Made by a program: the position numbers and the translations under genes. Positions 1 to 64,000 of a stretch of 64,000 bases of DNA are shown here, in pieces (within the stretch, counting starts at the first letter, position 1; each line of letters begins with the position of its first letter). The notes below the pieces were generated by a model. That model saw only the letters and a list, made by a program, of their open reading frames with translations. It searched no databases and had not been told where the DNA came from. The stretch comes from Defluviitaleaceae bacterium (GTDB lineage: Bacteria > Bacillota > Clostridia > Lachnospirales > WRAX01). The stretch lies in the NCBI GenBank assembly GCA_009784615.1, contig WRBJ01000003.1, forward strand, positions 19,005 to 83,004. Reading direction: 5' to 3'.

Positions 1-1
1 A

Positions 2-898
2 GAAGCAGGGCGTGCAGGGCGTGATGGTACACCGGCGAATTGTCTTTTGTTATATACTGGAAAAGATAGTAGTACGATACGATATTTTATTGAAGAAACA
101 GATGCTATGTCTACACTTGATTTTGTTACAAGGCAAGAGATAAAACGTCAAAACTTCAGACGTTTGGAGGAAATCGAAGGTCTTTGTTTGACAAAGGATT
201 GTTTGCGTGGGTATATTTTACGATATTTCGGTGAAAATCCACCCGAAAACTGCGGCAACTGTGCAAATTGTGGTGCAGAATTTGACGAAGCAGATATTAC
301 TATTGAAGCACAGAAAATTATCTCTTGCGTGGCACGTATGCGTGAGCGTTTTGGAATTAAAATGGTTGTTGAGGTGTTAATGGGTGTTAGTAACCAAAAA
401 ATACGTAATTTTGGACTAACAGAGCTATCTACGTTTGGAATTAGTCAATTATCTGCCATTAAATTAACTGAAATTGTCAACCATCTAATTTCAAAGGGGT
501 ATTTACGCAAGTCTGACGAACAATTTTCATTACTAAAATTAGGCAAAAATTATAAAGGCGCATTACAAAAAGACGCAAAAATAACTATGAAAACAAAAAG
601 CGAGATAGAAACAACCCACCATACTCCTGCTTCGTACTACGCCCAAGCAAAAAGAGAAACCGTAAACAAGGATGTTTTCGATGCCTTAAAAGCATTGCGC
701 CTACAAATTGCGACAGAAAATAGGTTACCTGCCTTTGTTGTTTTTTCTGACGCAACATTGGTAGATATGTGTAAAAAAATGCCGCAAAATATGGAGCAAA
801 TGCTTACAGTATCAGGCGTTGGTCAAGTAAAAGCCGAAAGATACGGCAAGGCATTTTTAGAGGTTATTCTACGTTTCGATGGACACACTAACAAATAA
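2..898 (+). CDS. recQ: ATP-dependent DNA helicase RecQ, C-terminal part (5' end lies outside the window)
   Basis: The frame is open from base 2 and begins EAGRAGRDG (helicase motif VI). A Cys-rich zinc module (CLRGY...CGNCANCG) and a C-terminal HRDC-like segment (LPAFVVFSDATL...VSGVGQVKAERYG) follow. Confidence 0.9.
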   Translation, partial: EAGRAGRDGTPANCLLLYTGKDSSTIRYFIEETDAMSTLDFVTRQEIKRQNFRRLEEIEGLCLTKDCLRGYILRYFGENPPENCGNCANCGAEFDEADITIEAQKIISCVARMRERFGIKMVVEVLMGVSNQKIRNFGLTELSTFGISQLSAIKLTEIVNHLISKGYLRKSDEQFSLLKLGKNYKGALQKDAKITMKTKSEIETTHHTPASYYAQAKRETVNKDVFDALKALRLQIATENRLPAFVVFSDATLVDMCKKMPQNMEQMLTVSGVGQVKAERYGKAFLEVILRFDGHTNK

Positions 899-909
899 AA
901 GGTGAAAAT

Positions 910-2097
910 ATGTTTAATTTCGACAATACTTATATAAAACTTCCGCAAATATTTTGGACGAAGCAAGAACCCGCCAAAAATCCAGATGTACGTATGGTCT
1001 TTTGGAACACTGCTTTAGCACAGGATTTAGGACTTTCGCCAGACCTATCGTCAGAGCCACGTATTTTTTCGGGCGATGTTTTGCCGAATGGTACAATGCC
1101 CATTTCTCAGGCTTATGCAGGCTTTCAATATGGGCGTTTTAACGTGCTTGGTGATGGCCGTGCGGTGCTTTTGGGCGAACATATAACACCCAACAATCGG
1201 CGTTTTGATGTGCAGTTAAAGGGTTCGGGGCAAACGGCGTTTTCCCGTGGTGCAGATGGTTTGGCGGCAATAGCCCCAATGCTTCGTGAGGTGCTTATCA
1301 GCGAATTTATGGCGGCAATCGGCATACCTGCCACACGCTCGCTTGCTGTCGTTACCACAGGCAAAACCGTTTTGCGTGAAAGACCCTTGCAAGGCGCAGT
1401 TCTTACCCGTATTGCCTCTAGCCATATACGTGTCGGCACATTCGATTTTGCCCGTCTTATAGGCTCAATCGACGATATTAAAGCCCTTGCCGATTATACA
1501 ATTTGGCGGCATTTTCCACATCTTATAAATGCCGACGAAAGCAATAAATACGTTCTTTTTCTGCGGGAAGTTGCCGATAAGCAAGCAAAGCTAATCGCCG
1601 CTTGGATGAACATAGGTTTTGTGCACGGCGTAATGAACACCGATAATATGGCAATTTCTGGCGAAACTATAGATTTTGGTCCTTGTGCTTTTATGGATAA
1701 ATACAATCCCAATGCTGTTTTTAGCTCCATTGACACACACGGGCGTTATGCTTACAAAAATCAACCAGCCATAGGTGCGTGGAATTTATCCCGTTTTTCC
1801 GAAGCATTGTTGCCGCTTTTGCATAACGATAAAGCAAAAGCGATAGAAATAGCGCATAATGAAATTGACTTATACGAAAAGCGTTTCCAAGTATATTGGC
1901 GGGAAGGTTTAGAAAATATCCCTTCGGTTTATCCACGCAACCACAATGTACAAGCCGCCTTGGATAATGCCGAAAATGGCGATTTTACGCTATTTAATAG
2001 TCTTTTAACCGCATTGCAAAATCCTTATCAATATTCACCCGAATTTTCGCCGCCTCCGAACGAAAACCGCCCATACGTAACATTCTGCGGAACATAG
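910..2097 (+). CDS. selO: Protein adenylyltransferase SelO (YdiU/UPF0061 family), compact form
   Basis: Family motifs GDGRAVLLGE, LKGSGQTAFSR.ADG, HGVMNTDNM and GETIDFGP are present. The C-terminus carries a penultimate Cys (TFCGT). Confidence 0.85.
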   Translation: MFNFDNTYIKLPQIFWTKQEPAKNPDVRMVFWNTALAQDLGLSPDLSSEPRIFSGDVLPNGTMPISQAYAGFQYGRFNVLGDGRAVLLGEHITPNNRRFDVQLKGSGQTAFSRGADGLAAIAPMLREVLISEFMAAIGIPATRSLAVVTTGKTVLRERPLQGAVLTRIASSHIRVGTFDFARLIGSIDDIKALADYTIWRHFPHLINADESNKYVLFLREVADKQAKLIAAWMNIGFVHGVMNTDNMAISGETIDFGPCAFMDKYNPNAVFSSIDTHGRYAYKNQPAIGAWNLSRFSEALLPLLHNDKAKAIEIAHNEIDLYEKRFQVYWREGLENIPSVYPRNHNVQAALDNAENGDFTLFNSLLTALQNPYQYSPEFSPPPNENRPYVTFCGT

Positions 2098-2133
2098 TAG
2101 ATGGTCACCAAAAGCAAAATAGCCTGTACATCG

Positions 2134-3948
2134 CTACAACTGCGGTCGCTTTACCCTAGGGCGAATTAGGCATTTCGGGTCGTGTCCAATCAAATCCTTG
2201 CGTCCCGCACGTATCAATGCTTCTTTTACAATATTATAATTCTGCGGCAAGCAATATTGCATTAATGCCCGCTGTGCAATTTTATCCCGCTTGCTCTTTG
2301 GAACAAAGATTTTTTCACCATTTCTTGGGTCGATGCCCGTGTAATACATACAGGTTGACAACGTGCCGGGCGTTGGGTAAAAATCCTGCACTTGTTCGGG
2401 TTTTAAGCCTGTGGATTGCAGATATTCCGCCAAAGTTATCGCATCTTCTAAGGTGCTGCCAGGATGACTTGAAATTAAGTATGGCACCAAATACTGCGTT
2501 TTGCCCAATTTTTCATTGGTTCGTTCAAATTTTTGAACGAACTTTTTATATACCTCAAAACTCGGTTTGCCCATTGCCGCCAAAACTCTATCAGATATAT
2601 GCTCGGGCGCAACCTTTAGCCGCCCGCTGATATGATGTTCGCAAAGCTCATTTAAAAACACATCACCCTTTGGGTCGTGCAACATATAATCATACCTTAT
2701 ACCACTGCGTATAAATACCTTTTTCACCTTTGGAATTTCACGCAAGGAACGTAGCAATTTAATATAATCTTTATGGTCGGTTTTTAAATTTGGGCAAGGC
2801 TTCGGTGCAAGACATTGCCGCTTGCAAGGTTTCGCTTCGTCTTGCCGCCAACGGTCGCAGGATGAACCTCGAAAATTAGCCGTAGGACCGCCAACATCGT
2901 GGATATATCCCTTAAAATCAACATCGTGCGTAAAGCCCGCCGCCTCGGCAATAATAGATTTATGGCTACGAACCTGCACCGCCCTGCCTTGATGGAAATG
3001 CAATGCACAAAAATTACAACTTCCAAAACAACCACGATTGCTAATAATGCTAAATTTTACTTCTTCTATAGCGGGAACACCGCCCGCTTTTTCATACATA
3101 TGGTGATAATTTCTTTCATATGGCAATGAATGTATCCTGTCCATCTCTGCCGTTGTCAACGGTTTTTGCGGCGGGTTTTGCACAACATATAAACCACCGT
3201 AATCTTCTACAAGAATTTTCGCTGTCAAACAATCTGTATTATGATATTGCAACATATAGCTTTTTGCATATTCTGCCTTGCTTTTGGCAGTCGCTTCTTT
3301 CACCGCTTTAAAGCTAGGCAAAATTATAGGCTCGTGTAGGTTTGAAATATCTTTTGTTCTATAAACAGTACCATCAATAAATGTTAAATCACCCACGGCA
3401 AGACCGCTTTCCAAAGCCTGCGCAATATCCACAATCTGTCGCTCACCCATACCATAAACCAGCAAATCTGCCGCAGAATCTAGCAAAATCGACCGACGCA
3501 CGGCATTATCCCAATAATCATAATGCGCCAAACGTCGCAAGCTAGCTTCAAGCCCGCCAATAACAATAGGCACATCCTTATATACCTCACGTATTTTATT
3601 ACAATAAACAATCGTCGCACGGTTAGGACGCAAGCCAAGCTCACCATTCGGTGAATATGCGTCAGTTTTACGCTTATGCAATGCCACCGAATAATGATTA
3701 ACCATAGAATCTATATTGCCACCCGTTACCAAAAAAGCTAACTTGGGACGACCAAACCGCTCAAAATCCGCCGTGTCCTTCCAATTAGGCTGTGCTAAAA
3801 CTGCCACTGTATAGCCATATAACTGCAACACGCGTCCAATTATCGCCGCTCCAAAAGAAGGATGGTCAACATAAGCATCCCCCGTAACCAGTACAAAATC
3901 AGGCTGTACACCATTTAATTCTTTTGCTGTAACTGGCAAAAATCCCAT
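2134..3948 (-). CDS. YgiQ-family radical SAM protein (UPF0313)
   Basis: The N-terminus MGFLPVT..EL....PDFVLVTGDAYVDHPSFG is typical of YgiQ. A radical SAM cluster motif CFGSCNFC is present; length 604 aa. Confidence 0.85.
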   Translation of the reverse strand: MGFLPVTAKELNGVQPDFVLVTGDAYVDHPSFGAAIIGRVLQLYGYTVAVLAQPNWKDTADFERFGRPKLAFLVTGGNIDSMVNHYSVALHKRKTDAYSPNGELGLRPNRATIVYCNKIREVYKDVPIVIGGLEASLRRLAHYDYWDNAVRRSILLDSAADLLVYGMGERQIVDIAQALESGLAVGDLTFIDGTVYRTKDISNLHEPIILPSFKAVKEATAKSKAEYAKSYMLQYHNTDCLTAKILVEDYGGLYVVQNPPQKPLTTAEMDRIHSLPYERNYHHMYEKAGGVPAIEEVKFSIISNRGCFGSCNFCALHFHQGRAVQVRSHKSIIAEAAGFTHDVDFKGYIHDVGGPTANFRGSSCDRWRQDEAKPCKRQCLAPKPCPNLKTDHKDYIKLLRSLREIPKVKKVFIRSGIRYDYMLHDPKGDVFLNELCEHHISGRLKVAPEHISDRVLAAMGKPSFEVYKKFVQKFERTNEKLGKTQYLVPYLISSHPGSTLEDAITLAEYLQSTGLKPEQVQDFYPTPGTLSTCMYYTGIDPRNGEKIFVPKSKRDKIAQRALMQYCLPQNYNIVKEALIRAGRKDLIGHDPKCLIRPRVKRPQL

Positions 3949-4008
3949 AATATCCCCTACTTTCTATCATCATAATAATACAAGTTCTTCACAAAGTCAA
4001 GCCCGCAT

Positions 4009-5076
4009 ATGATTTTGCAAGGGAGAGTGGATGTTTTGCGTGATTGGGCAAGAATAATAAAAACTGCCTGTATTTTTGCAGGTATGATTTTTGGGGCAGG
4101 TTTTGCTTCTGGGCAAGAGCATATGGTATTTTTTATCCGCCACGGTATTTGGGGTATTTTTGGCGTTGTGCTTGCTGGTATAGTGATGGCGTTATGTGGT
4201 TGGGCTGTGTTGGATATTTGTGTGCGAAATAAAATTGCAGATTACCGCTCGTTTATGGCACACGTTTTTGGAAAATGGCTTGGTGCAGTGCTTGACGTGG
4301 TTACTGCGCTATTTATTTTTGTGCTATTTTCGGCAATGCTTGCAGGCGCAGGGGCTTTGGGCGTTAGTTTGGGGTTACCCTTTACCGCAGGGGTTTTAAT
4401 TTTAGCGGCGGCGGCTTTTGTAGTGCTCTTATTTGATTTTAAAGGTATTGTTGAAGTTAATTTGTTCATTACCCCAATTTTAGTAATAGGTGCGGTAGGT
4501 TTAGGGTTATTAGCAATATTTACCAACACACAAACTGTAGGGGCAGCCTTTGATAGTCCGAACATACAATCTGCCGTTTTATCGTCAGGCATTTATTCAT
4601 CATATAATATGTTAACGGCAATAGCCGTACTGTCGGCAATGCCCACCGTGGTAAACAGCCGCAAAGTTGCAAAATACGGCGGCTTATTAGGAGGATTTTT
4701 GCTAATCTTAGTAGGTTTGGTTTTAGTTTTCGCCCTTTTCGTAAATCTTGATACTGTAAATCAAGCCGAGCTTCCAATGCTTGTATTGGCGCAAAATTTT
4801 TCGTCTACAACCTCAATCGCTTACACAATAATCTTGTTCCTAGCCATTTTCACAACTGCCGCCACAAATGGCTTCGCCCTAATCAGCTGGACAACAAGCC
4901 GCTTCAAAATAAAAAGCATTAAAACAAAATTAGCTCTGATTGTAGCAGGTATCGCCGTAGCACATTTCGGCTTTTCTGCAATGGTAAGTAACGCTTATAC
5001 ATTTTTTGGATTTTTAGGCTTATTTATTGTTGTTGCAATTATTGCAAAGTTTGTTCTAGGACGTGGCACAAGCTAG
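4009..5076 (+). CDS. YkvI-like polytopic membrane protein
   Basis: Multi-pass hydrophobic protein with an N-terminal GAGFASGQE motif typical of the YkvI family. The start codon is uncertain. Confidence 0.55.
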   Translation: MILQGRVDVLRDWARIIKTACIFAGMIFGAGFASGQEHMVFFIRHGIWGIFGVVLAGIVMALCGWAVLDICVRNKIADYRSFMAHVFGKWLGAVLDVVTALFIFVLFSAMLAGAGALGVSLGLPFTAGVLILAAAAFVVLLFDFKGIVEVNLFITPILVIGAVGLGLLAIFTNTQTVGAAFDSPNIQSAVLSSGIYSSYNMLTAIAVLSAMPTVVNSRKVAKYGGLLGGFLLILVGLVLVFALFVNLDTVNQAELPMLVLAQNFSSTTSIAYTIILFLAIFTTAATNGFALISWTTSRFKIKSIKTKLALIVAGIAVAHFGFSAMVSNAYTFFGFLGLFIVVAIIAKFVLGRGTS

Positions 5077-5117
5077 TAAAATAGTACAAATATTGTTTAA
5101 TTATTTGGAGGTTTGAA

Positions 5118-5759
5118 ATGAAAAGATTTATGATTTTGGCGGTAATTGCCGTTTCGCTAATTGTTTTTGCGGCTTGTGGAGCTATACAAGAACGAGTGGA
5201 CGCAAATGTATACGAACGCATACACAGACAGCTTTTGTCAATGGAAAATTTTATGGCACAAGCAACAGTTACATATATTTCCAATAATAATTCTCATACT
5301 TACGAAACCATTCAGCACGCCCTAGCTACAGGTGAATACCGCATAGAAGTAACAGGGCCTATCAATGTAGCGGGCAACACAACAATTTTCGACGGCACAA
5401 CCATATCACAGTTTAACCCAAGGCTTGACGGCCGAGTTTCGCAAACCACAACTGAAGCTCCCGAACGTGTCGAAATCCTTCTAACATCCTTTGTACGTAA
5501 TTTCATACGTATGACAGAAAGCACCGTAATGGCGGCAACCGTTGAAGATGCTACAACAACGGTGTTAGAAGCCACAATACCTGGCGACCATCCGTACCTT
5601 GCCACAAGCCGCCTTTGGGTAAGCAACGACACGCTACACCCTGTGCGTATGGTTATATCCGACACAAGCGGTACAGAGCGCATTATTATCGAATATATCG
5701 CTTTCGAGTATAATGTACAATCATCACCAGAATTTTTTATTCCGCCTAGTATAGAATAG
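5118..5759 (+). CDS. Putative lipoprotein
   Basis: Signal peptide with a lipobox (LIVFAAC-G). An RBS GGAGG lies upstream. No recognised catalytic motif. Confidence 0.5.
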   Translation: MKRFMILAVIAVSLIVFAACGAIQERVDANVYERIHRQLLSMENFMAQATVTYISNNNSHTYETIQHALATGEYRIEVTGPINVAGNTTIFDGTTISQFNPRLDGRVSQTTTEAPERVEILLTSFVRNFIRMTESTVMAATVEDATTTVLEATIPGDHPYLATSRLWVSNDTLHPVRMVISDTSGTERIIIEYIAFEYNVQSSPEFFIPPSIE

Positions 5760-5860
5760 TAAATTTATTCCATTTTTTTGCATATCGTGTATAATACGGT
5801 TTTTGCGTGATAATACTAGAAATACAGTATTATCAATGGAGTGTGAGAAAATTGAAAGCA

Positions 5861-6211
5861 ATGCCACCAATAAAAAGAGGCGATGTGTTTTATGCAGAGC
5901 TAGACCCAGTAATAGGTTCAGAACAGGGCGGCGTACGCCCAGTGCTTATCGTTCAAAACGACGTAGGCAACAAATACAGCCCAACAATAATTTGCGCCTG
6001 CATTACCAGCAAAATTAACAAGGCAAAACTGCCGACACATATAGAAATAGATTGTACAAAATACACGCTTGTAAAGGATTCTGTCGTGCTTTTAGAGCAA
6101 GTACGCACCGTGGACAAAAGCCGCTTGAAAGAAAAAATAGGTCATCTTGATGCCGAATTTATGGCTAGGGTCGATAGAGCATTAAAAGTCAGTTTCGGGC
6201 TACATAATTAA
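5861..6211 (+). CDS. mazF: MazF/EndoA (PemK family) type II toxin endoribonuclease
   Basis: The sequence [39 protein letters not shown]...KLPTHIEI is collinear with Bacillus EndoA/NdoA. An alternative in-frame TTG start lies at 5852. Confidence 0.85.
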
Positions 6212-6221
6212 TATCAAAAAA

Positions 6222-6249
6222 GTAGGGACACAGTATATTGTGTCCCTAC
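6222..6249. terminator. Bidirectional palindromic hairpin between mazF and metQ
   Basis: The hairpin GTAGGGACACAgtatatTGTGTCCCTAC is flanked by A-rich and T-rich runs, between convergent genes. Confidence 0.6.
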
Positions 6250-6255
6250 AATGTT

Positions 6256-7089
6256 TTATGGTCGGATAAGCGTGGGTATTATTCTACCTTGATACTGTTC
6301 GTAGATAAAGTCACGAATTTCTTCGGTGTCTAAAGCATCAATCAATGCAAGTATTCTTTCGTCGTTTTGATAGCCGTCACGCACCACAACATAGTTTGTA
6401 AAAAGCAAACGTGCATTAGGGTCGTGTTCCTCGCTTGCGCCTTCAATTGCAAGATGTGTAACGCCGCCCTGCAAAGCGACATTTCCGTTTATTACAGCAA
6501 AATCCACATCTTGCAACAAAGCAGGTAAAGTTTGTGCTACTACTGGACGAATACGCAAATTATGTGGGTTTTCTGCAATGCCAGTCGTGGCAGAAGCTGT
6601 AGAACGTGTAGCTTCATGCAAAGTAATCAATCCTAAAAATTCAAGCAATTGCAACGCACGGGCTTCATTTGTCGGGTCATCAGGAATAGCTATTTCTGCG
6701 CCATCGTGTAAGCCATCCAGGATAGCAACAAGCGAGTGCGACCTACCTATAAAAACACGAAGCGGCTCAAAATGTACGCCAAAAACCGGTACAAGCGTTG
6801 TGCCGTTATTCTCGTTAAAATTGTTCAAAAATGGACGATGTTGGAAAAAGTTTGCATCCAAACTGCCGTCGTTTAAAGCGTGATTAGGCGTGGTAAAATC
6901 ACTAAGCTCCTCGATTTGAAGCGAAAAACCTCTATCCGCAATAGCATCCACCACTTGTTCTAAAATCTCATAATGAGGCACAGCCGTAGCCCCAATAACA
7001 AGCGTATTTTCATCATTACGCCCACCGCAAGCCGCAAATACCAACAAAGTCACCACAGCAACAACCGCTACACCAAATAACTTTTTCAT
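6256..7089 (-). CDS. metQ: MetQ/NlpA-family methionine ABC transporter substrate-binding lipoprotein
   Basis: Lipobox VFAAC-G is present. The NlpA-family motif DANFFQH and overall collinearity with MetQ support the call. Confidence 0.85.
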   Translation of the reverse strand: MKKLFGVAVVAVVTLLVFAACGGRNDENTLVIGATAVPHYEILEQVVDAIADRGFSLQIEELSDFTTPNHALNDGSLDANFFQHRPFLNNFNENNGTTLVPVFGVHFEPLRVFIGRSHSLVAILDGLHDGAEIAIPDDPTNEARALQLLEFLGLITLHEATRSTASATTGIAENPHNLRIRPVVAQTLPALLQDVDFAVINGNVALQGGVTHLAIEGASEEHDPNARLLFTNYVVVRDGYQNDERILALIDALDTEEIRDFIYEQYQGRIIPTLIRP

Positions 7090-7113
7090 AATACATCCTC
7101 CTTTAATTTTGCA

Positions 7114-7857
7114 TTAAACAATGCGTTTATCTATTTTAGCCGCTATGCGATTAAAAACAAATTGGATAATAGTTACAATAATTATAATTATTATAATTGT
7201 AATAAGCATAACATCAGTGCGAAAACGCATATGCCCATAGCGCATCGCAAGGCTTCCCAAACCACCGGCGGCAACCGCCCCGGCCATTGCCGAAAACGAA
7301 ATTACCATTATAGTAACGATAGAAAAACCACGCACCAGCGATGGTATAGACTCTGGCAGCATCACTTTGCTGATGATTTGGAAATTGGTTGCACCCATTG
7401 ATTTTGCAGCATCTATTACACCAGTGTCAATCTCCCGTATAGCCGTTTCCACCATTCGAGCAATAAACGGCGCAGAAGCAATAACCAACGACACAATGGC
7501 GGCTGTCGTACCCACTGATGTCCCGACAATCGCACGGGTTAGCGGGAACAAAAACACCAATAAAATTATGTAAGGTATAGAGCGGAAGGTATTGATAACA
7601 AACGCCAAAACCCCGTGTATTGGACGATTAGGAAACAGCCCACCTTTGTCAAGACATACAAGCAAAATACCTAGTGGCAAACCTATCATATACGCTATTG
7701 TTACCGTAGCAAATGTCATATAAAGCGTTTCAAGCAAGGCTTGCCACAACACAGGTCGAAACTCCAAAAACACCGCCCAATATACCGTCAAATGCTGGGC
7801 AAAAAAACCTATCTCTGGCACAACTTCAACAGTCGGTTCTATATATTCACTATACAT
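7114..7857 (-). CDS. metI: Methionine ABC transporter permease
   Basis: MetI-like binding-protein-dependent permease with an EAA-type loop (IDAAKSMGATNFQII). It lies between metN and metQ. Confidence 0.85.
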   Translation of the reverse strand: MYSEYIEPTVEVVPEIGFFAQHLTVYWAVFLEFRPVLWQALLETLYMTFATVTIAYMIGLPLGILLVCLDKGGLFPNRPIHGVLAFVINTFRSIPYIILLVFLFPLTRAIVGTSVGTTAAIVSLVIASAPFIARMVETAIREIDTGVIDAAKSMGATNFQIISKVMLPESIPSLVRGFSIVTIMVISFSAMAGAVAAGGLGSLAMRYGHMRFRTDVMLITIIIIIIIVTIIQFVFNRIAAKIDKRIV

Positions 7858-7868
7858 CGCCCTTCCTC

Positions 7869-8606
7869 CTAAACATTAAAATCCAACAATAGCTGTGTTG
7901 CGGGATGTTTTGGATTTTCCAACACCTGTGCCGTATTGCCCATTTCTGCCACACGTCCAATATCCAACACAACAGTACGTGTACAAATCGCTTTTATAAC
8001 CTGCATATCGTGAGTGATAATCACAATAGTCATCCCCAACTTTGCATTAATATCCCGTAAAAGCCCCAAAATCTCCTTGCTTGTGCAAGTGTCCAATGCG
8101 GATGTCGGCTCATCACAAAGCAATATTTGAGGTTCGGTAGCTAACGCACGGGCTATTGCTACACGTTGCATTTGCCCGCCCGAAAGGCTTGCGGGGTATG
8201 CGTTTAACTTATCACCAAGCCCTACCAATTCCGCCAATTCCGCACATCTTCGCCCCATCTCTTGTTTAGTATAACGTGGATTTCGGCGTAGCTCCATTGG
8301 AAAAGCGATGTTTTTTGCAACCGAGCGTTGCATTAACAAGTTATAACCTTGAAAAACCGTACCAATATTGCGTTTTATAACATTTGCTTGCGAGCCTTTA
8401 ACATTGCTAACATCAGAACCCAGCATACATATCGTGCCGCTTGTAGGTTGCTCTAGCAACCCAATAATTTTTAACATTGTAGATTTGCCCGCCCCGCTAC
8501 GCCCGACAATACCAAAAATATCACCTTTTTCTATATTAAGCGACACATCATCCAAGGCCTTTTCGCCCGTAGCAAAAACTTTCGACACATTTTCCAGCTT
8601 TATCAC
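7869..8606 (-). CDS. metN: Methionine ABC transporter ATP-binding protein, short form without a C-terminal NIL domain
   Basis: Walker A GRSGAGKST, signature LSGGQMQR and Walker B ILLCDEPTSALD are present. The protein is only 245 aa. Confidence 0.85.
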   Translation of the reverse strand: MIKLENVSKVFATGEKALDDVSLNIEKGDIFGIVGRSGAGKSTMLKIIGLLEQPTSGTICMLGSDVSNVKGSQANVIKRNIGTVFQGYNLLMQRSVAKNIAFPMELRRNPRYTKQEMGRRCAELAELVGLGDKLNAYPASLSGGQMQRVAIARALATEPQILLCDEPTSALDTCTSKEILGLLRDINAKLGMTIVIITHDMQVIKAICTRTVVLDIGRVAEMGNTAQVLENPKHPATQLLLDFNV

Positions 8607-8623
8607 AAAACCACCTCTTTCAT

Positions 8624-8933
8624 TAAAAAATCCCTAGAAAGCGCAAAAACACGCTTTCTAGGGACGAGAATTTTCCCGTGGTACCACCCTAGTTCATCAA
8701 GACATTGCTGTTCTTGACCTCATCGAATGCGCCGTAAAACGGTTACATCCTATCGCTATAACGTGCGAACACGTGAAACACTAACCTACATAGGCTCGCA
8801 TCCCAAAAGCTCCCAGACCATATTCAGCAAACTGCCAAGTTTTCCCTCTCAGCCAAGCGATGATAAACCGCTTGGGGAAATTCTCTGTAACCTACATTTT
8901 CCGCTTACTCATCCGTTCACAGCCATATTATTT
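8624..8933 (-). promoter_or_regulatory. T-box leader upstream of metNIQ
   Basis: The minus strand carries AACTAGGGTGGTACCACGGG (the T-box sequence). A terminator follows: CCCTAGAAAGCG...CGCTTTCTAGGG plus a U-run (8624-8663). An upstream AGAGA element and the promoter TTGACA-16-TATAAT (8940-8967) are also present. Confidence 0.75.
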
Positions 8934-9201
8934 CTATCTATTATACAGCAAAATTTTATTTTGTCAACACTTTTTTTAGTTTTCATTTAAAAATTCATCA
9001 ATGCATCTAATGCGAGCCTCTAACCAAACTGTCAAATCACCCATAATTTCCTAAATCTCAAAATAACGTTCAAAATTTATTCGATAATGGTTTGCCATAT
9101 ATCGAATTACGGTCAAGTATAATTGCACACAAGATACGAACAAGCCCTAGGAAAATTCCTAAGGCTTGTTCGTGATAATAATTTTGCTAACCTGCACATT
9201 A

Positions 9202-9897
9202 TCAGCTAATTTTTGCAGGGTTAATTTTAATACCAGGTCCCATTGTGCTTGCAATCGTTACACTGCGCAAATATTGACCTTTAGCGGCAGATGGCTTTGC
9301 TTTAACAATAGCACCAAGCAACGCATTAAAGTTTTCTTCAAGTTTTTCCACACCAAACGATACTTTGCCCATTGGCACGTGGATAATATTTGTTTTATCA
9401 AGTCTAAATTCAACTTTACCCGCTTTAATCTCTGTAATAGCTTTTGCTACATCGTTTGTAACTGTGCCAGCTTTTGGGTTAGGCATAAGACCTTTTGGAC
9501 CAAGCACTTTACCCAAGCGACCCACAACACCCATCATATCTGGGGTTGCAACTATAATGTCATATTCAAACCAGTTTTCATTTTGTATGCGAGGTATAAG
9601 CTCTTCAGCACCAACAAAATCCGCACCTGCTTCTTCCGCTTCTTTTGCTTTATCGCCTTTAGCAAAAACCAAAATACGTTGGGTTTTACCCGTGCCGTGC
9701 GGCAAAACAATTGTGCTACGTACTTGTTGGTCAGCATGACGGCTGTCAACACCCAATTTTACGTGTACTTCAACAGTTTCATCAAATTTGGCAAAGCTGG
9801 TTTTTGCAACAAGCTCCACAGCCTCGTGAATATCGTGCAATACATCTTTATTAATCTGTTCCGCAGCATTGCGGTATTTTTTACCTTTTTTAGGCAT
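9202..9897 (-). CDS. rplA: 50S ribosomal protein L1
   Basis: Full-length L1 of 231 aa (MPKKGKKYR...[11 protein letters not shown]...VATPDMMG). Confidence 0.95.
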
Positions 9898-9904
9898 TTT
9901 AAAT

Positions 9905-9941
9905 CCTCCTTGTGGTAATGGCGGGAAAAAATCCCTCCCAC
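9905..9941 (-). promoter_or_regulatory. Candidate L1-binding leader hairpin overlapping the rplA RBS (copy B)
   Basis: The minus-strand RNA reads GUGGGAGGGAUUUUUUCCCGCCAUUACCAC, immediately 5' of GGAGG-ATG. It is nearly identical to the element upstream of rplK. Confidence 0.5.
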
Positions 9942-9979
9942 GTAATTATTCTCATTGCGAACTATGCCCGCAATCTTTA

Positions 9980-10420
9980 TTAATGTGCGTGTCCGTGTTC
10001 ACCCCAAACAATATCTACGCTTGAGTTTCTTGTATTTTCAAAACTAAGTGAAAATCTTATGCGACCAGAACCAAGGCCACTTGCATCAATGTCAAAATTT
10101 CCACCATTTGACATATCTATAACAATCTCGCTACCATCAAGTTCGCCATTTGCAGATATAGTTAAAATAACTTCACCTTGTGTATTGCTTGAATGAATAT
10201 GGATTGTTTCAAGGTCGTGTTCATCAAGTTCAAAGGTTCTGTTGCGATGCCCGCTAGAAGCGGCATTTAACGAAATGCTAAAGCCATCTTCAAAGGTACG
10301 TTCGTTAAGACCCGAAACACTGCGCCAAGAAGAACCATTAGGACCATCACAAGCCGCAAAAATCATTAGCCCAGCAATCGCTATTATAGCAAGCAATAAA
10401 AAACGTAATTTGTTTTTCAT
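9980..10420 (-). CDS. Putative lipoprotein inserted between rplK and rplA
   Basis: Signal peptide plus lipobox (LMIFAAC-DG). No recognisable domain. Confidence 0.5.
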   Translation of the reverse strand: MKNKLRFLLLAIIAIAGLMIFAACDGPNGSSWRSVSGLNERTFEDGFSISLNAASSGHRNRTFELDEHDLETIHIHSSNTQGEVILTISANGELDGSEIVIDMSNGGNFDIDASGLGSGRIRFSLSFENTRNSSVDIVWGEHGHAH

Positions 10421-10434
10421 AATATACACCTCTT

Positions 10435-10749
10435 TTAATTCACATACTTAACAGCAGTACCATAAGCCATAACTTCAGACGCACCGCCCATAACAGAACA
10501 AGTTTGGTAACGCACCGCAATAATTGCATCCGCACCATATTGTTGCGCTTGGTCTATCATACGTTGGCTGGCTATAGCACGGGCTTCGTTCATAAGCTCG
10601 GTATAAGCGTGAACCTCGCCACCGATAACGCTTTTAAAATTCGCACCAATATCACGTATTACATTTTTTGTGCGAACAACGCTACCCAAAACAAGACCTA
10701 GATGTTCAACTTGTTTTCCTGCGATTTCGTTTGTTGTTGTCAAAATCAT
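10435..10749 (-). CDS. YbjQ-family protein (UPF0145)
   Basis: About 100 aa, with MILTTTNEI.G......GLV.G..V...N..RDI.A..K...GGE...Y..L..EAR..A..R, which is typical of YbjQ. Confidence 0.75.
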   Translation of the reverse strand: MILTTTNEIAGKQVEHLGLVLGSVVRTKNVIRDIGANFKSVIGGEVHAYTELMNEARAIASQRMIDQAQQYGADAIIAVRYQTCSVMGGASEVMAYGTAVKYVN

Positions 10750-10776
10750 AATACACAACCCTCCCCTATGTCAAAA

Positions 10777-11202
10777 CTAACCCTCTACTACCAACCCCAT
10801 AGAACGAGCAGTACCAGAAATAATAGACATTGCGGCTTCAATGCTTGCAGCGTTAAGGTCAGGCATTTTAAGCTCTGCAATCTCTTTTACTTGAGCAGAT
10901 GTAACCGTGCCAACCTTTGTTTTATGCGGTTCGCCACTTGCCGTTTCAATACCTGCCGCCTTTTTCAACAAAATAGCCGCCGGTGGTGTCTTTGTGATAA
11001 AAGTAAAACTCTTATCAGCATAAACAGTAATAACTACAGGGATAATAAGCCCCACTTGTTTTGCGGTTCTGTCGTTAAATTCTTTGCAAAAGCCCATTAG
11101 GTTTACGCCGTGCTGACCAAGTGCAGGACCAACAGGTGGCGCAGGTGTTGCCTTGCCCGCAGGGATTTGAAATTTAACAATACCTGTTACTTTTTTTGCC
11201 AT
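10777..11202 (-). CDS. rplK: 50S ribosomal protein L11
   Basis: The sequence [34 protein letters not shown] is the canonical L11 N-terminus. Confidence 0.95.
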
Positions 11203-11210
11203 TTTTTCTT

Positions 11211-11248
11211 CCTCCTATTGTGGTAATGGCGGGATAATTCCCTCCCAC
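11211..11248 (-). promoter_or_regulatory. Candidate L1-binding leader hairpin overlapping the rplK RBS (copy A)
   Basis: The minus-strand RNA reads GUGGGAGGGAAUUAUCCCGCCAUUACCAC, followed by AAUAGGAGGAAG...AUG. Confidence 0.5.
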
Positions 11249-11285
11249 ATTATTAAATGCATAATGCAAAGTGCATAATGCAGAA

Positions 11286-11807
11286 TTACATACGTTCAAT
11301 TTGCAGATAATCCAGCTCAACAGGCGTTTCTCTGCCAAAAATAGACAGCGTTACAACAACCATTTGACGAGCCGAATTAACTTCGGCAATAGTACCTGTA
11401 GAATCCTCAAAAGGTCCTGTTGTAATGCGTACAACATCGCCAACGGCAAAATGCAACATTTCCGTTTCGCTCTCAATAAGCCCCATTTTGAAGATTTCTT
11501 CATCAGACAACGGAACAGGTTTAGAGCCAGGACCAACAAAACTGGTAACGCCGCGTGTATTACGCACAACATACCACGTTTCGTCGTTCATATGCATATT
11601 AACCAGCACATAACCAGGAAAAACCTTGCGGTTTACGGTTTTGCGCACGCCGTTTTTAATCTCAACCACATTTTGCGTGGGTACAGAAACCTCAACAATC
11701 TGCTCTTGCATATTGCGATTTTCTATAATTTTTTCAAGATTTGCTTTAACCTTGTTTTCATATCCAGAATAGGTATGCACAACATACCATTGCGGAACTT
11801 CAGACAT
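11286..11807 (-). CDS. nusG: Transcription termination/antitermination factor NusG
   Basis: WYVVHTYSGYENKV and a C-terminal KOW region are present, in the conserved secE-nusG-rplK position. Confidence 0.95.
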   Translation of the reverse strand: MSEVPQWYVVHTYSGYENKVKANLEKIIENRNMQEQIVEVSVPTQNVVEIKNGVRKTVNRKVFPGYVLVNMHMNDETWYVVRNTRGVTSFVGPGSKPVPLSDEEIFKMGLIESETEMLHFAVGDVVRITTGPFEDSTGTIAEVNSARQMVVVTLSIFGRETPVELDYLQIERM

Positions 11808-11824
11808 TTTTCACCTCTCGCTTC

Positions 11825-12052
11825 TTAATTAAACAAGCCAGATAGCAGGCTGTAGCCGTTGGATAATGAAAAGTCAAAAGCAAAAATAATTGCACCAACC
11901 AAGCCGCTAGTAACAATGGCGGCAATAGTCATTTTCGCAAGCTGAGCCTTCGTCGGCCAAGTAACACGTTTAAATTCGCCAACCAAACCGCTCCACCAGC
12001 CCTGCGCACCTTCCATTACACTAACATCATCTGCTTTTTTGTTATCACTCAT
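11825..12052 (-). CDS. secE: Preprotein translocase subunit SecE
   Basis: 75 aa with a single C-terminal TM helix and the motif EFKRVTWPTK. It lies between rpmG and nusG. Confidence 0.8.
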   Translation of the reverse strand: MSDNKKADDVSVMEGAQGWWSGLVGEFKRVTWPTKAQLAKMTIAAIVTSGLVGAIIFAFDFSLSNGYSLLSGLFN

Positions 12053-12064
12053 AAATACACCTCA

Positions 12065-12214
12065 TTATCTGGTTTCTCTGTGCGGAGTATGCTTGTTGCA
12101 AAACTTGCAATGCTTTTTAAACTCCATACGGTCTGGGTGGTTCTTTTTGTTCTTTTTGCTTTCATAATTGCGTTGTTTGCACTCTGTGCAAGCCAATGTA
12201 ATCTTTGCTCTCAT
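12065..12214 (-). CDS. rpmG: 50S ribosomal protein L33 (absent from the supplied ORF track)
   Basis: Manual translation of the minus strand gives [49 protein letters not shown]. This is 49 aa with the CxxC...CxxC zinc ribbon, and an RBS GAGGTG lies upstream. Confidence 0.9.
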
Positions 12215-12445
12215 ATCTTCACCTCAATGTATATTTGGCATTAACAACTTACGTAAATCTTTTTTCGTCAAAAGCAACGAAAAAACCACTTCGCTTCGTT
12301 GATTACACCACAAAAAATACGCCTTTTAGGCACTTACACATTCTACCACATCATATATGTATCTGTCAAGCATTTTTTTCAAAAATTTTATTTGGGTAAA
12401 CAAGCAACCAAAAAGCGGAAAGAACCTAATCTCTCCGCTTTTATA

Positions 12446-12706
12446 TTACAACGCCTTCCCCACAGCCTCCCTACACTCTTCACACAAATACGTCTTATGT
12501 ACTCTTTTGATATTTGTATCATCATCACAAGCCATACACTTATCAAAATGCCTTACTAGCATAATGACATCGCCGTCCATAACAAATTCAAACTTATCAC
12601 TGGGACGTATTTGCTTTTGTTCTCTTATTACTCTTGGGATAATAATGCGCCCTAGCTCATCCACTTTTTTTACTGCACCTGTGTACTTTGCGTTTTGATT
12701 AGACAT
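12446..12706 (-). CDS. AbrB/SpoVT-family DNA-binding protein
   Basis: The N-terminal swapped-hairpin motif VDELGRIIIPRVIRE is present. The C-terminal half carries two CxxC pairs. Confidence 0.7.
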   Translation of the reverse strand: MSNQNAKYTGAVKKVDELGRIIIPRVIREQKQIRPSDKFEFVMDGDVIMLVRHFDKCMACDDDTNIKRVHKTYLCEECREAVGKAL

Positions 12707-13051
12707 ATTAATGTCCTCCTTTAATAAATTATTTTGCCTTTTGGCATTTGTTTTTTGCTATACCCATATAATACCAGTAAAAAATTGGATTGTCCACACA
12801 AATTTTTACAGTTTCGACAAATCATTCCTTTTAAACGTATTATATGACTGGATAAAATGTCAAAAAATGGTCAAAGGCGAAACCTGCCAAAATAAGGGGA
12901 AAAATAGCCCTTGCGATATTTTTTGCAATATCGCAAGGGCAAATAAAAATGGAAAGACCTGTTAATCTTCCCATTTATTAGGTATTTACTTTATTGTCTT
13001 ATTTTGAATTTTTTTACAACTTTGCCTTTTTCTTTGTATAACTTTATTAAA

Positions 13052-13195
13052 TTATTCTGTTAAACTAGGCGGCGGGATTATGATGCGTGTTGGCAATATT
13101 GGAGGGCTGGTATCAAGAGGTCCTGCATAAATGGTTGCGCTTAATGAAAATAATGCAATCATAACCAAAAATATTGCTAATAGTCTTTTTTTCAT
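13052..13195 (-). CDS. 47-aa secreted propeptide, candidate signalling peptide (absent from the ORF track)
   Basis: Manual translation gives MKKRLLAIFLVMIALFSLSATIYAGPLDTSPPILPTRIIIPPPSLTE. Its ATG overlaps the regulator's TGA stop (TTATGA). It has an N-terminal signal sequence and a Pro-rich C-terminus. Confidence 0.55.
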   Translation of the reverse strand: MKKRLLAIFLVMIALFSLSATIYAGPLDTSPPILPTRIIIPPPSLTE

Positions 13196-14541
13196 AATAC
13201 ATTACCACCTTTTTGATTATTAAACATATGCTTATAAATATCATTTATAATAGCTTTGGCTTCTAACGACTTACCTGTTCTTTTACTTTTTACACCGTAT
13301 TCTGAAAGAAGTTCGCAACAGGCTATTGCTTCGAGCCTTATACTATTATCTATAAAATATTTTATTGCCGTTTTTTCTATATATTCGACAGACATAACAT
13401 CATAACTGCTCATACGTTTGCTTACAGCTAAAATATGTGTTAGTATTTCAAAAATAATTAAATCGGGGCTTTTGCTATATTTTGCTTTAGCATTAATAAT
13501 AATCTTTTTGGCTTCTGTAAAACTTTTTAGCTCTATTAGGCAACGTGCTTTATAATACAAAGCTCCCATATAATGCTCGGAAGTTTCTTCAAGAAACATC
13601 ATTGCTTGGTCAAAATAATCTATTGATTTTTCCCAATCCTTTGAAAATCTATATAATACACCTAGGTTACGCAATACCAAGCCGATTAATGACTTATTTA
13701 ATGTTCCTTTTGCACGCAAAAGGCAATTGTTTAATAATTCTTTAGCAAAATCAAATTCACCAATTTTAATATAGTTTAATGAAAGCATAACATCTGAATT
13801 TATTCTATGAAGTGACGTTCTGCTTCCGCTGTTTGCTCTGGGTATTTTATTTAAGAACATAATAGTGCGAAATGGATTTTCAATATAATTATAGCATAAA
13901 GCAATATGATAATGGACTTTCTCTAAATCTTCAGATGAAAAATCTTCATTATCTTTCACTAAATCTAGGGTTTTTGTGAAAGATTTTATGGCTTCTGTAT
14001 ATTGTTCATTTAGGATTTTGATAAAACCAATATTGGAATGATAGTAATATAAATGTTCGACGCTCATAATTTCTTGTTTATCTTCAAGATAACTCATTTT
14101 TTCATTAGCGATGTCGGCGTAATTATCGCCAGCTTCGTAAAAAATATGTATAACTTCAAACAAACGATAAAGCATAGATAAATCGGTGTCAACAGGCTCT
14201 AAATTAACAGCAGGTGATAGCACTTTATGCATATCCTCTGCTTCTTTCGTCCTACCAACCCTAAGCAAATCACGCCAGTAATAAAGGCTTTCTCTAAAAG
14301 CAGCCCTTTCATCTTCTGTTAATGGCATACCTTCTATTTTTAAAAACTTTTTAACTCTTTCAAGCTCGTCTTGGTTATATTCTTCAGCACTGGTACTGGT
14401 TTCTATGCGTGAAATTTGAGCTTGGCTTGTTAAAGCAACCTCGGCAATTTTATCTTGGCTTATTTTCTTATCTTTACGCAAAGCCGTTATTTTTTGGGAG
14501 ATAGATAGTGTGTTGGTGTCGAATTTTTCATTAGCATACAT
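13192..14541 (-). CDS. XRE-family HTH plus TPR-repeat regulator (RNPP-like architecture)
   Basis: An N-terminal HTH (ISQKITALRKDKKISQDKIAEVALTSQAQISRIE) is followed by about 380 aa of TPR-like helical repeats. Confidence 0.7.
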   Translation of the reverse strand: MYANEKFDTNTLSISQKITALRKDKKISQDKIAEVALTSQAQISRIETSTSAEEYNQDELERVKKFLKIEGMPLTEDERAAFRESLYYWRDLLRVGRTKEAEDMHKVLSPAVNLEPVDTDLSMLYRLFEVIHIFYEAGDNYADIANEKMSYLEDKQEIMSVEHLYYYHSNIGFIKILNEQYTEAIKSFTKTLDLVKDNEDFSSEDLEKVHYHIALCYNYIENPFRTIMFLNKIPRANSGSRTSLHRINSDVMLSLNYIKIGEFDFAKELLNNCLLRAKGTLNKSLIGLVLRNLGVLYRFSKDWEKSIDYFDQAMMFLEETSEHYMGALYYKARCLIELKSFTEAKKIIINAKAKYSKSPDLIIFEILTHILAVSKRMSSYDVMSVEYIEKTAIKYFIDNSIRLEAIACCELLSEYGVKSKRTGKSLEAKAIINDIYKHMFNNQKGGNVL

Positions 14542-14734
14542 TTTGCAAAAATCACCCCATATTCACATATAATAAAGTTATTATCTATTATTATACAATA
14601 TGTGGCAGGGTTTGTCAAGGGATTTTTGAAAAAAATATTACAAATATTAAATTTTTTAAACCGCAACAAAAGGGGTTGAATTTTGCCGAAAAAAGAGTAT
14701 AATGATATTAGGTCGTTATTGAGGGAGAATATAG

Positions 14735-16165
14735 ATGAAGAAAATTTTTGTTGCGGCGGTTTTTTTGGCGGGGTTGATGTTGGTTTTTGCGGGTTGCAAC
14801 CGCAATGGCGGCGGTGCGGCGGTTTTGCCCGATTGGCAAACAGGCAACGCACACAATGTTTTAGACATTTTTCACGGCGGCGATGGCTATACTTCCAATG
14901 AAGACGAGGAAGATGCACCTTGCCCCGAATTTACACGCTTTTTAGACGAAGCGTCTTTGTTACGGGCAAATCCGCCTGTGGCTGGCGTTTCGTCCGCAAA
15001 CGGACTTGCTTTTGAAAGCAACCGTACAGAACAGTCCAATTTTGTTATAGATGTTATGCACGCAATAACCGAAAGCCCTGCGCTTAACCAGCTTTCTACC
15101 GAAAAGATAGACGCTTTTGTACGTGATTTTAAATTACAAAACCAAAGCGGCAGTATTTATGCCAGACCGCAAACTTTTGCATACAACGGACACGTTTTGG
15201 GCGTTGTTATCAATTTTGTAAGCTATGGCGATATGGCAGGCTTTGAAACATCGCAATCCGTTACCAATTTCGATTTATCGCAAAACATCGAAATTCCCTC
15301 ACAGTCGCTTTTTACTAACAATGCCGATTTTCGCAGTGTTTTCGCAGAACTTGCAGAAGGTTACGAACTAACAGGCAACGAAAATTTCACTTTTGATGAC
15401 GAAAATATTTATCTCCATATACGCAATAATGATGTCGAATTAGGCGGTTACACGATTTTTGCTATGTCTTTGTCGCATTTTGATGGTATGTGGCAAAGTC
15501 CGTCTGTCGTGCGCCCTCGTATGGCAATTACATTTGATGATGGCCCGCATTATAGACTAACAGCAAATTTACTGGATGCGTTAGCCACACGCAACATCAA
15601 AGGTACGTTTTTTGTGCTAGGCGCAAATGTGGCAGATAATGCCGATTTAATAATGCGGATGTACAACGAAGGACACGAAATTGGCAATCATTCTTTTGCT
15701 CATCCAAGTTTTACCAATCTACCACGTGAGCGAATTATGAACGAAATAACCGCTACAAACGATGCAATCTACGCTATAACAGGCGAAACGCCGACGCTTT
15801 TACGTCCGCCTTTTGGTAATTTTGAAAGCAGAGAGCGCACAACAATCAACATCGCAACAGAACTGGGTATGACAATACAATTATGGAGCATAGACCCAAG
15901 AGATTGGGAAATTCGCAACGCAACAACCGTACGTGATAATATACTTGCCCTTGCAAAAGACGGCAGTGTTATTTTACTGCACGACATACACGAAACATCA
16001 ATACAGGGTGCAATTATGGCAATCGACATACTTATGGCACGTGGTTATGATTTTGTTACGGTTAGCGAACTTTATCGCACAAGCGAAATAGACCACATCC
16101 CAGGCAGTGTACATCGTGGCGTATATTGGGATATTTCCCGCCGTGATAGAGGAATTTTTGACTAA
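14735..16165 (+). CDS. Polysaccharide deacetylase family lipoprotein (NodB homology domain)
   Basis: Lipobox FAGC is present. The C-terminal NodB motifs are ITFDDGP, HEIGNHSFAHP, LLRPPFG and ILLHD. Confidence 0.8.
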   Translation: MKKIFVAAVFLAGLMLVFAGCNRNGGGAAVLPDWQTGNAHNVLDIFHGGDGYTSNEDEEDAPCPEFTRFLDEASLLRANPPVAGVSSANGLAFESNRTEQSNFVIDVMHAITESPALNQLSTEKIDAFVRDFKLQNQSGSIYARPQTFAYNGHVLGVVINFVSYGDMAGFETSQSVTNFDLSQNIEIPSQSLFTNNADFRSVFAELAEGYELTGNENFTFDDENIYLHIRNNDVELGGYTIFAMSLSHFDGMWQSPSVVRPRMAITFDDGPHYRLTANLLDALATRNIKGTFFVLGANVADNADLIMRMYNEGHEIGNHSFAHPSFTNLPRERIMNEITATNDAIYAITGETPTLLRPPFGNFESRERTTINIATELGMTIQLWSIDPRDWEIRNATTVRDNILALAKDGSVILLHDIHETSIQGAIMAIDILMARGYDFVTVSELYRTSEIDHIPGSVHRGVYWDISRRDRGIFD

Positions 16166-16178
16166 ACACGAGGTATAT

Positions 16179-16646
16179 ATGGATTCTTTTTCAACAAAAT
16201 TGTCAATTTTGGCAGATATTTTAGTTAAGAAAAAAACAGCATTGTTAACTATCTTAAATATCTGCGAAAACCAAGAAAATCTTTATGATACGCCAACTAC
16301 AGCCGAGCGGCGGGATTTTTTGGTTGCAATGGGTATAGAAAAACAAACACAAATTGACAATGTGTTAGAATGTGACCAAATATTTCAACAAATTTTTGAT
16401 GCTTTTGGTGATGAATTTGAAAATATGGGGCAAATTTATCCCGAAAAAGTACGCATTTTGCAAGACGGCATAAAAGAGATTTTGGAAATAGATATACAAA
16501 TCCGTGCGCAAGAGGAAAAAACAAAAGCGGCGGCAAATGCCGCTTGGGGAAAGTTTTCACAAGACGCACTAAAAGCTCCAAACCCCACAAACACAAACGA
16601 CATTTTAAACAAATACCGCAGTAACAACCGAGGAGGACGAAGATGA
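16179..16646 (+). CDS. Hypothetical protein
   Basis: ATG at 16179 after GAGG. The predicted protein is acidic and helical, with no recognised motif. Confidence 0.4.
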   Translation: MDSFSTKLSILADILVKKKTALLTILNICENQENLYDTPTTAERRDFLVAMGIEKQTQIDNVLECDQIFQQIFDAFGDEFENMGQIYPEKVRILQDGIKEILEIDIQIRAQEEKTKAAANAAWGKFSQDALKAPNPTNTNDILNKYRSNNRGGRR

Positions 16647-17071
16647 TAACAGGCGTAGAAATTTGCAAAGTAGTGTCAAATTCAATCGAAGCCTTAGAGC
16701 TTTACGAGCGCATTTTTGAAGTAGAGCGTGTGGAAGTAAGCGATTTCGGCATTGGCAAGTCAGAACTAATTTTCACAATCTATGGCACACGCATACATCT
16801 GCTTGACGAAAACCCAGAGCATATGCTAACCGCCCCAAAAGAAGGCAACCCAATAACAATGTGGCTTAACATCGCCGTGCCAGATATTCAAAAAACCTTT
16901 AATGCCGCAATATTGGCAGGTTGCACACCAATATCGCCCATAAACGATATGCCCGCAATGGGCGTAAAAAATGCTATATTTTCCGACAAATTCGGCTATG
17001 TGTGGATGTTGCACCAAATCGACCGCATCGTCAGCCACGAAGAACGTATGGAATTATTTAAAAATCAATAA
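16643..17071 (+). CDS. VOC/glyoxalase-fold family protein
   Basis: 142 aa with PhnB/VOC-like composition. Its start overlaps the upstream stop (ATGA). Confidence 0.55.
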   Translation: MITGVEICKVVSNSIEALELYERIFEVERVEVSDFGIGKSELIFTIYGTRIHLLDENPEHMLTAPKEGNPITMWLNIAVPDIQKTFNAAILAGCTPISPINDMPAMGVKNAIFSDKFGYVWMLHQIDRIVSHEERMELFKNQ

Positions 17072-17235
17072 TAAATAAAATGCTAGGGCGTAGAAAATTA
17101 CGCCCTATTTTTGTAACGAAAACCCATTTTTAAAGATATATGTATGAATACTTATCCTCATTTAAAATTTCGCATTTTAGACAGCCGCTTGCAACAACAG
17201 GTTTTAAAGTGGGATAAGCAAAAGGCGGTGATAAT

Positions 17236-17727
17236 TTGGGCGAAGATATTGAAAAGGCATACATACTGCACGCCAAAGATGTTTACAAATACCTATTAAG
17301 CATAACGGGCGGCAACACACATCTATCAGAAGAGCTGACGCAAGAAACCTTTTTTCGTGCAATGCGCACCATTAACAGCTTTGACGGCTCTTGCAAGCTA
17401 TCCGTATGGCTTTGCCAAATCGCAAAACATCTTTGGTATCAACATCTGCAAAAACAAGCCAAACGCCGACACGACGAGCTTTCACACGATTTACAAGGCG
17501 ATAATTCTCCCGAAGATAACATTGTGCTACGCTCCGAAAAAACCGCACTATACAAAGCCATACGTACCTTGCCCGAAAATATGCGTGAAGTCGTACACCT
17601 GCGCCTAACAGGCGAATTTACTTTTGCCGAAATCGGCGAAATATTAGGCAAAACCGAAACGTGGGCAAGAACCACCTTCTATCTTGCAAAGCTAAAAATT
17701 ATCGAAAAAATGGAGGAAAAACAATGA
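17236..17727 (+). CDS. ECF-type RNA polymerase sigma-70 factor
   Basis: Region 2 (DVYKYLLSITGGNTHLSEELTQETFFRA) and region 4 (REVVHLRLTGEFTFAEIGEILGKTETWARTTF) are both present. Confidence 0.85.
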   Translation: MGEDIEKAYILHAKDVYKYLLSITGGNTHLSEELTQETFFRAMRTINSFDGSCKLSVWLCQIAKHLWYQHLQKQAKRRHDELSHDLQGDNSPEDNIVLRSEKTALYKAIRTLPENMREVVHLRLTGEFTFAEIGEILGKTETWARTTFYLAKLKIIEKMEEKQ

Positions 17728-18551
17728 AATGCTATATTGTAAAAGATTTACTGCCAAGCTATATTGACGGCATAACCAGCGAAGAAACCACTGCAGAAAT
17801 AACATTGCATATCGAAAACTGCACAGAATGTAAATCAATCTACGAAAAATTAACACAACCTATGCAAAATCATCAAACAAACCTTGATGAAGCCAATTTT
17901 TTAAAAGGCTTGCGCCGCAAAATCTCCAGCAGAAATACGCCGCTAGTAATTGTAACAACAACTATTGCTCTTTTCGTTATCGGTTATTTGTTCGCCTATA
18001 TCTTTGTGATACACAGTTCAATTCCTTTTGATGCCGAGCGTATTCAAATAAGCACAATCGAAACCTACGTAGCATATGAAAAAAACGAATACGGCAACCT
18101 AACATTTTTTCACGAAAGCACTTCCCCAAACGAAATTTTTGGTGATAGAGAGTTTTTGTTCAGACAATTACAAATTTCCCACAAAGGCTTTGCATGGTGG
18201 GATGCCCATATAAGTGCTAGAAGTATTGTACGTGACGGACAAAATATTAGAGTAGTATTTTTTACAGTAACCCAAGCCCCAATCGCACGCTTGTTGCCAA
18301 GGGCAGGTAATTATGCCAGTTTTTGGGGTTACAAATTGCACGGCGATGTTTTTCACGAACCACAAATGATAGAGGTGTATTATCTACATCTAAGACCTTC
18401 TATTCGTGATAACCTAGCCATTCCACCTACTCCCAACACACCCACAGGCATACTTCGTATGTATAATAGAATTGATGAAATGTCAGACGAGAATTTTGAT
18501 AACCTACGCCACAACGCAACCCTTGTATTTAGCGGTGTTGTAGACAACTAG
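17724..18551 (+). CDS. Anti-sigma factor (zf-HC2 type) with one TM segment
   Basis: The start overlaps the sigma gene stop (ATGA). The motif H-x3-C-x2-C (HIENCTECK) and a TM helix near residue 80 are present. Confidence 0.7.
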   Translation: MKCYIVKDLLPSYIDGITSEETTAEITLHIENCTECKSIYEKLTQPMQNHQTNLDEANFLKGLRRKISSRNTPLVIVTTTIALFVIGYLFAYIFVIHSSIPFDAERIQISTIETYVAYEKNEYGNLTFFHESTSPNEIFGDREFLFRQLQISHKGFAWWDAHISARSIVRDGQNIRVVFFTVTQAPIARLLPRAGNYASFWGYKLHGDVFHEPQMIEVYYLHLRPSIRDNLAIPPTPNTPTGILRMYNRIDEMSDENFDNLRHNATLVFSGVVDN

Positions 18552-18615
18552 CATAACACCCTTTCGTAAATCCTTTCATATTATATTGTATGAAAAATTG
18601 CGAGAGGGTTTTTAT

Positions 18616-19206
18616 ATGGAAAATATTTACGGTTTTGATTTGCTAACAAACGAGGTTGCCGAACATTTTGAAGAACAAGATGCAGTATCAGCATTTGCAG
18701 AATTTGCGGCGGCGGCAGAAATAGCGCAGCAGTTGCCTCAATTTGCACCAACACTTCCCCCGCTTCGACCACCACAAGTTCCCATAAGTCCACCAAATAT
18801 GCGCCCGCCTTCACAACATCTACCTCCGAACCCAATACGCCCTATGCCACCACAATCTCCGGCTCATCCTATACCGCCGCAAGCTCCGATACGTCCATTA
18901 CCGCCGCACAATATGCCGACAGTGCACCCAATAAGACCAATAAACCGTCCCATTATGCCACATCTACCACCACCAAGCACGATTCCACGCCACGTACCAT
19001 CTCTGCGGGGCATAGGCCCATCAGGCATAGCTCGTTGCTTACACAACAACACCTATGTATGGCTACGAAACCGCCAAGAATTTTGGTTTTACCCCGTACA
19101 CATAGGTCGACGCTCTGTCGCTGGTTACCGTCATTTGCGTGGCAGTTGGGTATATATGGGCTTTGACCTTAATATGATTGATAGCTTCTTTTGCGGCGGA
19201 CGATAA
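18616..19206 (+). CDS. Proline-rich protein with an aromatic/Cys-containing C-terminal domain
   Basis: Repeated xPIRP and PPxxP units are followed by YVWLRNRQEFWFYPVHIGRRSVAGYRHLRGSWVYMGFDL..IDSFFC. Confidence 0.4.
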   Translation: MENIYGFDLLTNEVAEHFEEQDAVSAFAEFAAAAEIAQQLPQFAPTLPPLRPPQVPISPPNMRPPSQHLPPNPIRPMPPQSPAHPIPPQAPIRPLPPHNMPTVHPIRPINRPIMPHLPPPSTIPRHVPSLRGIGPSGIARCLHNNTYVWLRNRQEFWFYPVHIGRRSVAGYRHLRGSWVYMGFDLNMIDSFFCGGR

Positions 19207-19331
19207 TTTAGCTTGTCGAAATTTTTATGAAAAAACTTGTTCTGCAATGACAGTTATTTCCAATTTATTCTAATTGCTTGTGGTACAATCCTCCTAAAAG
19301 GGCAAGTTGCCTAAATGAGGAGGATTTTTTT

Positions 19332-20651
19332 ATGAAAGGGTTTGAGCTTCCCACAAATATCAAACAAATCGGCAGTGTTAGTGACGGTTTAAAAATATAT
19401 GTGGAAGATTATGTATGTACATATCTGCGCCAATTTGCAGAAAGCGGCGGACATACAGAAAAAGTGGCGTTTTTAGTAGGTAAATATATGGTTATTGATG
19501 GTTCGCCATATGTTTTTGTAAGCGGTGCCATCCAAGGCAAACACAGCGAATTTGCCGATAATATGGAATCTTTCACAGACGCATCATACGATTATGCCGC
19601 CGAAGAACTGGACAAGCATTTTAATGGTTGCGAAATCGTGGGTTGGATGCAATCCCAACCCGGCTATGGCATTTATTTAAACCCAGCCTACGCCGATTAT
19701 CATATGGGCAATTTTACACGCCCATATCACCTGCTTTTCGTAATGGACCCCGTAGAAAAACTGAATTTATTTTACACTTGGAACAAGCAGATGGACGGCA
19801 TAGCCGAAGCTGGTGGATATTTTGTGTACTACGACCAAAACAAAGGTATGCAAGAATATATGGCGGCAAACCGTATAAATCGCGCAAAATCCCCTATTGT
19901 GAAGGACTTGCCAAAGGAAACACCGCCAGCCCCAAAAGAAGTCGTCGAACCGCCACAACCCACAACCCGCCTAAAACTATTTGACGAACCAAAAAATCCC
20001 GCAAATACAACAAAAATCGGTAGAGGCACGCAGCCAATGGGCGGTTTAAAAACAACAACACCCATTACAACAGAACGCAAAGAAGGTCGCAGTATTGAAG
20101 ATATGCGCCGCCTATCTAACCTGCTCGTCGGGCTTTGCGCCGTACTTTTTGTTGTGTCCTTCATAATGGGTGCAGGGCTTTTGCAAAGCGACGGGCGCAT
20201 TAACGCACTAGAATCCGCCATTGTTACAATGGATAATAACAATATACTAATCGCCGACCAAATACGTCAATTATCCGCTGTTGCCGCCTTTGCGCCACAA
20301 GACCTTGCAGACAATATCTCGCCAACCGATGAACACACATCGCCTACGCAAACCATACCAACAACAAACCTTACTCCGCCACTGCAACCACCTGCAGAAC
20401 CTGACACAACACCCATAACCGAACCCATAACAGACCCGCAAACCCAGCCGCCAACCGAAGCACCAACCACCACAACAGCAATAGCAAATGTACCCCAAAC
20501 CTATATCATACAACCCGGCGATTCTCTACTGCAAATAAGTCGTATGTTCTTCGGCGACAGCACAATGGTAAACGCAATTATGGAAATTAACGGCATAACC
20601 GACCCCAATACGATAGGCATAGGGCAAGAAATCCTTTTGCCGCAACAATAG
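19332..20651 (+). CDS. LysM domain-containing membrane protein
   Basis: An AGGAGG RBS lies upstream and a central TM helix is present. A Pro/Thr-rich linker leads to a C-terminal LysM domain (YIIQPGDSLLQISRMFFGD...INGI.DPN.I..GQEILLP). Confidence 0.7.
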   Translation: MKGFELPTNIKQIGSVSDGLKIYVEDYVCTYLRQFAESGGHTEKVAFLVGKYMVIDGSPYVFVSGAIQGKHSEFADNMESFTDASYDYAAEELDKHFNGCEIVGWMQSQPGYGIYLNPAYADYHMGNFTRPYHLLFVMDPVEKLNLFYTWNKQMDGIAEAGGYFVYYDQNKGMQEYMAANRINRAKSPIVKDLPKETPPAPKEVVEPPQPTTRLKLFDEPKNPANTTKIGRGTQPMGGLKTTTPITTERKEGRSIEDMRRLSNLLVGLCAVLFVVSFIMGAGLLQSDGRINALESAIVTMDNNNILIADQIRQLSAVAAFAPQDLADNISPTDEHTSPTQTIPTTNLTPPLQPPAEPDTTPITEPITDPQTQPPTEAPTTTTAIANVPQTYIIQPGDSLLQISRMFFGDSTMVNAIMEINGITDPNTIGIGQEILLPQQ

Positions 20652-21272
20652 TCATTCCAAGAAATAATCCAATATACCAAGATATATCGCCCAAGCTATC
20701 TTTTGCTGATATTCTTCATCAATTAGCTTTTTCGTTTCGGATGCATTGGTTAAAAAACCACATTCTACAATAACGGCAGGTGTTTCCGTTTGTTTTAGCA
20801 AAAAATATGCCGAATTAGCCTTGGCTCCCAATCTATTATCGGGGTCAAGGCTTTGTTTTATTTGGTTTTGTATTGCTTGTGCCAAGCGTTTACTTTCCTC
20901 CGAACCTTCATAATAAAAAGCCTGCGCACCCTTTACACTAGCTTTAGGATAAGCGTTTTGATGTATAGACACAAAAATCTCAGCTTGCAAATCCGTCGGC
21001 ATAACCGCCCTAGCTCTTAAATCTGCCCGCTTTTTATCTGCCAATGCAACATCTTCTGCCCTAGTGGTAAACACTATATTTCCACTACTTTCCAAAAGCA
21101 TCTGCAAATGCTTGGCAATAGCAAGGTTTATATCCTTTTCTTCGTGACCCTGTGCAGAAACTTTACCAGGGTCCCATCCGCCGTGTCCTGCATCAATAAC
21201 AATAATACGTCCTGCACTGCCAAGCGCAACCACGCTTAATAAAGGCACTATCGCCCATTTTAAACTAATCAT
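20652..21272 (-). CDS. cwlD: N-acetylmuramoyl-L-alanine amidase (Amidase_3), CwlD-like
   Basis: An N-terminal anchor is followed by IVIDAGHGGWDPG, FVSIHQNA and VECGFLTN. The size of 206 aa fits CwlD. Confidence 0.7.
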   Translation of the reverse strand: MISLKWAIVPLLSVVALGSAGRIIVIDAGHGGWDPGKVSAQGHEEKDINLAIAKHLQMLLESSGNIVFTTRAEDVALADKKRADLRARAVMPTDLQAEIFVSIHQNAYPKASVKGAQAFYYEGSEESKRLAQAIQNQIKQSLDPDNRLGAKANSAYFLLKQTETPAVIVECGFLTNASETKKLIDEEYQQKIAWAIYLGILDYFLE

Positions 21273-21377
21273 AACTTAACACTCCTAACTTCAAACTATA
21301 AATATTACTTGTAATATTTAGTGTATCTTGGTATAATATAAATATCCTTGCCAAAATAAGTATTGAGGTGAAAATTT

Positions 21378-22007
21378 ATGACAAAAAAACAACTACAGAC
21401 AGTAGCATTTATCATAATTTTAATTATCGGTATAGCCGGTATCGGCGGCATAATATATTATGCCGTATACAGCGATTCTTTAATCGAACGCCCTTTTGTG
21501 CCAGAACGCCGCCAAACTGCCGAGCGTATGTATCGCGAAACCGTAGGCATTGACCTTTCGCAAGACTATCCTGCAAATCCACGTGATTTAATGGAACTTT
21601 ATGCCATAACCCACCAATTTTTATATGGCAATTTTATTGCATTGGATTGGATGTTTATGGAAGTAATCGAATTTCAACGACAATTGTTTTCACAAGAGTT
21701 GCGTTCAGCAAATTCTTCTGCGGAACAATTTAACAACCTAATGAAAGATATAGAGCTTATTTCAGAACAAGGCGGACGTGTATTACGTGCACAGATTTAC
21801 GAATTTACAATAGGATACGGCGAAGACGACGAGGCCCTTATGCAAGTGCGCCATCGCTTTGCACAACACGACGATTTATTTCGTTTGTATCATTTAATAT
21901 TGGATGATGACGGTTATTGGCGCATTAATTCGTGGATAGAAGCCGACGAGCATTTTAACCCAATAATTGGCGCAAATGTGCCCGAAACCGAGGATAACAA
22001 TGGATAA
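21378..22007 (+). CDS. Hypothetical membrane-anchored protein
   Basis: A single N-terminal TM segment. No recognised motif. Confidence 0.4.
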   Translation: MTKKQLQTVAFIIILIIGIAGIGGIIYYAVYSDSLIERPFVPERRQTAERMYRETVGIDLSQDYPANPRDLMELYAITHQFLYGNFIALDWMFMEVIEFQRQLFSQELRSANSSAEQFNNLMKDIELISEQGGRVLRAQIYEFTIGYGEDDEALMQVRHRFAQHDDLFRLYHLILDDDGYWRINSWIEADEHFNPIIGANVPETEDNNG

Positions 22008-22854
22008 TATACAATGGTATCCTGGGCATATGACCAAAGCCTTGCGGATGATGCAAGAAAATTTAAAACTGGTTGATATTTTGATAGAGCTGCTGGATGC
22101 CCGTATTCCTTCATCCAGCAAAAATCCAGATATTGATAAATTGGCGCAAAATAAAAAACGTATTATTGTGCTAAACAAAGCCGACCTTGCAAACGAATCC
22201 TCAAATGTTGCTTGGCAAGCATATTATGAAGGTTTGGGATTTGCCGTAGTTGCAGCAAATTCCAATGCTGGTAAAGGTCTTGATGCCGTAGCAAAAATCG
22301 CCCGTCAGCTAATGAGCGAAAAAATAGAGCGTGCAAAATCCCGTGGTCGCATTAATGTACCAACCCGTGCAATGATTGTAGGTATACCAAATGTCGGCAA
22401 ATCTACAATGATAAACCGCTATGCAGGCAAAAAAATGGCGCAGGTCGCCGACAGACCGGGCGTTACCAAAGGCAAGCAATGGATAACAATTTCAAATGAT
22501 TTTGAACTTTTAGACACACCGGGCATATTATGGCCAAAATTTGAAGGTAGCGGCGGCACAAACCTAGCAATAACAGGCGCAATAAACGACAATATTTTAG
22601 ACCGCGAAAAATTAGCACAATCGTTAATCATTCATTTACAGCAAAACAACCCACAAGCCATAACAAACCGCTATAAAATTAATTTTAACGAGAACAATAC
22701 ACCCGCTGAAATCTTGCATAAAATTGGCAATGCACGTGGTTTTAAAACCAAAGACGATGGTATCGACCTGCTAAAATCCGCCGTAATCCTACTAGACGAG
22801 TTTAGAGGAGGCAAACTAGGACGCATAACGCTGGAGGGTGTCAATGATGGGTGA
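22000..22854 (+). CDS. rbgA: Ribosome biogenesis GTPase A (YlqF/RbgA)
   Basis: The sequence begins MDNIQWYPGHMTKA. The circularly permuted GTPase motifs NKADL and GIPNVGKST are present. Confidence 0.9.
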   Translation: MDNIQWYPGHMTKALRMMQENLKLVDILIELLDARIPSSSKNPDIDKLAQNKKRIIVLNKADLANESSNVAWQAYYEGLGFAVVAANSNAGKGLDAVAKIARQLMSEKIERAKSRGRINVPTRAMIVGIPNVGKSTMINRYAGKKMAQVADRPGVTKGKQWITISNDFELLDTPGILWPKFEGSGGTNLAITGAINDNILDREKLAQSLIIHLQQNNPQAITNRYKINFNENNTPAEILHKIGNARGFKTKDDGIDLLKSAVILLDEFRGGKLGRITLEGVNDG

Positions 22855-23632
22855 TGTTCTTAAAAAAGATTGGCTAAAAGGCTTAATTTTCGCTTGCGGT
22901 ATTGTGTTTGGCATATCCCTATTTCAAACCACACCCGATGGCGAAACGCTTTTGCACGGGTTTTTGGGCATTTTTGGGATAGGTTCTGTTTTACATATCG
23001 GTGCAATAAGTTTCACAGTAGCAAATTTTTTGCTACTTTCCGCAATGGTTGTATGTTTTATTTATAATAGAAAATATTGGAAAAACTACAGTGAAAAATT
23101 CTCACAATTAAACAAATGGCTGTATAGCATACCATATTTTGCCGCCGCAATCATTATGATGTCTTTTCTTTGGTCTTTAAATCCATCTATTATCGACCGC
23201 ATATACTTCGCCAACCTATCCCGCAACCAAGGCATAGAAGCAGTAACAAAAAATGGTCACGGCTTTCCGTTATACATCAACGACACAGGTATTGACAGGG
23301 AATATAGATACGCCTTTACACTAACCAACCACGGCAACAACGTACAAGAAGTGTATATTTATCTTGCATACAGTGATTTTTTCTCGTCAGACAGCAGGCT
23401 AATATATAACGAAACCCCTATTTTGGACGAAAACGGCGAGCCAAAGCGTTTTATGTTATTTGGGGCACATTCACAGTTTGCAGTAATGGGTGATTTTGTA
23501 ACCCCATCCATCACCAACGCCATCCGTAGCAGTTCGCATCATCGCTACACAGTTATAATTGTCGATGTACAAACAGGTCAAAGACACGAACCAACAACGG
23601 TTTTTAGAGGTAGGCACGGACAAAGATTTTAA
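22838..23632 (+). CDS. Hypothetical integral membrane protein
   Basis: Several N-terminal TM helices and a soluble C-terminal domain. The start is uncertain. Confidence 0.4.
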   Translation: MSMMGDVLKKDWLKGLIFACGIVFGISLFQTTPDGETLLHGFLGIFGIGSVLHIGAISFTVANFLLLSAMVVCFIYNRKYWKNYSEKFSQLNKWLYSIPYFAAAIIMMSFLWSLNPSIIDRIYFANLSRNQGIEAVTKNGHGFPLYINDTGIDREYRYAFTLTNHGNNVQEVYIYLAYSDFFSSDSRLIYNETPILDENGEPKRFMLFGAHSQFAVMGDFVTPSITNAIRSSSHHRYTVIIVDVQTGQRHEPTTVFRGRHGQRF

Positions 23633-23649
23633 CATAGGAGGACACAATT

Positions 23650-24483
23650 GTGGAAAACTTGAAAGAAATTGAAATTTTTGCGGCGAAAATTCGCCTTGAA
23701 ACAACAAAAATGATAGGCACACGTGGCTTTGGGCATATTTCAGGCTCATTATCTGTCGCCGACGCTTTGGCGGTACTTTACGGCGGCGTGATGAATGTCC
23801 GCCCCAACGAACCAAATTGGGCAGAGCGTGATAAGCTCGTTATGTCAAAAGGACACGCAGGTCCTGCGGTATATTCTGCCCTTGCTTTGCGTGGCTTTTT
23901 TTCTATGGATTGGCTGGCAACCCTTAACCAACCCGAAACCCGACTTCCAAGCCATTGCGATATGAAGCTAACACCAGGTGTAGATATGACAACAGGCTCG
24001 CTGGGGCAAGGTGCGTCCGCCGCTGTTGGTTTGGCACTTGCACAAAAACTGGACGAACTATCATCCCGCACATATCTATTTGTAGGCGACGGCGAATGTA
24101 ACGAAGGTCAAGTGTGGGAAGCCATAATGTTTGCCGCACAGCACAAACTAAACAACCTCGTAACCTTTGTAGATTATAATAAAAAACAACTAGACGGCAC
24201 AACTGCAGAAGTTATAGATATGGGCGACATCGCCGTAAAATTCGCAAATTTTGGCTGGCATACACAAAATATTAACGGACAAAGCGTTGCCGAAATTGTA
24301 CAGGCTCTGCAAAACCTCTCATCAAATATGCCAAATGCTATAATCCTTAACACCACCAAAGGCGCAGGAGTATCAGCAATATCTGATGTGACATTAAACC
24401 ATCATATGGTTGTGGATGGCGATTTGCTCGCCACGGCAATTGCGGAATGTGAAGCAAAACTTGCAGAACTGGGGGTTAAATAA
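23650..24483 (+). CDS. Transketolase, N-terminal subunit
   Basis: A GTG start follows AGGAGG. The thiamine-diphosphate motifs SKGHAGPAVY and GDGECNEGQVWE are present. Confidence 0.9.
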   Translation: MENLKEIEIFAAKIRLETTKMIGTRGFGHISGSLSVADALAVLYGGVMNVRPNEPNWAERDKLVMSKGHAGPAVYSALALRGFFSMDWLATLNQPETRLPSHCDMKLTPGVDMTTGSLGQGASAAVGLALAQKLDELSSRTYLFVGDGECNEGQVWEAIMFAAQHKLNNLVTFVDYNKKQLDGTTAEVIDMGDIAVKFANFGWHTQNINGQSVAEIVQALQNLSSNMPNAIILNTTKGAGVSAISDVTLNHHMVVDGDLLATAIAECEAKLAELGVK

Positions 24484-24485
24484 TA

Positions 24486-25436
24486 ATGAGCATAATTTAT
24501 GACGGAAGTATAGATAAAATTGTATACAAAACAGTGTTTGGCGAAACTATGGAAGCCATTGCAAATGCCGATAGCAACGTGGTTTATTTGGATGCAGATT
24601 TAATGGGGTCGATAGGCACAACAGGTTTTTGGAAGCGTAACCCAAAACAGGCAATAAATGTAGGTATTGCCGAAGCAAATATGGCAGGCATTGCCGCAGG
24701 TCTATCCGCCGCTGGCAAAAAGCCTTATTTGCACACTTTCGGGCCATTTGCATCCCGCCGCATTTACGACCAAGTTTTCTTGTCGATAGCATATGCAGGC
24801 AATAACGCACGCATTTTTGGTAGCGACCCTGGCGTTGCAGCCGCATTTAACGGCGGCACACATATGCCTTTTGAAGATTTGGCATTATACCGTGCAATCC
24901 CCCATTCTACCGTAATAGAAATTTCCGACGGCGCAATGTTAGAAGCCCTTATGTGGCAGGTTAAAGACCGTAGCGGTTTAACCTACACCCGCCTAACCCG
25001 CAAAGCATACCCAACCATATACTCAAAAGACCATAAATTTACCATCGGTAAAGGCGAAATTATTCGCAAAGGCACCGACGCAACCATCATCGCCTGCGGT
25101 CTAATGGTTGGCGAAGCTCTTGCCGCCGCCGAAAAACTAGCCACAGACGACATTAATGTACAAGTTATAGATATGTTCACAATAAAGCCGCTGGATGTAG
25201 ATTTGGTGTTGGAAGCCGCAAAAACAGGCATTATAATCACCGCCGAAAATCATAATGTAATAGGTGGACTAGGTGACGCTGTAGCCTCAACCTTACTAGA
25301 AGCAGGCGTTGCGCCAAAATTCAAGCGCATTGGCATTGAAGAATCTTTCGGACAAGTAGGTCCACAAGATTTCCTGCAAAAACACTATGGTCTAACCGCC
25401 GAAAACATAGAAAAAACCCTGCGAGATATACTATAA
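24486..25436 (+). CDS. Transketolase, C-terminal subunit
   Basis: The pyrimidine-binding and C-terminal domains are present (GIAEANM.GIAAGLS, TAENHN.IGGLG). Confidence 0.9.
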   Translation: MSIIYDGSIDKIVYKTVFGETMEAIANADSNVVYLDADLMGSIGTTGFWKRNPKQAINVGIAEANMAGIAAGLSAAGKKPYLHTFGPFASRRIYDQVFLSIAYAGNNARIFGSDPGVAAAFNGGTHMPFEDLALYRAIPHSTVIEISDGAMLEALMWQVKDRSGLTYTRLTRKAYPTIYSKDHKFTIGKGEIIRKGTDATIIACGLMVGEALAAAEKLATDDINVQVIDMFTIKPLDVDLVLEAAKTGIIITAENHNVIGGLGDAVASTLLEAGVAPKFKRIGIEESFGQVGPQDFLQKHYGLTAENIEKTLRDIL

Positions 25437-25808
25437 ACGCTTAAGATGCTATCCGTGAAGAGAGTATATAACACAATTCGGATAATATCATCACAAACAC
25501 CAGAAATATGATAGAATAGCTTTACTGACTGGATTGCTAAAAACCGAAGAGTGCACTTATGCACCACTACGGTGGTACGTTCGTAAAGCTTATACTAGGC
25601 AAAGTTCGTAGGGACAACACCCTTTGTTGCGTTTGGATGTAGATAAAAGGATAGGTGTAACAAAAGCTCCGCAAGGTGTTCTTGCGTTAACATAGATATT
25701 CTAATATTCTGAAAGGGGATGATATATTATGAGAAACAAAACTGCTACTATCTCAATATGGAGAGTGATTTCAACATAACTCTCCACAATAATTTAAGGA
25801 GAGTGTTT

Positions 25809-26294
25809 ATGATAAAACAGCCGAATGTGGTAATAAGACCGTATTCTGATTCAACAGATTTTGACGCTTTTGCACAGATGGTCGGGGTGTATTTCATTGA
25901 AGATTTGAAAGAACCCCTCAATAACAACCCGCCTATTGGGATGTGCAAAGCAATGACACAAAGTGTCAAAGATGCCATCACCTATCTTGACATCTTGCAC
26001 ATAGATGACTCCCCAATAGGTTTCATTATGTATCAGGTAGATAGTCCCAAAAGTAATTGGTGTGAAAAAGAGGGTTATGGTTTTATAAGAGAGATGTATA
26101 TTCGCAAAGACTATCGTAAACAAGGTTATGGCAAAACCCTTGTTGCTTATGCCGAAAGCGAACTAAAAAGGCTGTCTGTTCCATATATTTACCTAACTTC
26201 TTCCAACGATGCCTTTTGGTTAAGTGTCGGATATGCCAGCACTGGCGAAATTTGCGAAAAAAACAATAACCATATTTTAATCAAGCAATCGTAG
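25809..26294 (+). CDS. GNAT-family N-acetyltransferase
   Basis: The acetyl-CoA binding motif RKQGYGKTLV is present. Length is about 161 aa from the ATG at 25809. Confidence 0.7.
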   Translation: MIKQPNVVIRPYSDSTDFDAFAQMVGVYFIEDLKEPLNNNPPIGMCKAMTQSVKDAITYLDILHIDDSPIGFIMYQVDSPKSNWCEKEGYGFIREMYIRKDYRKQGYGKTLVAYAESELKRLSVPYIYLTSSNDAFWLSVGYASTGEICEKNNNHILIKQS

Positions 26295-26509
26295 CTTACA
26301 ACAAAGTCGGATGCCATAAAAAGCATCCGTCTTTACGTTCGCTACTGTTATTAGGAATCTGTAGCATTATTTTACCCTTTACAGTATGCATTTTAAAGAA
26401 CGTAGGAGCGAACATCACTCGCTCGACACTGGCATTTTTCATCAATTTATCACTTTATCTTTAATTTAAAACAATCCCTTATAGCGAGGGATTGTTTTAT
26501 TGTCCAATG

Positions 26510-27220
26510 TTAACGCCCAACAGGATGAACCATTCCTGAATATGTTACAGTCCAAAATGTTTCTCCAGGTCTAATGCCAGGGGACGAACCACTGGTTGAG
26601 TAATTTAGCACACCAAAATGCGGTATTCCATTGATATGACCATTCCACGTCAAAGTTCTCGGGGGGTTAGTTCCGTGTGGTAGCAAAATTGATATTGTTT
26701 CTTGAACTTGATGAGAGGAAAATGAAATAGCATCACTTGACGAAACGTGCTGTAAATCTTGTCCAACTTCAAAAGAACGACCAGCCAAATGCACCCATCC
26801 CGAATAGTATACAACCCAAATAAAAAGATTTGGGTCGTTTGGAGATTGCCCTCTATTTTCACTGCTAGTAAGCGTTAGAGTGCCCACGTGCCAACCTCCG
26901 CTAAGATGTCCCTGAAAGTTAAGAGTTCTTGATGGTGTCGTGCCTGTCGGTAAAGCCATAACCACTTGTTGCGAGTACCAAACGCTCGACAGAGGATTAA
27001 CGGAATTGGTGTTATTATTTTCGTAGGACGCCCTAACCATTTCTTGCTGAAGCCCAAACATAAATTCACTATCTTCTGCAACACCTATCATATATTGCTG
27101 AAGGTCATAAAATTCAATGTTTGCTTCACTTTGAATTTCTGCCGACATTGGTACGATAGTCGCAAATACCATCACGAAAGTCAAAAGACCCGCAAACAAT
27201 GTTCGTTTAGTTTTTAACAT
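26510..27220 (-). CDS. Secreted protein made of two tandem homologous domains
   Basis: The ATG at 27220 follows AAGGAGGAAAG, and a signal peptide is present. A ~65-aa unit occurs twice (LPTGTTPSRTLNFQGHLSGGWHVG...YYSGWVHLAGR and LPHGTNPPRTLTWNGHINGIPHFG...TYSGMVHPVGR). Confidence 0.5.
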   Translation of the reverse strand: MLKTKRTLFAGLLTFVMVFATIVPMSAEIQSEANIEFYDLQQYMIGVAEDSEFMFGLQQEMVRASYENNNTNSVNPLSSVWYSQQVVMALPTGTTPSRTLNFQGHLSGGWHVGTLTLTSSENRGQSPNDPNLFIWVVYYSGWVHLAGRSFEVGQDLQHVSSSDAISFSSHQVQETISILLPHGTNPPRTLTWNGHINGIPHFGVLNYSTSGSSPGIRPGETFWTVTYSGMVHPVGR

Positions 27221-27370
27221 AAACTTTCCTCCTTTGGAATAAATCACATTTGCCACACTATTATCCACGGCGGCGGTGTGGCATCTCGCCGCTTTAAACT
27301 GACATTCAATTTCCGCCTTCATAGGCATTCCCCCTTTGTGTTTATGATATGTAAAAATTGGTACTTTCTA

Positions 27371-27395
27371 ATTATAACACACACACACACGTCAA
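27371..27395 (-). promoter_or_regulatory. Promoter-like TTGACG-(GT)n-TATAAT upstream of the tandem-domain secreted protein gene
   Basis: The minus strand reads TTGACGTGTGTGTGTGTGTTATAAT. The (GT)7 tract fills the whole 13-nt spacer and also creates a TGn extended -10. Confidence 0.5.
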
Positions 27396-27480
27396 GCACT
27401 TTTTAAAATTTTGTCTAAAAAAATTATTGCGGTTTTACTTGGCTTTATATAAACTTATCAAACATCGCTTAATTTAATAT

Positions 27481-27510
27481 TGTAAGGACACAATATATTG
27501 TGTCCTTACA
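27481..27510. terminator. Perfect 30-nt palindrome at the 3' end of the ABC exporter operon
   Basis: The sequence TGTAAGGACACAATATATTGTGTCCTTACA overlaps the TAA stop of the 550-aa exporter. Confidence 0.6.
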
Positions 27511-29158
27511 CCTCTATCACCTTATCACATAGCGAGATAGAGCTTTTTCTATGCGCCACAACAATAATAGTCTTATCTTTGGCAATACTTTCAATAGCAT
27601 CTTGTATTATATTTTCGCTATATTGGTCTAATGCGCTGGTTGCCTCATCAAAAACATAAACATCAACATCCCGTAAAAACTGCTTGGCAAGCGTTATCCT
27701 TTGCCTTTGCCCGCCAGATAACTTTACACCACGCTCACCAATCACCGTATCTAGCCCATTATCCAAACCATCAATAAAATCCAAAATAAAGGCTTTTTCG
27801 CAAGCGAACCGTAATTCATCATCTGTAGCATTCGGCTTGGCATAAAGAAGGTTTTCCTTTATCGAAGCATTAAATAAAGTATTTTCCTGCATAGCAAACC
27901 CAAAATGCCTGTGAAGCGTTTCGGTTTTTATTTTTTTGGTAGATACGCCAGAAAATATCACCTCACCATACGTAGGTTGCAACATACCCAATATCAACTT
28001 TAAAATGGTGGTTTTTCCAGCTCCACTTTTGCCCACTATCGCCACACGTTCGCCTTTTGATATATAAAAACTTAGGTTATTGACAACAGCTTTATCCGAT
28101 GAAGGATATGAAAAACTTACATCTCTAAACTCTATACCACCATCCCCGCTTGGTATTTTATATTCCATTTGTTTTCTCGAGCTCGCAAAAAGCTCCTCCA
28201 ACATCCTCTCACTTTTTGGCTTTGCAGAAATAAGCTCGGCATCCGTTCGAGAAACCGTTTCCAAAGCACCCGACAACAAAGCATAATATTGCATAAAAAT
28301 CAACAACGAACCAATGCTAAAATACCCGCCAATAATCAACATCCCACCAAAAAAATACAACCCAAAGCGCATTAAAAATTCTTCTTTTATCTTCGGAATA
28401 ATAATGGCTCGAGCAACCCAATAATTTATCCAAGTGCCAAAGTAAACCGCAAACTTACGTATGTGCTGTATAAATTTCTTTTCTTCGTGCTTTTGCAAAT
28501 TTAACGCCTTAATCTCACGCCATCCCTGCACAGACGAATGTAACCAACTAGACATTTTTTGGGCATTTTCTCTTTGCCAATCAAGCACTTTTGCCTCACG
28601 CTTCGCTATGCTATTATCCAACCAAAGCGTTAAAGGTATGCCGATTATAGCAAAAATAGCAAGCCGCCATTCAATAAAAAGCAACAATACCGTTGAAATC
28701 ACCAATGTCAAAAAGGCAGTAACATAACCCGTTGTCTGAGCTTCGGCATAATCCGCAATACAGCTTGTATCATCCTCCACTCGCATTTTCATATCGCCAA
28801 CGCTTTGGTTGTCGTAATCCAAAAAATCACGTTTAAAAACCCCTCGTATAATCTTCATTTTAACCCTATATGTAACACGATTAACCCAACGGTTTGTGCT
28901 GTAATTCTTTACATAAGCAAAAACCGATTTTAAAAGAAAAATACCAAAATATCCTATAATAACAATAAACATAAGCGAAAACTGACCGCCCAGTATAACC
29001 TCATCAATAAAAAGCCCATAAAACAGCGGTTGTACAAAACTCAAGCCCATTATAGTCACACTTACCACGCCATTAAGCACCATAAAACGATTAACGCCAA
29101 ATGAAAAAGGACGAAAGGCTTTTAGCATTGTGGCACGGTATTTTAATTTTGCGAACAT
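27506..29158 (-). CDS. ABC exporter, fused permease/ATPase (half-transporter)
   Basis: A six-TM N-terminal domain is followed by Walker A GKSGAGKTT, signature LSGGQRQR and Walker B VYVFDEATSALD. Confidence 0.85.
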   Translation of the reverse strand: MFAKLKYRATMLKAFRPFSFGVNRFMVLNGVVSVTIMGLSFVQPLFYGLFIDEVILGGQFSLMFIVIIGYFGIFLLKSVFAYVKNYSTNRWVNRVTYRVKMKIIRGVFKRDFLDYDNQSVGDMKMRVEDDTSCIADYAEAQTTGYVTAFLTLVISTVLLLFIEWRLAIFAIIGIPLTLWLDNSIAKREAKVLDWQRENAQKMSSWLHSSVQGWREIKALNLQKHEEKKFIQHIRKFAVYFGTWINYWVARAIIIPKIKEEFLMRFGLYFFGGMLIIGGYFSIGSLLIFMQYYALLSGALETVSRTDAELISAKPKSERMLEELFASSRKQMEYKIPSGDGGIEFRDVSFSYPSSDKAVVNNLSFYISKGERVAIVGKSGAGKTTILKLILGMLQPTYGEVIFSGVSTKKIKTETLHRHFGFAMQENTLFNASIKENLLYAKPNATDDELRFACEKAFILDFIDGLDNGLDTVIGERGVKLSGGQRQRITLAKQFLRDVDVYVFDEATSALDQYSENIIQDAIESIAKDKTIIVVAHRKSSISLCDKVIEV

Positions 29159-30900
29159 TGCCCTACCTCCTTAACAGCAAACAACTCTTTAAAACGGCTG
29201 TTGTTTTTCGCCATATCCTGCGGGTTTCCCAACTCTACAACCCTGCCACCTTCCACAATTGCCGCTCGCCCACAAAGCATAACAGAGCTTTGCCTGTGTG
29301 CAATTATAATTGATGTCCTGCCAGCCAAAACCGCCTCCCAAGCATCGTGTATATTTGCCTCGGTTTCATCATCAAGCGCGCTTGTCGCTTCATCAAAAAT
29401 AATTATTTTTGGGTCTTTTAAATAAATCCTCGCAATCGCAATTCGCTGTTTTTGCCCGCCCGACAACATCGTACCACCCGTGCCAATTATTGTATCAATA
29501 CCATTCGGCAATGCTTTAACATATTCCCAAATCCCCGCCTGCATAAGAACCTTACAAACTTCCTCATCACTTGCCTTTGGCTTACCCAAAAGCACATTAT
29601 CCTTTATGCTACCATCAAACAGCAAAACATCCTGCGACACCATACCAATATTTTTGCGTATAGAAAGTAACGAGCAGTCCATCAGGCTCTGCCCGTCAAT
29701 AAATATTTCACCTGCGCCAGCCTTGTAAAACCCAATCAACATATAAGCAAGCGTCGTCTTGCCGCAACCAGATTTTCCACACATAGCAAAACGCTCGCCC
29801 GCATTAATATGCAAATTAAACCCACGCAAAACATCCCTGCCGTCTTTGTATGCAAAATTAACATCCCTAAACTCTATCTCGCCATTTGTGATAACAAGCT
29901 CGTTTTTGCCCTGCCAGTAATCCTCGGTCGGCATATGTAAAAAATCATAAATACGTTGTATAAAACCAACACGGTTTTGTGCATCAAGATAAGACCCACT
30001 AAGCCGCTCTACAAGCCTTGTCAACGACGCAAAATATGCCAAAACAACGGTCAAAAGCCCAATTGTTATCTCGTTACGTCCAACCAACCACGCCGCCAAT
30101 GTAAAAATAGACAATTGTAATGCAAGGTTTGTAAAACTAATAATATTTTGTGCAGCGATGGTGGACACCTTCGATTTATTGCCAACCCTAAACATCTGCC
30201 TATGCCAACCCACCACATCACGCCCAACCTTCTGCCTCGCCCCCAAAAGCCTAATATCCCGTATGGCTGTAAAAACCTCGTAAACAAAGCTAACATAAAC
30301 ACCGTAAATCTCACGCTGTTCATTAGAATATTCCCTTATCTTCTTACCAAATCTAGCACTAACAAAAACAGATACTGGTGCGGCAATAAGCACCAAAAGC
30401 CCAATTTGTGGACTTATAATAAAAAGAAACACCGTAATAATCACCATCTCTAAAATGCCATTTGCAAGATGTATAATATTGCGTATAACAAAATACATAC
30501 ATTCACGGCAATATTGCTGTATCAAAGTAATAATATCGCCGCTTTTAGCATCCGATAGATGCTCCGGCGAAGATTTTTGCAAATGCCTAAAAACATCACG
30601 CTGTATACTAAGGCAATACATCGTCATCAAATATTGATGCTGTGCATATATCAGAAAAAATAATATACAAGAAAAAACCGACATAATAACAAAAACAAGG
30701 CTTATACGCAAAAACGACTCTATATTTTGATGATAGACAATTTCATCAATCATCACCCCAAACAAAATAGGCATTACAACCGTCAATATCATACTAAAAA
30801 AGAAACCTATGTAAAACCTAATAAAATTACCTTTATACTGCGCCATATATTTTGACAAAAACTTTATCGCACCAAAATATCCAAGTTTTCTCCCGCTCAT
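29143..30900 (-). CDS. ABC exporter, fused permease/ATPase (partner half-transporter)
   Basis: A TM domain is followed by GKSGCGKTT, LSGGQKQR and IIIFDEATSALD. It overlaps the downstream partner by 16 nt. Confidence 0.85.
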   Translation of the reverse strand: MSGRKLGYFGAIKFLSKYMAQYKGNFIRFYIGFFFSMILTVVMPILFGVMIDEIVYHQNIESFLRISLVFVIMSVFSCILFFLIYAQHQYLMTMYCLSIQRDVFRHLQKSSPEHLSDAKSGDIITLIQQYCRECMYFVIRNIIHLANGILEMVIITVFLFIISPQIGLLVLIAAPVSVFVSARFGKKIREYSNEQREIYGVYVSFVYEVFTAIRDIRLLGARQKVGRDVVGWHRQMFRVGNKSKVSTIAAQNIISFTNLALQLSIFTLAAWLVGRNEITIGLLTVVLAYFASLTRLVERLSGSYLDAQNRVGFIQRIYDFLHMPTEDYWQGKNELVITNGEIEFRDVNFAYKDGRDVLRGFNLHINAGERFAMCGKSGCGKTTLAYMLIGFYKAGAGEIFIDGQSLMDCSLLSIRKNIGMVSQDVLLFDGSIKDNVLLGKPKASDEEVCKVLMQAGIWEYVKALPNGIDTIIGTGGTMLSGGQKQRIAIARIYLKDPKIIIFDEATSALDDETEANIHDAWEAVLAGRTSIIIAHRQSSVMLCGRAAIVEGGRVVELGNPQDMAKNNSRFKELFAVKEVGQCSQN

Positions 30901-31085
30901 AATCCACGCCCCGCCTGTGTAAATATTATGTTAAAAAGCGACCGCATCCCGTCTAGCGTTTCTATATGCGTTGTCATTGTAAGCCAGACAAACAGCCCAA
31001 CACCCACAATCAAAAAACCATAAAAAAACAATGGTTTTTTAGTAACAAAATGCATATATTTTTCGCCGAATGTCCTCTTTTTCAT
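30897..31085 (-). CDS. Small membrane protein translationally coupled to the ABC exporter
   Basis: 62 aa with one TM helix. Its stop overlaps the exporter start (ATGA). Confidence 0.4.
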   Translation of the reverse strand: MKKRTFGEKYMHFVTKKPLFFYGFLIVGVGLFVWLTMTTHIETLDGMRSLFNIIFTQAGRGL

Positions 31086-31190
31086 ATTCCCACCTCCAAA
31101 AGCATTACCTTATTGTACAATTATGTCGTTTGTGATACAATAAACAAAAGAAAGTTTATAACTATACTATCTGCAAAGGAGTTTTTTAAA

Positions 31191-32078
31191 ATGCCGCAAA
31201 ACTGCCGCCATAGACCACCAAGGGTCGTCAATATAGAATTTGAAGCTCACGAAGAATTTGCAAACCTACCAATACCAAATCGGGCTACGCTCGTGCTAAT
31301 AACATACGGCAGGTCAAGCCTTATGTTAAACAAAAAAGCCGTAACACTTACGGCTCCGTCAATGCTTTTATTATCACAATATGACGAGGTCAAAATGGAA
31401 GAATCCCACCGCCTAGCCGCAAAATCTTTCAGTTTTATCCCTAATTTCCTAAACTCTAGCCTAACCTTTGAAAATCTAGCAAAAAATGACTTTACCGAAA
31501 TAGACGACGAACACGACCGTAACCTAATGAACCTATTTTTAAAGCGCGATGAATATTATGACGGTGCAATAGACCTGCCGCCGCAAACATATCTGCGCAT
31601 TTCAGAATGGCTCGCCATAATCGGCACAGAAACCAACGCACAAAGCGACGGTATGTGGACCTGCCGTATACGCCGCTATCTTTTGCAAACACTATATTTG
31701 CTGGAAGATATTTACCTAAACCGCAAAAGCCTGCCAAATACCACAAGAAGGGAAAAATCGCAGATAGATTTGGTTTTAGAATACATCCACACCAATTATC
31801 CAAACGAAATAAATTTAGACTTAATTTGCAAAATAGCTAATCTTAACCGTACATCCCTTAATCGAAAATTTAAAGAACAGGCAGGCCGAACAGTAATGGA
31901 CTATCTGTTGCATCACCGCCTAAAAATGGCTTGCGAAATGCTAACACATACCAACCTAAACCTACGTGAAATAGCAGAATCCATCGGCTTTATCCACGAC
32001 ACCTATTTTATCCGCCAATTTACATCAAAAATGGGATTAGCCCCAACACAATACAGACAAATCCATTGGAACAGATAA
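31191..32078 (+). CDS. AraC-family transcriptional regulator
   Basis: The C-terminus carries a double HTH (ICKIANLNRTSLNRKFKEQAGRTVMDYLLHHRLKMACEMLTHTNLNLREIAESIGF.DTYFIRQF). It is divergent from the exporter operon. Confidence 0.8.
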   Translation: MPQNCRHRPPRVVNIEFEAHEEFANLPIPNRATLVLITYGRSSLMLNKKAVTLTAPSMLLLSQYDEVKMEESHRLAAKSFSFIPNFLNSSLTFENLAKNDFTEIDDEHDRNLMNLFLKRDEYYDGAIDLPPQTYLRISEWLAIIGTETNAQSDGMWTCRIRRYLLQTLYLLEDIYLNRKSLPNTTRREKSQIDLVLEYIHTNYPNEINLDLICKIANLNRTSLNRKFKEQAGRTVMDYLLHHRLKMACEMLTHTNLNLREIAESIGFIHDTYFIRQFTSKMGLAPTQYRQIHWNR

Positions 32079-32082
32079 TCAT

Positions 32083-32520
32083 TTACACATCTTTTCGGTC
32101 GATATTTCCTCTATCGCCCCTATCTTTCAAAGCCTTCAAAATATCTTGCAGTCTTTTCGGCACGGGCAAACCCATCAAACTCCAATTTTCAAGCATACTA
32201 AGTGCTTCGTTCGCAATAAAATACGATATGGTAATAGTACGCAAAACTCCGCCAAGCTCTAAAACACTGTCAACCAAATTGCCCACCGCAACAATAAAAA
32301 ACATACCAATCTTACGTGCTGCACCAACAAACATTTTATACGAGCTTATATCGCGCATAACGCCCGCCTTAATTATGCCTGTAACAAAATCAATACCCAT
32401 CATAGCGAAAAGCGCAAGCAATAATGCGTCAGTACCGCCTATTAAATATGTGAATAAACTAATAACACCACCAATAAACCCACGTATATAAATATTTTCA
32501 AACATATCAAACACCTCCAT
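32083..32520 (-). CDS. Phage holin (TcdE/holin_4-like family)
   Basis: Three TM segments. The sequence GIDFVTGIIKA......SS.....G..RK........VGNL.D and the C-terminal ANE.LS.LEN....G.P.P are typical of this holin family. Confidence 0.75.
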   Translation of the reverse strand: MEVFDMFENIYIRGFIGGVISLFTYLIGGTDALLLALFAMMGIDFVTGIIKAGVMRDISSYKMFVGAARKIGMFFIVAVGNLVDSVLELGGVLRTITISYFIANEALSMLENWSLMGLPVPKRLQDILKALKDRGDRGNIDRKDV

Positions 32521-32536
32521 AATATTATATGCCGCA

Positions 32537-32797
32537 CTATATTGTACGGCTCATCATCTTTAAAACACCAAACCAACGGTTTACATCATTATAATCCAAC
32601 CACGACATATCTCGATTTTCTCCCTGCCAAACCTTATCGCTACCAATCCTACGCTCGATTCCATTAATAAATTCTGCAGTAGGAATAAGCCGCTCGTCCG
32701 CCGACAAATCCAATTCATCAATCCCAAGCCTGCGAAACTCCTCATTCAACCCCTCGAAAACTTCAATGCTCATAAAATCATCCCTCGTATAACTCAT
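32537..32797 (-). CDS. Phage-associated hypothetical protein
   Basis: 86-aa ORF with an AGGAGGGA RBS, located between the tail gene and the holin. Confidence 0.35.
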   Translation of the reverse strand: MSYTRDDFMSIEVFEGLNEEFRRLGIDELDLSADERLIPTAEFINGIERRIGSDKVWQGENRDMSWLDYNDVNRWFGVLKMMSRTI

Positions 32798-32964
32798 AAT
32801 CCCTCCTAAATAACTGCTGTTTCACTTTAAGGCGGCTAAAAATTCCGCCTGACCTGACAGGCATTCACGACATAGAGCAACTTTAGCTTCTGTTGTCCCG
32901 CCGCAAGTTAAACACGACGGGTTTCAGCGGCGTGTTTGACGTAGTCGGGGGGGACTACAGAAGG

Positions 32965-34836
32965 TTAAGTTGCTATAACAACCGCCTTGGTCGCCCCCGT
33001 AAAAACCCCGCCGTCAAACCCTATCTCTTGATAAAACGCTCTGCACCTTACCATCCTGCCATCCTTATCCACCTGTAACATAAAATTATCCCCAAGCTCG
33101 CAATCCACATCGCCCCGCCAATGCACCTTTGCAAACACCAAAGCCCGTAAAAGCCTAAATTTACGCTCTAAAAACCAATCCCGCACGCTTTGTATATGTA
33201 CCGCATTGCTAATAAACATAGGCAAATCTACCATATACGGCTTTTCTGCTTCGCCCTCCTTCTTCCACGGTGCAAAATAAAAATGTTGCGTGGATAATAT
33301 CGAACACCGCCAACCCCGCACCTCTACCGTACAACGCCCATTGCCAACGACCCTAGCTGTCATATACATCGTATGCCTTTGCAGATTTTGCAAGCCAAAC
33401 CCGCCTGTAACACTTACATTAGCCTCGCCCCAAATAGGTGCGTCATAAGGTATCATCACATCAAGCGACCCTGCCACATCCAATTGCACATTAGCCAGCC
33501 ACCCTTGGTCAAGCGAAATCATACGCTCTGTCAACATAATCCCATTATAATAATGGCTTTGCGAAATCTGCGGTTTTGCATACGCCACCCCATAGTCCAA
33601 ATCTGCCTTTAGCTCGCCTTGATGTATAGAAAATAAATCAACAAAATGTATTCTACCCTGCCTATCCTCATAAATTCCGCAGCTTGCCAGCTTTGCCAAA
33701 TCTGCCAAAGCCCTTCTATGGCTTACATTCCCTGTAAAACCGGGGAAACGTGGGTAAGTATTCATAATATGCGGTACAACAACCTCAACACCCGCCTCGG
33801 CGGCAATCCTTCTTGCCAAATCACCCATATGCTCCAACCCAAAATGACCACCGTAAAACACCGCATTATCAAGCATTTTCGCCCCGCTATGCGCAACCAT
33901 CTCTACATTATCATTGCTAACAACCCACCTATCCAAATAATATTGCGAAAAATTTGTGTAAATCATCCCGCCATCACTGCCATAGCCTACACCTTGCGCA
34001 TATTCCAGCCTACTGCCTTCCTCTAACATAGAAAACAAGCCATCACCCACATCAAGCAAGTTAAAACGCCCATTGCTATTAGCCACCTTAACCCGAAGTT
34101 CGTTATAAGGCAAATTTTTACCCTCCACATCTCCCTGATGTATTGCATTAACTTCAAGCAAATCCCCACCATCAAACACCACAACGGGCGCAAAATGCAC
34201 TTCGGTTACCCTAGCCCGCCTATGCGGTTGCACCATATTGTAAACTGTTATAACAATCTGCGAAACACCATTTGCCCCATCTGTGCCGATAATATGCGGA
34301 AAAACTCCACTCTCATCAGGTGCAGAGCTAATAAATACATTCCTAATAACAGACCCAGACCGACTCCTAAAAACAGCCTGTGCAAAACGTATGGGCGCAT
34401 TGTTCCTATCACAAACAATATTAACAACAGGGACATCTCTAGGAGTATCAAAATCAATTACAATCTCGGGACGATTTGCAAAAGCACCATTTTCATTAGC
34501 AATTTCATCTGAAACAAAGCCCACCTCGATTTGCGAATTTTCTGCCTCCACAGGCAACATAAAACTACCATCCAACCGCCACAAACCACGCTCCATCGTC
34601 GCAATTTTTCCCGCATTATGGCTTATCCCATTTAAAACCTGCCCAACCCGCGAGTGTTTAGCTCCGCTTGCCGAGCTAACCACAACATCGTCCTTTAAAT
34701 TCCCATCATTGCCCGAAAGTGTAATCAAAGCCTTGTTCCTACGCAACGCTTTATTTTTCAACAAACTCACAACCCACATCCTTCCACCACAATTCCCCAT
34801 TAACAACCACAATGCGCCCCGCTTTCGGTTGCGCAT
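32965..34836 (-). CDS. Phage distal tail/host-interaction protein (start uncertain, possibly 34779)
   Basis: A large ORF immediately after the TMP and a Dit-like gene. The call rests mainly on position. Confidence 0.5.
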   Translation of the reverse strand: MRNRKRGALWLLMGNCGGRMWVVSLLKNKALRRNKALITLSGNDGNLKDDVVVSSASGAKHSRVGQVLNGISHNAGKIATMERGLWRLDGSFMLPVEAENSQIEVGFVSDEIANENGAFANRPEIVIDFDTPRDVPVVNIVCDRNNAPIRFAQAVFRSRSGSVIRNVFISSAPDESGVFPHIIGTDGANGVSQIVITVYNMVQPHRRARVTEVHFAPVVVFDGGDLLEVNAIHQGDVEGKNLPYNELRVKVANSNGRFNLLDVGDGLFSMLEEGSRLEYAQGVGYGSDGGMIYTNFSQYYLDRWVVSNDNVEMVAHSGAKMLDNAVFYGGHFGLEHMGDLARRIAAEAGVEVVVPHIMNTYPRFPGFTGNVSHRRALADLAKLASCGIYEDRQGRIHFVDLFSIHQGELKADLDYGVAYAKPQISQSHYYNGIMLTERMISLDQGWLANVQLDVAGSLDVMIPYDAPIWGEANVSVTGGFGLQNLQRHTMYMTARVVGNGRCTVEVRGWRCSILSTQHFYFAPWKKEGEAEKPYMVDLPMFISNAVHIQSVRDWFLERKFRLLRALVFAKVHWRGDVDCELGDNFMLQVDKDGRMVRCRAFYQEIGFDGGVFTGATKAVVIAT

Positions 34837-35182
34837 ACATCATCTTCTCCACCGCCTTTTGCTCTTTGGGGCAAAAATACCGCACATTCACAAATAAAGG
34901 CGAAGCACCCCGCACCAACCTACCATAATCATCCCCGCTTATCATACGCCAACCACAGCTAACCACAGCCTTAACTGCCACCAAATCGCCAACCAAATCT
35001 CCATTGGCATTACGGTTAAATTCGCCAATATCCTCAAAGCCCACGCCATAAACATCAGGGCTAACCAAGCCCATACCATCAATCACTATCTCAACCAAAA
35101 AATCCCCCCAATCAATATCCCCGTCTTGCTTTAACCTCATCCAAACCGTCAACCAAAACCTCTGCCAACTTCCTGCCGTCAA
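34751..35182 (-). CDS. Phage distal tail protein-like (small)
   Basis: The position directly downstream of the tape measure gene supports the call. The start is uncertain and overlaps the TMP 3' end. Confidence 0.4.
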   Translation of the reverse strand: MTAGSWQRFWLTVWMRLKQDGDIDWGDFLVEIVIDGMGLVSPDVYGVGFEDIGEFNRNANGDLVGDLVAVKAVVSCGWRMISGDDYGRLVRGASPLFVNVRYFCPKEQKAVEKMMYAQPKAGRIVVVNGELWWKDVGCEFVEK

Positions 35183-36077
35183 GCTCTAGCACAACCTTCT
35201 GCACGCCACCCCTTGGCGAACCATCACCCGCTACGGCATCCGCAAGCATATTAGCCAAATTAACCATCCAGCCTGTATTATTTTCAAGCGGAAGCACGGC
35301 TTCCCTGCCTTGCTCGCCAACAAGCGCAAGCGTAGGAGCCGACACAATGCCGCCTTTAGCAAGCGCAGGCACATTAGGAATAGCAGGCACATTAAACCCC
35401 AAACTACCTCCGCCAAGCCATCTAGGAATATCAATTTTAATACGGTTAATCCCACCAATCATCGTATTTAGTCCGTCAATTATGCGATTAACCACACCGC
35501 TAAAATTTCTGCCAATGCCCGTCCAAGTGTTATCCCAGCCCGCACCCATTCCCGCAAGCATACCATCCCAGCTACCCGCAATGCCGCCACTAACCCGCTC
35601 TACAGCATTGCCCAAACCACCAACATCCCTTTGTGCGCCGCCAAAAGCCGCCCTAAAGCCACCCGCAAAACCCCTTGCACTACTGGTCAAATTATTAATA
35701 TTAGAAAGTAATCCCCTAGTGCCTTCCGTAACTGCCGCAAAAGACATCTCTGCCAAATCCCGCCCCATACGTACGGCGCTTTCACCAAATGCCTGAGCTC
35801 TGTCCGAAAGTGTCGATAACATACTCGCCGCCCGCTCTTGCGCATTAATATTGCTTAAAAAATTCCTTGTCAATATTGGCATATCACTAATCAAATCACC
35901 CAAAACGCCCGAAAGTCCACCAACAGCTTCTCTTGCAGGCAAACTGCCTTGCGCAAAAGCCGCAAAATCGTTTTCCATACCATTAAGCAACCTACCCGCA
36001 TTTGCCAAGCCCTTCTCTAATTCCTTCATATCAAGCCGCAAATCCAAATATACCGAACCAACATTAGTCCCTGCCAT
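35112..36077 (-). CDS. Phage tail tape measure protein (short, 321 aa)
   Basis: A Gly/Ala-rich helical protein beginning MAGTNVGSVYLDLRLDMKELEKG. It follows the chaperone pair. Confidence 0.6.
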   Translation of the reverse strand: MAGTNVGSVYLDLRLDMKELEKGLANAGRLLNGMENDFAAFAQGSLPAREAVGGLSGVLGDLISDMPILTRNFLSNINAQERAASMLSTLSDRAQAFGESAVRMGRDLAEMSFAAVTEGTRGLLSNINNLTSSARGFAGGFRAAFGGAQRDVGGLGNAVERVSGGIAGSWDGMLAGMGAGWDNTWTGIGRNFSGVVNRIIDGLNTMIGGINRIKIDIPRWLGGGSLGFNVPAIPNVPALAKGGIVSAPTLALVGEQGREAVLPLENNTGWMVNLANMLADAVAGDGSPRGGVQKVVLELDGRKLAEVLVDGLDEVKARRGY

Positions 36078-36086
36078 AAAAACCTC

Positions 36087-36458
36087 CTATCCAAACATAG
36101 CCATCAATTCCTTCTGCAACTCCTCGTAGCGGCAACTCTCGTTCGCTCGGCAGCCTTGTCGTTTTTTCGTGTTACAAAATTCAAACCAATCCGCACGCAA
36201 CTTACGCTCCATCACACTCAATCCCTTCAAAACTTCGCTTCTTTTTTCGCTACGTAATATGACGAGCCGCCCAAGCGGTGTGTCGGGCATTATACCCGAC
36301 AACAACCGCAAAAACTCCCCAAGCGGCAAATCTTCTTTGCTTAACCTAATCCCATACTGCATAGCAAAGCTGGCTTCAATAGCGTCTTTGTCAAATTCTA
36401 AATCGTAATATGTATCATTCTGTTTTGCCACGAAATCGACGCTTTGCTTCCTCCACAT
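36087..36458 (-). CDS. Tail assembly chaperone, downstream (T-like) frame
   Basis: It overlaps the end of the upstream chaperone ORF by 44 nt in the +1 frame and has no convincing RBS of its own. Confidence 0.45.
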   Translation of the reverse strand: MWRKQSVDFVAKQNDTYYDLEFDKDAIEASFAMQYGIRLSKEDLPLGEFLRLLSGIMPDTPLGRLVILRSEKRSEVLKGLSVMERKLRADWFEFCNTKKRQGCRANESCRYEELQKELMAMFG

Positions 36459-36741
36459 TTAAATCTTGAATAGCCGCAAGCACAATAACCACCAAATCTT
36501 GCATTACAGCAAAAGGCAAATCCATCCCCAAAATTTCCTGGTAGCTATCCAGCCCTAAAGCCTGTCCTATAACAATTTCAAATTCATCGCTCGAAGCAGT
36601 TTCGCCGCCTTCCAACGCCTTTAACATACCATTGATTCCCCTAAAGGTCGAAAGTCTGTTATCAATAGAATAAATCTTGTCGCCAAGCCTTATTTCTGGG
36701 CGTTTGTTCAATTTCTCGTTATCAATTTGATACATTAACAT
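36415..36741 (-). CDS. Tail assembly chaperone (G-like)
   Basis: A small acidic protein between the tail tube and TMP genes. The start overlaps the tail tube 3' end. Confidence 0.5.
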   Translation of the reverse strand: MLMYQIDNEKLNKRPEIRLGDKIYSIDNRLSTFRGINGMLKALEGGETASSDEFEIVIGQALGLDSYQEILGMDLPFAVMQDLVVIVLAAIQDLNVEEAKRRFRGKTE

Positions 36742-37219
36742 CACCCCCAAACAACGTAGGCGAAGGTGTCAAAACATCCCCACTATTGCGCATATAAAGC
36801 GGTATGCCGTCGCTTAAACATTCAAACTCTAGCACAGCAATATCGGTAGAGCTACCGCCGCCGCAAGCCGTTACGTTAATAACGCAATCCATAGTCATTT
36901 GGTCACCGTTAGGAAAAATAACCCATAAATTGCTCTCTGCCAAATTACCGTTTTGATACGCCAAGCCCGCAATATAATCATTGCCTGGGCAATTAACAAC
37001 ACGCTTTCCTGACAAGCCAACTGTCATAGATTTTGCCGTCATCATCCTGCGACTCCATCCCATAGCATCCAGCGGCTTCCATTCCTCAATCCCATTATCA
37101 AAGCTAATAGAAAAATTCTCCATTCCTCTAATTGTCTGATGGTCGTCCTCATTGACGGCAAGCCTGCCAACCGTCGAAACTTTAAATTGAACATCTTTTA
37201 CAGGATAAACATTAACCAT
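36722..37219 (-). CDS. Phage major tail (tube) protein
   Basis: 165 aa, immediately upstream of the chaperone pair. A GGAGGAAATGG RBS is present. Confidence 0.55.
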   Translation of the reverse strand: MVNVYPVKDVQFKVSTVGRLAVNEDDHQTIRGMENFSISFDNGIEEWKPLDAMGWSRRMMTAKSMTVGLSGKRVVNCPGNDYIAGLAYQNGNLAESNLWVIFPNGDQMTMDCVINVTACGGGSSTDIAVLEFECLSDGIPLYMRNSGDVLTPSPTLFGGDVNVSN

Positions 37220-37231
37220 ACCATTTCCTCC

Positions 37232-37621
37232 CTACGAAATAAAATCCACATCTATTACATATTCAAAAACCCCACGACTATCAGCCCCAAGCCAAATTGG
37301 GTTATCGTAAATCACCTTTACAAACCCGCTCTTGTCCTCAAGTGTGAAATTTTTACCTGCCATTGCTTCATAAAAATCTTTTGACATTTTTTCGGCAATA
37401 GCACCATCACGACCCAGCCGCAATAATACGCTAACTGCCGTTACATCGTAAGCCCGATTTTGCTTGCCTCCGACATTCTCTTGCCTGTTACGGCTACCAC
37501 GGCGTGGGTAAATACCGCCAGCGATTTCACGATTTTTGGCGATTTCGTGTAGGTCGAATTGTACAGCGTGCAAGCAATGCTCGCCCCTACAAATAATTTC
37601 TTTAACCTCGTTTAAGCTCAT
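37232..37621 (-). CDS. Phage head-tail joining / tail completion protein
   Basis: Call based on position only. Confidence 0.35.
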   Translation of the reverse strand: MSLNEVKEIICRGEHCLHAVQFDLHEIAKNREIAGGIYPRRGSRNRQENVGGKQNRAYDVTAVSVLLRLGRDGAIAEKMSKDFYEAMAGKNFTLEDKSGFVKVIYDNPIWLGADSRGVFEYVIDVDFIS

Positions 37622-38231
37622 TTTTCATCACCTCTGCAAATGTCTTCTGAGCAAGACCGTTGTTGATATATGGGTCAAACCACCTTGCTCCTGCGTTGTT
37701 GTTTATGGTTTGGTTAAAACTAAACTCAGGATGAAAATATTTGCGCCTTGCATATACCGTGTCGTTGACAATTGATACCTTTTCATCGTCCAAGCCGCCA
37801 ACATCAACATAGGTTGCCGCATTTTGCAAATGACCTGTGTCAAAAGGCATTGTTCCGTTATTGACCAAATCCTGCCTTATTGCCTGTGCCGCCGCAACAA
37901 GCGCATTTTTCAACCCAAAGCAGATATGATTAAAACTTCCGTCGGGATTATTAACGACCTTCATTTCCACCACGTCGTATCGAATGTCGTTGCACAAAAA
38001 CTCTAAATCCTGCAAATCACAACAGCGAGCAACCCTCAAAACCTTTTCGCAATCCGTCGTAGCAATTGCCGTAACATCCTGCAAAACGCCGTCATTTTCA
38101 CGTTTAACATTAACACACTCGCCAAAATAGCACCATCCACGCCAAACTTCCTCACCACTTAAAAAAATCCCAAAATCCCAATTTTGCAAAAATTTAGGAT
38201 AAGGCAATTTGCCCCAGTTTTTAAGCATCAT
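37602..38231 (-). CDS. Phage head completion / minor capsid-like protein
   Basis: The ATG at 38231 overlaps the upstream stop (ATGA). The C-terminal half resembles phage minor capsid/neck proteins. Confidence 0.4.
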   Translation of the reverse strand: MMLKNWGKLPYPKFLQNWDFGIFLSGEEVWRGWCYFGECVNVKRENDGVLQDVTAIATTDCEKVLRVARCCDLQDLEFLCNDIRYDVVEMKVVNNPDGSFNHICFGLKNALVAAAQAIRQDLVNNGTMPFDTGHLQNAATYVDVGGLDDEKVSIVNDTVYARRKYFHPEFSFNQTINNNAGARWFDPYINNGLAQKTFAEVMKNELKRG

Positions 38232-38596
38232 ACAACACTCCTCATCAACCCTGTTGACATTAACATCTGCCAAGCCCAAAAGCCGCAACCCGCCACTTCC
38301 CACGGTTTTTCCTTGCGTACTTGGTTTTGAACCTTCATACCGTAGGCACTATATCCCGCCAAATTAACCGCAGGTGTACCATCCACATTAGCAAAACTAT
38401 CAATCATCAAGCAAATAGCCTTTTTAATTATCCCCTGCTGATACTTTGTTAAATTGCCAAAACCCAAAGCATTAATTCTACCGTGTGTTAAAATATCCAC
38501 CAAGTCGCACGCTCTATCAAGCAATTTCCTCAAATCTTCCCCGCAATACCGTCCTTTGTATGTCCTGCGATAATATCCTTCAGTAATATAACTCAC
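38228..38596 (-). CDS. Phage head-tail connector protein
   Basis: A GTG start follows GGGAGGGG. It is the first gene downstream of the capsid gene. Confidence 0.4.
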   Translation of the reverse strand: MSYITEGYYRRTYKGRYCGEDLRKLLDRACDLVDILTHGRINALGFGNLTKYQQGIIKKAICLMIDSFANVDGTPAVNLAGYSAYGMKVQNQVRKEKPWEVAGCGFWAWQMLMSTGLMRSVV

Positions 38597-38662
38597 AAAT
38601 ATACCCCTCCCTAGAAAAACGCAGGGGCGACCTCTAGTCGCCCGCTCCGCAATTCTCTACTT

Positions 38663-39541
38663 CTAATTAGCATTAATGGCAATACCGCCAATCCTAGTAT
38701 CAATAACAAATAAATCGCCATATTGGCGGTTTTGATAAAGATATCCATCACCAACCGTATGGCTACCCGGTGCCCATAGCTTAATATAACTATGTTTATT
38801 AACCGCAATAACCGATGATGGATGTATCAACATCATATTAATTTGCCTTGCGCTTGCCACTGGCACAAACCCATCGCTAAAATCATAAGCCGTCTTCATA
38901 CGGCTGGTTGGTACAACAACCACCTGCACCTCGTCCAGCATACGCACATTGCGCTTTATGTTGCCGTCGCCTTCAATAACATTCATAACACGGTTAAGCT
39001 CGGCAGATTGTGCAAGCATTTTGTTTACAGCAGGCGTAACGTACAAAATTCTACCTTCCTGCGGAACTTCTTCTTCGTCCATACGTTGCATATACTCATC
39101 AAAAACCTCAAGCACATTTTCACGGTTAAGGCTACGATTATCTGCATTTGCACCCGATGCAATAAAATCTTGATGAACTTTGCTTAAACGATATGCGTCG
39201 GTTTCTGGAATGGCGTGTTCGGTTTCAAAAACATTTGTCAAATTAACCGCCGCCAATACCTGATTGGTTTCGTCAACATCCATAGCATCCACAAAAAATT
39301 CTACATCACGGTCGTGAGCCAATACTTTTGTTAAATTGCCATTTGCCACCGTTTGGCGATTAAACCCGCCATCACGACTATGATTCTTGTAACCTCTTAA
39401 CGCTAAAAATGGAATTTTCACCGTGTTGCCGCCCAAAAAATTGACATTCTCTGTTGTTAAACCGCTTGTTAGTAGCTCACGGTTATATTTCTGTCTTAAC
39501 TCTCCCTCAAAAACACTCGCATAATTAACAAAATTAGCCAT
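38663..39541 (-). CDS. Phage major capsid protein
   Basis: 292 aa with a GAGGAGGAATG RBS. It sits in the expected position after the portal and a small scaffold-like ORF, and is flanked by hairpins on both sides. Confidence 0.65.
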   Translation of the reverse strand: MANFVNYASVFEGELRQKYNRELLTSGLTTENVNFLGGNTVKIPFLALRGYKNHSRDGGFNRQTVANGNLTKVLAHDRDVEFFVDAMDVDETNQVLAAVNLTNVFETEHAIPETDAYRLSKVHQDFIASGANADNRSLNRENVLEVFDEYMQRMDEEEVPQEGRILYVTPAVNKMLAQSAELNRVMNVIEGDGNIKRNVRMLDEVQVVVVPTSRMKTAYDFSDGFVPVASARQINMMLIHPSSVIAVNKHSYIKLWAPGSHTVGDGYLYQNRQYGDLFVIDTRIGGIAINAN

Positions 39542-39610
39542 TACACATTCCTCCTCATATTATATGCTATTCCGCCTGAAGGCGGCTGACAGATTACGGC
39601 CGACAGCCGC

Positions 39611-39862
39611 CTAAACATTCCCAAACCCCTTCGCAATCGCATTTTGCGATTTTTGCACAACACCCAAATCTGCACCAATTTTAAAACCCACAGGCGGCAT
39701 ATTAGCAAGGTTAGGGGCGGTTTCCATACCCTCTGCCAGCTTCGTCAAAGCCACCATCATCACCTCTAGTGTTTCGTTAATCATTTCCAGCTTATCCGCA
39801 AGCTCTTGCCCATCATAAGCCTTGTCATAATGGTTTTCGTACAAATCTTCATAACTTCTCAT
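39611..39862 (-). CDS. Small phage protein (scaffold- or decoration-like)
   Basis: The ATG at 39862 follows GGAGGG. The protein is 83 aa, helical and acidic. Confidence 0.3.
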   Translation of the reverse strand: MRSYEDLYENHYDKAYDGQELADKLEMINETLEVMMVALTKLAEGMETAPNLANMPPVGFKIGADLGVVQKSQNAIAKGFGNV

Positions 39863-39863
39863 T

Positions 39864-41288
39864 TTAATTCCCTCCATTTTTCTGGCACAATCGCCTAATT
39901 TCATCATTTTTTTGTTGTGTTGTCCAAGTATCCCCATACAACTGCTCTAACGCTGTTTCTACAGAAATAATCCCCAACTGCACACCCTTGCCAACGCTTT
40001 CAATCTGGCTGTCAAAGCTGGGTGCGGCATATTCGCCAAATTCCGCTTGCACTTCATAATCCACTGGCACATTTGCATACAACGCATCATTTAATGCCAT
40101 AACAACCCTTGTCAACTGCGCCAAAGCCACTCGCAAGCCGCCAATAATCTTGCCACGGGTATAAAGTGTAGCTTTTTCCTTCTCTCTTTGTGCCATCGCA
40201 TTATCGCTTCGCTTTAAATCAATACCAAGCGTAGACGGCGACAATATGCCCTGTAACGCAATATTAAGAAAATTTGCATAGCTCGCCTCAAACGCCTCCG
40301 TATCAATATGCGGTTGCACCACCTTAATGCTGTTATCCGCCCCTTCTGCCAAATCCATTTCTGTTTGTACAAAGCGGCTTTCAAATGCATTCATAGCCTG
40401 CAATTTGCCATTATGCGGGTTTCTTGGCAACATCTGGGCTGGTATGTATTTTTGTACACGTCCATCACGTAAAGCGTCCACCCATTGGCTAATAATTTCG
40501 TCAATAGCGTCAAAAGCTCCGATTTTGCTGTCAAAAATAGACTTTCCTCTGCCCTCGAATTTAGGATTATCATCAAAAATAAGCGGCACTGCAAGGTTTA
40601 TTCCCAAATTATGCTCCACATCCGCAGGCTTTTCACCAATCACCTCCTCTCCTTTGCCATTGACCAAGCGGTATCTAATTCCTTTGTTTGAATAAATTTC
40701 TTCCAGCACCAACTTGTCATTACGAGCCTGTCCCTCAAAATCCGACAAAAACACCACTTCATATACCCTACCCCGCCGATAATTAAACCTCACCCTATCC
40801 CCACCAAAAAACTCAATAATAGGATGTGGGCTAACCTCGCCATCAAAGCTGATTTTAAAAGCTCCATCGCCCAAAGCCAAAACCTGCCGCACCGCCTTTG
40901 ATAGCAATTTGTTGAAGTCATTTCCATCTGCAATATCTTCCCAATCCGTACGGCCATCACCCTGCGAACACACTTTAACCCCCAAAAAATCCCCAACTGT
41001 TAAATCCGCCAGCGTATCCACAATTAAAGCAGGCAATCCGCTGTGAATTTTGCGTATCTTCGGGTTAGCCCCACCTTGCGACCAAAAAGACCCATTGCCC
41101 ACATAATCGTCCATTTGCCCATAAAAACTAGCCAACTCCGAGCAGTTGCCACGATACCAAATACCATTTCTAATCACCTCCTTTCCAAAATCCATATCTG
41201 ACAAAATTGTATCGTAAAACGGACGAATAATATTCGCCCCTACGATTGTGTTTCCCAACCAATCCCTCATTTTCTTAAACCACCTCAC
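39864..41288 (-). CDS. Phage portal protein (SPP1 gp6-like)
   Basis: 474 aa. The position after terL and the N-terminus (WYRGN..EL..FY) are typical of this portal family. Confidence 0.75.
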   Translation of the reverse strand: MRWFKKMRDWLGNTIVGANIIRPFYDTILSDMDFGKEVIRNGIWYRGNCSELASFYGQMDDYVGNGSFWSQGGANPKIRKIHSGLPALIVDTLADLTVGDFLGVKVCSQGDGRTDWEDIADGNDFNKLLSKAVRQVLALGDGAFKISFDGEVSPHPIIEFFGGDRVRFNYRRGRVYEVVFLSDFEGQARNDKLVLEEIYSNKGIRYRLVNGKGEEVIGEKPADVEHNLGINLAVPLIFDDNPKFEGRGKSIFDSKIGAFDAIDEIISQWVDALRDGRVQKYIPAQMLPRNPHNGKLQAMNAFESRFVQTEMDLAEGADNSIKVVQPHIDTEAFEASYANFLNIALQGILSPSTLGIDLKRSDNAMAQREKEKATLYTRGKIIGGLRVALAQLTRVVMALNDALYANVPVDYEVQAEFGEYAAPSFDSQIESVGKGVQLGIISVETALEQLYGDTWTTQQKNDEIRRLCQKNGGN

Positions 41289-41291
41289 AAA

Positions 41292-42611
41292 TTAAACCTC
41301 CATTTTCATAATTAATTGTTTAAACGGCACAACCCCATATTCCGCACTGTCCAAGCAATCCACGCTATAGCTACCATCATCAACCCTAACCCATTCGCCT
41401 TTTTCCCTCGCTTTCTCGCACCATCTAGCCGCATAAAATGCATCAACCCAAGCCGACAGCTCCTTAGCAACAAGCAGTTTTTTCTTGTTGATAAGGAAAG
41501 AAAAAAGACGTATTCTATCCAGAATCCCGTCTTTTTTATATGAAGGATAAACCGCCGTCCTTATACCACGCCTAGCAAGCTCTTGCGCCAAAGCCGCCCT
41601 AAACATCTTTTCGGCACTTTCGCAAAAAACCGCCCCGCCAAATTCAAACGCCGCAAAATCCTTCATCCACACCGCAATGCAATCCGCCAGCTCCTCAACA
41701 TATTTGGCGTGCGTCATCTCGTTACGTTTGCCCTGCCTATGATAATATCCATCAACCAGCGCAAGCTCGCCATCCGCCGTAATCCCAACCAGCGTGGCAA
41801 CCGTCGCATCACGCCCGCCAACGTCAACCCCAACAGCCATACGCACAAATTTCTTTTGCGAAAGCTCATCCCTTGGCACAATCAACCCCTCGTCAAATCC
41901 GCTATATATCACATCCGCCCCACCGCAACGCAAGCCCAATATATCCCGCCTATACCAAGCCGAAGCCTTGTCATAACTAGCAAGACGGGCACGCAAGTCA
42001 TCCTGATTTAACGCTTTGTTGTCAAACACTGTAAAATGCCCGTAATTAACGCTTTTGTCGCCCTGCACATCAAACCTATCCAAAAACTCCCTGTAAAACC
42101 AATGTCCTTTTTCCTTAGCATTTAAATCCAAAAACACCCGCCGCGTGCGCGCCGCCAGCGTCCTATCAATCGCCTCAAAGAAAAACCCCTTGTTAAGCTC
42201 GTTCGCCTCGCTTAAATAAACACATCCAAAGCTCGCCCCTTTAATCCTCGCCGCATCGCTAGCCTTACCACCCCCTTCAATAATTACCACCTTATCATCA
42301 ACAAAAATCGCTTCTTTACCCTCATACTTCCCTTCCCAGCACCGCCCACCAAAAAAATTCCGCAACCCAAACCCATTACAATCCACAATATTAAGCCTAG
42401 CACAAGCCCTTGTAACCCCCGCAACCAAATGTATCTTCTCTACACTTCGCTCAATCGCCATTGCAAAAGCAATTACATTAAGCACATTTTTACCAGCCCG
42501 CTTGCCGCCTTCTGCCACATTTAACCAGCAATCCAAACTCCTGCGCAAATATTTCCTCTGTCCCACAGAGAACCCTGCATATTCCAAATCATTCCCCCTT
42601 CTACGTAACAA
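41292..42611 (-). CDS. Phage terminase large subunit (PBSX-like family)
   Basis: A Walker A-like GGKRAGKN is near the N-terminus, and the C-terminus carries RNaseH-like nuclease acidic residues (VGVDVGGRDATV). Confidence 0.8.
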   Translation of the reverse strand: MLRRRGNDLEYAGFSVGQRKYLRRSLDCWLNVAEGGKRAGKNVLNVIAFAMAIERSVEKIHLVAGVTRACARLNIVDCNGFGLRNFFGGRCWEGKYEGKEAIFVDDKVVIIEGGGKASDAARIKGASFGCVYLSEANELNKGFFFEAIDRTLAARTRRVFLDLNAKEKGHWFYREFLDRFDVQGDKSVNYGHFTVFDNKALNQDDLRARLASYDKASAWYRRDILGLRCGGADVIYSGFDEGLIVPRDELSQKKFVRMAVGVDVGGRDATVATLVGITADGELALVDGYYHRQGKRNEMTHAKYVEELADCIAVWMKDFAAFEFGGAVFCESAEKMFRAALAQELARRGIRTAVYPSYKKDGILDRIRLFSFLINKKKLLVAKELSAWVDAFYAARWCEKAREKGEWVRVDDGSYSVDCLDSAEYGVVPFKQLIMKMEV

Positions 42612-42639
42612 AAAAAGGCTGAAGCATCAACCTTTTTAA

Positions 42640-42963
42640 TTATTTACTATTTGGATTTACTCTTATAGCAAACAAATATCCAATAGTAGCAGACAAAACA
42701 AAACGCACCGGTTCAACAATCATCATTCTTAATTGTACATCAAAATTAACATCAAGACGACTTATTATAATTTCGCCTGCATAGAACAACACTAAAAATA
42801 TACCGCAGGAACTAAGTATAAACTTACTTATTCTTAGCTTTTCTTTTTCGATTTCGTGACCTCGGTCGGCTTCTTTTTCCTTAGCTTCCCATCCTTTAAC
42901 TTCTTCATAGCTCGGATGTATCATTTCATTAAACGGCTTGTCTTCCTTAATCGGTGCTGACAT
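42640..42963 (-). CDS. Small two-TM membrane protein, candidate toxin partner of the Panacea-domain protein
   Basis: The ATG at 42963 overlaps the upstream gene by 17 nt. A charged N-terminal half is followed by two hydrophobic helices. Confidence 0.4.
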   Translation of the reverse strand: MSAPIKEDKPFNEMIHPSYEEVKGWEAKEKEADRGHEIEKEKLRISKFILSSCGIFLVLFYAGEIIISRLDVNFDVQLRMMIVEPVRFVLSATIGYLFAIRVNPNSK

Positions 42964-43486
42964 CCTCAAAAAACCTCTTTCCGTCTTCTCTAATCTCTGT
43001 ATCCCCAATAATCCAAGAACTTATTTCTCTCATCTTCTTCCAAGCTGTACCCTCTCCGTGGGTCATATCCGAAAGCTCCCAAGCATCAACATTTCTATAC
43101 TTAAGCCAAACTTCGTCAATCACATTTCTAAAAAAATCACTATCCTCATTTACAACAAGAAATTTACCGTCTATTTTTGCATAATTGTTGATAGGTCTCC
43201 ATCTAAAGTTTTTAAAATACTCGTAAACTTCACGTTCTACAGGTCCATACTGCCAAACTTCAAATTTGTTCAAAAATAAAGGAGTTCCGCTTAAATAAAG
43301 GTATCTTGCATATACAAGATAAAGCAGTTTTTGCAATTTCATAGGGGTAATTTCTATTTCATCTCTTTCAGCTCTTTGCAATATATTATTCGACACCATT
43401 AAGGAATTAACCACACAAAACGCCTCCCCTCTCCTTTTGATTTTATTATACTTCAACTTCCAAAACTTTGCAAGAACTTTTTTCAA
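42947..43486 (-). CDS. Panacea domain (DUF4065, GepA/SocA-like) protein
   Basis: The sequence ITPMKLQKLLYLVYARYLYLSGTPLF...FEVWQYGPVEREVYEYFKNF matches the DUF4065 core. A TTG start is inferred. Confidence 0.75.
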   Translation of the reverse strand: MKKVLAKFWKLKYNKIKRRGEAFCVVNSLMVSNNILQRAERDEIEITPMKLQKLLYLVYARYLYLSGTPLFLNKFEVWQYGPVEREVYEYFKNFRWRPINNYAKIDGKFLVVNEDSDFFRNVIDEVWLKYRNVDAWELSDMTHGEGTAWKKMREISSWIIGDTEIREDGKRFFEDVSTD

Positions 43487-43550
43487 ACATAATCACCACA
43501 CATTTTTTAACTATTATTAGCACTATGCTAAAATATATGTTGAGATGAAG

Positions 43551-43901
43551 CTAATTTTGCACTTTACTAATCATCTCCGCCAACATCATATAATCCACCC
43601 CTTTTTCGCTTTTTTCTTCCTCATTACCCCTAGCCCTTTTCTTCATCCACATCTCGACCGCCTTTAGCTCTCCGCCAATAGCCTTGTCAAACAAAATCTC
43701 CTCTACCATAAAATCTGCCGCTACATAATCCACCTGCAAAGCCGCCGCAATATCTTCGTGTTCTTTTTCCCATCGCTTTAGCCTATTTACCGCAACCCGC
43801 ATTTTCTTCGCCACTTGGGCATAATCGCAACCCCATCTGCGCCAACCTGCAATAAGTGCCAAACCATCACGCCGCAACCATCTGTTTAAATCTCTTTCCA
43901 A
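43551..43901 (-). CDS. Phage terminase small subunit-like HTH protein
   Basis: A TTG start at 43901 follows AAAGGAG. HTH-like LIAGWRRWGCDYAQVAKKMRVAVNRLKRW is present. The longer ATG-43961 reading would have to encode the leader terminator hairpin. Confidence 0.5.
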   Translation of the reverse strand: MERDLNRWLRRDGLALIAGWRRWGCDYAQVAKKMRVAVNRLKRWEKEHEDIAAALQVDYVAADFMVEEILFDKAIGGELKAVEMWMKKRARGNEEEKSEKGVDYMMLAEMISKVQN

Positions 43902-43920
43902 AATACCACTCCTTTTTATC

Positions 43921-43951
43921 AAAATAAAACAGACACCCCAAAGGATGCCTG
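43921..43951 (-). terminator. Intrinsic terminator in the leader of the phage-derived cluster
   Basis: The minus-strand RNA reads CAGGCAUCCuuugGGGUGUCUG followed by UUUUAUUUU. It lies between the promoter (-10 at 43996-44001) and the first start codon. Confidence 0.55.
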
Positions 43952-43977
43952 ATTTTTTCAAATAAAATTGCTTTTCT

Positions 43978-44040
43978 TCACTTCTCCACTATACCATTAT
44001 ACCACAGGTGCGACTAACAAACAATCTCATCTTTTTTAAA
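43978..44040 (-). promoter_or_regulatory. Promoter cassette copy 1 (TTGTTT-17-TATAAT with TGn)
   Basis: The minus strand reads TTGTTTgttagtcgcacctgtggTATAAT. The ~62-bp cassette is repeated at 44598-44659 with 3 mismatches and 1 indel. Confidence 0.6.
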
Positions 44041-44047
44041 AAATAAA

Positions 44048-44289
44048 CCCCCGTCATTGCGAGGGCGTAAGGGTATACGACAAGCGCAGATAAAGACTGT
44101 CAAGCAACTTGTTGTAGAGCAAACTAGATTGCTTCGGGGTTCACACCCCTCTTGTCGTAGGAACGTCCCTCGCAATGACGAAGCCCGCCCACTCGTCATT
44201 GCGAGGGCTACCAAATACATAAAGCAATACACATCAAGCCCGAAGCAATCCAGCAAAGGGATGTAGATGTGACAAGGGTATACGACGAA
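44048..44289. repeat. Nested palindromic non-coding element
   Basis: There are three copies of CGTCATTGCGAGGG (44052, inverted at 44167, 44193). An inverted pair GATTGCTTCGGG/CCCGAAGCAATC lies at 44127/44239. The direct repeat AAGGGTATACGAC lies at 44069/44274. Confidence 0.7.
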
Positions 44290-44292
44290 TAC

Positions 44293-44481
44293 AAATAAAA
44301 AATCAGCCCTTTAAGACTGAATGAATAAAGCGCTTGACAAATAGACCTGAAGTGTGTTAATCTACACTTAGGTCTTCGGACTGGGAATTGGGCTTGTCGT
44401 GGTGGGTGTTCTTTGTCGAGAGTTTTACCACCACGACAAGCTATTCTTAAATTCCCGTCCGTGTCTGCCAGGATGTATTAC
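44293..44481 (-). ncRNA. Unassigned ~190-nt small RNA unit (promoter to terminator)
   Basis: The minus-strand promoter is TTGACA-17-TATGAT (44488-44516). A perfect 14-bp stem pairs 44392-44405 with 44428-44441 inside GGGAATT/AATTCCC. A second hairpin lies at 44345-44378, and a terminator hairpin plus U-run at 44293-44320. Confidence 0.45.
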
Positions 44482-44571
44482 ATAACCATCATATACCATT
44501 TAGCGAATTTTGTCAAGGTCTTTTTTTATTTGTTTCACAAAATCCCCCACACAAACAACGTATACACCAGC

Positions 44572-44596
44572 AAAAAAGGAAGTGCAACGCACTCCC
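44572..44596 (-). terminator. Intrinsic terminator directly after promoter cassette copy 2
   Basis: The minus-strand RNA reads GGGAGUGCguuGCACUUCC followed by UUUUUU, roughly 15-35 nt downstream of the predicted start site. Confidence 0.5.
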
Positions 44597-44597
44597 T

Positions 44598-44659
44598 TTC
44601 ACTTTTCCACTCTACCATTATACCATAGGTGCGACTAACAAACAATCTCATCTTTTTAA
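44598..44659 (-). promoter_or_regulatory. Promoter cassette copy 2
   Basis: Nearly identical to 43978-44040, including the TTGTTT-17-TATAAT core. Confidence 0.6.
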
Positions 44660-44693
44660 AATTTTAAAAAATTTTCAAAACTTATTTTGCCTT

Positions 44694-45458
44694 TTATCCT
44701 CTTAACCCACGTTTGCGATAAGCCACAACAAACAATGCAATAAACAGCAACGCATTAGCCGCAACCACCAACAACGCAAAATTCATACCGCTATACATAG
44801 GCAAAATTCCTTCAACCCATTCGCCATATTCATTATAACGCCCTTCAAAAGCCTCACTGCCAATAACAATCTCAATCAAGCTATAAAAAATCTGCCCTGT
44901 AAAAATAACAGTACCAACACGTGCAACCGTATCATTAAACATAGATAAAAACGGCACAAAAGACAACACCATCATAATCGGGCTATATATAGCCGCACAT
45001 TGCTGCACATTTTTGCTAAATAAACCAATAACTGCTCCCAGTACGCTACTGGCAAGCACGCCAAGCATACCAAGCCCCATAAATTGCGCAAACTGCCCGC
45101 CACTAATGCCACCAATCCAAGCAAAAGCCAATAACGGCAACACACTCATTATAATAGTAAAGCTCATAAGCCCAACCAAATACTGCACAGGCTTAACACC
45201 AGCCGTTACCAAAAAGCGCAGACTCTTATACTCGTTATCTTCGGCAATACCGTTTGCCATCATAATAAGCGGTGTCATACCAACAAAAATCATAGCAAAC
45301 TGCATAACAATCATATTGCCCGCCTCAGGGTCCTCTTGCCCCATAAAACTACTAACGACCCAAGCAATAACGGGATACATAATAAACATCAAAGCAATGC
45401 TCATATTTTTAGGAAAATCGTTTAATTGTTTAACAAAAATAGCTTTAACCGCATTCAT
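44694..45458 (-). CDS. ABC-2 type transporter permease
   Basis: A six-TM protein whose start overlaps the stop of the upstream ATPase gene. Confidence 0.65.
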   Translation of the reverse strand: MNAVKAIFVKQLNDFPKNMSIALMFIMYPVIAWVVSSFMGQEDPEAGNMIVMQFAMIFVGMTPLIMMANGIAEDNEYKSLRFLVTAGVKPVQYLVGLMSFTIIMSVLPLLAFAWIGGISGGQFAQFMGLGMLGVLASSVLGAVIGLFSKNVQQCAAIYSPIMMVLSFVPFLSMFNDTVARVGTVIFTGQIFYSLIEIVIGSEAFEGRYNEYGEWVEGILPMYSGMNFALLVVAANALLFIALFVVAYRKRGLRG

Positions 45459-46168
45459 TATAACTTCACCTCCGTCATAACATCACCCGTCAATTTCAAA
45501 AACACCGCTTCCAAATCCGGCACCGTCTTAAAGCTGTCGTGCCTTTCGCAAATCTCTGCGGGTTGCCCATATTCAACAATAGCACCCCTGTGCAACAATG
45601 CAACATTATTGCATAAATTTACAGCTTCATCCATATTATGTGTCGTTAAAAACACCGTACTGCCCCTATCCCGCAAATCCCTAATCAGCTTATGTATGCC
45701 AATAGCAGTGTTGGGGTCAAGATTAGCCGTCGGCTCGTCCAAAAACAGCACCTTTGGCTCGTGCAAAATAGCACGGGCAAGCGCCAGCCTTTGCCGCATA
45801 CCTTTGCTTAGCTTATTAACAGGCTTCTTTGCAGCTTCTGTTAGACCAACGGCCTCTAAAGACTGCGACACCTTAGAAAGCGGCACGCCATATATCCTAG
45901 CAAACAAATTTAAATTCTCTGTACAGCTAAGCCTAGCATAAAGCCCGTCTTGCTCAAGCATAAGCCCAGTATGCATCAAATTTGTGCCAATGTCGTGGCT
46001 TCCGCCATCAGCTTGCAATTGCCCTGCCAAAATATTAATGATAGTAGTCTTACCAGCCCCAGATGGCCCTAAAAGCCCAAAAATCTCGCCATCCTTCGCC
46101 TCAAAACTAACATCATTTAAAACAACTTTCTCCCCAAAGCGTTTAACAACGCCCTTCATATAAATCAT
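45458..46168 (-). CDS. ABC transporter ATP-binding protein
   Basis: Walker A GPSGAGKTT, signature LSKGMRQR and Walker B VLFLDEPTANLD are present. Confidence 0.85.
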   Translation of the reverse strand: MIYMKGVVKRFGEKVVLNDVSFEAKDGEIFGLLGPSGAGKTTIINILAGQLQADGGSHDIGTNLMHTGLMLEQDGLYARLSCTENLNLFARIYGVPLSKVSQSLEAVGLTEAAKKPVNKLSKGMRQRLALARAILHEPKVLFLDEPTANLDPNTAIGIHKLIRDLRDRGSTVFLTTHNMDEAVNLCNNVALLHRGAIVEYGQPAEICERHDSFKTVPDLEAVFLKLTGDVMTEVKL

Positions 46169-46249
46169 TTTCCCACCATCCTTTTTTAAACTTTTATCAC
46201 TATACCACAAATACTACACCACATCAACTACTTTTTTTAAAAAAACCTC

Positions 46250-46278
46250 TTGACAAACCAAAACATATGATATATAAT
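46250..46278 (+). promoter_or_regulatory. Consensus sigma-A promoter for tRNA-Ser
   Basis: TTGACA-17 nt-TATAAT lies about 27 nt upstream of the tRNA 5' end. Confidence 0.6.
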
Positions 46279-46304
46279 GACTTTCGTGCCATAATATATC
46301 TTTT

Positions 46305-46392
46305 GGAGAAGTACTCAAGTGGCCGAAGAGGCGTCCCTGCTAAGGATGTAGGTCGGGCAACCGGCGCGAGGGTTCAAATCCCTCCTTCTCCG
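46305..46392 (+). tRNA. tRNA-Ser (anticodon GCU)
   Basis: The cloverleaf was folded by hand. It has acceptor GGAGAAG/CTTCTCC, anticodon loop CUGCUAA, a long variable arm, T-loop GGTTCAAATCC and discriminator G. No CCA is encoded. Confidence 0.9.
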
Positions 46393-46402
46393 TACTATAT
46401 AT

Positions 46403-46439
46403 AAAAAACTCCCCAACAAATTATGTTGGGGAGTTTTTA
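46403..46439. terminator. Bidirectional terminator
   Basis: AAAAAACTCCCCAACAaattaTGTTGGGGAGTTTTT lies between the tRNA and a convergent lipoprotein gene. Confidence 0.65.
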
Positions 46440-46448
46440 TATACTAAC

Positions 46449-47132
46449 CTAATTAAACATATTTAAAACATCATCAACAACTTGCACATCATCAAAATAT
46501 GTAATTATGATATATCTAATAATATCATCTTGTATATTAATAAATTGTCTACCATATGCCACCGTGCCTGAAAAACTTAACTCTGTTCCGAAACTATGCC
46601 AATCGTACGAGCCAATCCTAGTTATCGGAAAATTAAGGTCTACAGTTCCGCCAATATCTTCAATGCCTTCAGACGCAAATTCTACAAAAACATCTGTTGG
46701 TATACCAGATAGCAACGGATGCAATCTTTCAAATATAATTTGCACATTATTGCCCGTGTTCGGGTCTTGTACATAAATATCTGTAAACAAATCTGCATCG
46801 CCTGGCAAGTTAAATTCAAAGAAATCAAGCCCCAAGCCCAACAAAGCTGCAACTTCTGCATCGCTTAAAACATTCCAGCCTTCAGGCAAAGTAAAACTCA
46901 TATCCAAATATGCATTTGTGTAGACATCACCATTCCAAACACCACGTGAAACGCCTGCCACGGGACTATCATCGACATAATCACTAGACGACCCAATTGT
47001 GGTTACATCCTCAACATTAGGTGTAGTGACGTTGTTTTCGTTGTCATTATCATTACTGCGGTCATTGCAACCTGCAAAAACCATTACCCCGGCAACCAAA
47101 GCCGTTGCTACCAAAAAATTTCTTACCCTCAT
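46449..47132 (-). CDS. Putative lipoprotein
   Basis: Lipobox VFAGC-N is present, with an Asn/Asp-rich linker. No known domain recognised. Confidence 0.5.
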   Translation of the reverse strand: MRVRNFLVATALVAGVMVFAGCNDRSNDNDNENNVTTPNVEDVTTIGSSSDYVDDSPVAGVSRGVWNGDVYTNAYLDMSFTLPEGWNVLSDAEVAALLGLGLDFFEFNLPGDADLFTDIYVQDPNTGNNVQIIFERLHPLLSGIPTDVFVEFASEGIEDIGGTVDLNFPITRIGSYDWHSFGTELSFSGTVAYGRQFINIQDDIIRYIIITYFDDVQVVDDVLNMFN

Positions 47133-47186
47133 TTTAAATCTCCCTTTATTTTAATTTTTATTGCCAAATTTAACTTTCAGAACAAA

Positions 47187-48278
47187 TTACATACGCTCAA
47201 TGCTTCTGCTCATCTGCTCTGGATTTGTAGCGTGTGTAATAGCTGTTTCTTTTGTAATATCACCTTTTTTAAATAGGTTAAGGATGTAGGAATCCATACT
47301 AATCATCCCTGTGCCAGATGATGTTTGCAAGACATTGTCAATTTGGAAAGTTTTAGATTCTCTTATTAAATTGCGTATGGCACTGTTTACGTGCATAACT
47401 TCAAACGCAGGCACCACGCCGCCGCTGGCTTTTGGCAATAATTGCTGTGATATAACCGTCCTTAATAGCAATGGCAGTTGAAAACGCACTTGTGTTTGCT
47501 GTTGTGCGGGAAAAACGTCCACAATACGCTCTATTGTATTTGCCGCACCCAATGTATGTAGGGTAGATATAAGCAAATGTCCTGTTTCTGCGGCAGTCAT
47601 CGCAGTTTTAATTGTTTCGTGGTCACGCATTTCACCTAGCAAAATAATATCGGGTGCTTGACGCAAACAGGCTCGCAAAGCTGTCAAATAAGACCTTGTG
47701 TCTGTAGAAATCTCCCGCTGACTTACAAGGCTTTTTTTATCTTTATGAAGATATTCAATAGGGTCTTCCAATGTTATTATATGCCCGTTTCTTGTGCTGT
47801 TAATAGCGTCGATAATGCAGGCAAGCGTTGTTGTTTTGCCGCTACCAGCGGGTCCCGTTACCAAAACCATACCGTTTTTTTCATTAGCCACCTTCATAAC
47901 TTCTTCAGGAATATGAAGGTTTTGATAATTAGGCAAATCAAAAGAAACTACACGTATAACCGCCGCAAATGTGCCGCGCTGGTTATAGGCCGAAACCCTA
48001 AAACGAGCAACCCCAGCAAGAGTTATAGGAAAATCATCGTCGCCGTTTTTTTCATAGTTGCTAATATCCCTTTGGGCATATTCGTATAATTCTTTTACAT
48101 ATTTATTGGCTGTTGCAGGACTTACACGTTCTTCGCTTTGTTCTGCAATACTGCCATCTATCCTAAAAGACATATGCCGTCCTGCCCCAATAAAAATATC
48201 TGATGCATTTTTTTGCACCGCTTGTTCTAACCAGTGTCGCACAGATTCGTTCACAAAAAACCTCCCAATTATCGACAA
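47187..48278 (-). CDS. pilT: PilT-family type IV pilus (retraction-type) ATPase
   Basis: Walker A GPAGSGKTT, Walker B DIILLGEMRD and His box TGHLLISTLHT are present, along with the PilT signature AIRNLIRE. Length 363 aa. Confidence 0.85.
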   Translation of the reverse strand: MSIIGRFFVNESVRHWLEQAVQKNASDIFIGAGRHMSFRIDGSIAEQSEERVSPATANKYVKELYEYAQRDISNYEKNGDDDFPITLAGVARFRVSAYNQRGTFAAVIRVVSFDLPNYQNLHIPEEVMKVANEKNGMVLVTGPAGSGKTTTLACIIDAINSTRNGHIITLEDPIEYLHKDKKSLVSQREISTDTRSYLTALRACLRQAPDIILLGEMRDHETIKTAMTAAETGHLLISTLHTLGAANTIERIVDVFPAQQQTQVRFQLPLLLRTVISQQLLPKASGGVVPAFEVMHVNSAIRNLIRESKTFQIDNVLQTSSGTGMISMDSYILNLFKKGDITKETAITHATNPEQMSRSIERM

Positions 48279-48286
48279 AATGTCAT

Positions 48287-48706
48287 CTATTCAAAAAACC
48301 CCTGCCAAACATTTATATCTATATCAGCAGTCCAATCATTTGTATTATACATCACCCATTCAAAAATTTCAAGAGAATTATCATCTGCCACGCCAATTTC
48401 TACACGCAAAACCTGCACCTCGTTTATAGGCACAGCAAAAACAATATGCCGCAAACCTTCATATTGGCTGGATAAAATACCGATGCCCATAATATTTTCA
48501 GGCGTTTGCGATGATGATAAAATTTCGTCCACAATCTGTTCTGCAATAACATCTGCTATAAAAAAATCCTGCACAAGCCCAACCTCTGAATTAACCAAAT
48601 TTTGGCTGGTAAGCGCAGGCACCAGCGATATTATTGCAAAAATCGCAAGACACAAAACAACAAAAACAAGCATAATGGACGCACTGCCAATGCCGCCTCT
48701 TATCAT
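48287..48706 (-). CDS. Membrane-anchored pilus-operon protein
   Basis: An N-terminal hydrophobic anchor. It is translationally coupled within the operon. Confidence 0.35.
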   Translation of the reverse strand: MIRGGIGSASIMLVFVVLCLAIFAIISLVPALTSQNLVNSEVGLVQDFFIADVIAEQIVDEILSSSQTPENIMGIGILSSQYEGLRHIVFAVPINEVQVLRVEIGVADDNSLEIFEWVMYNTNDWTADIDINVWQGFFE

Positions 48707-49068
48707 CGTACACCCCTCCTTGCCGCCGCCGTAAGGGTTACAAGCTCCTCACCATCATCAACCCTTATAACCACAATATCAGCAAAAACAATATTACCAC
48801 CGTCATCACGCACGGTCATATCCAAAGAAAAATTTTCGTCAATATCCCTGTTTATCATTTCAACAACCTTATCAGCATCGCCGCCAAAGGCTTTAAAACT
48901 TTCTGCAGCACTTTCTGCAACAGCCAGCGCATTACGTGCGTCCACAGAATTTTGCGTAATCAAATATGCCGAAGATATAATGCTAACACTAACTGCGGCA
49001 CAAAAGGCAAAAATTGCTATTACAATAATTTGCTCTATTAACAAAAGGGTTGATTTTGAACGTTTCAT
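48703..49068 (-). CDS. Prepilin-like (pseudopilin) protein with an atypical leader
   Basis: The N-terminus MKRSKSTLLLIEQIIVIAIFAF resembles the class III signal/N-terminal helix with a conserved Glu, but lacks the Gly at the cleavage site. Confidence 0.5.
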   Translation of the reverse strand: MKRSKSTLLLIEQIIVIAIFAFCAAVSVSIISSAYLITQNSVDARNALAVAESAAESFKAFGGDADKVVEMINRDIDENFSLDMTVRDDGGNIVFADIVVIRVDDGEELVTLTAAARRGVR

Positions 49069-49568
49069 TAATCCAATACCTCCCTTTGTGATATTGCAGA
49101 GCTTCGTGGCAAAATCAGTGTGCTACCATAATTTGTATTAACACGCAACAAACCTTCTTCAATTATTTCAAAGCTCAAATAATCAATGCCAATAATCCTT
49201 ATACCATCTTGCGGCAAAAATTCAAGTCCGCTTTCGTAAAAAAGCTCGTAAACCCCGCCATTATAATAATAAATAAGCGTATAAAAATTACGCCCGTTAA
49301 TATCTTCGTGCATACTTAATGCCGCTTGACCGTGAAAATCAGTAATTGTAATCGCATCGGCTCTATCGTTTTGCCTTATTTTTGTCCTGATATACGACAG
49401 GACAATACGTTCGTTTTGCCCTTCGCTTGCAATATCATTAATATTGCTGTATGTGCTTGCGCTTAAAATAAGCACCAAAAAAACCGATACCGCAAAAATG
49501 CAAAATACCATAAGCACAAAAACCGTGTCTATTTTATTATTAGTTTTATATTTTTTTAACATATTCAC
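49068..49568 (-). CDS. Membrane-anchored pilus-operon protein
   Basis: An N-terminal TM anchor, with start/stop overlaps with both neighbours. Confidence 0.35.
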   Translation of the reverse strand: MNMLKKYKTNNKIDTVFVLMVFCIFAVSVFLVLILSASTYSNINDIASEGQNERIVLSYIRTKIRQNDRADAITITDFHGQAALSMHEDINGRNFYTLIYYYNGGVYELFYESGLEFLPQDGIRIIGIDYLSFEIIEEGLLRVNTNYGSTLILPRSSAISQREVLD

Positions 49569-49574
49569 CGCCTA

Positions 49575-49907
49575 TTAGTCATCAAGTGCAAAAACAATGA
49601 TGTCGGGTAAGATATTTAAAGCAAAAACATCATAATGCACAACAAATCTTGTGTGGTCTATGTGTACATTAAAATTTTCTACAATATAATCCAAACTTTC
49701 AGGAAAATGCCCATTTACCGCATAACTATGTATGGCAACACGCAAAATGGTTTCTTCTAACAAACGCACACCTTCGGCACGACTTGAATCTTCCGCCTGA
49801 TTAAAGCCGATAATAAGTGCGCCAATAATGGTAAGCGTAACAATAAAAGGTGCCACGCCTATAATCAGCGAATGAAGAAAACCTCTTTTAAAAACCCGTT
49901 TTTTCAT
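49575..49907 (-). CDS. Membrane-anchored pilin-like protein (degenerate prepilin motif)
   Basis: The N-terminus MKKRVFKRGFLHSLIIGV has KRGF followed by a hydrophobic helix, but no Glu at +5. Confidence 0.35.
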   Translation of the reverse strand: MKKRVFKRGFLHSLIIGVAPFIVTLTIIGALIIGFNQAEDSSRAEGVRLLEETILRVAIHSYAVNGHFPESLDYIVENFNVHIDHTRFVVHYDVFALNILPDIIVFALDD

Positions 49908-49921
49908 AAAGCACCCCTAAC

Positions 49922-50968
49922 CTATCCAATAGATGTCATTATACCAATAAGCGGCATCATAACCGAAAGCAGTATAATGCCTACAATAACCGATGTTGTA
50001 ATGACAAGCGTGGGTTCAATACGTCCAACAACCTGCGCTATTTCATCCTGTACAGCTGTGTCGTTTCGGCGGGCTATCTCTTGCATTGTACTGTCTGCCA
50101 TACCACTTTGGTCGCCTAACGATAACAACCTGCCGTCCCTTGCATTTAAAATGCCCGTTTCTTTTAACGCAACAGCAAGCCTTTCACCAGAATTAAGCAT
50201 TTCTATGCATTTGTCATATTTTTTGTTTAATACTTCAGACTCGCCATTAACAGAAGCAGCTAAATTTATAGATTCTTCTGTACCAAGCCCACTTGATAGT
50301 GCAAGTGATAGCGAAGAAACAAATCTAAAGGTAGCAATACGTCCAAAAATACCTTTTGCACCCCATTTATTTCTTGCCCATTTTGCAATGCCGCTACGTA
50401 TACCCTTAACAGCCCACATTAAAAATACAATAACAAAAACAGCAAAAACCACAATTGCAATAGTAACAGACGCACCCCTAAACCACATACCAAAATCCAT
50501 TAGTTGCGAAGCAAAAGGCGACATTTGCGTACCCATACGTGCCATAACATCATTAAATATAGGCAAAACTTGTATAAGCAAAATAAGCACAACCACAATC
50601 ATCATACCAAGCAAAATCGCAGGATACATCACTGCAGATTTTATAGCCGCCGCAAGCCTGTCCTGCCTTTCATAATGCTCTGATAACGCTTTTAAAGTTT
50701 GTGTCAGCCGCCCTGTCTTTTCGCCTATTTCAATCGTGCTAACCATATAAGGCGGAAAATGACCACAACCCGCCATAGCGGCAGAAAGCGGTATATTGTC
50801 TTGCAGTTTGTCCGAAAGCAGGTTTAATATTTTTTGAGCATCTTTGTCCGGCTCGTCTTCCATCATTATAGAAACGCCGTGGTCTATCGTTATGCCCGTA
50901 TCCAATAGCATAGATATTTCCAAACATAATGTTGATAAATATGCATTTGTAAGGTTTTTGCTACCCAT
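49922..50968 (-). CDS. Type II secretion system F / PilC-family platform protein
   Basis: A duplicated T2SSF-like architecture with three TM segments, 348 aa. It is the first gene of the operon. Confidence 0.75.
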   Translation of the reverse strand: MGSKNLTNAYLSTLCLEISMLLDTGITIDHGVSIMMEDEPDKDAQKILNLLSDKLQDNIPLSAAMAGCGHFPPYMVSTIEIGEKTGRLTQTLKALSEHYERQDRLAAAIKSAVMYPAILLGMMIVVVLILLIQVLPIFNDVMARMGTQMSPFASQLMDFGMWFRGASVTIAIVVFAVFVIVFLMWAVKGIRSGIAKWARNKWGAKGIFGRIATFRFVSSLSLALSSGLGTEESINLAASVNGESEVLNKKYDKCIEMLNSGERLAVALKETGILNARDGRLLSLGDQSGMADSTMQEIARRNDTAVQDEIAQVVGRIEPTLVITTSVIVGIILLSVMMPLIGIMTSIG

Positions 50969-51108
50969 TGCAATCCTCCCATTTACATTACATTTGCCTT
51001 AGAGCTTCGCCAATTAAAAATGACAAAACCCTAAGGCATAATAATTCTTTTTAACATTATAGCAAATAAACTTGTAAAAATCAACAAGTTTATTTATTTT
51101 ATATAATT

Positions 51109-52077
51109 CTAGTGTAGATGAGTTTGACGGTGATTGCCGCCAGTGCCAACAAATCTAGCCGCTTCAACAGAGCCGCCCGTTGCAGAAAATGTCGGGTCCA
51201 TCAGCCTCCAGTCATTACCGTCAAATTGAATAAGGTCGTTTACCCAGCCGTGTTCACGTGTAAAAACGCTAATCCAAGCGTGGCGTACATCGCCAACATA
51301 ACCAATTGCAAGCCTTGTTGGTATGCCTTGGCTACGAAGCATTGCCGTCATCAACGAAGCATAGTCAAAACAAATACCCCTTCTTCTTTCAAGCACTGCT
51401 TCTAAATCCGGAACATAACCCGATTGCACGTTTTGCGCAAGGTCAAAATCATATGTAATATTATCTACAACCCAATTATACACTCTGGAAACACTGTCCA
51501 AATCTGATGTAGCCACCGCAGTCAACATTCTTGCCAACGACACAGCAGTGCTTTGTGCGTTAAAATTAACAAATTGATTCGGACGTAAAAATGGCGCAAA
51601 CTCGTTTCTTAACACTAGGTCGATATTGACATTATTTGTAACAGAAAACCTGCCGTCACCAACAGCTTCTGCAATTCTAACGGTATAACTGCCGTTGCCG
51701 CCTGTTAATGGAAAACTTTCCCAATCGCCTGCCGTGCTTAGACGATATTGGTATTGCGTACCGTTTGGTCCAATAATAACAACACGTATATCTGTGGCAC
51801 TTGGTACAAGCCATCTAGCCATAACATAACCATCATTTGCATTAGAAAAATCAATTTCGCCCCTAGCATTTCTATTAACATCTCTGCCAGATGCCACATT
51901 TGTCAGCACTGTAGATTGTGCCGTAAGCGCACCACTGTTTTTAGCCGTGTTAAGAGGCACGTCAATGCCCGAAAATGCCGTAATTGTTTCTATGCTATTT
52001 AAATGAAAAACTAAGCCCATAGCAAAAACCGACAATGCCGCAACAATAGCAATGCGTATTTTTTTCATTTTCTTCAT
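51109..52077 (-). CDS. Transglutaminase-like (cysteine protease fold) secreted/anchored protein
   Basis: An N-terminal anchor is followed by the core GICFDYASLMTAMLRSQGIPTR...HAW...DPT (Cys-His-Asp). Confidence 0.75.
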   Translation of the reverse strand: MKKMKKIRIAIVAALSVFAMGLVFHLNSIETITAFSGIDVPLNTAKNSGALTAQSTVLTNVASGRDVNRNARGEIDFSNANDGYVMARWLVPSATDIRVVIIGPNGTQYQYRLSTAGDWESFPLTGGNGSYTVRIAEAVGDGRFSVTNNVNIDLVLRNEFAPFLRPNQFVNFNAQSTAVSLARMLTAVATSDLDSVSRVYNWVVDNITYDFDLAQNVQSGYVPDLEAVLERRRGICFDYASLMTAMLRSQGIPTRLAIGYVGDVRHAWISVFTREHGWVNDLIQFDGNDWRLMDPTFSATGGSVEAARFVGTGGNHRQTHLH

Positions 52078-52278
52078 AATAGTCTCTCCCGTTAAAATGT
52101 CGTTTTTATAATAGACGTTTAATTCAGCTATTTAGTTTCATATTTAATCAAAATTATTCGGCGGCAATCAACCTACCTAAAATAACACGCCGCCAAGGAC
52201 TTTCGTAGCCATATTGCTAGACAGAGGCAAAGAAATTTTGCCTCTGTCTAGTATTTAATACATCACTTTCATTAGTGA

Positions 52279-53337
52279 TTATTTAATTGAGGTATTGTCT
52301 GGTTGGTTTTTAAATTTTCTGATGTAACGACCTGCAACAGCCGCTAGGAAAACAGAAATTAAAAGACCGAATGTAGCAACAATAGCAACAGAACCTACGC
52401 TGGTGTTAGGCATATAACTAAGTGGAACTTCAACCTCTGTAAGAGTTATATACTCATCTTGCTGTGGAGGTTTTTCTTCAACCACCAAATTAGCAAGAGG
52501 AGTTTCCAAATCTTCCAATTCAACAAGCTCTTCTTGTGGCTCGAAAGCAGTTAAAGGAGTTTCGATGTCAGCTAAATCAATGATTTCGAGTTGCTCGAAG
52601 TCTGCAACCTCTGCAATCGGCGGGTCTGCTTCATCCAAATCAACGATTTCCGTAGTTGGTTCTATAGGGGTTTCTTCAGGAGTAGCTTCGGGTGTTGGTT
52701 CAGGCGTTTGCTCTTCAAATGTTGGTTCTTCGGGTGTTGGTTCTGGGGTTGGTTCTATAGGAGTATTTTCTGGAGTAACTTCGGGGGTTTGCTCTTCAAT
52801 TGCTGGTTCTTCGGGTGTTGGTTCTGGAATTGGTTCTTTAGGTGTTGGTTCTGGGGTTGGTTCTTCAATAGTTGGCGGCTCAACATTAGAGCTATTTCCA
52901 ACGAACCAATTAATTTGATTAAAGTTATTATTTCCGCCAGGAACACTTGTCAAATGGAAAGTTCCAGTAGAATTGAGTTCAACCGTACCGTAAGTGCTAC
53001 CACTTTGCACCCTCAAGAAGATAGAATATCCTTCGGCAATATCACGAATTTCAACTACGATAACATTATCGCGCGATGGATGAAAATTGTTAATTGTTAC
53101 ATCAATATTATCATCGGTTATAATTTGATTGCCATCGTTTGGTGTTATTTTATTATTGTCTGAGCCAAAATTTTCCCAGTCTCTTGAAAAATCATCTCCG
53201 CTAACAAGAGTGTATCCATCTTCATTAGGGTTTGAAATAATTAAATTTGTCGGGTCAAAACCAATATAATCGCCTATCATTTTTGTTACCTCCCAAAGAA
53301 TAAATAATTCTGCCTTATTTGAGGTTAGTTTCCTCAT
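52279..53337 (-). CDS. Pro/Thr/Glu-rich protein with a C-terminal sorting-signal-like anchor
   Basis: The C-terminus reads VPLSYMPNTS, then a hydrophobic helix, then RYIRKFK. No N-terminal signal peptide is visible. The start may instead be at 53280. Confidence 0.5.
   Translation of the reverse strand: MRKLTSNKAELFILWEVTKMIGDYIGFDPTNLIISNPNEDGYTLVSGDDFSRDWENFGSDNNKITPNDGNQIITDDNIDVTINNFHPSRDNVIVVEIRDIAEGYSIFLRVQSGSTYGTVELNSTGTFHLTSVPGGNNNFNQINWFVGNSSNVEPPTIEEPTPEPTPKEPIPEPTPEEPAIEEQTPEVTPENTPIEPTPEPTPEEPTFEEQTPEPTPEATPEETPIEPTTEIVDLDEADPPIAEVADFEQLEIIDLADIETPLTAFEPQEELVELEDLETPLANLVVEEKPPQQDEYITLTEVEVPLSYMPNTSVGSVAIVATFGLLISVFLAAVAGRYIRKFKNQPDNTSIK
52648..52881 (-). repeat. Coding low-complexity EPTPE repeat region
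   Basis: About 78 codons of (E/P/T)-rich repeats show an approximate two-fold internal duplication (EPTPEEP.(I/F)EEQTPE.TPE.TPIEPT). Confidence 0.8.
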
Positions 53338-53373
53338 TTTTAGCCTATTTATTCTAGGGTCGTCGTTTGCTAG

Positions 53374-54294
53374 CTAGTCGCCCGATACATTATTGTTTAT
53401 AACAAACTCTGTGCTATGGCTGGCTTTTTCTTCAAAACCAAATATTGCATACGCACGTATGTTTATTACTGCTTTGTTTTCACCTTCTTTAAGGCTTTTA
53501 GAGTTTATATTTGCTTCTGTAGTTGTACCAGGGGCTATATATTCTGATATATAAAGCACTTCATCGGTGTCTTGCAGAGCAATTTCAAATATAAACCAAT
53601 ATTCGTTTTCTATTGGGTTGTGTAGAGTTATTATAACATCGTCGGCTGTCATCGTTATGTCGTTTATCATAGGAAAGAATATTTCATCATTATTATCTTG
53701 CCAAGCGGCAAGCGGTACTGTATCATCGGTAAGATTAATAAATTCTTGTCCACCGTTGTTTACAACAGCTATGCCTATAGCGGCGGCTGTTGCCGTTGCC
53801 GTTGTAGCGTATAACGCTTTATGCACTTTTTTGTTTTTAAAAAAACTTGGTTTTTGCTTTGTGTTTGCTGCAAAAGATATATTTTGCATATCTGTCGTTT
53901 CGCCTATTTTGTTAATATCATCTTGATTGTTGGCTGCCCAGCCACGACCCCATTGAACTTTAAAGCGGTAGCCAGTTTCTGCTACGTATTCTATCCACAT
54001 AAAGCCCTGTCCTGCTTCACTAATCTTTTGAATTAATTGCTTTAGACTTGCTTTTACCGTTTGTCTGTCAAAGTTTCCGTCGTTCCAAGCTATTTGGTAG
54101 ATAGACTCAAAATCCACTGTATCGTTTTGACGTTGAGCTAATGCTTGTAGTGTGTCAAATTCTTGTGAGCTAAGCGGGATTTTTGAACCCATTGCCGTGC
54201 TTGCCTGCTTGTTTGTAATATCAAGATTTAGCGGACCTGCGATGTAATAGTCTTTAATAATGCCGTCTTGTTTAAAATATTCAATTAATCCCAT
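53374..54294 (-). CDS. Membrane-bound winged-helix (OmpR/PhoB-type) regulator without a receiver domain (ToxR/CadC-like architecture)
   Basis: The N-terminal trans_reg_C-like region (LSSQEFDTLQALAQ....VDFESIYQIAW...........VKASLKQLIQKI......FMWIEYV.ETGYRF) is followed by a TM helix (TATATAAAIGIAVV) and a ~120-aa external domain. Confidence 0.6.
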   Translation of the reverse strand: MGLIEYFKQDGIIKDYYIAGPLNLDITNKQASTAMGSKIPLSSQEFDTLQALAQRQNDTVDFESIYQIAWNDGNFDRQTVKASLKQLIQKISEAGQGFMWIEYVAETGYRFKVQWGRGWAANNQDDINKIGETTDMQNISFAANTKQKPSFFKNKKVHKALYATTATATAAAIGIAVVNNGGQEFINLTDDTVPLAAWQDNNDEIFFPMINDITMTADDVIITLHNPIENEYWFIFEIALQDTDEVLYISEYIAPGTTTEANINSKSLKEGENKAVINIRAYAIFGFEEKASHSTEFVINNNVSGD

Positions 54295-54419
54295 CGCTAC
54301 ACCGCCTTTCTACTTTGTTGTTAGTCTGTAGTCTGCTAACTGTAACTAATATATCATATAATTTTATTGAGAAAGATGAAAGTTTCTAATTCTTAACCGA
54401 CAAACATTTATGTAACCGG

Positions 54420-55103
54420 CTACTCCCTTTCAAAACTGTATCCTTCGCCCCTAAAGGCTACTATAGTGTAGCCCGAATTGTTTAGTTTTGTGCGTAGTTT
54501 AGATATGGCTACCTTTAATGCAGTGTCTTGTTTTAGCATATTATGACCCCATACTTTTAGGTACAAAGATTCTGTATTTAATATTTCTTCGGGGTGTTGT
54601 ACAAACTGTTGCAGCAGGGCTAGTTCTTTTTGGGTTAGGTTCATATCTTCATTATTTACAAATGCTTTGCCCGACGCTAGGTTTATCTTTATGTTTCCTA
54701 CATTTAATACATCGGGTATTGTCATAGCGCGTCGCATTAACACAGTAAGGCGTACAAGAAATATTTCTACATCATATGGTTTTACCAAATAATCATCGGC
54801 ACCTGCTTCAAGCCCGTTTATTATTTCATTAGGTGTACCTAGTGCCGATACCATCATAACGGGGGCATTGGATACCTTGCGAAAATCACGCAAAAAATCT
54901 ATGCCCGAACCGTCCGGCAAGCGAACATCCAAAACAACGGCATTTGGCATTTCTTCAGATATTATTGCCTGTGCTTGTGCAATGTTAAACGCCTGTTTGA
55001 TGTCATAACCACGCTGTTGCAATATTTCTTTATTTTTTGACTGTATGGTAGGCTCATCATCTACCAACAGCAAATATCCACCCCGATATGCATTGCTGCT
55101 CAT
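54420..55103 (-). CDS. OmpR-family response regulator
   Basis: A receiver domain (LLLVDDEP...VLDVRLPDGSG) is followed by a winged-helix output domain (LTQKELALLQ...GYSFE). Confidence 0.85.
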   Translation of the reverse strand: MSSNAYRGGYLLLVDDEPTIQSKNKEILQQRGYDIKQAFNIAQAQAIISEEMPNAVVLDVRLPDGSGIDFLRDFRKVSNAPVMMVSALGTPNEIINGLEAGADDYLVKPYDVEIFLVRLTVLMRRAMTIPDVLNVGNIKINLASGKAFVNNEDMNLTQKELALLQQFVQHPEEILNTESLYLKVWGHNMLKQDTALKVAISKLRTKLNNSGYTIVAFRGEGYSFERE

Positions 55104-55147
55104 TTTGAGCCCCCTTTTAACGATACTGGATACTGACAAAAAGATAT

Positions 55148-55314
55148 GCAAAATCAGCTTCTTAGTTATTATAGCTTATAGCATATTTTTCTGTTTGTCA
55201 ATATACCTTGCGAAAATCACACAAAAAAATTATATCTACCAACAGCAAAAAAACACGCAAAATCAGTTTCTTAGTCATTATAGCTTATAGCATATCTCTC
55301 TGTCTGTCAATATA
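55148..55314. repeat. Tandem ~58-bp direct repeat bracketing a response-regulator gene scar
   Basis: Coordinates 55148-55205 and 55257-55314 are about 90% identical. The 51 bp between them is a mosaic of two fragments of the adjacent RR gene. Confidence 0.75.
55206..55256 (-). pseudogene. Collapsed remnant of a duplicated response-regulator gene
   Basis: ACCTTGCGAAAATCAC(a)CAAAAAA matches 54874-54897, and ATCTACCAACAGCAAA matches 55059-55074 within the intact RR gene. Confidence 0.6.
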
Positions 55315-55318
55315 TCTT

Positions 55319-58300
55319 TTACAAAAATTTATTTAAATTACTGTCCAAAAATTTGCCAACAGTTGTTAAAATAACATCAAAATCGCTATGCAATAAAAGC
55401 TCGTCAATTTTACCAAAAAGCTCTTTGGTTGTTTTTGACCATTGTTTTTGTTTTAATTCTTCAAAAGCAACCTCGATGGCGACTTCGTCATAATCTTGGG
55501 CGGCGGCTTTAATTACGTTTAACTTTTCGTTTAGCAATACTATATCTTCGTCCGCAACATCAACGCCATTATCTGTTTCGTTAGGTTTAATGCTTTCTAT
55601 AAAAGCTGTTAAATCAGTTAAAAATGCGGGGGTTTCGGCGGTTATTACTATGGTATCTTTTGCTCTGCCTGCGTCTTCCAGCTTTTTTGCTATTGCAGAC
55701 AGTTCTTTGTTGCCTACATTAGCTAAAGCGGATTTCATACCGTGGGTGTTTATTTGGTATGTACGCAAATCTTCTTCGTTATAGGGTTCGCCTTTGTTTA
55801 TAATATCGTTAAGCAATGCTAAAGATTTTGTCGCATCACGCACAAAAATCTCGGCAAAATGCGGGTCTATACTTGGGGTATCGTCGGGTGTGTTTTGTAC
55901 ATCCTGCACTATGCCCGCCTGTTTGCGCACATTGTCAAGAACGTCTTGCGGCTGTTTATCCCTTATCAATTTGTTTAAAATATTATTTAGCTGGCGCACG
56001 TCAATAGGTTTTGATAAGAAATTATCAAAGCCATTTGACAAAAACACATTAGCCTGCCCCGAAACGGCATTTGCTGTTAACGCCACAATAGGCTCGGTAT
56101 AACCCATTTCACGCAAACGCTTTGTGGCTTCCATACCGTCCATTTCTGGCATCATATGGTCCATAAAAATTATGTCGTATTTTGCACCGGTCTTTACCTT
56201 TTCGATAGCTACAAGACCGCTTTCTGCGCTGTCTATATTTAGTTTATATGATGCCATAAGACCACGGGCAACGTATATATTTGTTTCTACATCATCCACA
56301 ATAAGCACCTTGCCGTACGGCATTGGTTCACGGCTTATTTGTGCCCGTTTCATTTGTGCCACACGGCTTGTGCGGAAGTTATGCAGGTTTTGTGCCATTT
56401 CTGCACCCAACGGCGGGCTGTCTGCCACAATGCCCTGCGGTAAACTTACGGTAAAAGTAGAGCCAACACCAAGCTCACTTTCAATAAAAATTTCGCCGTT
56501 CATTAAATTAATCATATTACGGGTTATGCTCATGCCAAGCCCCGTGCCTTCGGTGTTTCTGTTTGCCGCCATATTAAAACGGCTGTATTCGTCAAACAAC
56601 GCCGCCACTTGTTCCGGCGACATACCAAGCCCAGTGTCTTTTACGCTTACAATCAAATCAACCATATCCGCATTATCGCTGTTTGGCTGTGATAATACAG
56701 ACAATGCAACCGTGCCGGATTTAGAATATTTAAACGCATTTGACAACAAATTGTTTAAAATTTGTTTTACACGTAGCTCGTCACCCATAACATAGGTCGG
56801 CACATTATCGTCTACATTAACCTCAAATTCGATAGGTTTCGAGCCAATGCGCATCATATTTAACTGTGCCGTATCGCTTACAAGGCTTGCAATTTCGTAT
56901 TTTTCTACGCTTAGCTCCAATTTGCCTGCTTCTATTTTTGAAAGGTCTAGTATGTCGTTAATAATGCTAAGAAGCATATCCCCCGAAGCATAGATTTTTG
57001 CTAAACCTTCACGCACAGATGGGTCTAGGTCCTCGTTTTGTAATTGAATTTCTGTTATGCCCAAAATGGCGTTCATCGGCGTGCGAATTTCGTGGCTCAT
57101 CGTGCTTAAAAAACTGGATTTTGCCTTGTTTGCCGCTTCTGCTTCTTCTTTTTGTTTTTCGGCTTCCAAAATAAGATTTTTAACATTTGTAATATCCATC
57201 AATGTGCCTGTTATACGCACAACATTGCCATCTTTATCCCTTGTTGCTTCTGCTTGTACGTGTACATAGATGGTGTCGCCGTTTTTCTTAATCATTCTAT
57301 GCTCAACATCAAATGGCAGCGCACCCTCATTGCTTACTTGATATTCTTTCAGTTCGTTTAAAATCGCATCACGCTCGTCGGGATGAATAGCATTGGTCAC
57401 GCTGTCAAATTCATTAGGAAAATCTGTTTCATTTGTATATCCAAGAATCTGTCTAAGCTGGGGTGTAAAGGTAAATTTGTTTTCAATCCCATTTGCTCCA
57501 CTTATCACATCCATTTCCCAAAGCCCTATTTTAGAGGCTTTGACAGCAAGATCAAAACGTCTTAATTGATTTGCACTTGACCTTAATGCTTCTTTTGCTT
57601 CGGTAATATCCTGTGCGGCACCGCTACAGCGTGTCGCAATGCCACGTGGATTGCGGAAAGTGGTGCAGGTGCTGTGCAAATATGCAATACTGCCGTCTTT
57701 TTTAATTGCACGATATTCAATATCATAGGGTGTTTCGTCTGTTTTATCCGTAATATGTGCAGAAAAAGCGTCTAAAACCCTTTGGCTATCTTCGGGGTGA
57801 ATTTTAGTACCAAAACCTTCCATTGTGTTGGGAAAATCGTCCAAATCGTCATAGCCTAGCATATTGCGCAATTCGTCGCTCCACGTATATACATTGTCTG
57901 TTAAATCTATGCCGCCACTTACAAATTCCACTTCCCACAAAGCCAGCTTTGCCGATTTTATAGCAAGATTAATTTTTGCCATTTGCATCTCGTTTTGCTC
58001 TTTAGATGATTGATATTCTTTTTCAATTTCTTGAAAGCCCGTTAAATCCATCATATCAAGCGCAATAACAAAATCGTCACCAAATGGGATTTTTTCAAGG
58101 TCTATGGCAACACTACGCTCGCCGCCAAACATTATAAATTCGGTTTCAAAACGAATATGCCCTTCGTGTACCACAGATTTTAACCGCTCTTTAAATGGCA
58201 CACTGTGTTGACCGTTGGACAAAACCTTTGGAATACATTCGTCAATACGGGCAAAAAAGCCGTTTAACAGCGCCTCTCGGGTACGAAAATTAAAAAATTG

Positions 58301-58510
58301 GCACGCAGAAGGGTTGCAATCTACCGCAACAAGTTCGTGGTTAAATAGCATACTTGCGTTTGGATTAGATTCAAACAATGCTGTGCGCATATTTTCGTCA
58401 TACTGTTTTCTGCCGCCAACCGAAGCCGCCGAAACACTGGCGGTATCAGAATTATTTTCCACAGTAATGCTTTTTCCGTCCTCGCCTACTCTAATAATAA
58501 TTTCAACCAT
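55319..58510 (-). CDS. Cytoplasmic hybrid sensor histidine kinase (PAS x3, HisKA, HATPase, REC, HPt)
   Basis: H-box FLSTMSHEIRTPMN, G-boxes DTGLGM/GTGLGM, receiver VLIVDDVETN...DIIFMDHMMPEMDG and C-terminal HPt INTHGMKSA are present. No TM segment is visible. Confidence 0.85.
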   Translation of the reverse strand: MVEIIIRVGEDGKSITVENNSDTASVSAASVGGRKQYDENMRTALFESNPNASMLFNHELVAVDCNPSACQFFNFRTREALLNGFFARIDECIPKVLSNGQHSVPFKERLKSVVHEGHIRFETEFIMFGGERSVAIDLEKIPFGDDFVIALDMMDLTGFQEIEKEYQSSKEQNEMQMAKINLAIKSAKLALWEVEFVSGGIDLTDNVYTWSDELRNMLGYDDLDDFPNTMEGFGTKIHPEDSQRVLDAFSAHITDKTDETPYDIEYRAIKKDGSIAYLHSTCTTFRNPRGIATRCSGAAQDITEAKEALRSSANQLRRFDLAVKASKIGLWEMDVISGANGIENKFTFTPQLRQILGYTNETDFPNEFDSVTNAIHPDERDAILNELKEYQVSNEGALPFDVEHRMIKKNGDTIYVHVQAEATRDKDGNVVRITGTLMDITNVKNLILEAEKQKEEAEAANKAKSSFLSTMSHEIRTPMNAILGITEIQLQNEDLDPSVREGLAKIYASGDMLLSIINDILDLSKIEAGKLELSVEKYEIASLVSDTAQLNMMRIGSKPIEFEVNVDDNVPTYVMGDELRVKQILNNLLSNAFKYSKSGTVALSVLSQPNSDNADMVDLIVSVKDTGLGMSPEQVAALFDEYSRFNMAANRNTEGTGLGMSITRNMINLMNGEIFIESELGVGSTFTVSLPQGIVADSPPLGAEMAQNLHNFRTSRVAQMKRAQISREPMPYGKVLIVDDVETNIYVARGLMASYKLNIDSAESGLVAIEKVKTGAKYDIIFMDHMMPEMDGMEATKRLREMGYTEPIVALTANAVSGQANVFLSNGFDNFLSKPIDVRQLNNILNKLIRDKQPQDVLDNVRKQAGIVQDVQNTPDDTPSIDPHFAEIFVRDATKSLALLNDIINKGEPYNEEDLRTYQINTHGMKSALANVGNKELSAIAKKLEDAGRAKDTIVITAETPAFLTDLTAFIESIKPNETDNGVDVADEDIVLLNEKLNVIKAAAQDYDEVAIEVAFEELKQKQWSKTTKELFGKIDELLLHSDFDVILTTVGKFLDSNLNKFL

Positions 58511-58538
58511 ATGCCAATCTCCTTTGCATTTAAAAATT

Positions 58539-59576
58539 TTATCGTGACACTGCCTTAAATCTTTCTTGGCTTTCTTCTAAAACTTTTGCCATAACGGGGT
58601 CAAACTGTGTTCCTGCGTTTTCTACAATCATTGCAACCGCTTGTTCGCTTGTCATTCCCGTTTTGTATGGGCGGACAGAAACCAAAGCATCGTAAACATC
58701 CACAACAGCCATTGCACGGGCAAAAACGTGCGTGGCTTCGCCAGCGGTGCCGTTTGGGTATCCCCTGCCGTCCCAACGCTCGTGATGTGCGCCTGCAAAA
58801 ATCTTTGCATTTTGCAAAAATTCTACATCGCCAACACGTTCAATCATTTGTTCTATAATCCTTGCGCCTTCTGCGCTATGGCTTTTCATAATAACAAATT
58901 CTTCGTCAGTTAGCTTGCCTTCTTTGTTAAGCACAAAGTCAGAAATAGTTATTTTACCCACATCGTGCAGTCTTGCGGACAAAATAAGCATATCCATATT
59001 TGTACTTTCGATAATTTCTTTATGTAAATCTCTTGCCAATAATTCTTCTAACAAAATGCTTAAATAAATGCTTGTACGTTGAATATGTCCGCCCGTAACA
59101 TAATCACGGTTAGCTACCGTATCTGCCAAAACAGATACAACACCTGTTTGTATGCGTTGTAGCTCTATGGTTTTTTCTTGCAATTGTGCCGTGCGTTCAC
59201 GTATCAGCCCGTCAATATCTAAATGCGATTTTATACGGTTGCGTAAAACTGGTTCTGAAAAAGGCTTGCCTACAAAATCGACAACGCCCATTTCAAAACC
59301 CTTAACTTCTATCGCAGTATCCGTCATACTTGTTAAAAATATGATGGGTATTCTTGCCGTATTCTCGTTAGCTTTTAAAAGCTGTAACGCTTCAAACCCA
59401 TCCATCTCTGGCATTTCGATGTCAAGCAAAATTAAATCGGGTGTCATCTTTTCCATCATCGCAAACATTTTAGCCGCCGATGGCAATGTCATAACCCTAT
59501 ATTCGTCCTTTAAAGCCTCTTTTGCCATCGTTAAATTAATATCATTATCGTCCACTACAAAAATAATTTTTGACAT
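58539..59576 (-). CDS. Response regulator with an HD-GYP domain (c-di-GMP phosphodiesterase type)
   Basis: REC (IIFVVDDNDINL...LILLDIEMPEMDG) is followed by HD (RLHDVGKI) and HHERWDGRGYP. Confidence 0.85.
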   Translation of the reverse strand: MSKIIFVVDDNDINLTMAKEALKDEYRVMTLPSAAKMFAMMEKMTPDLILLDIEMPEMDGFEALQLLKANENTARIPIIFLTSMTDTAIEVKGFEMGVVDFVGKPFSEPVLRNRIKSHLDIDGLIRERTAQLQEKTIELQRIQTGVVSVLADTVANRDYVTGGHIQRTSIYLSILLEELLARDLHKEIIESTNMDMLILSARLHDVGKITISDFVLNKEGKLTDEEFVIMKSHSAEGARIIEQMIERVGDVEFLQNAKIFAGAHHERWDGRGYPNGTAGEATHVFARAMAVVDVYDALVSVRPYKTGMTSEQAVAMIVENAGTQFDPVMAKVLEESQERFKAVSR

Positions 59577-59598
59577 CCTGACAATCTCCTTTTTAATT

Positions 59599-59641
59599 AA
59601 AAAAATAATCCGTAGCACACCCCAGTTGCACTACGGATTAT
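59599..59641 (-). terminator. ileS terminator
   Basis: The minus-strand RNA reads AUAAUCCGUAG...CUACGGAUUAU followed by a U7 run. Confidence 0.7.
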
Positions 59642-59689
59642 TATATGGTATATTACCGCAAAAGTCAAGCAATTATGCTTTCCTTTTTA

Positions 59690-62600
59690 TTATTGTTTCG
59701 TAACCCAAAACTGGGTGTTTTCGCCGTTAATGTCCCATTGTTTGTTAAAGCCTTCGCCAATGGTTTGCGTAATTGTGATGGCTTGCGTTTCGCCGCAAAT
59801 ATAATCTGCATTTTTAGCAATTATATCGTGCAATGTCTGCGAGCCTTTGTAAGATACTGTAATTTTATCCATCACCTCAAAACCTGCTTCTTTGCGCATT
59901 GTTTGGATTTTAGAGATAATTTCACGCACAAAGCCTTCTTCTACAAGCTCGTCGGTTAGCGTTGTGTCCAACACAACCAAAAAGCCGTCTTGCATTTGTG
60001 CCGACATACCTTCTTGTTGCACATCTTCAACCAACACATCATCCATTGTCAAATATACGGCACTTCCATCTATTGTCAGCGTAATACCGTCAGCCTGCAA
60101 AGCCGCCCAAAGCTCGTTGCCGTCACCGCTTGCAAGCTCTGCACCAATTTTTGGTAAAATTTTGCCATATTTTGGTCCCAGCACCTTCAAATTAGGTTTA
60201 ATTTTACGCCCAACCATACCGCTTGCGTCGTCAATAGGCTCTACCGCTTTGATATTAAGTTCTTCTTTCACAATGTCAAGATATTCTAGCGAAATTGTTG
60301 TACCTGTTTTAGCTTGCACAAACATCTTTGCCAAAGGCTGGCGGTTTTTAATATTTGCGGCATTTCTGGCGGCACGCCCTGCTGTTACAATGCTAAGCAC
60401 AGCACCCATATCTGCTTCCAATTTATCATCAACAAGCGAAGCGTCATAGCTTGGAAAATCGCATAAATGTACAGACCGTGGCATTTTTTGTGTCAAGTTT
60501 TGGTAAATTTCTTCCGCCATAAAAGGTATATAAGGCGCACATAGCTTGGACAATGTAACAAGTGCCGTATGCAATGTTAAATAAGCGTCAATTTTATCTT
60601 GTTCCATACCGCTTGCCCAAAAACGCTCACGGCTACGTCGCACATACCAATTGCTTAAATCATCCACAAATCGGGCTATTTCACGTGATGTTTCTGTAAT
60701 CTTATATTCCGCAAGCCCTTCGTCCACATTTTTTATAAGCGTGTTAAGGCGGGATGTTAGCCATTTATCCATAGGATGCTGCGGCGGACGTGCTTCGTGC
60801 GTTGTTGGGTCAAAATTATCAATATTGGCATAAAGCACATAAAACGCATAGGTGTTATAAAGCGTGCCTAAAAACTTACGCCGCACTTCATCCAACAAAT
60901 TTTTGTCAAAGCGGTTTGGAAGCCAAGGGGCAGAAGCAGAATAAAAATACCAACGCATAGTGTCTGCGCCATATTCATTAACAACATCCCAAGGCACTTT
61001 GTTTCCTTTAGATTTAGACATTTTAAAACCCTTGTCATCCAAAACAAGCCCTGCGACCATTACGTTTTTATACGCAGGCTTGTCAAACAACAATGTAGAT
61101 ATAGCCAAAAGAGTATAAAACCAACCACGTGTTTGGTCCATTCCTTCCGAAATGAAGTCGGCTGGGAAGTTTTTCTCAAATAATTCCTTATTTTCAAAAG
61201 GATAGTGATGTTGAGCAAAAGGCATAGAGCCTGCGTCAAACCAACAGTCTATCACCTCTGGCACACGGTGCATTGTGCCGCTGTTACATTTTTTGCAAGC
61301 AAAAGCAACCCTGTCAATTTCTGGTTTGTGAAATTCGGTAACTTTTTGCCCGCTTAATTCTTCCAACTCTGCAAAGCTACCTATTGCGTGAAAACCGCCG
61401 CAATCCTTACATTCCCAAACCGGCAAAGGTGTGCCCCAATAACGCTCGCGCGAAAGCGACCAGTCAATAACATTTTCTAAAAAATTGCCAAAACGCCCGT
61501 GTTTTACATTTTCGGGCATCCAATTAATTTGTTCGTTATTCGTCATCAATTTATCCCGCATTTTGCTCATTTCTATAAACCAAGCAGAGCGGGCATAATA
61601 AAGCAAAGGTGTATTACAACGCCAGCAATGCGGGTAGTTATGCGTTGTTTTTATTGTTTTATAAACCAAATCACGCTCTTGCATATAGTCAAGAATTTTT
61701 GGGTCGGCTTTTTTAGCAAATATTCCCTTCCAAGGCGTTTGCTCTGTCATTTCACCCTTGTCGTTTACTAGCTGAACAAACGGCAAGCCATATTTACGTG
61801 CGACACGGTTATCATCGTCACCAAAAGCAGGGGCTTGATGAACAACGCCCGTACCTTCCGTCAACAAAACATAAGGGTCGCAAACAATATAATGACTAGG
61901 CACGTCAAAGTCAACAAAATCAAACAGCGGTACATATTCCAACCGCTCTAAATCCTTTCCCTTCATTTCTTCTATAACACTATAATCTTCGCCCAAAACG
62001 CTTTGCACAAGCGATTTTGCAAGGATATATACTTTATCGTTTTGTTCGGCACGAACATAGGTTTCGTCCGCATTAACGCACAATGCCACATTCGACGGCA
62101 ATGTCCACGGTGTTGTTGTCCACGCCAAGATGTATTCGTTTTCACGATTGCGTACTTTAAACTGCGCCACAACCGATTTTTCCGTTAACTCCTTATAACC
62201 CTGCGCCACTTCGTGCGAGCTTAGGCTTGTGCCGCAACGGCTACAATAAGGCAAAACCTTATGCCCTTTATACAACAAACCCTTATCCCATATTGTTTTT
62301 AAAGCCCACCAAACACTTTCGATATAATTATCGTCATAAGTTACATATGGGTTTTCCATATCTATCCAAAAACCTATACGCTCACTCATTTGCTCCCAAA
62401 CATCCTTATATTTCCAAACAGATTCCTTGCACTGCGCAATAAACGGCGCAACACCATAATCTTCAATTTGCCCTTTGCCACTAATGCCCAATTTCTTCTC
62501 AATCTCAAGCTCTACAGGCAAGCCGTGCGTATCCCACCCCGCTTTGCGTGAAACATAAAAACCCTTCATCGTCTTGTATCGTGGTATAATATCCTTCAAA

Positions 62601-62788
62601 GCACGGGCAATAACGTGATGCACGCCGGGTTCGCCATTTGCTGTCGGCGGCCCTTCATAAAAAATAAACGGCTCTTTGCCTTGTGTATTTTTAATGGCCT
62701 GCTCAAAGACCTTATTTTCCCGCCAAAAATCAAGCACTTGCCTTTCACGCTCTGCAAAATTTAAATCTGCATTAACTTTTTTGTACAT
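59690..62788 (-). CDS. ileS: Isoleucine--tRNA ligase
   Basis: The HIGH-type motif (PTANGEPGVHHV), KMSKS and a Zn-binding CWRC...C.DC are present. The ATG at 62788 follows GAGGAAG, giving 1032 aa. Confidence 0.95.
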   Translation of the reverse strand: MYKKVNADLNFAERERQVLDFWRENKVFEQAIKNTQGKEPFIFYEGPPTANGEPGVHHVIARALKDIIPRYKTMKGFYVSRKAGWDTHGLPVELEIEKKLGISGKGQIEDYGVAPFIAQCKESVWKYKDVWEQMSERIGFWIDMENPYVTYDDNYIESVWWALKTIWDKGLLYKGHKVLPYCSRCGTSLSSHEVAQGYKELTEKSVVAQFKVRNRENEYILAWTTTPWTLPSNVALCVNADETYVRAEQNDKVYILAKSLVQSVLGEDYSVIEEMKGKDLERLEYVPLFDFVDFDVPSHYIVCDPYVLLTEGTGVVHQAPAFGDDDNRVARKYGLPFVQLVNDKGEMTEQTPWKGIFAKKADPKILDYMQERDLVYKTIKTTHNYPHCWRCNTPLLYYARSAWFIEMSKMRDKLMTNNEQINWMPENVKHGRFGNFLENVIDWSLSRERYWGTPLPVWECKDCGGFHAIGSFAELEELSGQKVTEFHKPEIDRVAFACKKCNSGTMHRVPEVIDCWFDAGSMPFAQHHYPFENKELFEKNFPADFISEGMDQTRGWFYTLLAISTLLFDKPAYKNVMVAGLVLDDKGFKMSKSKGNKVPWDVVNEYGADTMRWYFYSASAPWLPNRFDKNLLDEVRRKFLGTLYNTYAFYVLYANIDNFDPTTHEARPPQHPMDKWLTSRLNTLIKNVDEGLAEYKITETSREIARFVDDLSNWYVRRSRERFWASGMEQDKIDAYLTLHTALVTLSKLCAPYIPFMAEEIYQNLTQKMPRSVHLCDFPSYDASLVDDKLEADMGAVLSIVTAGRAARNAANIKNRQPLAKMFVQAKTGTTISLEYLDIVKEELNIKAVEPIDDASGMVGRKIKPNLKVLGPKYGKILPKIGAELASGDGNELWAALQADGITLTIDGSAVYLTMDDVLVEDVQQEGMSAQMQDGFLVVLDTTLTDELVEEGFVREIISKIQTMRKEAGFEVMDKITVSYKGSQTLHDIIAKNADYICGETQAITITQTIGEGFNKQWDINGENTQFWVTKQ

Positions 62789-62897
62789 TGCGCTTCCTCG
62801 CTTTCGTGTCATTTTCAACATTATAACAAAAAAAATCTGCACTTGCAAGCATAAACAAAACGTGATAAGATTGAAAAAAACGAAAGCGAGAATTAAA

Positions 62898-63557
62898 ATG
62901 ACTATTTCACTAATAAAACGTCTTTTCATCTATAACCTAGGTATGTTAATATTAGCCTTCGGCACCGCCTTCACCATCAATTCTGACCTAGGCGTATCGC
63001 CCGTTTCATCATTACCATTTATTTTGTCCGAGGTATCAGGCTTTAACATCGGTCTAATGTCCGCCGCCTTTTTCGGCGTTTTAGTGCTTTTGCAAATAAT
63101 CATATTAGGCAAAAATTTTAAATGGATAAATTTAATACAGCTTCCCTTCGCCTTCATCTTCGGCTATTTCCTAGACTTCGCCCGCTGGGTGCTGGGCACA
63201 ATACAATTTCCTACATATTTCGGACGATTAGGAATGTTAATAATTGGTATTATTTTAATAGCAATGGGCATTGTTTTTCTAATACTTGCCCGTATAATAA
63301 TTATGCCGCCAGAAGCCCTTTGTCAAGCTCTTTCGCAACGCTTTCCACGCATAAAATTCCACATAGCAAAAATTGTGATGGATTGCGCAATAGTCGCAAT
63401 ATCCATCACAATCTCTCTATCATTTTTAGGCAACCTTGAAGGCATCCGCGAAGGAACAGTAATCTCCGCCATAGCTATAGGTAAAATCATCCCCTACATC
63501 AAGAAAATTTTAGAACCCATAGCAAACAAAATCATCCCACATAGATTATCCGATTAA
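62898..63557 (+). CDS. YczE/YitT-like integral membrane protein
   Basis: ATG at 62898. Multi-TM protein with an N-terminal LG.S.....PF pattern typical of YczE-like proteins. Confidence 0.55.
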   Translation: MTISLIKRLFIYNLGMLILAFGTAFTINSDLGVSPVSSLPFILSEVSGFNIGLMSAAFFGVLVLLQIIILGKNFKWINLIQLPFAFIFGYFLDFARWVLGTIQFPTYFGRLGMLIIGIILIAMGIVFLILARIIIMPPEALCQALSQRFPRIKFHIAKIVMDCAIVAISITISLSFLGNLEGIREGTVISAIAIGKIIPYIKKILEPIANKIIPHRLSD

Positions 63558-63661
63558 CATTATATAGCTAACGTCCTCTCAATCAGTGAATGACTGCGCC
63601 GCAAAACTCAGTGAACCTTTGAGATTTTGCGGCTTGCATTCACTGTTTCGAGGTTCGTTCG

Positions 63662-64000
63662 CTATAGCGCATTGTTTAATCTGCTTTTAGCAGTTTTGCA
63701 ACCCATAGCAGAGGCTTTTGTATACCAAAATGCAGCAAGTTCTTGGTCTTTTCTTATGCCCTTGCCTTTTTCATAATGCCAGCCAAGGTACGTTTGGGCA
63801 ATCATATCGTCTTGGTCGGCGGCTTTTGCAAACCAATATGCGGCTTCTTCGTGGTCTTTTTCCACACCCTCGCCTTTGTGATAGCACAAACCAACGGCTC
63901 GTTGCGCAACGGCAACACCTTGCTCCGCCGCTTGTTCAAACCAATAGGCAGCCTTTGGCAAATCTTTTTTCACAGTATTTCCTGTATAATAGTAAAAACC
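63662..64000 (-). CDS. Sel1-like (SLR/TPR) repeat protein, partial (5' end lies outside the window)
   Basis: Repeats of the form G.GV.KD...A..W(F/Y).KAA.QG..A are present, and the frame stays open to base 64000. Confidence 0.75.
   Translation of the reverse strand, partial: GFYYYTGNTVKKDLPKAAYWFEQAAEQGVAVAQRAVGLCYHKGEGVEKDHEEAAYWFAKAADQDDMIAQTYLGWHYEKGKGIRKDQELAAFWYTKASAMGCKTAKSRLNNAL

Follow-up and report, generated by a model that had tools for sequence, protein, structure and literature searches.

A probable RRNPP-type receptor and propeptide cassette with an AbrB-like zinc-ribbon third gene in a Defluviitaleaceae bacterium

The window analyzed here is a stretch of 64,000 nucleotides from contig WRBJ01000003.1 of a Defluviitaleaceae bacterium (assembly GCA_009784615.1), an uncultured member of the Clostridia from the termite gut. 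It contains a cassette of three genes on the minus strand, referred to below as the receptor gene, the propeptide gene, and the AbrB-like gene. The features of the cassette, in window positions, are as follows.

14590-14618, minus strand: receptor promoter of the consensus sigma-A type, TTGACA-17-TATAAT, a perfect match (score 12/12)
13192-14541, minus strand: receptor gene, 449 aa, XRE-type HTH and approximately nine TPRs, NprR/Rap-like (ORF, Pfam, phmmer, AF2, Foldseek, and N-terminal profile)
13205-13209, minus strand: Shine-Dalgarno sequence GGTGG of the propeptide gene, read from the sequence at -14 to -10 of the small ORF, within the 3' end of the receptor gene
13052-13195, minus strand: putative propeptide gene, 47 aa, signal peptide MKKRLLAIFLVMIALFSLSATIYA followed by the tail GPLDTSPPILPTRIIIPPPSLTE (ORF and homologue comparison)
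12907-12976, minus strand: two tandem intrinsic-terminator hairpins closing the receptor-propeptide operon (12976-12947 and 12940-12907)
12804-12819, minus strand: direct repeat TGTCGAA-N2-TGTAAAA, Spo0A-box-like, a candidate regulatory site 17 nt upstream of the -35 of the AbrB-like gene
12768-12796, minus strand: promoter of the AbrB-like gene, TGGACA-17-TATTAT with a TG extension (from the sequence)
12735-12746, minus strand: small palindrome TGCCAAAAGGCA in the 5' leader of the AbrB-like gene; the same GCCAAAAGGC element stands right before the RBS in locus L049
12446-12706, minus strand: AbrB-like gene, 86 aa, AbrB/Abh/SpoVT-type N-domain and C-terminal CxxC-x14-CxxC zinc ribbon, the probable output of the cassette

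In the receptor, TPR_12, TPR_2, TPR_7, and TPR_1 score above the Pfam threshold, and HTH_3 (E 1.2e-3) lies slightly under it. The N-terminal profile of the receptor family matches XRE-type HTH structures, namely C.BclI (3.7e-7), PezA, PlcR (1.2e-3), SinR, and ComR. Within the family, no other part is as well conserved as this HTH, which is intact in the window receptor. A phmmer search against the PDB matched NprR (5dbk, 1.9e-7; 4gpk, 1.3e-6). The alignment covers approximately 180 residues of the TPR region at an identity of 16-18%, and Rap proteins score nearly as high. None of the RNPP-specific Pfam or NCBIfam models matched the receptor. The AF2 model has a pLDDT of 84.9 and contains approximately 10 helix pairs C-terminal to the HTH. 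In a Foldseek search with this model, ranks 1 to 36 are all NprR or Rap structures with a probability of 1.00, peptide-bound forms among them. The match to NprR 5dbk has an E value of 8e-9 and a target-normalised TM of 0.68-0.77. Alignment and model together support placing the receptor with the peptide-binding RNPP receptors rather than with generic TPR proteins. By the same alignment and predicted fold, it is a distant relative of the NprR/Rap clade and is not demonstrable as an NprR orthologue.

The small ORF downstream is translated as MKKRLLAIFLVMIALFSLSATIYAGPLDTSPPILPTRIIIPPPSLTE. Its start and the stop of the receptor gene share an ATGA (TTATGA) at positions 13192-13195. The ORF begins with a KKR n-region, followed by an 18-residue hydrophobic core and a cleavage site between IYA and G; the signal peptide was assigned by rule of thumb. 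The tail after IYA is 23 residues long, Pro-rich, and acidic at its end. The nearest relatives of the propeptide terminate in PPIYPTRIIIPQPDTDITE and PPILPTRILLPPFEIEE, and the mini-ORFs have the core PPI-x-P-x-R/S-I-x-x-P in common, with the acidic C-terminus also conserved. The dN/dS of the mini-ORFs is 0.15-0.64 (10 pairs), which, being below 1, indicates purifying selection. The mini-ORF is often repeated in tandem, two to four times, and the mature regions of the copies are altered. Tandem propeptide copies are among the arrangements described for other RRNPPA systems (PMC11343458).

A mini-ORF with an MKKRLL-type signal peptide lies downstream in 4 of the 5 paralogues of the genome, and likewise in the metagenome loci L032, L034, L046, and L049. 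Approximately 20 of 31 homologous loci from related genomes have a signal-peptide mini-ORF 3' of the receptor. The background was counted as signal-peptide-like ORFs of 20-90 aa starting within -30 to +40 nt of a stop codon. Such an ORF follows 17 of the 686 long ORFs of the genome. Four of the 17 are the cassettes themselves, which leaves 13 of 682 (1.9%), and the small ORF after the receptor is confirmed not to be a chance feature.

Both genes had been described in an earlier note on this DNA, as a 449-aa protein with an XRE HTH and a long TPR-like region, and as an unannotated 47-aa ORF that overlaps its stop and encodes a Sec signal peptide and a Pro-rich tail. Both are present at the positions listed above with these features, the domains of the former being recognized through Pfam and the profile. 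Of the checks proposed there, profile and structure prediction of the regulator gave the helix pairs and the NprR/Rap folds, peptide-bound forms included, and the search for homologues with a conserved downstream ORF found it in several genera and in metagenome contigs, with the tail motif and under purifying selection. As to translational coupling, also proposed there, the ATGA overlap is frequent in the family but not universal, other members having gaps of 7-33 nt and an RBS of their own.

The last approximately 95 nt before the receptor ATG are approximately 93% identical to the leader of the C7 paralogue, whereas the first 300 nt of the two receptor coding sequences are only 69% identical. 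Downstream of the propeptide gene, the hairpin terminator reported earlier at approximately 12908-12945 is real, but it is double and not single. Its second hairpin (12940-12907) has 14 pairs and is followed by TATTTTT. The receptor and propeptide genes would form a two-gene operon behind a strong, constitutive-looking promoter and closed by the double terminator. Contigs of two termite-gut metagenome runs, each from a different study, carry the stretch from 12488 to 14700 letter for letter, which excludes an assembly artefact. No RNA run contained the locus.

The third gene was not mentioned in the earlier note. The N-domain of its product matches Abh (2fy9, 6.7e-8), SpoVT (2.6e-7), and AbrB (1e-6), and Foldseek returns AbrB, SpoVT, and Abh. 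Against TIGR01439 the protein scores 27.4 bits (cut-off 28.3), and its homologue P0010 scores 32 bits. The C-terminal multimerisation domain of AbrB is absent, and the C-terminus is instead C-x2-C-DDDT-x10-C-x2-C. The four Cys are invariant in 8 sequences, and the region is modelled as a beta-hairpin and a helix, resembling zinc-ribbon ribosomal proteins. Most cassettes in the clade of the window receptor, and half of those in a second clade, have this gene 3' of the propeptide gene. It is present downstream and on the same strand in the window, C10, C21, L007, L011, L015, L016, L019, L022, L030, L034, L046, and L049. Remnants persist in the decayed cassettes C33 and L035, and C7, L006, L017, L023, L026, and L029 are without it.

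The AbrB-like gene is the likeliest regulated target of the cassette. The conserved gene order slightly favors direct control by the receptor of its promoter, which lies in the 345-nt spacer behind the propeptide gene. Since this promoter is its own and stands behind two terminators, the gene could also be regulated independently. The divergent polysaccharide deacetylase gene, earlier suggested as a target, adjoins the receptor at the window locus only among the cassette loci and was set aside because it is not a conserved neighbor. What is new relative to the earlier note is the conserved third gene with its AbrB/SpoVT domain and zinc ribbon; the RRNPP kind of system is itself already known.

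Six related modules have extended -10 promoters comparable to that of the AbrB-like gene, at positions -77 to -100 relative to the ATG. A relaxed form of the tandem TGTCGAA pattern has five matches genome-wide, three of which are upstream of the three AbrB-like genes. The repeat is missing upstream of the AbrB-like genes in L046 and L049. TGTCGAA matches the Spo0A box, and its arrangement as a direct repeat is more in keeping with a response regulator, for example Spo0A, than with an XRE dimer. Spo0A was not found in this 86%-complete assembly, and the Spo0A-box reading therefore rests on relatives, which encode Spo0A in the genome from the same genus and in 15 of 20 genomes of the family. No receptor operator could be defined: ahead of the AbrB-like genes, only the direct repeat recurs, and the inverted repeats of the spacer are not alike among the paralogues. 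An AT-rich motif, TATTATATG, was rejected as a receptor box because it is too common, with approximately 40 expected per genome.

The genome has five paralogous cassettes, and public data hold at least 409 clusters (50% identity) of full-length-scoring relatives of the receptor. The two sampled members that bear a name are annotated merely as "HTH regulator" or "TPR protein". The family is visible only with whole-genome HMM-style searches. Back-translated pattern scans of the genome contigs returned nothing, and a word-indexed protein search returned only 6 relatives.

From these sequence comparisons and models, the locus is probably a peptide quorum-sensing cassette of the RRNPP type that belongs structurally to the NprR/Rap clade, and it is one of the five paralogues in the genome. 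The receptor fold, the conserved mini-ORF, the tail motif, and the dN/dS values lend support to the regulator-propeptide pair that the earlier note had proposed. Following established RRNPP biology, the propeptide would be exported by Sec and cleaved after IYA. The 23-residue Pro-rich tail would then be trimmed extracellularly to a shorter pheromone containing the core PPILPTRII. The choice of this fragment is a guess because the tail, with its 23 residues, many prolines, and acidic end, is longer than and dissimilar to the characterised RRNPP pheromones. At high density, the pheromone would be re-imported by an Opp-type permease and bind the TPR groove of the receptor; the genome has genes for three SBP_bac_5 (Opp/Dpp-type) binding proteins. 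Binding would alter the DNA binding of the receptor, which would then control the AbrB-like promoter in the spacer. The AbrB-like protein would route the signal into transition-state or sporulation decisions.

Part of the evidence can be read otherwise. The receptor might be an ordinary HTH-TPR transcription factor without peptide sensing, and the small ORF might be coupled to it in expression only and encode an unrelated exported product, such as a RiPP-like precursor or a Pro-rich peptide with a surface or antimicrobial role. The tails are long (20-35 aa), in distant clades (as in L014, L021, and L028) they are Cys-rich and recall modified peptides, and tandem precursors are typical of RiPP loci too. 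However, the cassettes have no conserved neighbor for a modifying enzyme, a transporter, or immunity, and the mini-ORFs have classical Sec signal peptides and no leader peptides. With the nearest receptor folds being peptide-bound NprR and Rap, and with the order of receptor and propeptide and their ATGA overlap being an RRNPP signature, such an unrelated product is considered unlikely. A role like that of Rap or apo-NprR, as the main function of the receptor or as a further one, is also improbable. In that case, the receptor would bind a phosphorelay protein (Spo0F/Spo0A-like), the peptide would relieve the inhibition, and the AbrB-like gene would be under Spo0A via the TGTCGAA boxes. Rap is among the best structural matches, the boxes are upstream of all three AbrB-like genes of the genome, Spo0A occurs in the relatives named above, and SpoVT is encoded in this genome. 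The intact and highly conserved XRE HTH, however, argues for DNA binding, and both the lack of a Spo0A match in the assembly and the missing boxes in L046 and L049 weigh against this role.

A phage-derived or toxin-antitoxin-like element, consisting of an XRE repressor and an AbrB/MazE-type 'antitoxin' and not involved in signalling, is very improbable. The AbrB-like protein does match phrog_4681, which bears the label 'antitoxin', from end to end (E 8e-18), proteins with AbrB and CxxC..CxxC occur in 54 phage records, and a ParE gene is upstream in L034. Yet no conserved toxin gene lies beside the cassette, and TPR receptors do not adjoin the AbrB-Zn genes in phiCp-D or Emery, the two phages of which a region was inspected. 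The window neighbors are the housekeeping genes rpmG-secE-nusG-rplK, a tblastn search of 50,697 phage records gave no match to the receptor, and its plasmid matches are limited to remote Bacillus HTH and Rap proteins; a prophage or plasmid origin is thus not supported.

A more speculative extension can be drawn. No canonical abrB was found in the assembly, and the cassette-linked zinc-ribbon AbrB proteins may for this reason be the sole AbrB-type transition-state regulators of these termite-gut Clostridia. Each might be gated by its own pheromone-receptor pair and, through TGTCGAA boxes in tandem, by Spo0A. AbrB dosage would in this way integrate the phosphorelay with several peptide signals, each specific to a pherotype, and set the timing of sporulation or of other stationary-phase behavior in the gut community. 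We regard this scheme as doubtful.

Peptide quorum sensing is much studied in Bacillus, streptococci, and a few clostridia, and scarcely in uncultured gut Clostridia, and propeptide genes are routinely overlooked by annotation. The family offers orthogonal-looking receptor and pheromone pairs with an unusual Pro-rich signal, and the AbrB-like gene gives it a clear, testable output. Cell-density signals are plausibly linked here to the AbrB/Spo0A decision circuit of termite-gut symbionts.

Among known proteins, the phage AbrB-family members with a C-terminal CxxC..CxxC (phrog_4681; for example in Clostridium phage phiCp-D and Brevibacillus phage Emery) have the same two-part architecture and length as the product of the third gene. 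Their identity to it is 32-38%, and the phage genes lie among early or replication genes with no receptor-propeptide pair ahead.

NprR-NprX of the Bacillus cereus group is the closest known system for the receptor, NprR being the best match by both sequence and fold. Its receptor likewise has an XRE HTH and about nine TPRs in 420-450 aa, the propeptide gene with a Sec signal peptide is directly 3' on the same strand, and a regulated gene (nprA) adjoins. The two receptors differ in sequence, as the low identity given above indicates. The NprX pheromone is SKPDIVG, whereas the window tail is rich in prolines, contains the core PPILPTRI, and is acidic at its end. The neighbor of NprR is a protease, and that of the window receptor is an AbrB-type regulator. 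There is one NprR per genome, compared with five paralogues here.

The Qsr/Qsp systems (QssA-H) also belong to the Clostridia lineage and include several paralogous HTH-TPR receptors, a likeness by description. C. acetobutylicum has eight such cassettes, each receptor being followed by a propeptide ORF of 39-50 aa that is mostly unannotated (PMC7376267). The conserved L..P...W motif at the end of the Qsp peptides is not shared by the peptides described here. RRNPP systems adjacent to abrB have been reported (PMC10075063; bioRxiv 2021.07.15.452460), and one Qsr system (QsrG) adjoins abrB and affects sporulation (bioRxiv 2021.07.15.452460). The abrB linkage concerns that one Qsr system but most cassettes of the window clade, in which the AbrB partner bears a zinc ribbon.

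In layout, the cassette resembles the Alo systems of Paenibacillus (AloR-AloP-spo0E-like) and arbitrium (AimR-AimP-aimX), in which a receptor, an overlapping or adjacent propeptide, and a small regulatory gene lie on one strand. In AimR-AimP-aimX and AloR13-AloP13-spo0E, the small gene downstream is switched on by the peptide-free receptor and silenced by the peptide. The output genes differ, being an AbrB-type DNA-binding protein in the window, a Spo0E-like phosphatase in Alo, and aimX in arbitrium, and the window receptor fold is nearest to NprR/Rap and not to AimR. Control of the downstream gene is experimental for Alo13 and AimR and is deduced from the genes in the window; AloR13 directly controls its downstream spo0E-like gene (PMC7425212). 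As in the window family, Alo systems have many paralogues per genome, with orphan or degenerate copies (PMC7425212).

The cassette in the window consists of a receptor gene, a propeptide mini-ORF and an AbrB-like gene. Its features are as follows.

Features of the cassette in the window
14618-14590, minus strand: receptor promoter, perfect TTGACA-17-TATAAT (consensus scan)
13192-14541, minus strand: receptor ORF, 449 codons (ORF scan and sequence reading)
13052-13195, minus strand: propeptide ORF, 47 codons (ORF scan and sequence reading)
12976-12947 and 12940-12907, minus strand: two consecutive terminator hairpins (consensus scan)
12796-12768, minus strand: second promoter, extended -10 (consensus scan)
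12446-12706, minus strand: AbrB-like gene, 86 codons, 3' of the terminators (sequence)

ORF scan and sequence agree on the 449-aa and overlapping 47-aa ORF pair described in the earlier note, and the downstream terminator it reported is present as two hairpins. The propeptide ATG overlaps the receptor TGA (TTATGA), with GGTGG 10-14 nt upstream of the ATG. The 47-aa propeptide is predicted to have an n-region with KKR, a hydrophobic core of 18 residues, a cleavage-type site (..IYA/G) and the tail GPLDTSPPILPTRIIIPPPSLTE. Contigs from two termite-gut metagenome runs, each belonging to a separate study, match 12488 to 14700 at every base, so the locus is not an assembly artefact. The metagenome assembly graphs branch at ~12488-12545 because the AbrB-like C-terminus is repeated (window 12446-12545 and contig C21). 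The genes rpmG-secE-nusG-rplK (10777-12214) lie directly downstream of the cassette on the same strand. In B. subtilis, sigH stands at the place taken here by the AbrB-like gene.

The receptor matches several TPR families above the Pfam threshold, with HTH_3 just below it. An N-terminal profile of 11 family members matches XRE-type HTH structures, namely C.BclI (3.7e-7), PezA, PlcR (1.2e-3), SinR and ComR. The best natural protein in a phmmer search of PDB sequences is the quorum sensor NprR (5dbk, 1.9e-7; 4gpk, 1.3e-6). The AlphaFold2 model, built from 10 sequences, has a mean pLDDT of 84.9 and consists of an N-terminal domain of four helices and then about 10 helix pairs. Foldseek ranks 1-36 against the PDB are solely NprR and Rap, apo and peptide-bound, with target-normalised TM up to 0.77; generic TPR proteins (OGT, LGN) rank below them. 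The regulator thus groups with NprR/Rap and not with non-peptide-binding TPR proteins, which bears out its earlier description as RNPP-like. The family is sizeable: 409 representative clusters score under 1e-30 and 4,728 under 1e-10. Two of 10 sampled representatives are named, both generically, and the NCBI entry of one member bears the label Defluviitaleaceae bacterium.

The genome of the window (assembly of 1.58 Mb in 43 contigs, 86.5% complete) encodes five paralogous receptors with 37-45% identity (tblastn). A mini-ORF starting MKKR(L/I)L follows four of the five, as two tandem copies each on contigs C10 and C21. Receptor homologues are present in 10 of 61 related genomes, with up to eight copies per genome. 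The small ORF is conserved beside them as the earlier note would have it: at about 20 of the 31 related-genome loci, a signal-peptide-like ORF begins between -30 and +40 nt relative to the receptor stop, and tandem copies reach four. The same test on all 686 long ORFs of the window's genome gave 17 positives; with the four cassettes taken out, the background is 1.9%. The receptor and mini-ORF layout is also found in metagenome contigs L034, L046, L049 and L032.

Common to the propeptides are a predicted signal peptide, a pro-region that opens with [DG]PG, an acidic end and the conserved core PPI-x-P-x-(R/S)-I-x-x-P. The nearest relatives of the window's tail are DPLIPPIYPTRIIIPQPDTDITE (L046) and GPNSGLPPILPTRILLPPFEIEE and GPNSGDPPILPTRIQLPPFEFEE (both L049). 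Propeptide dN/dS is 0.15-0.64 over ten pairs (Nei-Gojobori), and the signal peptides of the two C10 copies are identical despite about 11 synonymous differences, so the frame is under purifying selection. By these sequence criteria, the propeptide ORF is a genuine gene and is conserved. Distant receptor clades in two related genomes (G008 loci L014, L021 and L028; G012 loci L008 and L018) have propeptides with tails rich in Cys or Asp, such as ..PPLPPCPIYGIDGRSIDPCEPCVEER and ..CCEVAPCDNEDDDNDDCDGDNDNQN, which could act as signals that are disulfide-bonded or bind metal.

Residues 7-53 of the AbrB-like protein align to the N-domains of Abh, SpoVT and AbrB (6.7e-8 to 3e-6). The C-terminal part reads C-x2-C-DDDT-x10-C-x2-C, in which none of the four Cys varies. 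The model (pLDDT 74.7) has an AbrB-like N-domain, then a beta-hairpin and a helix; Foldseek returns AbrB, SpoVT and Abh, and zinc-ribbon ribosomal proteins for the tail. Homologues lie 3' of the propeptide gene(s) on the same strand on C10 and C21, in seven related-genome loci (L007, L011, L015, L016, L019, L022, L030) and in metagenome contigs L034, L046 and L049. Looked up in reverse from four metagenome AbrB-like genes, receptor and propeptide(s) are upstream in all three contexts with upstream sequence; the fourth contig (L048) begins too near the gene to show it. The linkage occurs in two well-supported clades of the receptor tree and is therefore old. The genes flanking the cassette differ at every locus, and the divergent polysaccharide deacetylase gene, previously suggested as a possible target, adjoins the receptor in the window only. 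The deacetylase gene is thus not supported as a target, and the conserved unit consists of the receptor, propeptide(s) and zinc-ribbon AbrB gene, in that order.

Two cassettes are decayed: the propeptide gene has been deleted together with the 5' portion of the AbrB-like gene, of which only the last codons are left.

Decayed cassettes
C33:2034-3404 (locus L003): receptor ORF in frame into the last AbrB-like codons, ..CGECREAVKKTLS, then stop
L035:2940-3100: remnant ..CGECRDAV.. just past the receptor stop

Two AbrB-like C-terminus remnants also lie head-to-head at C21:11650-11824, one with 94% protein identity to the window copy.

In the six closest modules, an extended -10 promoter lies 77-100 nt 5' of the zinc-ribbon AbrB ATG. 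The three modules in the window's genome also have a tandem direct repeat, TGTC(G/A)AA-N2-4-TGT(C/A)(G/A)AA, upstream of this promoter, which accounts for three of five genome-wide matches.

Tandem TGTCGAA-like repeats
Window 12804-12819, C10:49752 and C21:8294: before the AbrB-like genes
C6:54545: before a secreted-protein gene
Window ~42020: inside a phage-like cluster

TGTCGAA is the Spo0A box of B. subtilis. Neither Spo0A nor canonical AbrB was found in this 86.5% complete assembly, and the zinc-ribbon proteins may be its only AbrB-type regulators. The lineage does have sporulation regulators, since Spo0A occurs in a same-genus genome and in 15 of 20 family genomes and SpoVT is encoded in the assembly (C5:45213-45800). 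The tandem boxes are absent from L046 and L049, and the three paralogues may share them simply by descent; the Spo0A-box reading is a lead. No palindromic receptor operator was definable in the spacer of the cassettes compared.

The receptor promoter and leader (window 14541-14635) are ~93% identical over ~95 nt to C7:5860-5955. The two receptor coding sequences have 69% nucleotide identity (first 300 nt) and ~45% protein identity, a pattern that suggests either gene conversion or strong constraint on the control region. Upstream on C7 there are also three direct repeats of CACAAACCCCTT. Metagenome contig L049 encodes, before the cassette, a protein of 1367 aa with an oligopeptide-binding domain, SBP_bac_5 (1-2873), and after it a short SpoIIID-like ORF (5436-5585).

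Alternatively, the propeptide could be a RiPP precursor or an exported peptide with no signalling role, but the signal peptides are of predicted Sec type and no conserved modification or transport genes lie by the cassettes, which makes this unlikely. It is equally improbable that the receptor is a protein binder like Rap or apo-NprR, possibly as an additional role, given that the conserved HTH speaks for DNA binding. Least probable by a wide margin is a phage or TA module. The AbrB-like protein matches phrog_4681 full length (8e-18; labelled 'antitoxin' in PHROGs) and zinc-ribbon AbrB genes occur in 54 phage records. In the two phage regions looked at, however, no receptor adjoins these genes; the cassettes have no conserved toxin, and a phage search with the receptor gave no match.

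Beyond gene content, folds and conservation, we infer the steps of peptide signalling from the likeness to known systems set out below. The propeptide would be exported by Sec and its Pro-rich tail trimmed. The peptide would be imported by an Opp-type system (three SBP_bac_5 proteins are encoded in the genome) and bind the TPR groove, and receptor activity at the zinc-ribbon AbrB promoter would then change in either direction.

Arbitrium (AimR-AimP-aimX) has the same gene layout, as does Alo13 of Paenibacillus, whose receptor activates the promoter of the small gene that comes next and whose mature peptide turns it off (PMC7425212). C. acetobutylicum has eight comparable Qsr/Qsp cassettes (PMC7376267), and RRNPP systems beside abrB or spo0E homologues have been noted as a recurring signature (PMC10075063; bioRxiv 2021.07.15.452460). 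We read the cassette as a new member, in effect a new subfamily, of the peptide quorum-sensing RRNPP systems already described. Its long Pro-rich pheromone precursors, often in tandem, and its close link to a zinc-ribbon AbrB are unusual and leave this category unchanged.

Follow-up and report, generated by a model that had tools for sequence, protein, structure and literature searches.

Well-characterized gene transfer agents (GTAs) are few, and most are alphaproteobacterial. PBSX, a contractile-tailed myovirus of roughly 28 kb in Bacillus subtilis, encodes its own regulators (Xre/Xpf) and a complete cassette for lysis. For Gram-positive bacteria, only PBSX and FpGTA of Faecalibacterium are named in a previous study; the latter is widely conserved in its genus, is described as podovirus-like with two operons, and provides a precedent for GTA-like packaging in Clostridia (PMC12946183). 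PBSX particles contain random 13-kb DNA, which is not transferred (PMC7667829). As held in the initial annotation of the DNA analyzed here, the literature that we searched contains no established siphovirus-type GTA from Clostridia, FpGTA being podovirus-like. Here we describe an approximately 12-kb block within a 64-kb stretch of a Defluviitaleaceae assembly (i.e., the window; 64,000 nucleotides) that, judged from its sequence, is a credible candidate for a new GTA-like element of Gram-positive bacteria.

The block comprises 18 co-oriented minus-strand open reading frames (ORFs) spanning positions 43901 to 32083, and its head, neck, tail, and holin ORFs are all intact (0 of 18 interrupted), in agreement with the initial annotation. 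PHROGs and Pfam profile matches gave the same canonical gene order as proposed there, except that a two-gene insert between the small (TerS) and large (TerL) terminase genes had been overlooked. The features are as follows.

44598..44668, minus strand: upstream copy of a 71-nt direct repeat (promoter motif at 44613-44640, then a hairpin and T-run)
43977..44047, minus strand: promoter-proximal copy of the 71-nt direct repeat (promoter motif at 43992-44019, directly upstream of TerS)
43930..43951, minus strand: terminator-like hairpin and T-run in the leader, between the promoter and the TerS ribosome-binding site (RBS)
43551..43901, minus strand: TerS, small terminase (phrog_309; 116 aa from a TTG start)
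42947..43414, minus strand: cargo, SocA/Panacea antitoxin-like protein (PF13274)
42640..42963, minus strand: cargo, 107-aa ORF (17-nt overlap with the Panacea gene)
41292..42587, minus strand: TerL, large terminase (phrog_2/PF04466)
39864..41270, minus strand: portal, SPP1 gp6 type (phrog_533/PF05133)
39611..39862, minus strand: truncated scaffold, 83 aa (homology to phage scaffolds)
38663..39541, minus strand: major capsid protein (phrog_422, E 1.5e-99)
38643-38625, minus strand: terminator-like hairpin 3' of the capsid gene
38228..38596, minus strand: head-tail adaptor (phrog_541)
37602..38279, minus strand: fused neck gene (phrog_556 "minor head protein" match, C-terminal half only)
37232..37621, minus strand: head-tail connector protein (phrog_2595)
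36722..37219, minus strand: major tail (tube) protein (phrog_820)
36415..36735, minus strand: tail assembly chaperone-like ORF (phrog_8300)
36087..36458, minus strand: second chaperone-like ORF (PF06854, Gp15)
35112..36077, minus strand: tape measure protein, 321 aa (phrog_1535)
34751..35152, minus strand: small ORF 3' of the tape measure gene (phrog_1194)
32965..34779, minus strand: tail hub/Tal with a predicted gp27/VgrG-like fold (AF2 and Foldseek; 604-623 aa ORF)
32537..32797, minus strand: 86-aa conserved ORF (92-141 aa in relatives)
32083..32505, minus strand: holin, last gene of the block (PF05105, E 3.8e-35)

The ORFs are closely packed (at the called starts, overlaps of 14 to 52 nt or gaps of 1 to 167 nt), but the literal ATGA overlaps described initially hinge on the choice of start. 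Host genes border both ends, where they had been placed (the AraC-type regulator gene ends at 32078, and the ABC-2 permease gene occupies 44694-45458). Between these flanks, ORF and profile searches detected no integrase, repressor, replication gene, protease, or endolysin, as originally noted, and no att-like repeats were found flanking the block. The absence of a prohead protease is uninformative, because full phages of this capsid family likewise have none and rely on a scaffold. Profile searches in the window covered the cluster, its immediate flanks, and 46.4-63 kb, and the remaining ORFs were judged by eye. By profile search and eye, the window had no endolysin and no obvious receptor-binding fiber; the block carries a holin gene only, which is convergent with the AraC gene and has no adjoining endolysin gene. 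Reading by eye also picked out a LysM-like ORF and, at about 20652-21272, an ORF resembling a cell-wall amidase. The codon usage (RSCU) of the cluster correlated with that of the host genes in the window at 0.69 (null minimum, 0.82). Judged by its gene content, the element is without its own means of excision or replication.

The TerS TTG start at 43901 is preceded by an AGGAG RBS, and the longest ORF extends to 43961. Because the N-terminal part of TerS is well conserved and aligns with that of full phage relatives (the C terminus is shorter), packaging may be pac directed rather than random; the alignment gave no sign of a loss of the DNA-binding region or N-terminal part. The SocA/Panacea ORF was not at the corresponding position in the relatives examined. 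Its 107-aa neighbor, which had no family match in profile searches and looks hydrophobic or membrane-like by eye only, may be its toxin partner. The nearest phages to the capsid are Firmicutes siphoviruses (e.g., C. perfringens CP51; about 50% identity). Homology between the 83-aa scaffold and the scaffolds of full phage relatives (180-267 aa) is confined to the C-terminal 50-65 residues of the latter, and this truncation suggests a small head.

At 37602..38279, two neck genes that every relative examined keeps apart are joined in frame in a single ORF, through a deletion of about 20 codons that took out the first gene's stop and the second gene's start. The gene order suggests that the halves of this ORF are head-closure-like and tail-completion-like, and the position of the phrog_2595 connector suggests a tail terminator. 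The two chaperone-like ORFs overlap by 44 nt in the +1 frame, with no canonical -1 slippery heptamer visible at the overlap. The tape measure has the length first reported; its alignment with the tape measures of phage relatives (730-1200 aa) is limited to its C-terminal 115-260 residues and the C-terminal end of the latter. The phrog_1194 ORF is probably Dit-like, given its position and its conservation in phage relatives. The AF2 model of the hub (pLDDT 80.8; pTM 0.75) matched baseplate hubs in Foldseek (7aef_q, E 3e-12; 3cdd, 3gs9, 6v8i_AE, 7zhj_b, and 9j1k_L), and this predicted fold confirms a genuine tail tip. Profile and structure searches of the tail genes identified a tube, chaperones, tape measure, and hub only, with no match to a sheath family.

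In gene content, the block departs from several known classes. A PBSX-like defective prophage would have a contractile tail, its own regulators, and a holin-endolysin cassette in cis, whereas the block has no sheath, cis regulator, or lysin (holin only). A phage satellite (PICI or cf-PICI) does not fit the full tail module or the absence of an integrase, replication initiator, and att sites. The terminase, portal, and capsid genes are intact, unlike in an F-type tailocin. In comparison with an intact temperate siphovirus of the phrog_422 capsid group, the lysogeny, replication, and lysis modules, minor head protein, full scaffold, and long tape measure are all absent or reduced, both in the window and in its clade.

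Approximately 40 capsid clusters (loci numbered with L below) from termite-gut Clostridiales/Defluviitaleaceae assemblies form one clade, monophyletic in a neighbor-joining tree of the capsid. At all loci with capsid identity of ≥65%, an ORF of 66-153 aa replaces the phrog_581 minor head protein and 180-267 aa scaffold that occupy this position in full phage relatives. Tape measures in the clade are 178-371 aa, versus 730-1200 aa in those phages (the clade-wide reduction was judged on members with a long enough contig). Host genes directly flank the cluster in the window, L001/L102, L003, L096/L103, L011, L098, L100, and L105/L104. A contiguous integrase, repressor, or replication module, which the initial annotation had suggested seeking in relatives, was looked for; no lysogeny or replication module lay beside the cluster in any context examined, and only vestiges were seen, namely a RepA_N/DnaD-like fragment of 111 aa, a solitary DUF6291 gene, and, in the basal member, a late activator. 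Some clusters contain host-type genes, including a chemoreceptor and Ntox44 (L001), GNAT and glyoxalase (L096/L103), thiamine pyrophosphokinase (L100), and tRNA-Leu (L098/L100); a free phage is unlikely to host such insertions. Of the relatives with sufficient contig, about half carry only partial copies. The tail tip is deleted in L004 and L098 (L099, the otherwise identical sibling of L098, retains the tape measure), terminase is absent in L025, L026, and L027, and the operon is split by a roughly 10-kb mobilizable element in L105/L104 and L106. On this comparative evidence, the window cluster is evidently not a one-off remnant.

Clusters at the same chromosomal site were compared in two pairs. 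The window and contig L105/L104 have an upstream ABC transporter pair in common (83% and 72-74% amino acid identity). Their cluster genes are 51-81% identical (pN, 0.14-0.34; pS, 0.62-0.93), with a flank pN of 0.15-0.18. L003 and L096 occupy a common AddA/AI-2E-transporter site; their cluster genes, all intact, gave dN/dS values of 0.056-0.31 (flanks: AddA, 0.14; AI-2E transporter, 0.22). The check proposed initially (i.e., for a same-site cluster under purifying selection) was thus positive in both pairs, in which cluster divergence is comparable to that of the host flanks, and the dN/dS values of about 0.06-0.32 are rough because synonymous sites are saturated. These comparisons indicate that the cluster is inherited vertically with its hosts, uncultured Clostridia of the termite gut, and that purifying selection acts on its structural genes.

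The selection estimates bear on the possibility of a functionless prophage remnant in slow decay. The partial copies, mobile-element and cargo insertions, neck-gene fusion in the window, non-host codon usage, and missing lysin, activator, and fiber would all fit such a remnant. However, 16-20 ORFs per copy are open between same-site copies with saturated synonymous sites, dN/dS values of 0.06-0.3 equal or fall below those of flanking housekeeping genes, and the noncoding promoter motif is kept across the clade; we consider decay decidedly improbable. The same estimates bear on a PBSX-like killer particle or drift toward a tailocin, in which the particle would be a bacteriocin against noncarrier relatives and packaged DNA would be incidental. 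PBSX is the classic Gram-positive precedent, and the hub model matches a monocin tip (9j1k_L). Nevertheless, head and terminase genes are selected as strongly as tail genes, which pure killing does not need, and immunity or regulator genes in cis and an endolysin are absent, making this quite unlikely. It differs from the main explanation only in the function of the particles.

A promoter and a terminator-like hairpin are both present, much as the initial annotation claimed, but the promoter is of the extended -10 type and occurs twice, and the hairpin lies in the leader rather than at the block end. The late-type motif at 43992-44019 (TGTTAGT-N6-TGTG-G-TATAAT-GG-TATAGT-GGAG) is kept upstream of TerS across the clade. 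Equivalent leader hairpins were seen by eye in L003, L096, and L002. The promoter core is common to prophage L006/L032, where it directly follows an activator gene. Among the contexts examined, a phrog_36 late activator occurs in cis only in full phages and the basal member L011; none was found beside the window cluster or elsewhere in the 64-kb window. The activator could be host encoded or phage encoded.

These observations raise the possibility of a helper-dependent element, expressed only once infection by, or induction of, a related phage has provided a phrog_36-type late activator. Its mini head and tail proteins would then disrupt phage assembly (i.e., as a decoy), or it would borrow lysis and replication to spread host DNA. 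Satellites remodel helper capsids (e.g., SaPI CpmB), and the truncated scaffold and short tape measure resemble the parts that they use for this purpose. The promoter core in common with a real prophage, the absence of an activator in all clade members examined but L011, and the lack of an endolysin are also in its favor. On the other hand, its own terminase, portal, and tail tip would be superfluous for interference alone, the integrase, replication genes, and att sites of satellites are missing, and no helper phage was identified. We therefore regard helper dependence as rather unlikely. A related reading, which we consider unlikely, is that, throughout a family of termite-gut Clostridia, the late promoter of the fixed operon responds exclusively to the late activators that related phages bring in, making the element a GTA or decoy triggered by phage; if true, infection would yield small particles that export host DNA or sabotage the invader, combining gene transfer and defense.

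We favor, with moderate confidence, a chromosomally fixed, domesticated, miniaturized siphovirus-derived operon that is vertically inherited and most likely builds phage-like particles; its best reading is a GTA-like or PBSX-like element. The GTA-like interpretation, already advanced in the initial annotation, is supported by the same-site pairs, purifying selection, and absence of adjoining autonomy modules. As regards the features that define GTAs, phage-like structural genes are chromosomal and without excision or replication functions, vertical inheritance and purifying selection were found in two same-site pairs, and, for host control, the late promoter is conserved with no activator in cis or in the window. 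In the proposed mechanism, a regulator encoded elsewhere would switch on the promoter and allow transcription past the leader hairpin. Heads would be small owing to the truncated scaffold, and the 321-aa tape measure would set a tail length of roughly 50 nm (at about 0.15 nm per residue). With no excised or replicated genome of the element available, chromosomal DNA would be packed into heads in situ by TerS/TerL. The holin and an unlinked or host wall hydrolase would free the particles, which would carry DNA into related cells. Counting against this domesticated operon are the partial relatives, non-host codon usage, absence of an endolysin, obvious fiber, or activator in the window, and the conserved TerS N-terminal part, with which packaging may be pac directed; in addition, the window copy fuses neck genes read as acting on separately assembled heads and tails.

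If true, a siphovirus-derived GTA lineage in Clostridia would represent independent, convergent domestication, with signatures in common with RcGTA (i.e., lost autonomy modules, shortened tape measure, reduced scaffold, and probable outside regulation). It would provide comparative rules for separating domesticated elements from prophage debris and would point to a route for gene flow within termite-gut communities. The staged series from full phage through L011 (activator; 153-aa scaffold) to fully reduced elements could be used to study domestication.

Temperate siphovirus relatives with the same capsid family (e.g., L006/L032 from Clostridiales VE202-08, L009, and L012 from Paenibacillus cellulosilyticus) resemble the element in gene order and in homologous portal, capsid, neck, tube, chaperones, and tape-measure C terminus, followed by a homologous small ORF and then a large ORF (weak hub match only in L030); L006/L032 also have the late-promoter core. 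They differ in their phrog_581 minor head protein, full scaffold, and 730-1200 aa tape measure, and a late activator lies upstream of terminase in L006/L032 and L005 (together with a ParB-like nuclease in L006/L032). Capsid-forming PICIs and other satellites are likewise small phage-derived islands with packaging and capsid genes, but they have an integrase, replication genes, and att sites and no tails, the reverse of this element with its complete tail module. PBSX is similarly defective, nonexcising, phage derived, and Gram positive; it makes DNA-containing particles, as this element would, but this element is without a sheath gene, cis regulator, or endolysin. RcGTA-type GTAs of Alphaproteobacteria also have an approximately 12-15 kb head-tail operon without integrase or replication genes, vertical inheritance, purifying selection, and a short tape measure/tail with a reduced or absent scaffold (accompanied in RcGTA by a small head); their regulator lies outside the cluster, as it probably does here. 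In contrast, this element has independent ancestry (phrog_422 capsid; Firmicutes siphovirus kin), a scaffold-based head without a protease, a TerS whose N-terminal part shows no loss, a holin in cis, and a Gram-positive host. FpGTA, compared by description only, is also GTA-like, belongs to the class Clostridia, and has a compact operon of TerS, TerL, portal, scaffold, and capsid genes, whereas here a siphovirus tube, chaperones, tape measure, and hub are encoded in one operon.

The block, on the minus strand, opens with a TTG start codon at 43901, closes with the stop codon of the holin at 32083, and comprises 18 co-oriented ORFs. All 18 are uninterrupted, as the initial annotation had stated. 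Profile searches (PHROGs and Pfam) served to identify the ORFs listed below.

Genes of the window cluster, from TerS to holin
Start at 43901 (TTG; AGGAG ribosome-binding site), minus: TerS (phrog_309)
42640-43414, minus: SocA/Panacea antitoxin-like ORF (profile search) and overlapping 107-aa ORF, between TerS and TerL
Minus: TerL (phrog_2, PF04466)
Minus: portal, SPP1-type (phrog_533)
Minus: 83-aa ORF in the portal-capsid interval
Minus: capsid protein (phrog_422, E = 1.5e-99)
Minus: adaptor (phrog_541)
37602-38279, minus: neck ORF, 209-233 aa (phrog_556 match in the C-terminal half)
Minus: connector (phrog_2595)
Minus: tail tube (phrog_820)
Minus: two chaperone-like ORFs (PF06854)
Minus: tape measure, 321 aa (phrog_1535, C-terminal end only)
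Minus: Dit-like ORF after the tape measure (phrog_1194)
Minus: hub ORF, 604 aa (AF2 model and structural matches)
Minus: 86-aa ORF in the hub-holin interval
Stop at 32083, minus: holin (PF05105)

Modeled with AF2 (pLDDT, 80.8; pTM, 0.75), the 604-aa protein resembles baseplate hubs of the gp27/VgrG type, with siphovirus Tal proteins among the matches; because of these matches, the predicted tail tip of the window cluster is, judging from the model, genuine. PDB sequence searches with TerS, the hub, and the Dit-like ORF yielded no usable match, and the tape measure found no match among viral contigs. The neck ORF represents two neck genes fused in frame by a deletion of ~20 codons, and its second half has no internal start. 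A -1 programmed frameshift of the chaperone pair was rejected, since the second chaperone lies in the +1 frame and a canonical -1 slippery site is not visible. The Panacea gene and the overlapping 107-aa ORF resemble a toxin-antitoxin pair; PADLOC returned no match for this pair or for the 86-aa ORF, and Rfam returned none in the block or its leader.

Host genes flank the block, namely, an AraC regulator and an ABC exporter pair on one side and, on the other, an ABC-2 transporter pair, tRNA-Ser, a Tad/type IV pilus-like set, two-component systems, and IleRS. Profile searches agreed with the initial annotation that the block carries no integrase, repressor, replication, or endolysin gene, and they detected no integrase or replication gene in the immediate flanks or at 46.4 to 63 kb; window ORFs beyond these regions were read by eye. 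That reading noted a cell wall amidase-like ORF (~20652-21272) with a LysM-like neighbor, neither of which adjoins the cluster. No att-like direct repeats bracketing the block were found. The missing prohead protease, previously counted as a loss, was discarded as evidence because the phage relatives also lack one. The tRNA-Ser(GCT) gene (46304-46393) lies 2.3 kb past the cluster, beyond the ABC-2 transporter pair, and may mark the ancestral integration site. The pilus-like set (47187-50968; T2SSE ATPase, T2SSF, and DUF4860) lies a few kilobases from the cluster, and any tie to DNA uptake is pure speculation. Elsewhere in the window, a low-GC stretch (12000-15000; 0.33 versus ~0.41) holds a 449-aa HTH and TPR regulator (13192-14541) with weak PADLOC matches.

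The window sequence was found 100% identical on four other assemblies, and a capsid search recovered ~40 distinct clusters at 65 to 82% identity. Those with a name or a traced sample came from termite-gut Clostridiales/Defluviitaleaceae MAGs or a few metagenomes. In a neighbor-joining tree of capsids, the ~40 clusters group as a single clade within ordinary (pro)phages, and capsid identity sharply divides reduced loci (≥65%) from full phage loci (≤63%). In all loci at ≥65%, the portal-capsid interval contains only a 66- to 153-aa ORF (one relative, L001, has a cargo chemoreceptor gene there as well), and the tape measure, where visible, is 178 to 371 aa long. All loci at ≤63% that are long enough to judge carry a minor head protein of 350 to 630 aa (phrog_581 in the three tested), a scaffold of 180 to 267 aa, and a tape measure of 730 to 1,200 aa. 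The short portal-capsid ORF corresponds to the C-terminal 50 to 65 residues of the scaffold, and the short tape measure retains the C-terminal end of its long counterparts. L011, the basal clade member, falls in between: its 153-aa scaffold corresponds to the C-terminal portion of phrog_2303. The subgroup of L103 (6435-8772), L096, and L003 has, between hub and holin, three additional ORFs of 141, 142, and 499 aa, possibly fiber genes; the window lineage has only an 86-aa homolog of the first.

No autonomy modules were detected in those contexts of relatives that had Pfam annotation or were covered by our own scans. The genes directly upstream are host genes, as listed below, and host genes (ClpB, TetR regulators, and others) also lie downstream.

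Host genes upstream of related clusters
L001: Mnh antiporter, MATE
L003 and L096: AddA, AI-2E transporter
L011: fumarase, AroD, a GNAT, UbiA
L100: L20/L35/IF3, QueT
L098: VanW
L105: ABC transporter pair

The only vestiges are a 111-aa fragment (L105, L106, and L026) corresponding to the opening third of a DnaD-like/RepA_N initiator, a lone DUF6291 replisome-organizer-like gene on the opposite strand (L098 and L100), and a phrog_36 late activator (L011). A synteny between the window and L102 through an ABC exporter pair was rejected, as the exporters are not orthologous (only 25 to 28% identical).

Two pairs of clusters occupy common sites. L096 and L003 both follow AddA and the AI-2E transporter; their flanks differ by dN of 0.23 to 0.24 and dS of 1.1 to 1.6, and their 18 cluster genes, all intact, by dN of 0.06 to 0.34 and dS of 0.8 to 2.4 (Nei-Gojobori). 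The window and L105/L104 have the ABC transporter pair in common (83% and 72 to 74% identity), with pN of 0.15 to 0.18 in the flank, 0.14 to 0.34 in the cluster, and pS of 0.62 to 0.93 throughout. The initial annotation had proposed looking for the cluster at one site under purifying selection, and both pairs gave a positive result; cluster dN/dS in the L096/L003 pair is 0.056 for the tube and 0.059 for the capsid at the low end and reaches 0.31, ratios that are rough because synonymous sites are saturated in both pairs. No relatives close enough for unsaturated dN/dS are present in the collections, the four other contigs with the window capsid being 100% identical. Judging from these sequences, open reading frames at such divergence could not persist without selection. 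The data rule out a recent, randomly decaying prophage, an autonomous phage, and a satellite.

A noncoding motif, TGTTRGT-N6-TRTG-N-TAnWAT-nGTAnnnTGGAAAATTAG, precedes TerS in the window, L003, L096, L002, L098/L099, L100/L101, and L105, and sits directly before the portal in L025. The motif reads as a putative promoter of the extended -10 type, closely followed by another -10-like hexamer. The window has two copies within a 71-nt direct repeat (43977-44047 and 44598-44668; 90% identical and 621 nt apart), and L003 has two copies ~185 nt apart. A hairpin and T-run separate the motif from the ribosome-binding site in the window, L003, L096, and L002; the window hairpin is at 43951-43930. The promoter core is common to a real prophage, L006/L032, where it comes right after a phrog_36/phrog_248 activator gene. 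Since no homolog of this activator was found in the window or beside most clade members, activation would have to come from outside the cluster, from a host or phage source; read-through of the leader hairpin is probably also supplied from elsewhere. A helper-dependent reading of the element remains a rival.

A candidate small RNA gene (44295-44520, minus strand), with a TTGACA-17-TATGAT promoter (44516-44488) and a terminator (44320-44303), is situated between the promoter copies. Its 191-nt region has a folding energy of -67.8 kcal/mol (z = -8.2); the gene matches no Rfam family and was found in none of the other loci retrieved. REP-like hairpins built on CCCTCGCAATGACG / CGTCATTGCGAGGG (44052-44207) give rise to a spurious 80-aa ORF (44014-44256), and similar repeat-derived ORFs occur in the relatives' intergenic DNA.

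The N-terminal region of TerS is well conserved and aligns with phage TerS, only the C terminus being shorter, so the idea that TerS lacks a DNA-binding domain, as in RcGTA, was rejected. Because of this alignment, packaging may initiate at a pac site rather than randomly. An AF2 model of TerS from a two-sequence alignment (pLDDT, 57.8) was too poor for structural searching or interpretation. A PBSX-like reading, after the defective phage particle of B. subtilis, remains a rival. In the window, L098, L004, L103, and L104, the holin is the last gene of the cluster and no endolysin accompanies it; particle release would require a wall hydrolase that is either unlinked or supplied by the host.

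Among relatives whose contigs are long enough, about half have partial clusters, and a functionless reading of the element remains a further rival. L004 and L098 lack the tape measure, Dit-like gene, and hub; L027 runs from portal to chaperone only; L025 and L026 lack terminase. L098 and L099, from different samples, have identical head and neck genes, with the tape measure kept in L099 only, which points to the tape measure-to-hub loss in L098 being a putative recent deletion polymorphism. In L105/L104 and in L106, an ~10-kb mobilizable element is inserted between capsid and adaptor; its genes are TnpW, a 614-aa large serine recombinase, DUF3847, a MobA/MobL relaxase, a SEFIR/TIR protein, a 914-aa ORF, an N6/N4 methyltransferase, and an HTH protein. 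L105 (element at 9368-13707) and L104 (1-5933) belong to one 27-kb contig, whose tape measure is only 178 aa. Other inserts, of host-type genes, are a PAS-domain methyl-accepting chemotaxis protein between portal and scaffold (L001, 7939-9603), an Ntox44 toxin-domain ORF together with two ORFs that resemble it by eye, between adaptor and the next neck gene (L001, 11609-13433), Zn-ribbon, GNAT, and glyoxalase genes (L096/L103), thiamine pyrophosphokinase (L100), a Cas2/VapD-like gene (L098), and an opposite-strand tRNA-Leu(CAA) between TerS and TerL (L098, 6176-6259; L100, 5045-5128). The TerS-TerL slot holds varied cargo (the window Panacea pair, the tRNA-Leu, and in L105 a 169-aa ORF that is membrane-like by eye). 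In codon usage, the cluster departs from the window host genes, with an RSCU correlation of 0.69 (null range, 0.82 to 0.97) and a GC3 of 0.42 versus 0.37.

Ruminococcaceae, Oscillospiraceae, and Christensenellaceae are reported to show GTA-like packaging, the element identified being the podovirus-like FpGTA of Faecalibacterium (PMC12946183). In the searchable literature, we found no report of a siphovirus-type element and none dealing with termite-gut Clostridia. The window element displays convergent signatures also seen in RcGTA, the alphaproteobacterial gene transfer agent, and the data agree with its being a domesticated particle-forming element, for which we consider the chances roughly even.

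Follow-up and report, generated by a model that had tools for sequence, protein, structure and literature searches.

The lambda arrangement of PR', qut and tR' is served by the antiterminator Q, the gene for which follows the RusA-type position in that phage. PBSX of Bacillus subtilis has an Xre repressor, a sigma-like factor (Xpf) and a late operon that runs from xtmA/xtmB, and the late promoters of SPO1 have the consensus CGTTAGA / GATATT. The Ltr family of regulators, which comprises RinA, ArpU, LtrA (Sigma70_r4), LtrB (DUF1492) and LtrC, activates terS promoters via direct repeats. In these systems the regulator binds to direct repeats, short and two or three in number, that precede the promoter, and the cognate ltr gene lies just upstream; the only terminator found in that paper's passages on the subject is located upstream of the promoter and belongs to the ltr gene (PMC3753634). 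In GTA clusters, control is exerted through a promoter, a terminator and an antiterminator, and the element of GafZ, a protein with a sigma-like HTH, is found between -35 and -10 (PMC11150451). BrrG needs both a -10-like element (NANNNT), which in BaGTA lies 5 bp from the -10, and a leader terminator (bioRxiv 10.1101/2024.11.20.624540). FpGTA of Faecalibacterium, one of the candidate GTAs of gut Firmicutes, is podovirus-like and has its terS, terL, portal and capsid genes in a compact operon (~10 kb) that is conserved across strains (PMC12946183).

The window analyzed here, 64,000 nucleotides of the genome of an uncultured termite-gut Defluviitaleaceae bacterium, contains a phage-derived cluster with two copies of a promoter cassette at its head. 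From sequence comparisons we consider it fairly probable that the cassette is a family-specific, factor-dependent late promoter module of the Ltr type, equipped with a terminator, and that a local duplication left its two copies on either side of a 550-bp stretch of inserted dispersed-repeat DNA.

The cluster and its duplicated cassette

The cluster runs in the order terS, a SocA/Panacea gene with a 107-aa ORF, a PBSX-family terL, portal, major head protein, connector, major tail protein, short tape measure, a 623-aa protein and holin. The terS product belongs to phrog_309, terminase small subunit (E 2e-11), and an identical protein is already recorded as the product of a called gene; a terminator-like hairpin also follows the gene of the major head protein. 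The cluster lacks integrase, repressor and replication genes, and host genes occupy both flanks. Its content, by which GTAs are recognized, consists of structural, packaging and lysis genes only and is conserved at host loci. We regard the cluster as a candidate domesticated, GTA-like element of the PBSX-terminase family.

Table 1. Positions of the cluster, the cassette copies and the DNA between them (window coordinates)
Feature	Position	Strand	Basis or detail
Phage-derived cluster	32083..43901	-	ORF, Pfam and PHROG annotation
terS, first cluster gene, 116 aa	43551..43914 incl. RBS	-	RBS AAGGAG 43914-43909, TTG start 43901
Copy 1 leader terminator, 9-bp stem CAGGCAUCC/GGGUGUCUG + UUUUAUUUU	43920..43951	-	predicted; hairpin 43951-43930, T-run to about 43920
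Cassette copy 1 (proximal copy)	43977..44047	-	repeat, alignment
Copy 1 -10-like TATAGT	43993-43988	-	sequence
Copy 1 TGgTATAAT	44004-43996	-	sequence
Copy 1 TTGTTT	44024-44019	-	sequence
Copy 1 conserved block	44033-44013	-	alignment
REP-like palindromic units CGTCATTGCGAGGG	44047..44253	.	at 44052, 44167 reverse-complement, 44194
550-bp insert between copies, non-coding, repetitive	44048..44597	.	ORF scan, read depth
Small-RNA-like or MITE-like unit in insert	44296..44516	-	promoter, fold, terminator predictions
Copy 2 intrinsic terminator	44572..44600	-	predicted; stem 44600-44589 / 44585-44574, loop GUU, U6
Cassette copy 2 (upstream copy)	44598..44668	-	repeat; aligned ungapped with 22 further copies
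Copy 2 second -10-like hexamer TAGAGT, 2 nt past -10	44609..44614	-	sequence
Copy 2 extended -10 TGgTATAAT	44617..44625	-	read from sequence
Copy 2 TGTTAGT motif	44640-44634	-	sequence
Copy 2 weak -35 TTGTTT	44645-44640	-	sequence
Copy 2 conserved block AAGATGAGATTGTTTGTTAGT, about -45 to -24 (putative binding site)	44634..44654	-	family conservation

The two cassette copies form a 71-nt direct repeat, 90% identical and ungapped at a spacing of 621, with seven differing positions; three mismatches fall in the first ~60 nt, after which the length of a T/A run differs by 1 nt. This bears out the first-pass annotation, which had described a cassette occurring twice in direct orientation with three mismatches and one indel. 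A 40-nt core of the repeat has exactly two occurrences in the window and matches in 0 of 100 shuffles. Copy 2 directly adjoins the gene of an ABC-2 permease (44694-45458), a host transporter upstream of the cluster, and copy 1 is placed ~95 nt 5' of the terS start, a terS-adjoining position also seen in relatives. On the minus strand, both copies read TTGTTT-17-TGgTATAAT, previously called a near-consensus promoter; this holds for the -10, which is perfect and TG-extended, but not for the -35, which equals TTGACA at only three of six positions, and because of this the cassette promoter is absent from the list of a consensus promoter scan. The shared start of the predicted transcripts, AGUGGA(A/G)AAGUGAA, had been read correctly from the sequence, and the predicted start of copy 2 (~44611/44610) falls inside the TAGAGT hexamer. 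The two halves of the window's conserved block, ATGAGATT and TTGTTAGT, agree at only four of eight positions and thus form a degenerate direct repeat, a feature that weighs against the Ltr-type reading.

Each copy then runs into a hairpin and U-run before any gene, as had been noted, and both hairpins have the composition of canonical intrinsic terminators (a predicted G+C-rich hairpin and then a U-run). The copy 1 terminator begins 40 nt past the -10, in a leader whose overall fold has -16.1 kcal/mol (z -1.6), and that of copy 2 begins 18 nt past the -10, with 12 pairs and -15.7 kcal/mol (z -3.8; equal stability in 0 of 200 shuffles). Transcripts are predicted to end at about +40 from copy 2, as an RNA of ~40 nt, and at about +70 from copy 1, in both cases before the terS ribosome-binding site. 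At the gathering threshold, the only Rfam match in the whole window was a tRNA-Ser, and a permissive scan of 43800-44800 gave chance-level matches only (Phe leader, sraA and miRNAs). Riboswitch, T-box and alternative-fold attenuation mechanisms were rejected, no Rfam family being above chance, because the leaders are too short (just 11 nt precede the copy 2 hairpin) and no competing helix was found in the copy 1 leader.

The DNA between the copies holds two ORFs, 44014-44256 (-) and 44413-44628 (+), neither with a Pfam match. Its read depth in termite-gut runs is 5-20 times that of the flanks, and the insert is therefore dispersed repeat DNA; a comparison with the window and all fetched loci of relatives revealed no further copy and no similarity, and its repeat unit gave 0 matches in IMG/VR. 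The REP-like unit CGTCATTGCGAGGG has three matches, a number reached in 0 of 100 shuffles, at raised read depth, and one unit is a terminator-like hairpin (44066-44047, minus strand) directly 5' of copy 1. The small-RNA-like or MITE-like unit comprises a promoter (TTGACA-17-TATGAT, 44516-44488), a strongly folded RNA of ~185 nt (-67.8 kcal/mol, z -7.9) and a terminator (44320-44303 plus a T-run), all predicted. This unit is bounded by 22-nt imperfect inverted repeats (44320-44341 / 44509-44530), has a depth about 20 times that of the flanks at 44332-44405, and matched no Rfam family in the whole-window or permissive scans.

An independent ENA contig (L003) matches the window at 100% over copy 1 and 270 nt of the insert, the junction from insert to copy 2 (44502-44656) is spanned by Logan contigs of other runs, and the junctions at both copies are supported in independent termite-gut samples. 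Other contigs end exactly within the cassette copies, as expected because these are a repeat, and a third cassette copy is visible in the metagenome. No contig joint skipping 621 nt, as in a single-copy allele, was found in four runs, where the sole joint reported was from 44405 to 44509, inside the repeat element. A repetitive insert bounded by direct repeats could also suggest attachment sites, target duplications left by a mobile element, or an artefact of assembly. We hold this to be extremely improbable, given that there is neither integrase nor transposase, that the insert is non-coding, that 71 nt far exceeds a transposon target duplication, that many relatives possess the repeat, in itself a conserved promoter, in one copy only, and that the copies have seven differences and junctions confirmed in independent samples. 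The attachment-site and artefact readings were rejected on the missing recombinase, the conserved promoter repeat and the junction support.

Conservation of the cassette and its terminator

The cassette is not private to the window but is shared by related genomes. The closest TerL relatives are from termite-gut Defluviitaleaceae MAGs, and in related Defluviitaleaceae clusters the cassette could be aligned without gaps 5' of terS or of other operon starts, with transporters among the neighbors; in L210 and L209, cassette copies precede portal and tail genes. All of the 23 copies compared have TG at -15/-14, and 21 have TGTTAGT at -30 to -24; within the latter, the conserved GTTAGT (-29 to -24) is located between -35 and -10. 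The second hexamer, 2 nt past the -10, has TA in 22 of the 23 copies and TAnnnT in 19, and in alignment A2 T9 and A10 never vary, with T14 conserved to at least 90%. This hexamer is nearer to the -10 than the pause elements of lambda or BaGTA, a spacing at odds with the Ltr-type reading. At the -35 position stands a family-conserved block, AAGATGa.AT.gAATGTTAGT, in which the consensus AAAgATGa.AT.gAA precedes TGTTAGT, and we presume that it is the binding site of a trans-acting factor. An exact 27-nt cassette pattern, which was too strict, gave 0 matches in IMG/VR and JGI metagenomes, and the degenerate pattern AATGTTAGT-N8-TGNTATAAT recovered 55 loci in IMG/VR, the only true relatives being L209 and L210 from termite gut. 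The other loci were discarded as chance matches within genes.

A predicted intrinsic terminator begins 15-18 nt past the -10 in most copies. Its stem is built from at least nine different sequences in the relatives, each with 9-12 pairs, and compensatory changes are present in seven of the eight consensus stem pairs; the leader RNAs vary in sequence among lineages except in the promoter-proximal part. Because promoter and terminator are conserved together with covarying stems, terminator bypass, as proposed in the first-pass annotation, or control by a trans-acting factor is a reasonable inference. A terminator-like hairpin is missing in six of the 23 copies (L009a, L009b, L013b, L015, L016 and L210), which sits poorly with the Ltr-type reading, and in L014b and L023a only an atypical or degenerate hairpin is found.

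These terminators might instead act mainly as insulators against read-through from upstream host genes and the small-RNA-like unit, being leaky for cassette transcripts and needing no antitermination factor. We found no terminator between the stop of the ABC-2 permease gene (44694) and copy 2. The clusters of relatives abut AddA and AI-2E transporter genes or ABC-2 transporter genes, and in L083, L019 and L020 the AI-2E transporter gene ends immediately before the cassette; these host junctions, along with the cassette copies that have no terminator, would fit insulation. However, copy 1 and the L120-type prophages have a separate upstream terminator and still keep the downstream one, and the constancy of its position (15-18 nt past the -10), together with strong stems of 9-12 bp plus U5-7, points to coupling with the promoter and not with the gene upstream. 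That insulation is the main role seems to us rather unlikely.

Duplication of the cassette is recurrent, with two to three copies at each of four other loci. The copies bracket a RepA_N fragment in L009, which has the same ABC-2 synteny as the window, and hicAB in L013, whereas three copies are arranged around DUF4417 and other genes in L014, and those in L023 form a 200-nt tandem repeat. Local duplication is indicated because copies at the same locus share the otherwise variable spacer. Given that copy 2 has a fully intact promoter and terminator and that duplication recurs in four other lineages, this copy might have been selected for a function of its own, its ~40-nt transcript serving as a regulatory small RNA or the site itself as a decoy that titrates the regulator. 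Against this, three of the four other lineages have unrelated inserts between their copies, the upstream copy drives inserted DNA (RepA_N in L009, DUF4417 in L014) or nothing, leader sequences differ among lineages beyond the promoter-proximal part, 11 unpaired nucleotides offer scant base-pairing specificity, and no target was found. We therefore consider an own function of copy 2 very unlikely, and the decoy, titrator or small-RNA role put forward for its RNA in the first-pass annotation is left without support; a designed decoy is unneeded because a by-product of insertion explains the duplication, with similar cases in L009, L013, L014 and L023. Under the favored account, the two copies would be a local duplication that accompanied insertion of the REP-like and MITE/sRNA-like units into the control region, copy 1 retaining control of terS and copy 2 being a leftover that is still intact, whose ~40-nt RNA is probably a by-product comparable to the 6S RNA of lambda. 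The duplication alone is an ordinary by-product of modest importance; its recurrence shows a way in which accessory DNA (toxin-antitoxin pairs, repeats, replication-gene fragments) can enter the head of a late operon without uncoupling it from the switch.

Candidate regulators and proposed passage of the terminator

Four distant full prophages (L113, L115, L120 and L145) have a similar cassette layout, with clean direct repeats at 10-nt spacing in three of them: L120 (ATGTCAGT twice), L115 and L113 (AAATGAGAG three times). A cognate ltr gene lies just upstream only in these four and related loci; in L113, L115 and L120 this is the gene of a small Sigma70_r4-like regulator (phrog_36/248), accompanied in L113 and L115 by RusA. 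The adjacent regulators have ~147 aa and only a region-3/4-like similarity, below curated cut-offs, and a database search with that of L120 returned only 19 close rumen-type relatives. Because the block is a clean repeat beside a sigma70-region-4-like regulator in these distant relatives, we read the cassette as activator-dependent and of the Ltr type. Described at first as strong, it is probably not a plain strong constitutive promoter, a family-conserved block replacing the poor -35. tblastn searches with the L113, L115 and L120 regulators detected no homologue either in the window or in the 6-kb surroundings of the Defluviitaleaceae clusters, a result unfavorable to the Ltr-type reading. 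A perfect, TG-extended -10 does not necessarily require an activator, and the promoter may accordingly be constitutive, which likewise counts against that reading.

In the Ltr-type module that we propose, a block at about -45 to -24, made of degenerate 10-nt-spaced repeats ending in TGTTAGT, would replace the normal -35, followed by the TG-extended -10, a second TAnnnT hexamer 2 nt downstream and an intrinsic terminator that ends the transcript before the terS ribosome-binding site. A small trans-acting late regulator similar to sigma70 region 4 (LtrA/Ltr-type), presumably encoded outside the window, would bind the block and be required for productive transcription of the cluster. The promoter-proximal terminator would stop basal transcription as well as read-through from the terminator-less host ABC-transporter operon upstream, so that a lethal cluster is kept silent, and would be overcome upon induction. 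By analogy with lambda Q, GafZ or BrrG, the factor could quite conceivably render RNA polymerase terminator-resistant; it is a tenable, if somewhat weaker, proposition that the terminator is overcome by high initiation together with incomplete termination.

A different account makes both copies strong constitutive sigma-A promoters, with expression wholly dependent on a processive Q-, GafZ- or BrrG-like antiterminator that loads at the promoter, GTTAGT being its binding element and TAnnnT a sigma-dependent pause element. Polymerase starting from copy 2 would then pass all four minus-strand terminators of the interval. The presence of a perfect TG-extended -10 in every one of the 23 copies, the conserved motif between -35 and -10 with a conserved TAnnnT just downstream, the conserved and covarying promoter-proximal terminators, and the additional terminator-like hairpin past the major head gene are all in keeping with this account, and the small regulator of the relatives follows RusA, which is the place of Q in lambda. 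There are also precedents among GTAs (PMC11150451; bioRxiv 10.1101/2024.11.20.624540). On the other hand, the -35 is poor, some cassette copies have no terminator, processive antitermination would make it unnecessary to re-duplicate the promoter after inserts, yet duplication recurs, and the regulator family found beside the relatives' cassettes is known experimentally, and annotated, as activators (PMC3753634). In agreement with the first-pass annotation, no antiterminator-like gene (Q, GafZ or BrrG; Pfam, PHROG and NCBIfam) was detected among the ~50 window ORFs scanned, about 20 called ORFs being outside the scan; the only related genes seen are that of an ECF sigma and that of NusG (11286-11807), a housekeeping protein assigned from its sequence and position beside L11 and not by the profile scan. 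On balance, we judge constitutive promoters with full dependence on an antiterminator to be unlikely.

The two most conserved features that are not of sigma-A type, GTTAGT and TAnnnT, could also be the -35-type and, 19 nt downstream, the -10-type element of a dedicated alternative sigma-like factor, TGnTATAAT then being an overlapping or secondary promoter. PBSX-type elements use Xpf, the SPO1 late consensus has a similar appearance, and the window encodes an ECF sigma / anti-sigma pair (17236-18551). That pair is unconnected with the cluster, however, a spacer of 19-20 nt is long, the ~147-aa regulators of the relatives are too small for a full sigma factor, and retention of TG and TATAAT in every copy would be unexpected if these were irrelevant, all of which makes a dedicated sigma factor improbable.

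If the Ltr-type reading holds, the block, extended -10, -10-like element and +40 terminator would constitute a sequence-defined control module for a candidate Clostridia GTA. It also raises the question of whether the sigma-region-4-like late regulators of Gram-positive phages antiterminate as GafZ and Q do, beyond activating. In a bolder and rather doubtful version, the cassette would define the regulon of a Firmicutes GTA, in which a small sigma-region-4-like (LtrA/DUF722-type) protein encoded elsewhere binds the -45 to -24 block and, in contrast to the action shown for Ltr activators, brings about processive antitermination in the manner of Q or GafZ at a terminator situated just ~40 nt past the start. 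If that were true, the widespread Ltr "activators" of Gram-positive phages would be antiterminators, at least in this branch, and scattered genomic cassette copies would coordinate separate loci.

Comparison with known systems

As in the Ltr systems, the cassette promoter lies directly 5' of terS, the regulator is presumed to bind short direct repeats that precede the promoter or overlap it and, in the distant relatives L113, L115 and L120 only, a Sigma70_r4-like gene is located just upstream. Unlike in those systems, neither the window nor any of the Defluviitaleaceae relatives has an ltr gene beside the cassette, the repeats are degenerate, and a conserved terminator is inserted between the promoter and the first gene.

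As at lambda PR', the promoter is followed by a -10-like NANNNT element and then, ahead of the late genes, by a terminator that would leave a short abortive RNA (predicted in our case); the conserved motif between -35 and -10 and the location of the relatives' regulator gene after a RusA-type resolvase gene are further resemblances. The cassette differs from lambda in that no Q homologue was found, the -35 is weak, the -10-like element is just 2 nt from the -10, where TAnnnT overlaps the expected start site, the terminator is at +40 as opposed to about +194, and the host is Gram-positive. With PBSX, the cluster shares the terminase family of its TerL and the nature of a defective phage-like element with a late operon that starts with terminase genes, although it is siphovirus-like, is about 12 kb and has no adjacent xre or xpf.

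Also similar in regulatory design are PgtaT of CcGTA (GafY/GafZ) and PbgtA-K of BaGTA (BrrG), which likewise serve a domesticated head-tail cluster without nearby regulators from a promoter and a terminator that, as we propose for the cassette, is bypassed via a trans-acting factor. Their sequences and phylum are unrelated, and their terminators are located after the first gene or in a long leader rather than at +40. FpGTA is unlike the cluster in being podovirus-like, but it too is a compact terS/terL/portal/capsid operon in Clostridia with accessory loci elsewhere (PMC12946183).

A repeated putative promoter and its predicted terminators

Upstream of the phage-derived cluster lies a 71-nt direct repeat, the cassette, whose two copies are 90% identical without gaps and are spaced 621 nt apart; its 40-nt core occurs exactly twice in the window (0/100 shuffles). 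The first-pass annotation had described a duplicated strong promoter here, and a repeat search of the window reproduced its coordinates and mismatch counts. On the minus strand both copies read AAAAAGATGAGATTGTTTGTTAGTCGCACCT(A/G)TGGTATAATGGTA(G/T)AGTGGA(A/G)AAGTGAA. The promoter had been called near-consensus, which is accurate for the perfect, TG-extended -10 that follows a 17-nt spacer but overstated, the only such case, for the -35, TTGTTT, with 3/6 matches to TTGACA. The hairpin and U-run reported after each copy were recovered by fold prediction, upstream of the terS start. Copy 2 is followed after 11 nt by a predicted terminator consisting of a 12-pair hairpin and U6 (-15.7 kcal/mol, z -3.8), and copy 1, proximal to terS, after about 35 nt by a predicted terminator stem CAGGCAUCC/GGGUGUCUG with UUUUAUUUU; 3' of this second hairpin come AAGGAG and the TTG start of terS.

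Features of the window discussed in the text
Feature	Position	Strand	Remarks
MazF/PemK toxin gene	5807-6211	+	
ECF-type sigma factor, then zf-HC2 anti-sigma factor	17236-18551	+	SigM/SigW-like, 163 aa
Amidase_3 cell-wall hydrolase gene	20652-21272	-	11 kb beyond holin
Head-tail-lysis cluster	32083-43901	-	12 kb, terS to holin
Holin		-	cluster gene
623-aa protein		-	cluster gene
Tape measure protein		-	cluster gene; short, 321 aa
Connector and major tail protein		-	cluster genes
Hairpin GGGCGAC...GTCGCCC	38625-38643	-	GC-rich, displaced T-run
Major head protein		-	cluster gene
Portal		-	cluster gene; SPP1-type
terL		-	cluster gene; PBSX-family
SocA/Panacea-domain antitoxin-like gene and overlapping 107-aa ORF	42640-43486	-	Pfam E 2e-20; ORF without family
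terS	start 43901	-	first cluster gene; terminase small subunit, 116 aa
Cassette copy 1	43977-44047	-	
Insert	44048-44597		
REP-like units	44047-44253		n=3
Small-RNA-like unit	44296-44516	-	near-consensus promoter TTGACA-17-TATGAT, fold, own terminator
3' half of this unit	44332-44405		
Cassette copy 2	44598-44668	-	
tRNA-Ser(GCU)	46304-46393	+	1.6 kb upstream of copy 2
PilT/T2SSE-T2SSF pilus-like gene set	47187-50968	-	

The cassette in related loci

A search of other genomes, proposed in the same annotation, found the cassette upstream of terS in the closest TerL relatives (55-70% identity), which are termite-gut Defluviitaleaceae or Clostridiales MAGs. Ungapped alignment of 23 distinct copies gave the consensus AAAgATGa.AT.gAA TGTTAGT.tga.aTGTG. 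TAtaAT gg TAttaT ggaAAAtta, in which TG at -15/-14 is invariant (23/23), TGTTAGT at -30 to -24 is found in 21/23 copies, and a second hexamer, TAnnnT, 2 nt past the -10, opens with TA in 22/23 and is complete in 19/23. A hairpin with a T-run begins 15-18 nt past the -10 in copy 2 and in L014c, L018, L019, L020, L023b, L026, L080 and L083 (numbers denote loci from related genomes or contigs, letters the copies within one locus), 20 nt past it in L120, and 40 nt past it in copy 1 and L014a. The stems represent at least 9 different sequences, each keeping 9-12 pairs, with compensatory changes in 7/8 consensus stem pairs. The predicted promoter-proximal terminator has therefore been under selection and is no chance property of this window. 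It is absent from six copies (L009a, L009b, L013b, L015, L016 and L210) and atypical or degenerate in L014b and L023a, and so is not obligatory.

The duplication exists in nature: copy 1 with 270 nt of the insert is 100% identical in an independent ENA contig, the insert-to-copy-2 junction is spanned by Logan contigs from other termite-gut runs, and further contigs end precisely within cassette copies. The X1/X2 metagenome runs gave loose ends at window 43994, 44034 and 44040 and contigs joining the cassette core to different flanks, one of which leads from the -10 directly into GAGGAGG-N6-ATGAAG without a terminator. The same community therefore has one or more further genes that are putatively driven by the cassette.

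Duplication also recurs, mostly around inserts. The closest relative, L009, shares the ABC-2 synteny of the window, and its two copies flank a fragment of a RepA_N gene and DnaA-box-like repeats. (The repeats, TGTGGATAA, cluster at L009 2971-3070, after the truncated RepA_N gene, and look like what is left of a plasmid or phage origin.) L013 has the order cassette, hicAB on the opposite strand, terS, with another cassette past terL; L014 carries three, which surround DUF4417 and a further two genes between terS and terL; and L023/L093 carry a 200-nt tandem of REP hairpin, cassette and terminator. On two termite-gut 'viral' contigs from IMG/VR the cassette precedes portal and capsid genes (L210, 3300010162_000492) or, with a terminator, tail genes (L209, 3300010162_000489, which also encodes Mob relaxase-like and Rep proteins, judged from translated sequence alone). 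The otherwise variable spacer is common to the copies of one locus (CGCACCT in both window copies), and the copies are therefore local duplicates. The simplest account is that inserts at the operon head usually bring terminators, and that they are tolerated if another promoter module lies on their downstream side. Taken alone, the duplication is ordinary.

The insert and the phage-derived cluster

The insert is non-coding and composed of repeats, none of which matched an Rfam family. Its REP-like palindromic CGTCATTGCGAGGG units have 5-9 times the depth of the flanks, and one forms a terminator-like hairpin directly upstream of copy 1; similar GC-rich palindromes, such as cattcccgcgaaagcgggaatg, occur in the L089 leader and beside cassettes in L019, L022 and L091. 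The small-RNA-like unit folds into a Y-shaped RNA of ~185 nt (-67.8 kcal/mol, z -7.9), is enclosed by imperfect inverted repeats of 22 nt, each with an inward-facing TTGACA, and represents a MITE or else a family of multi-copy sRNA genes; its 3' half reaches about 20 times flank depth in termite-gut metagenomes. No second copy of the insert pieces was found in the window or the relatives' loci. In four termite-gut runs the assembler depth over these pieces was 5-20 times the value in the flanks, and they are therefore dispersed, multi-copy elements.

Downstream of the cassette, the cluster contains no integrase, repressor or replication genes and is a candidate gene transfer agent of termite-gut Clostridia. 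It lies between host genes (ABC-2 transporter and tRNA-Ser upstream, AraC regulator and ABC exporters downstream), and the compact cluster is conserved beside host genes in several Defluviitaleaceae MAGs, either AddA and an AI-2E transporter or an ABC-2 transporter. The SocA/Panacea gene and 107-aa ORF between terS and terL are a toxin-antitoxin-like moron; relatives hold other accessory genes in this place, namely hicAB (L013), DUF6291 (L013, L090) and DUF4417 (L014). The Amidase_3 hydrolase could act as the cluster's missing endolysin.

Putative regulation and known systems

A scan of ~50 ORFs of the window, which left about 20 called ORFs aside, found no Q-, GafZ-, RinA-, ArpU- or Xpf-like gene, and within that set the earlier statement that no antiterminator gene is recognisable holds. 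The only related genes recognised are NusG, which adjoins L11 and is assigned a housekeeping role from position and sequence, and the ECF sigma/anti-sigma pair, 26 kb away, for which no connection to the cluster was found.

More distant elements sharing the terL family are full prophages of Saccharofermentans and rumen Clostridia (L113, L115, L120 and L145), whose late promoters have the cassette layout of repeats, -10, terminator and first late gene. Direct repeats 10 nt apart are seen in L120 (GATGTCAGT-GAATGTCAGT), L113 (AAATGAGAG three times) and L115 (GATGGCAGT-AAATGACAGT), with none evident in L145; L120 and L145 have both a TG-extended -10 and TAnnnT. Just upstream of the late promoter, L113 and L115 encode RusA together with a protein of ~147 aa whose C terminus is Sigma70_r4-like; L120 has the regulator and no RusA match among its upstream ORFs. 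These regulators match phrog_36/248 'transcriptional regulator/activator', in agreement with the LtrA family of late activators, whose members bind direct repeats lying 5' of terS in phages of Gram-positive hosts (PMC3753634). Neither the window nor the 6-kb surroundings of any Defluviitaleaceae cluster yielded a homologue of this regulator. The conserved block of the window cassette, at about -45 to -24, has 4/8 matches between its halves and resembles a degenerate version of the prophage repeats.

What the sequences show is the anatomy of the module and its conservation. Beyond this, we infer that a trans factor would bind this putative site and be required for productive transcription; by analogy with alphaproteobacterial GTAs, it would sit elsewhere in the genome if the cluster is active. 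The terminator would eliminate basal transcripts and also stop transcription that enters from the ABC operon upstream, an operon with no terminator of its own. On induction the terminator would be overcome, either by this factor making RNA polymerase terminator-resistant or because termination is merely incomplete. Bypass by factor-driven antitermination is our leading if tentative reading; that the predicted terminator is a leaky attenuator is a possibility we hold with only slightly less confidence. The hairpin that directly follows the major head gene, perhaps a partial terminator inside the operon, is compatible with both. Alternative RNA folding of the leaders is unlikely because they are too short, and the simplest view of the predicted ~40-nt copy-2 RNA is that it is a by-product.

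We found no description of an Ltr-type promoter with a conserved terminator about 40 nt past its start, or of such a terminator being kept in a domesticated cluster that lacks a regulator. The module is predicted to work like an Ltr-type terS promoter, but without an adjacent ltr gene, and like a Q/GafZ-type switch, but without a Q/GafZ homologue; since each type thus lacks one defining feature here, we do not class it as a member of either. On the antitermination reading, its predicted layout agrees with lambda PR'/Q, with CcGTA GafZ, where the factor has a sigma-like HTH and its binding element lies between -35 and -10 (PMC11150451), and with BaGTA BrrG, which has a NANNNT element and a leader terminator (bioRxiv 10.1101/2024.11.20.624540).
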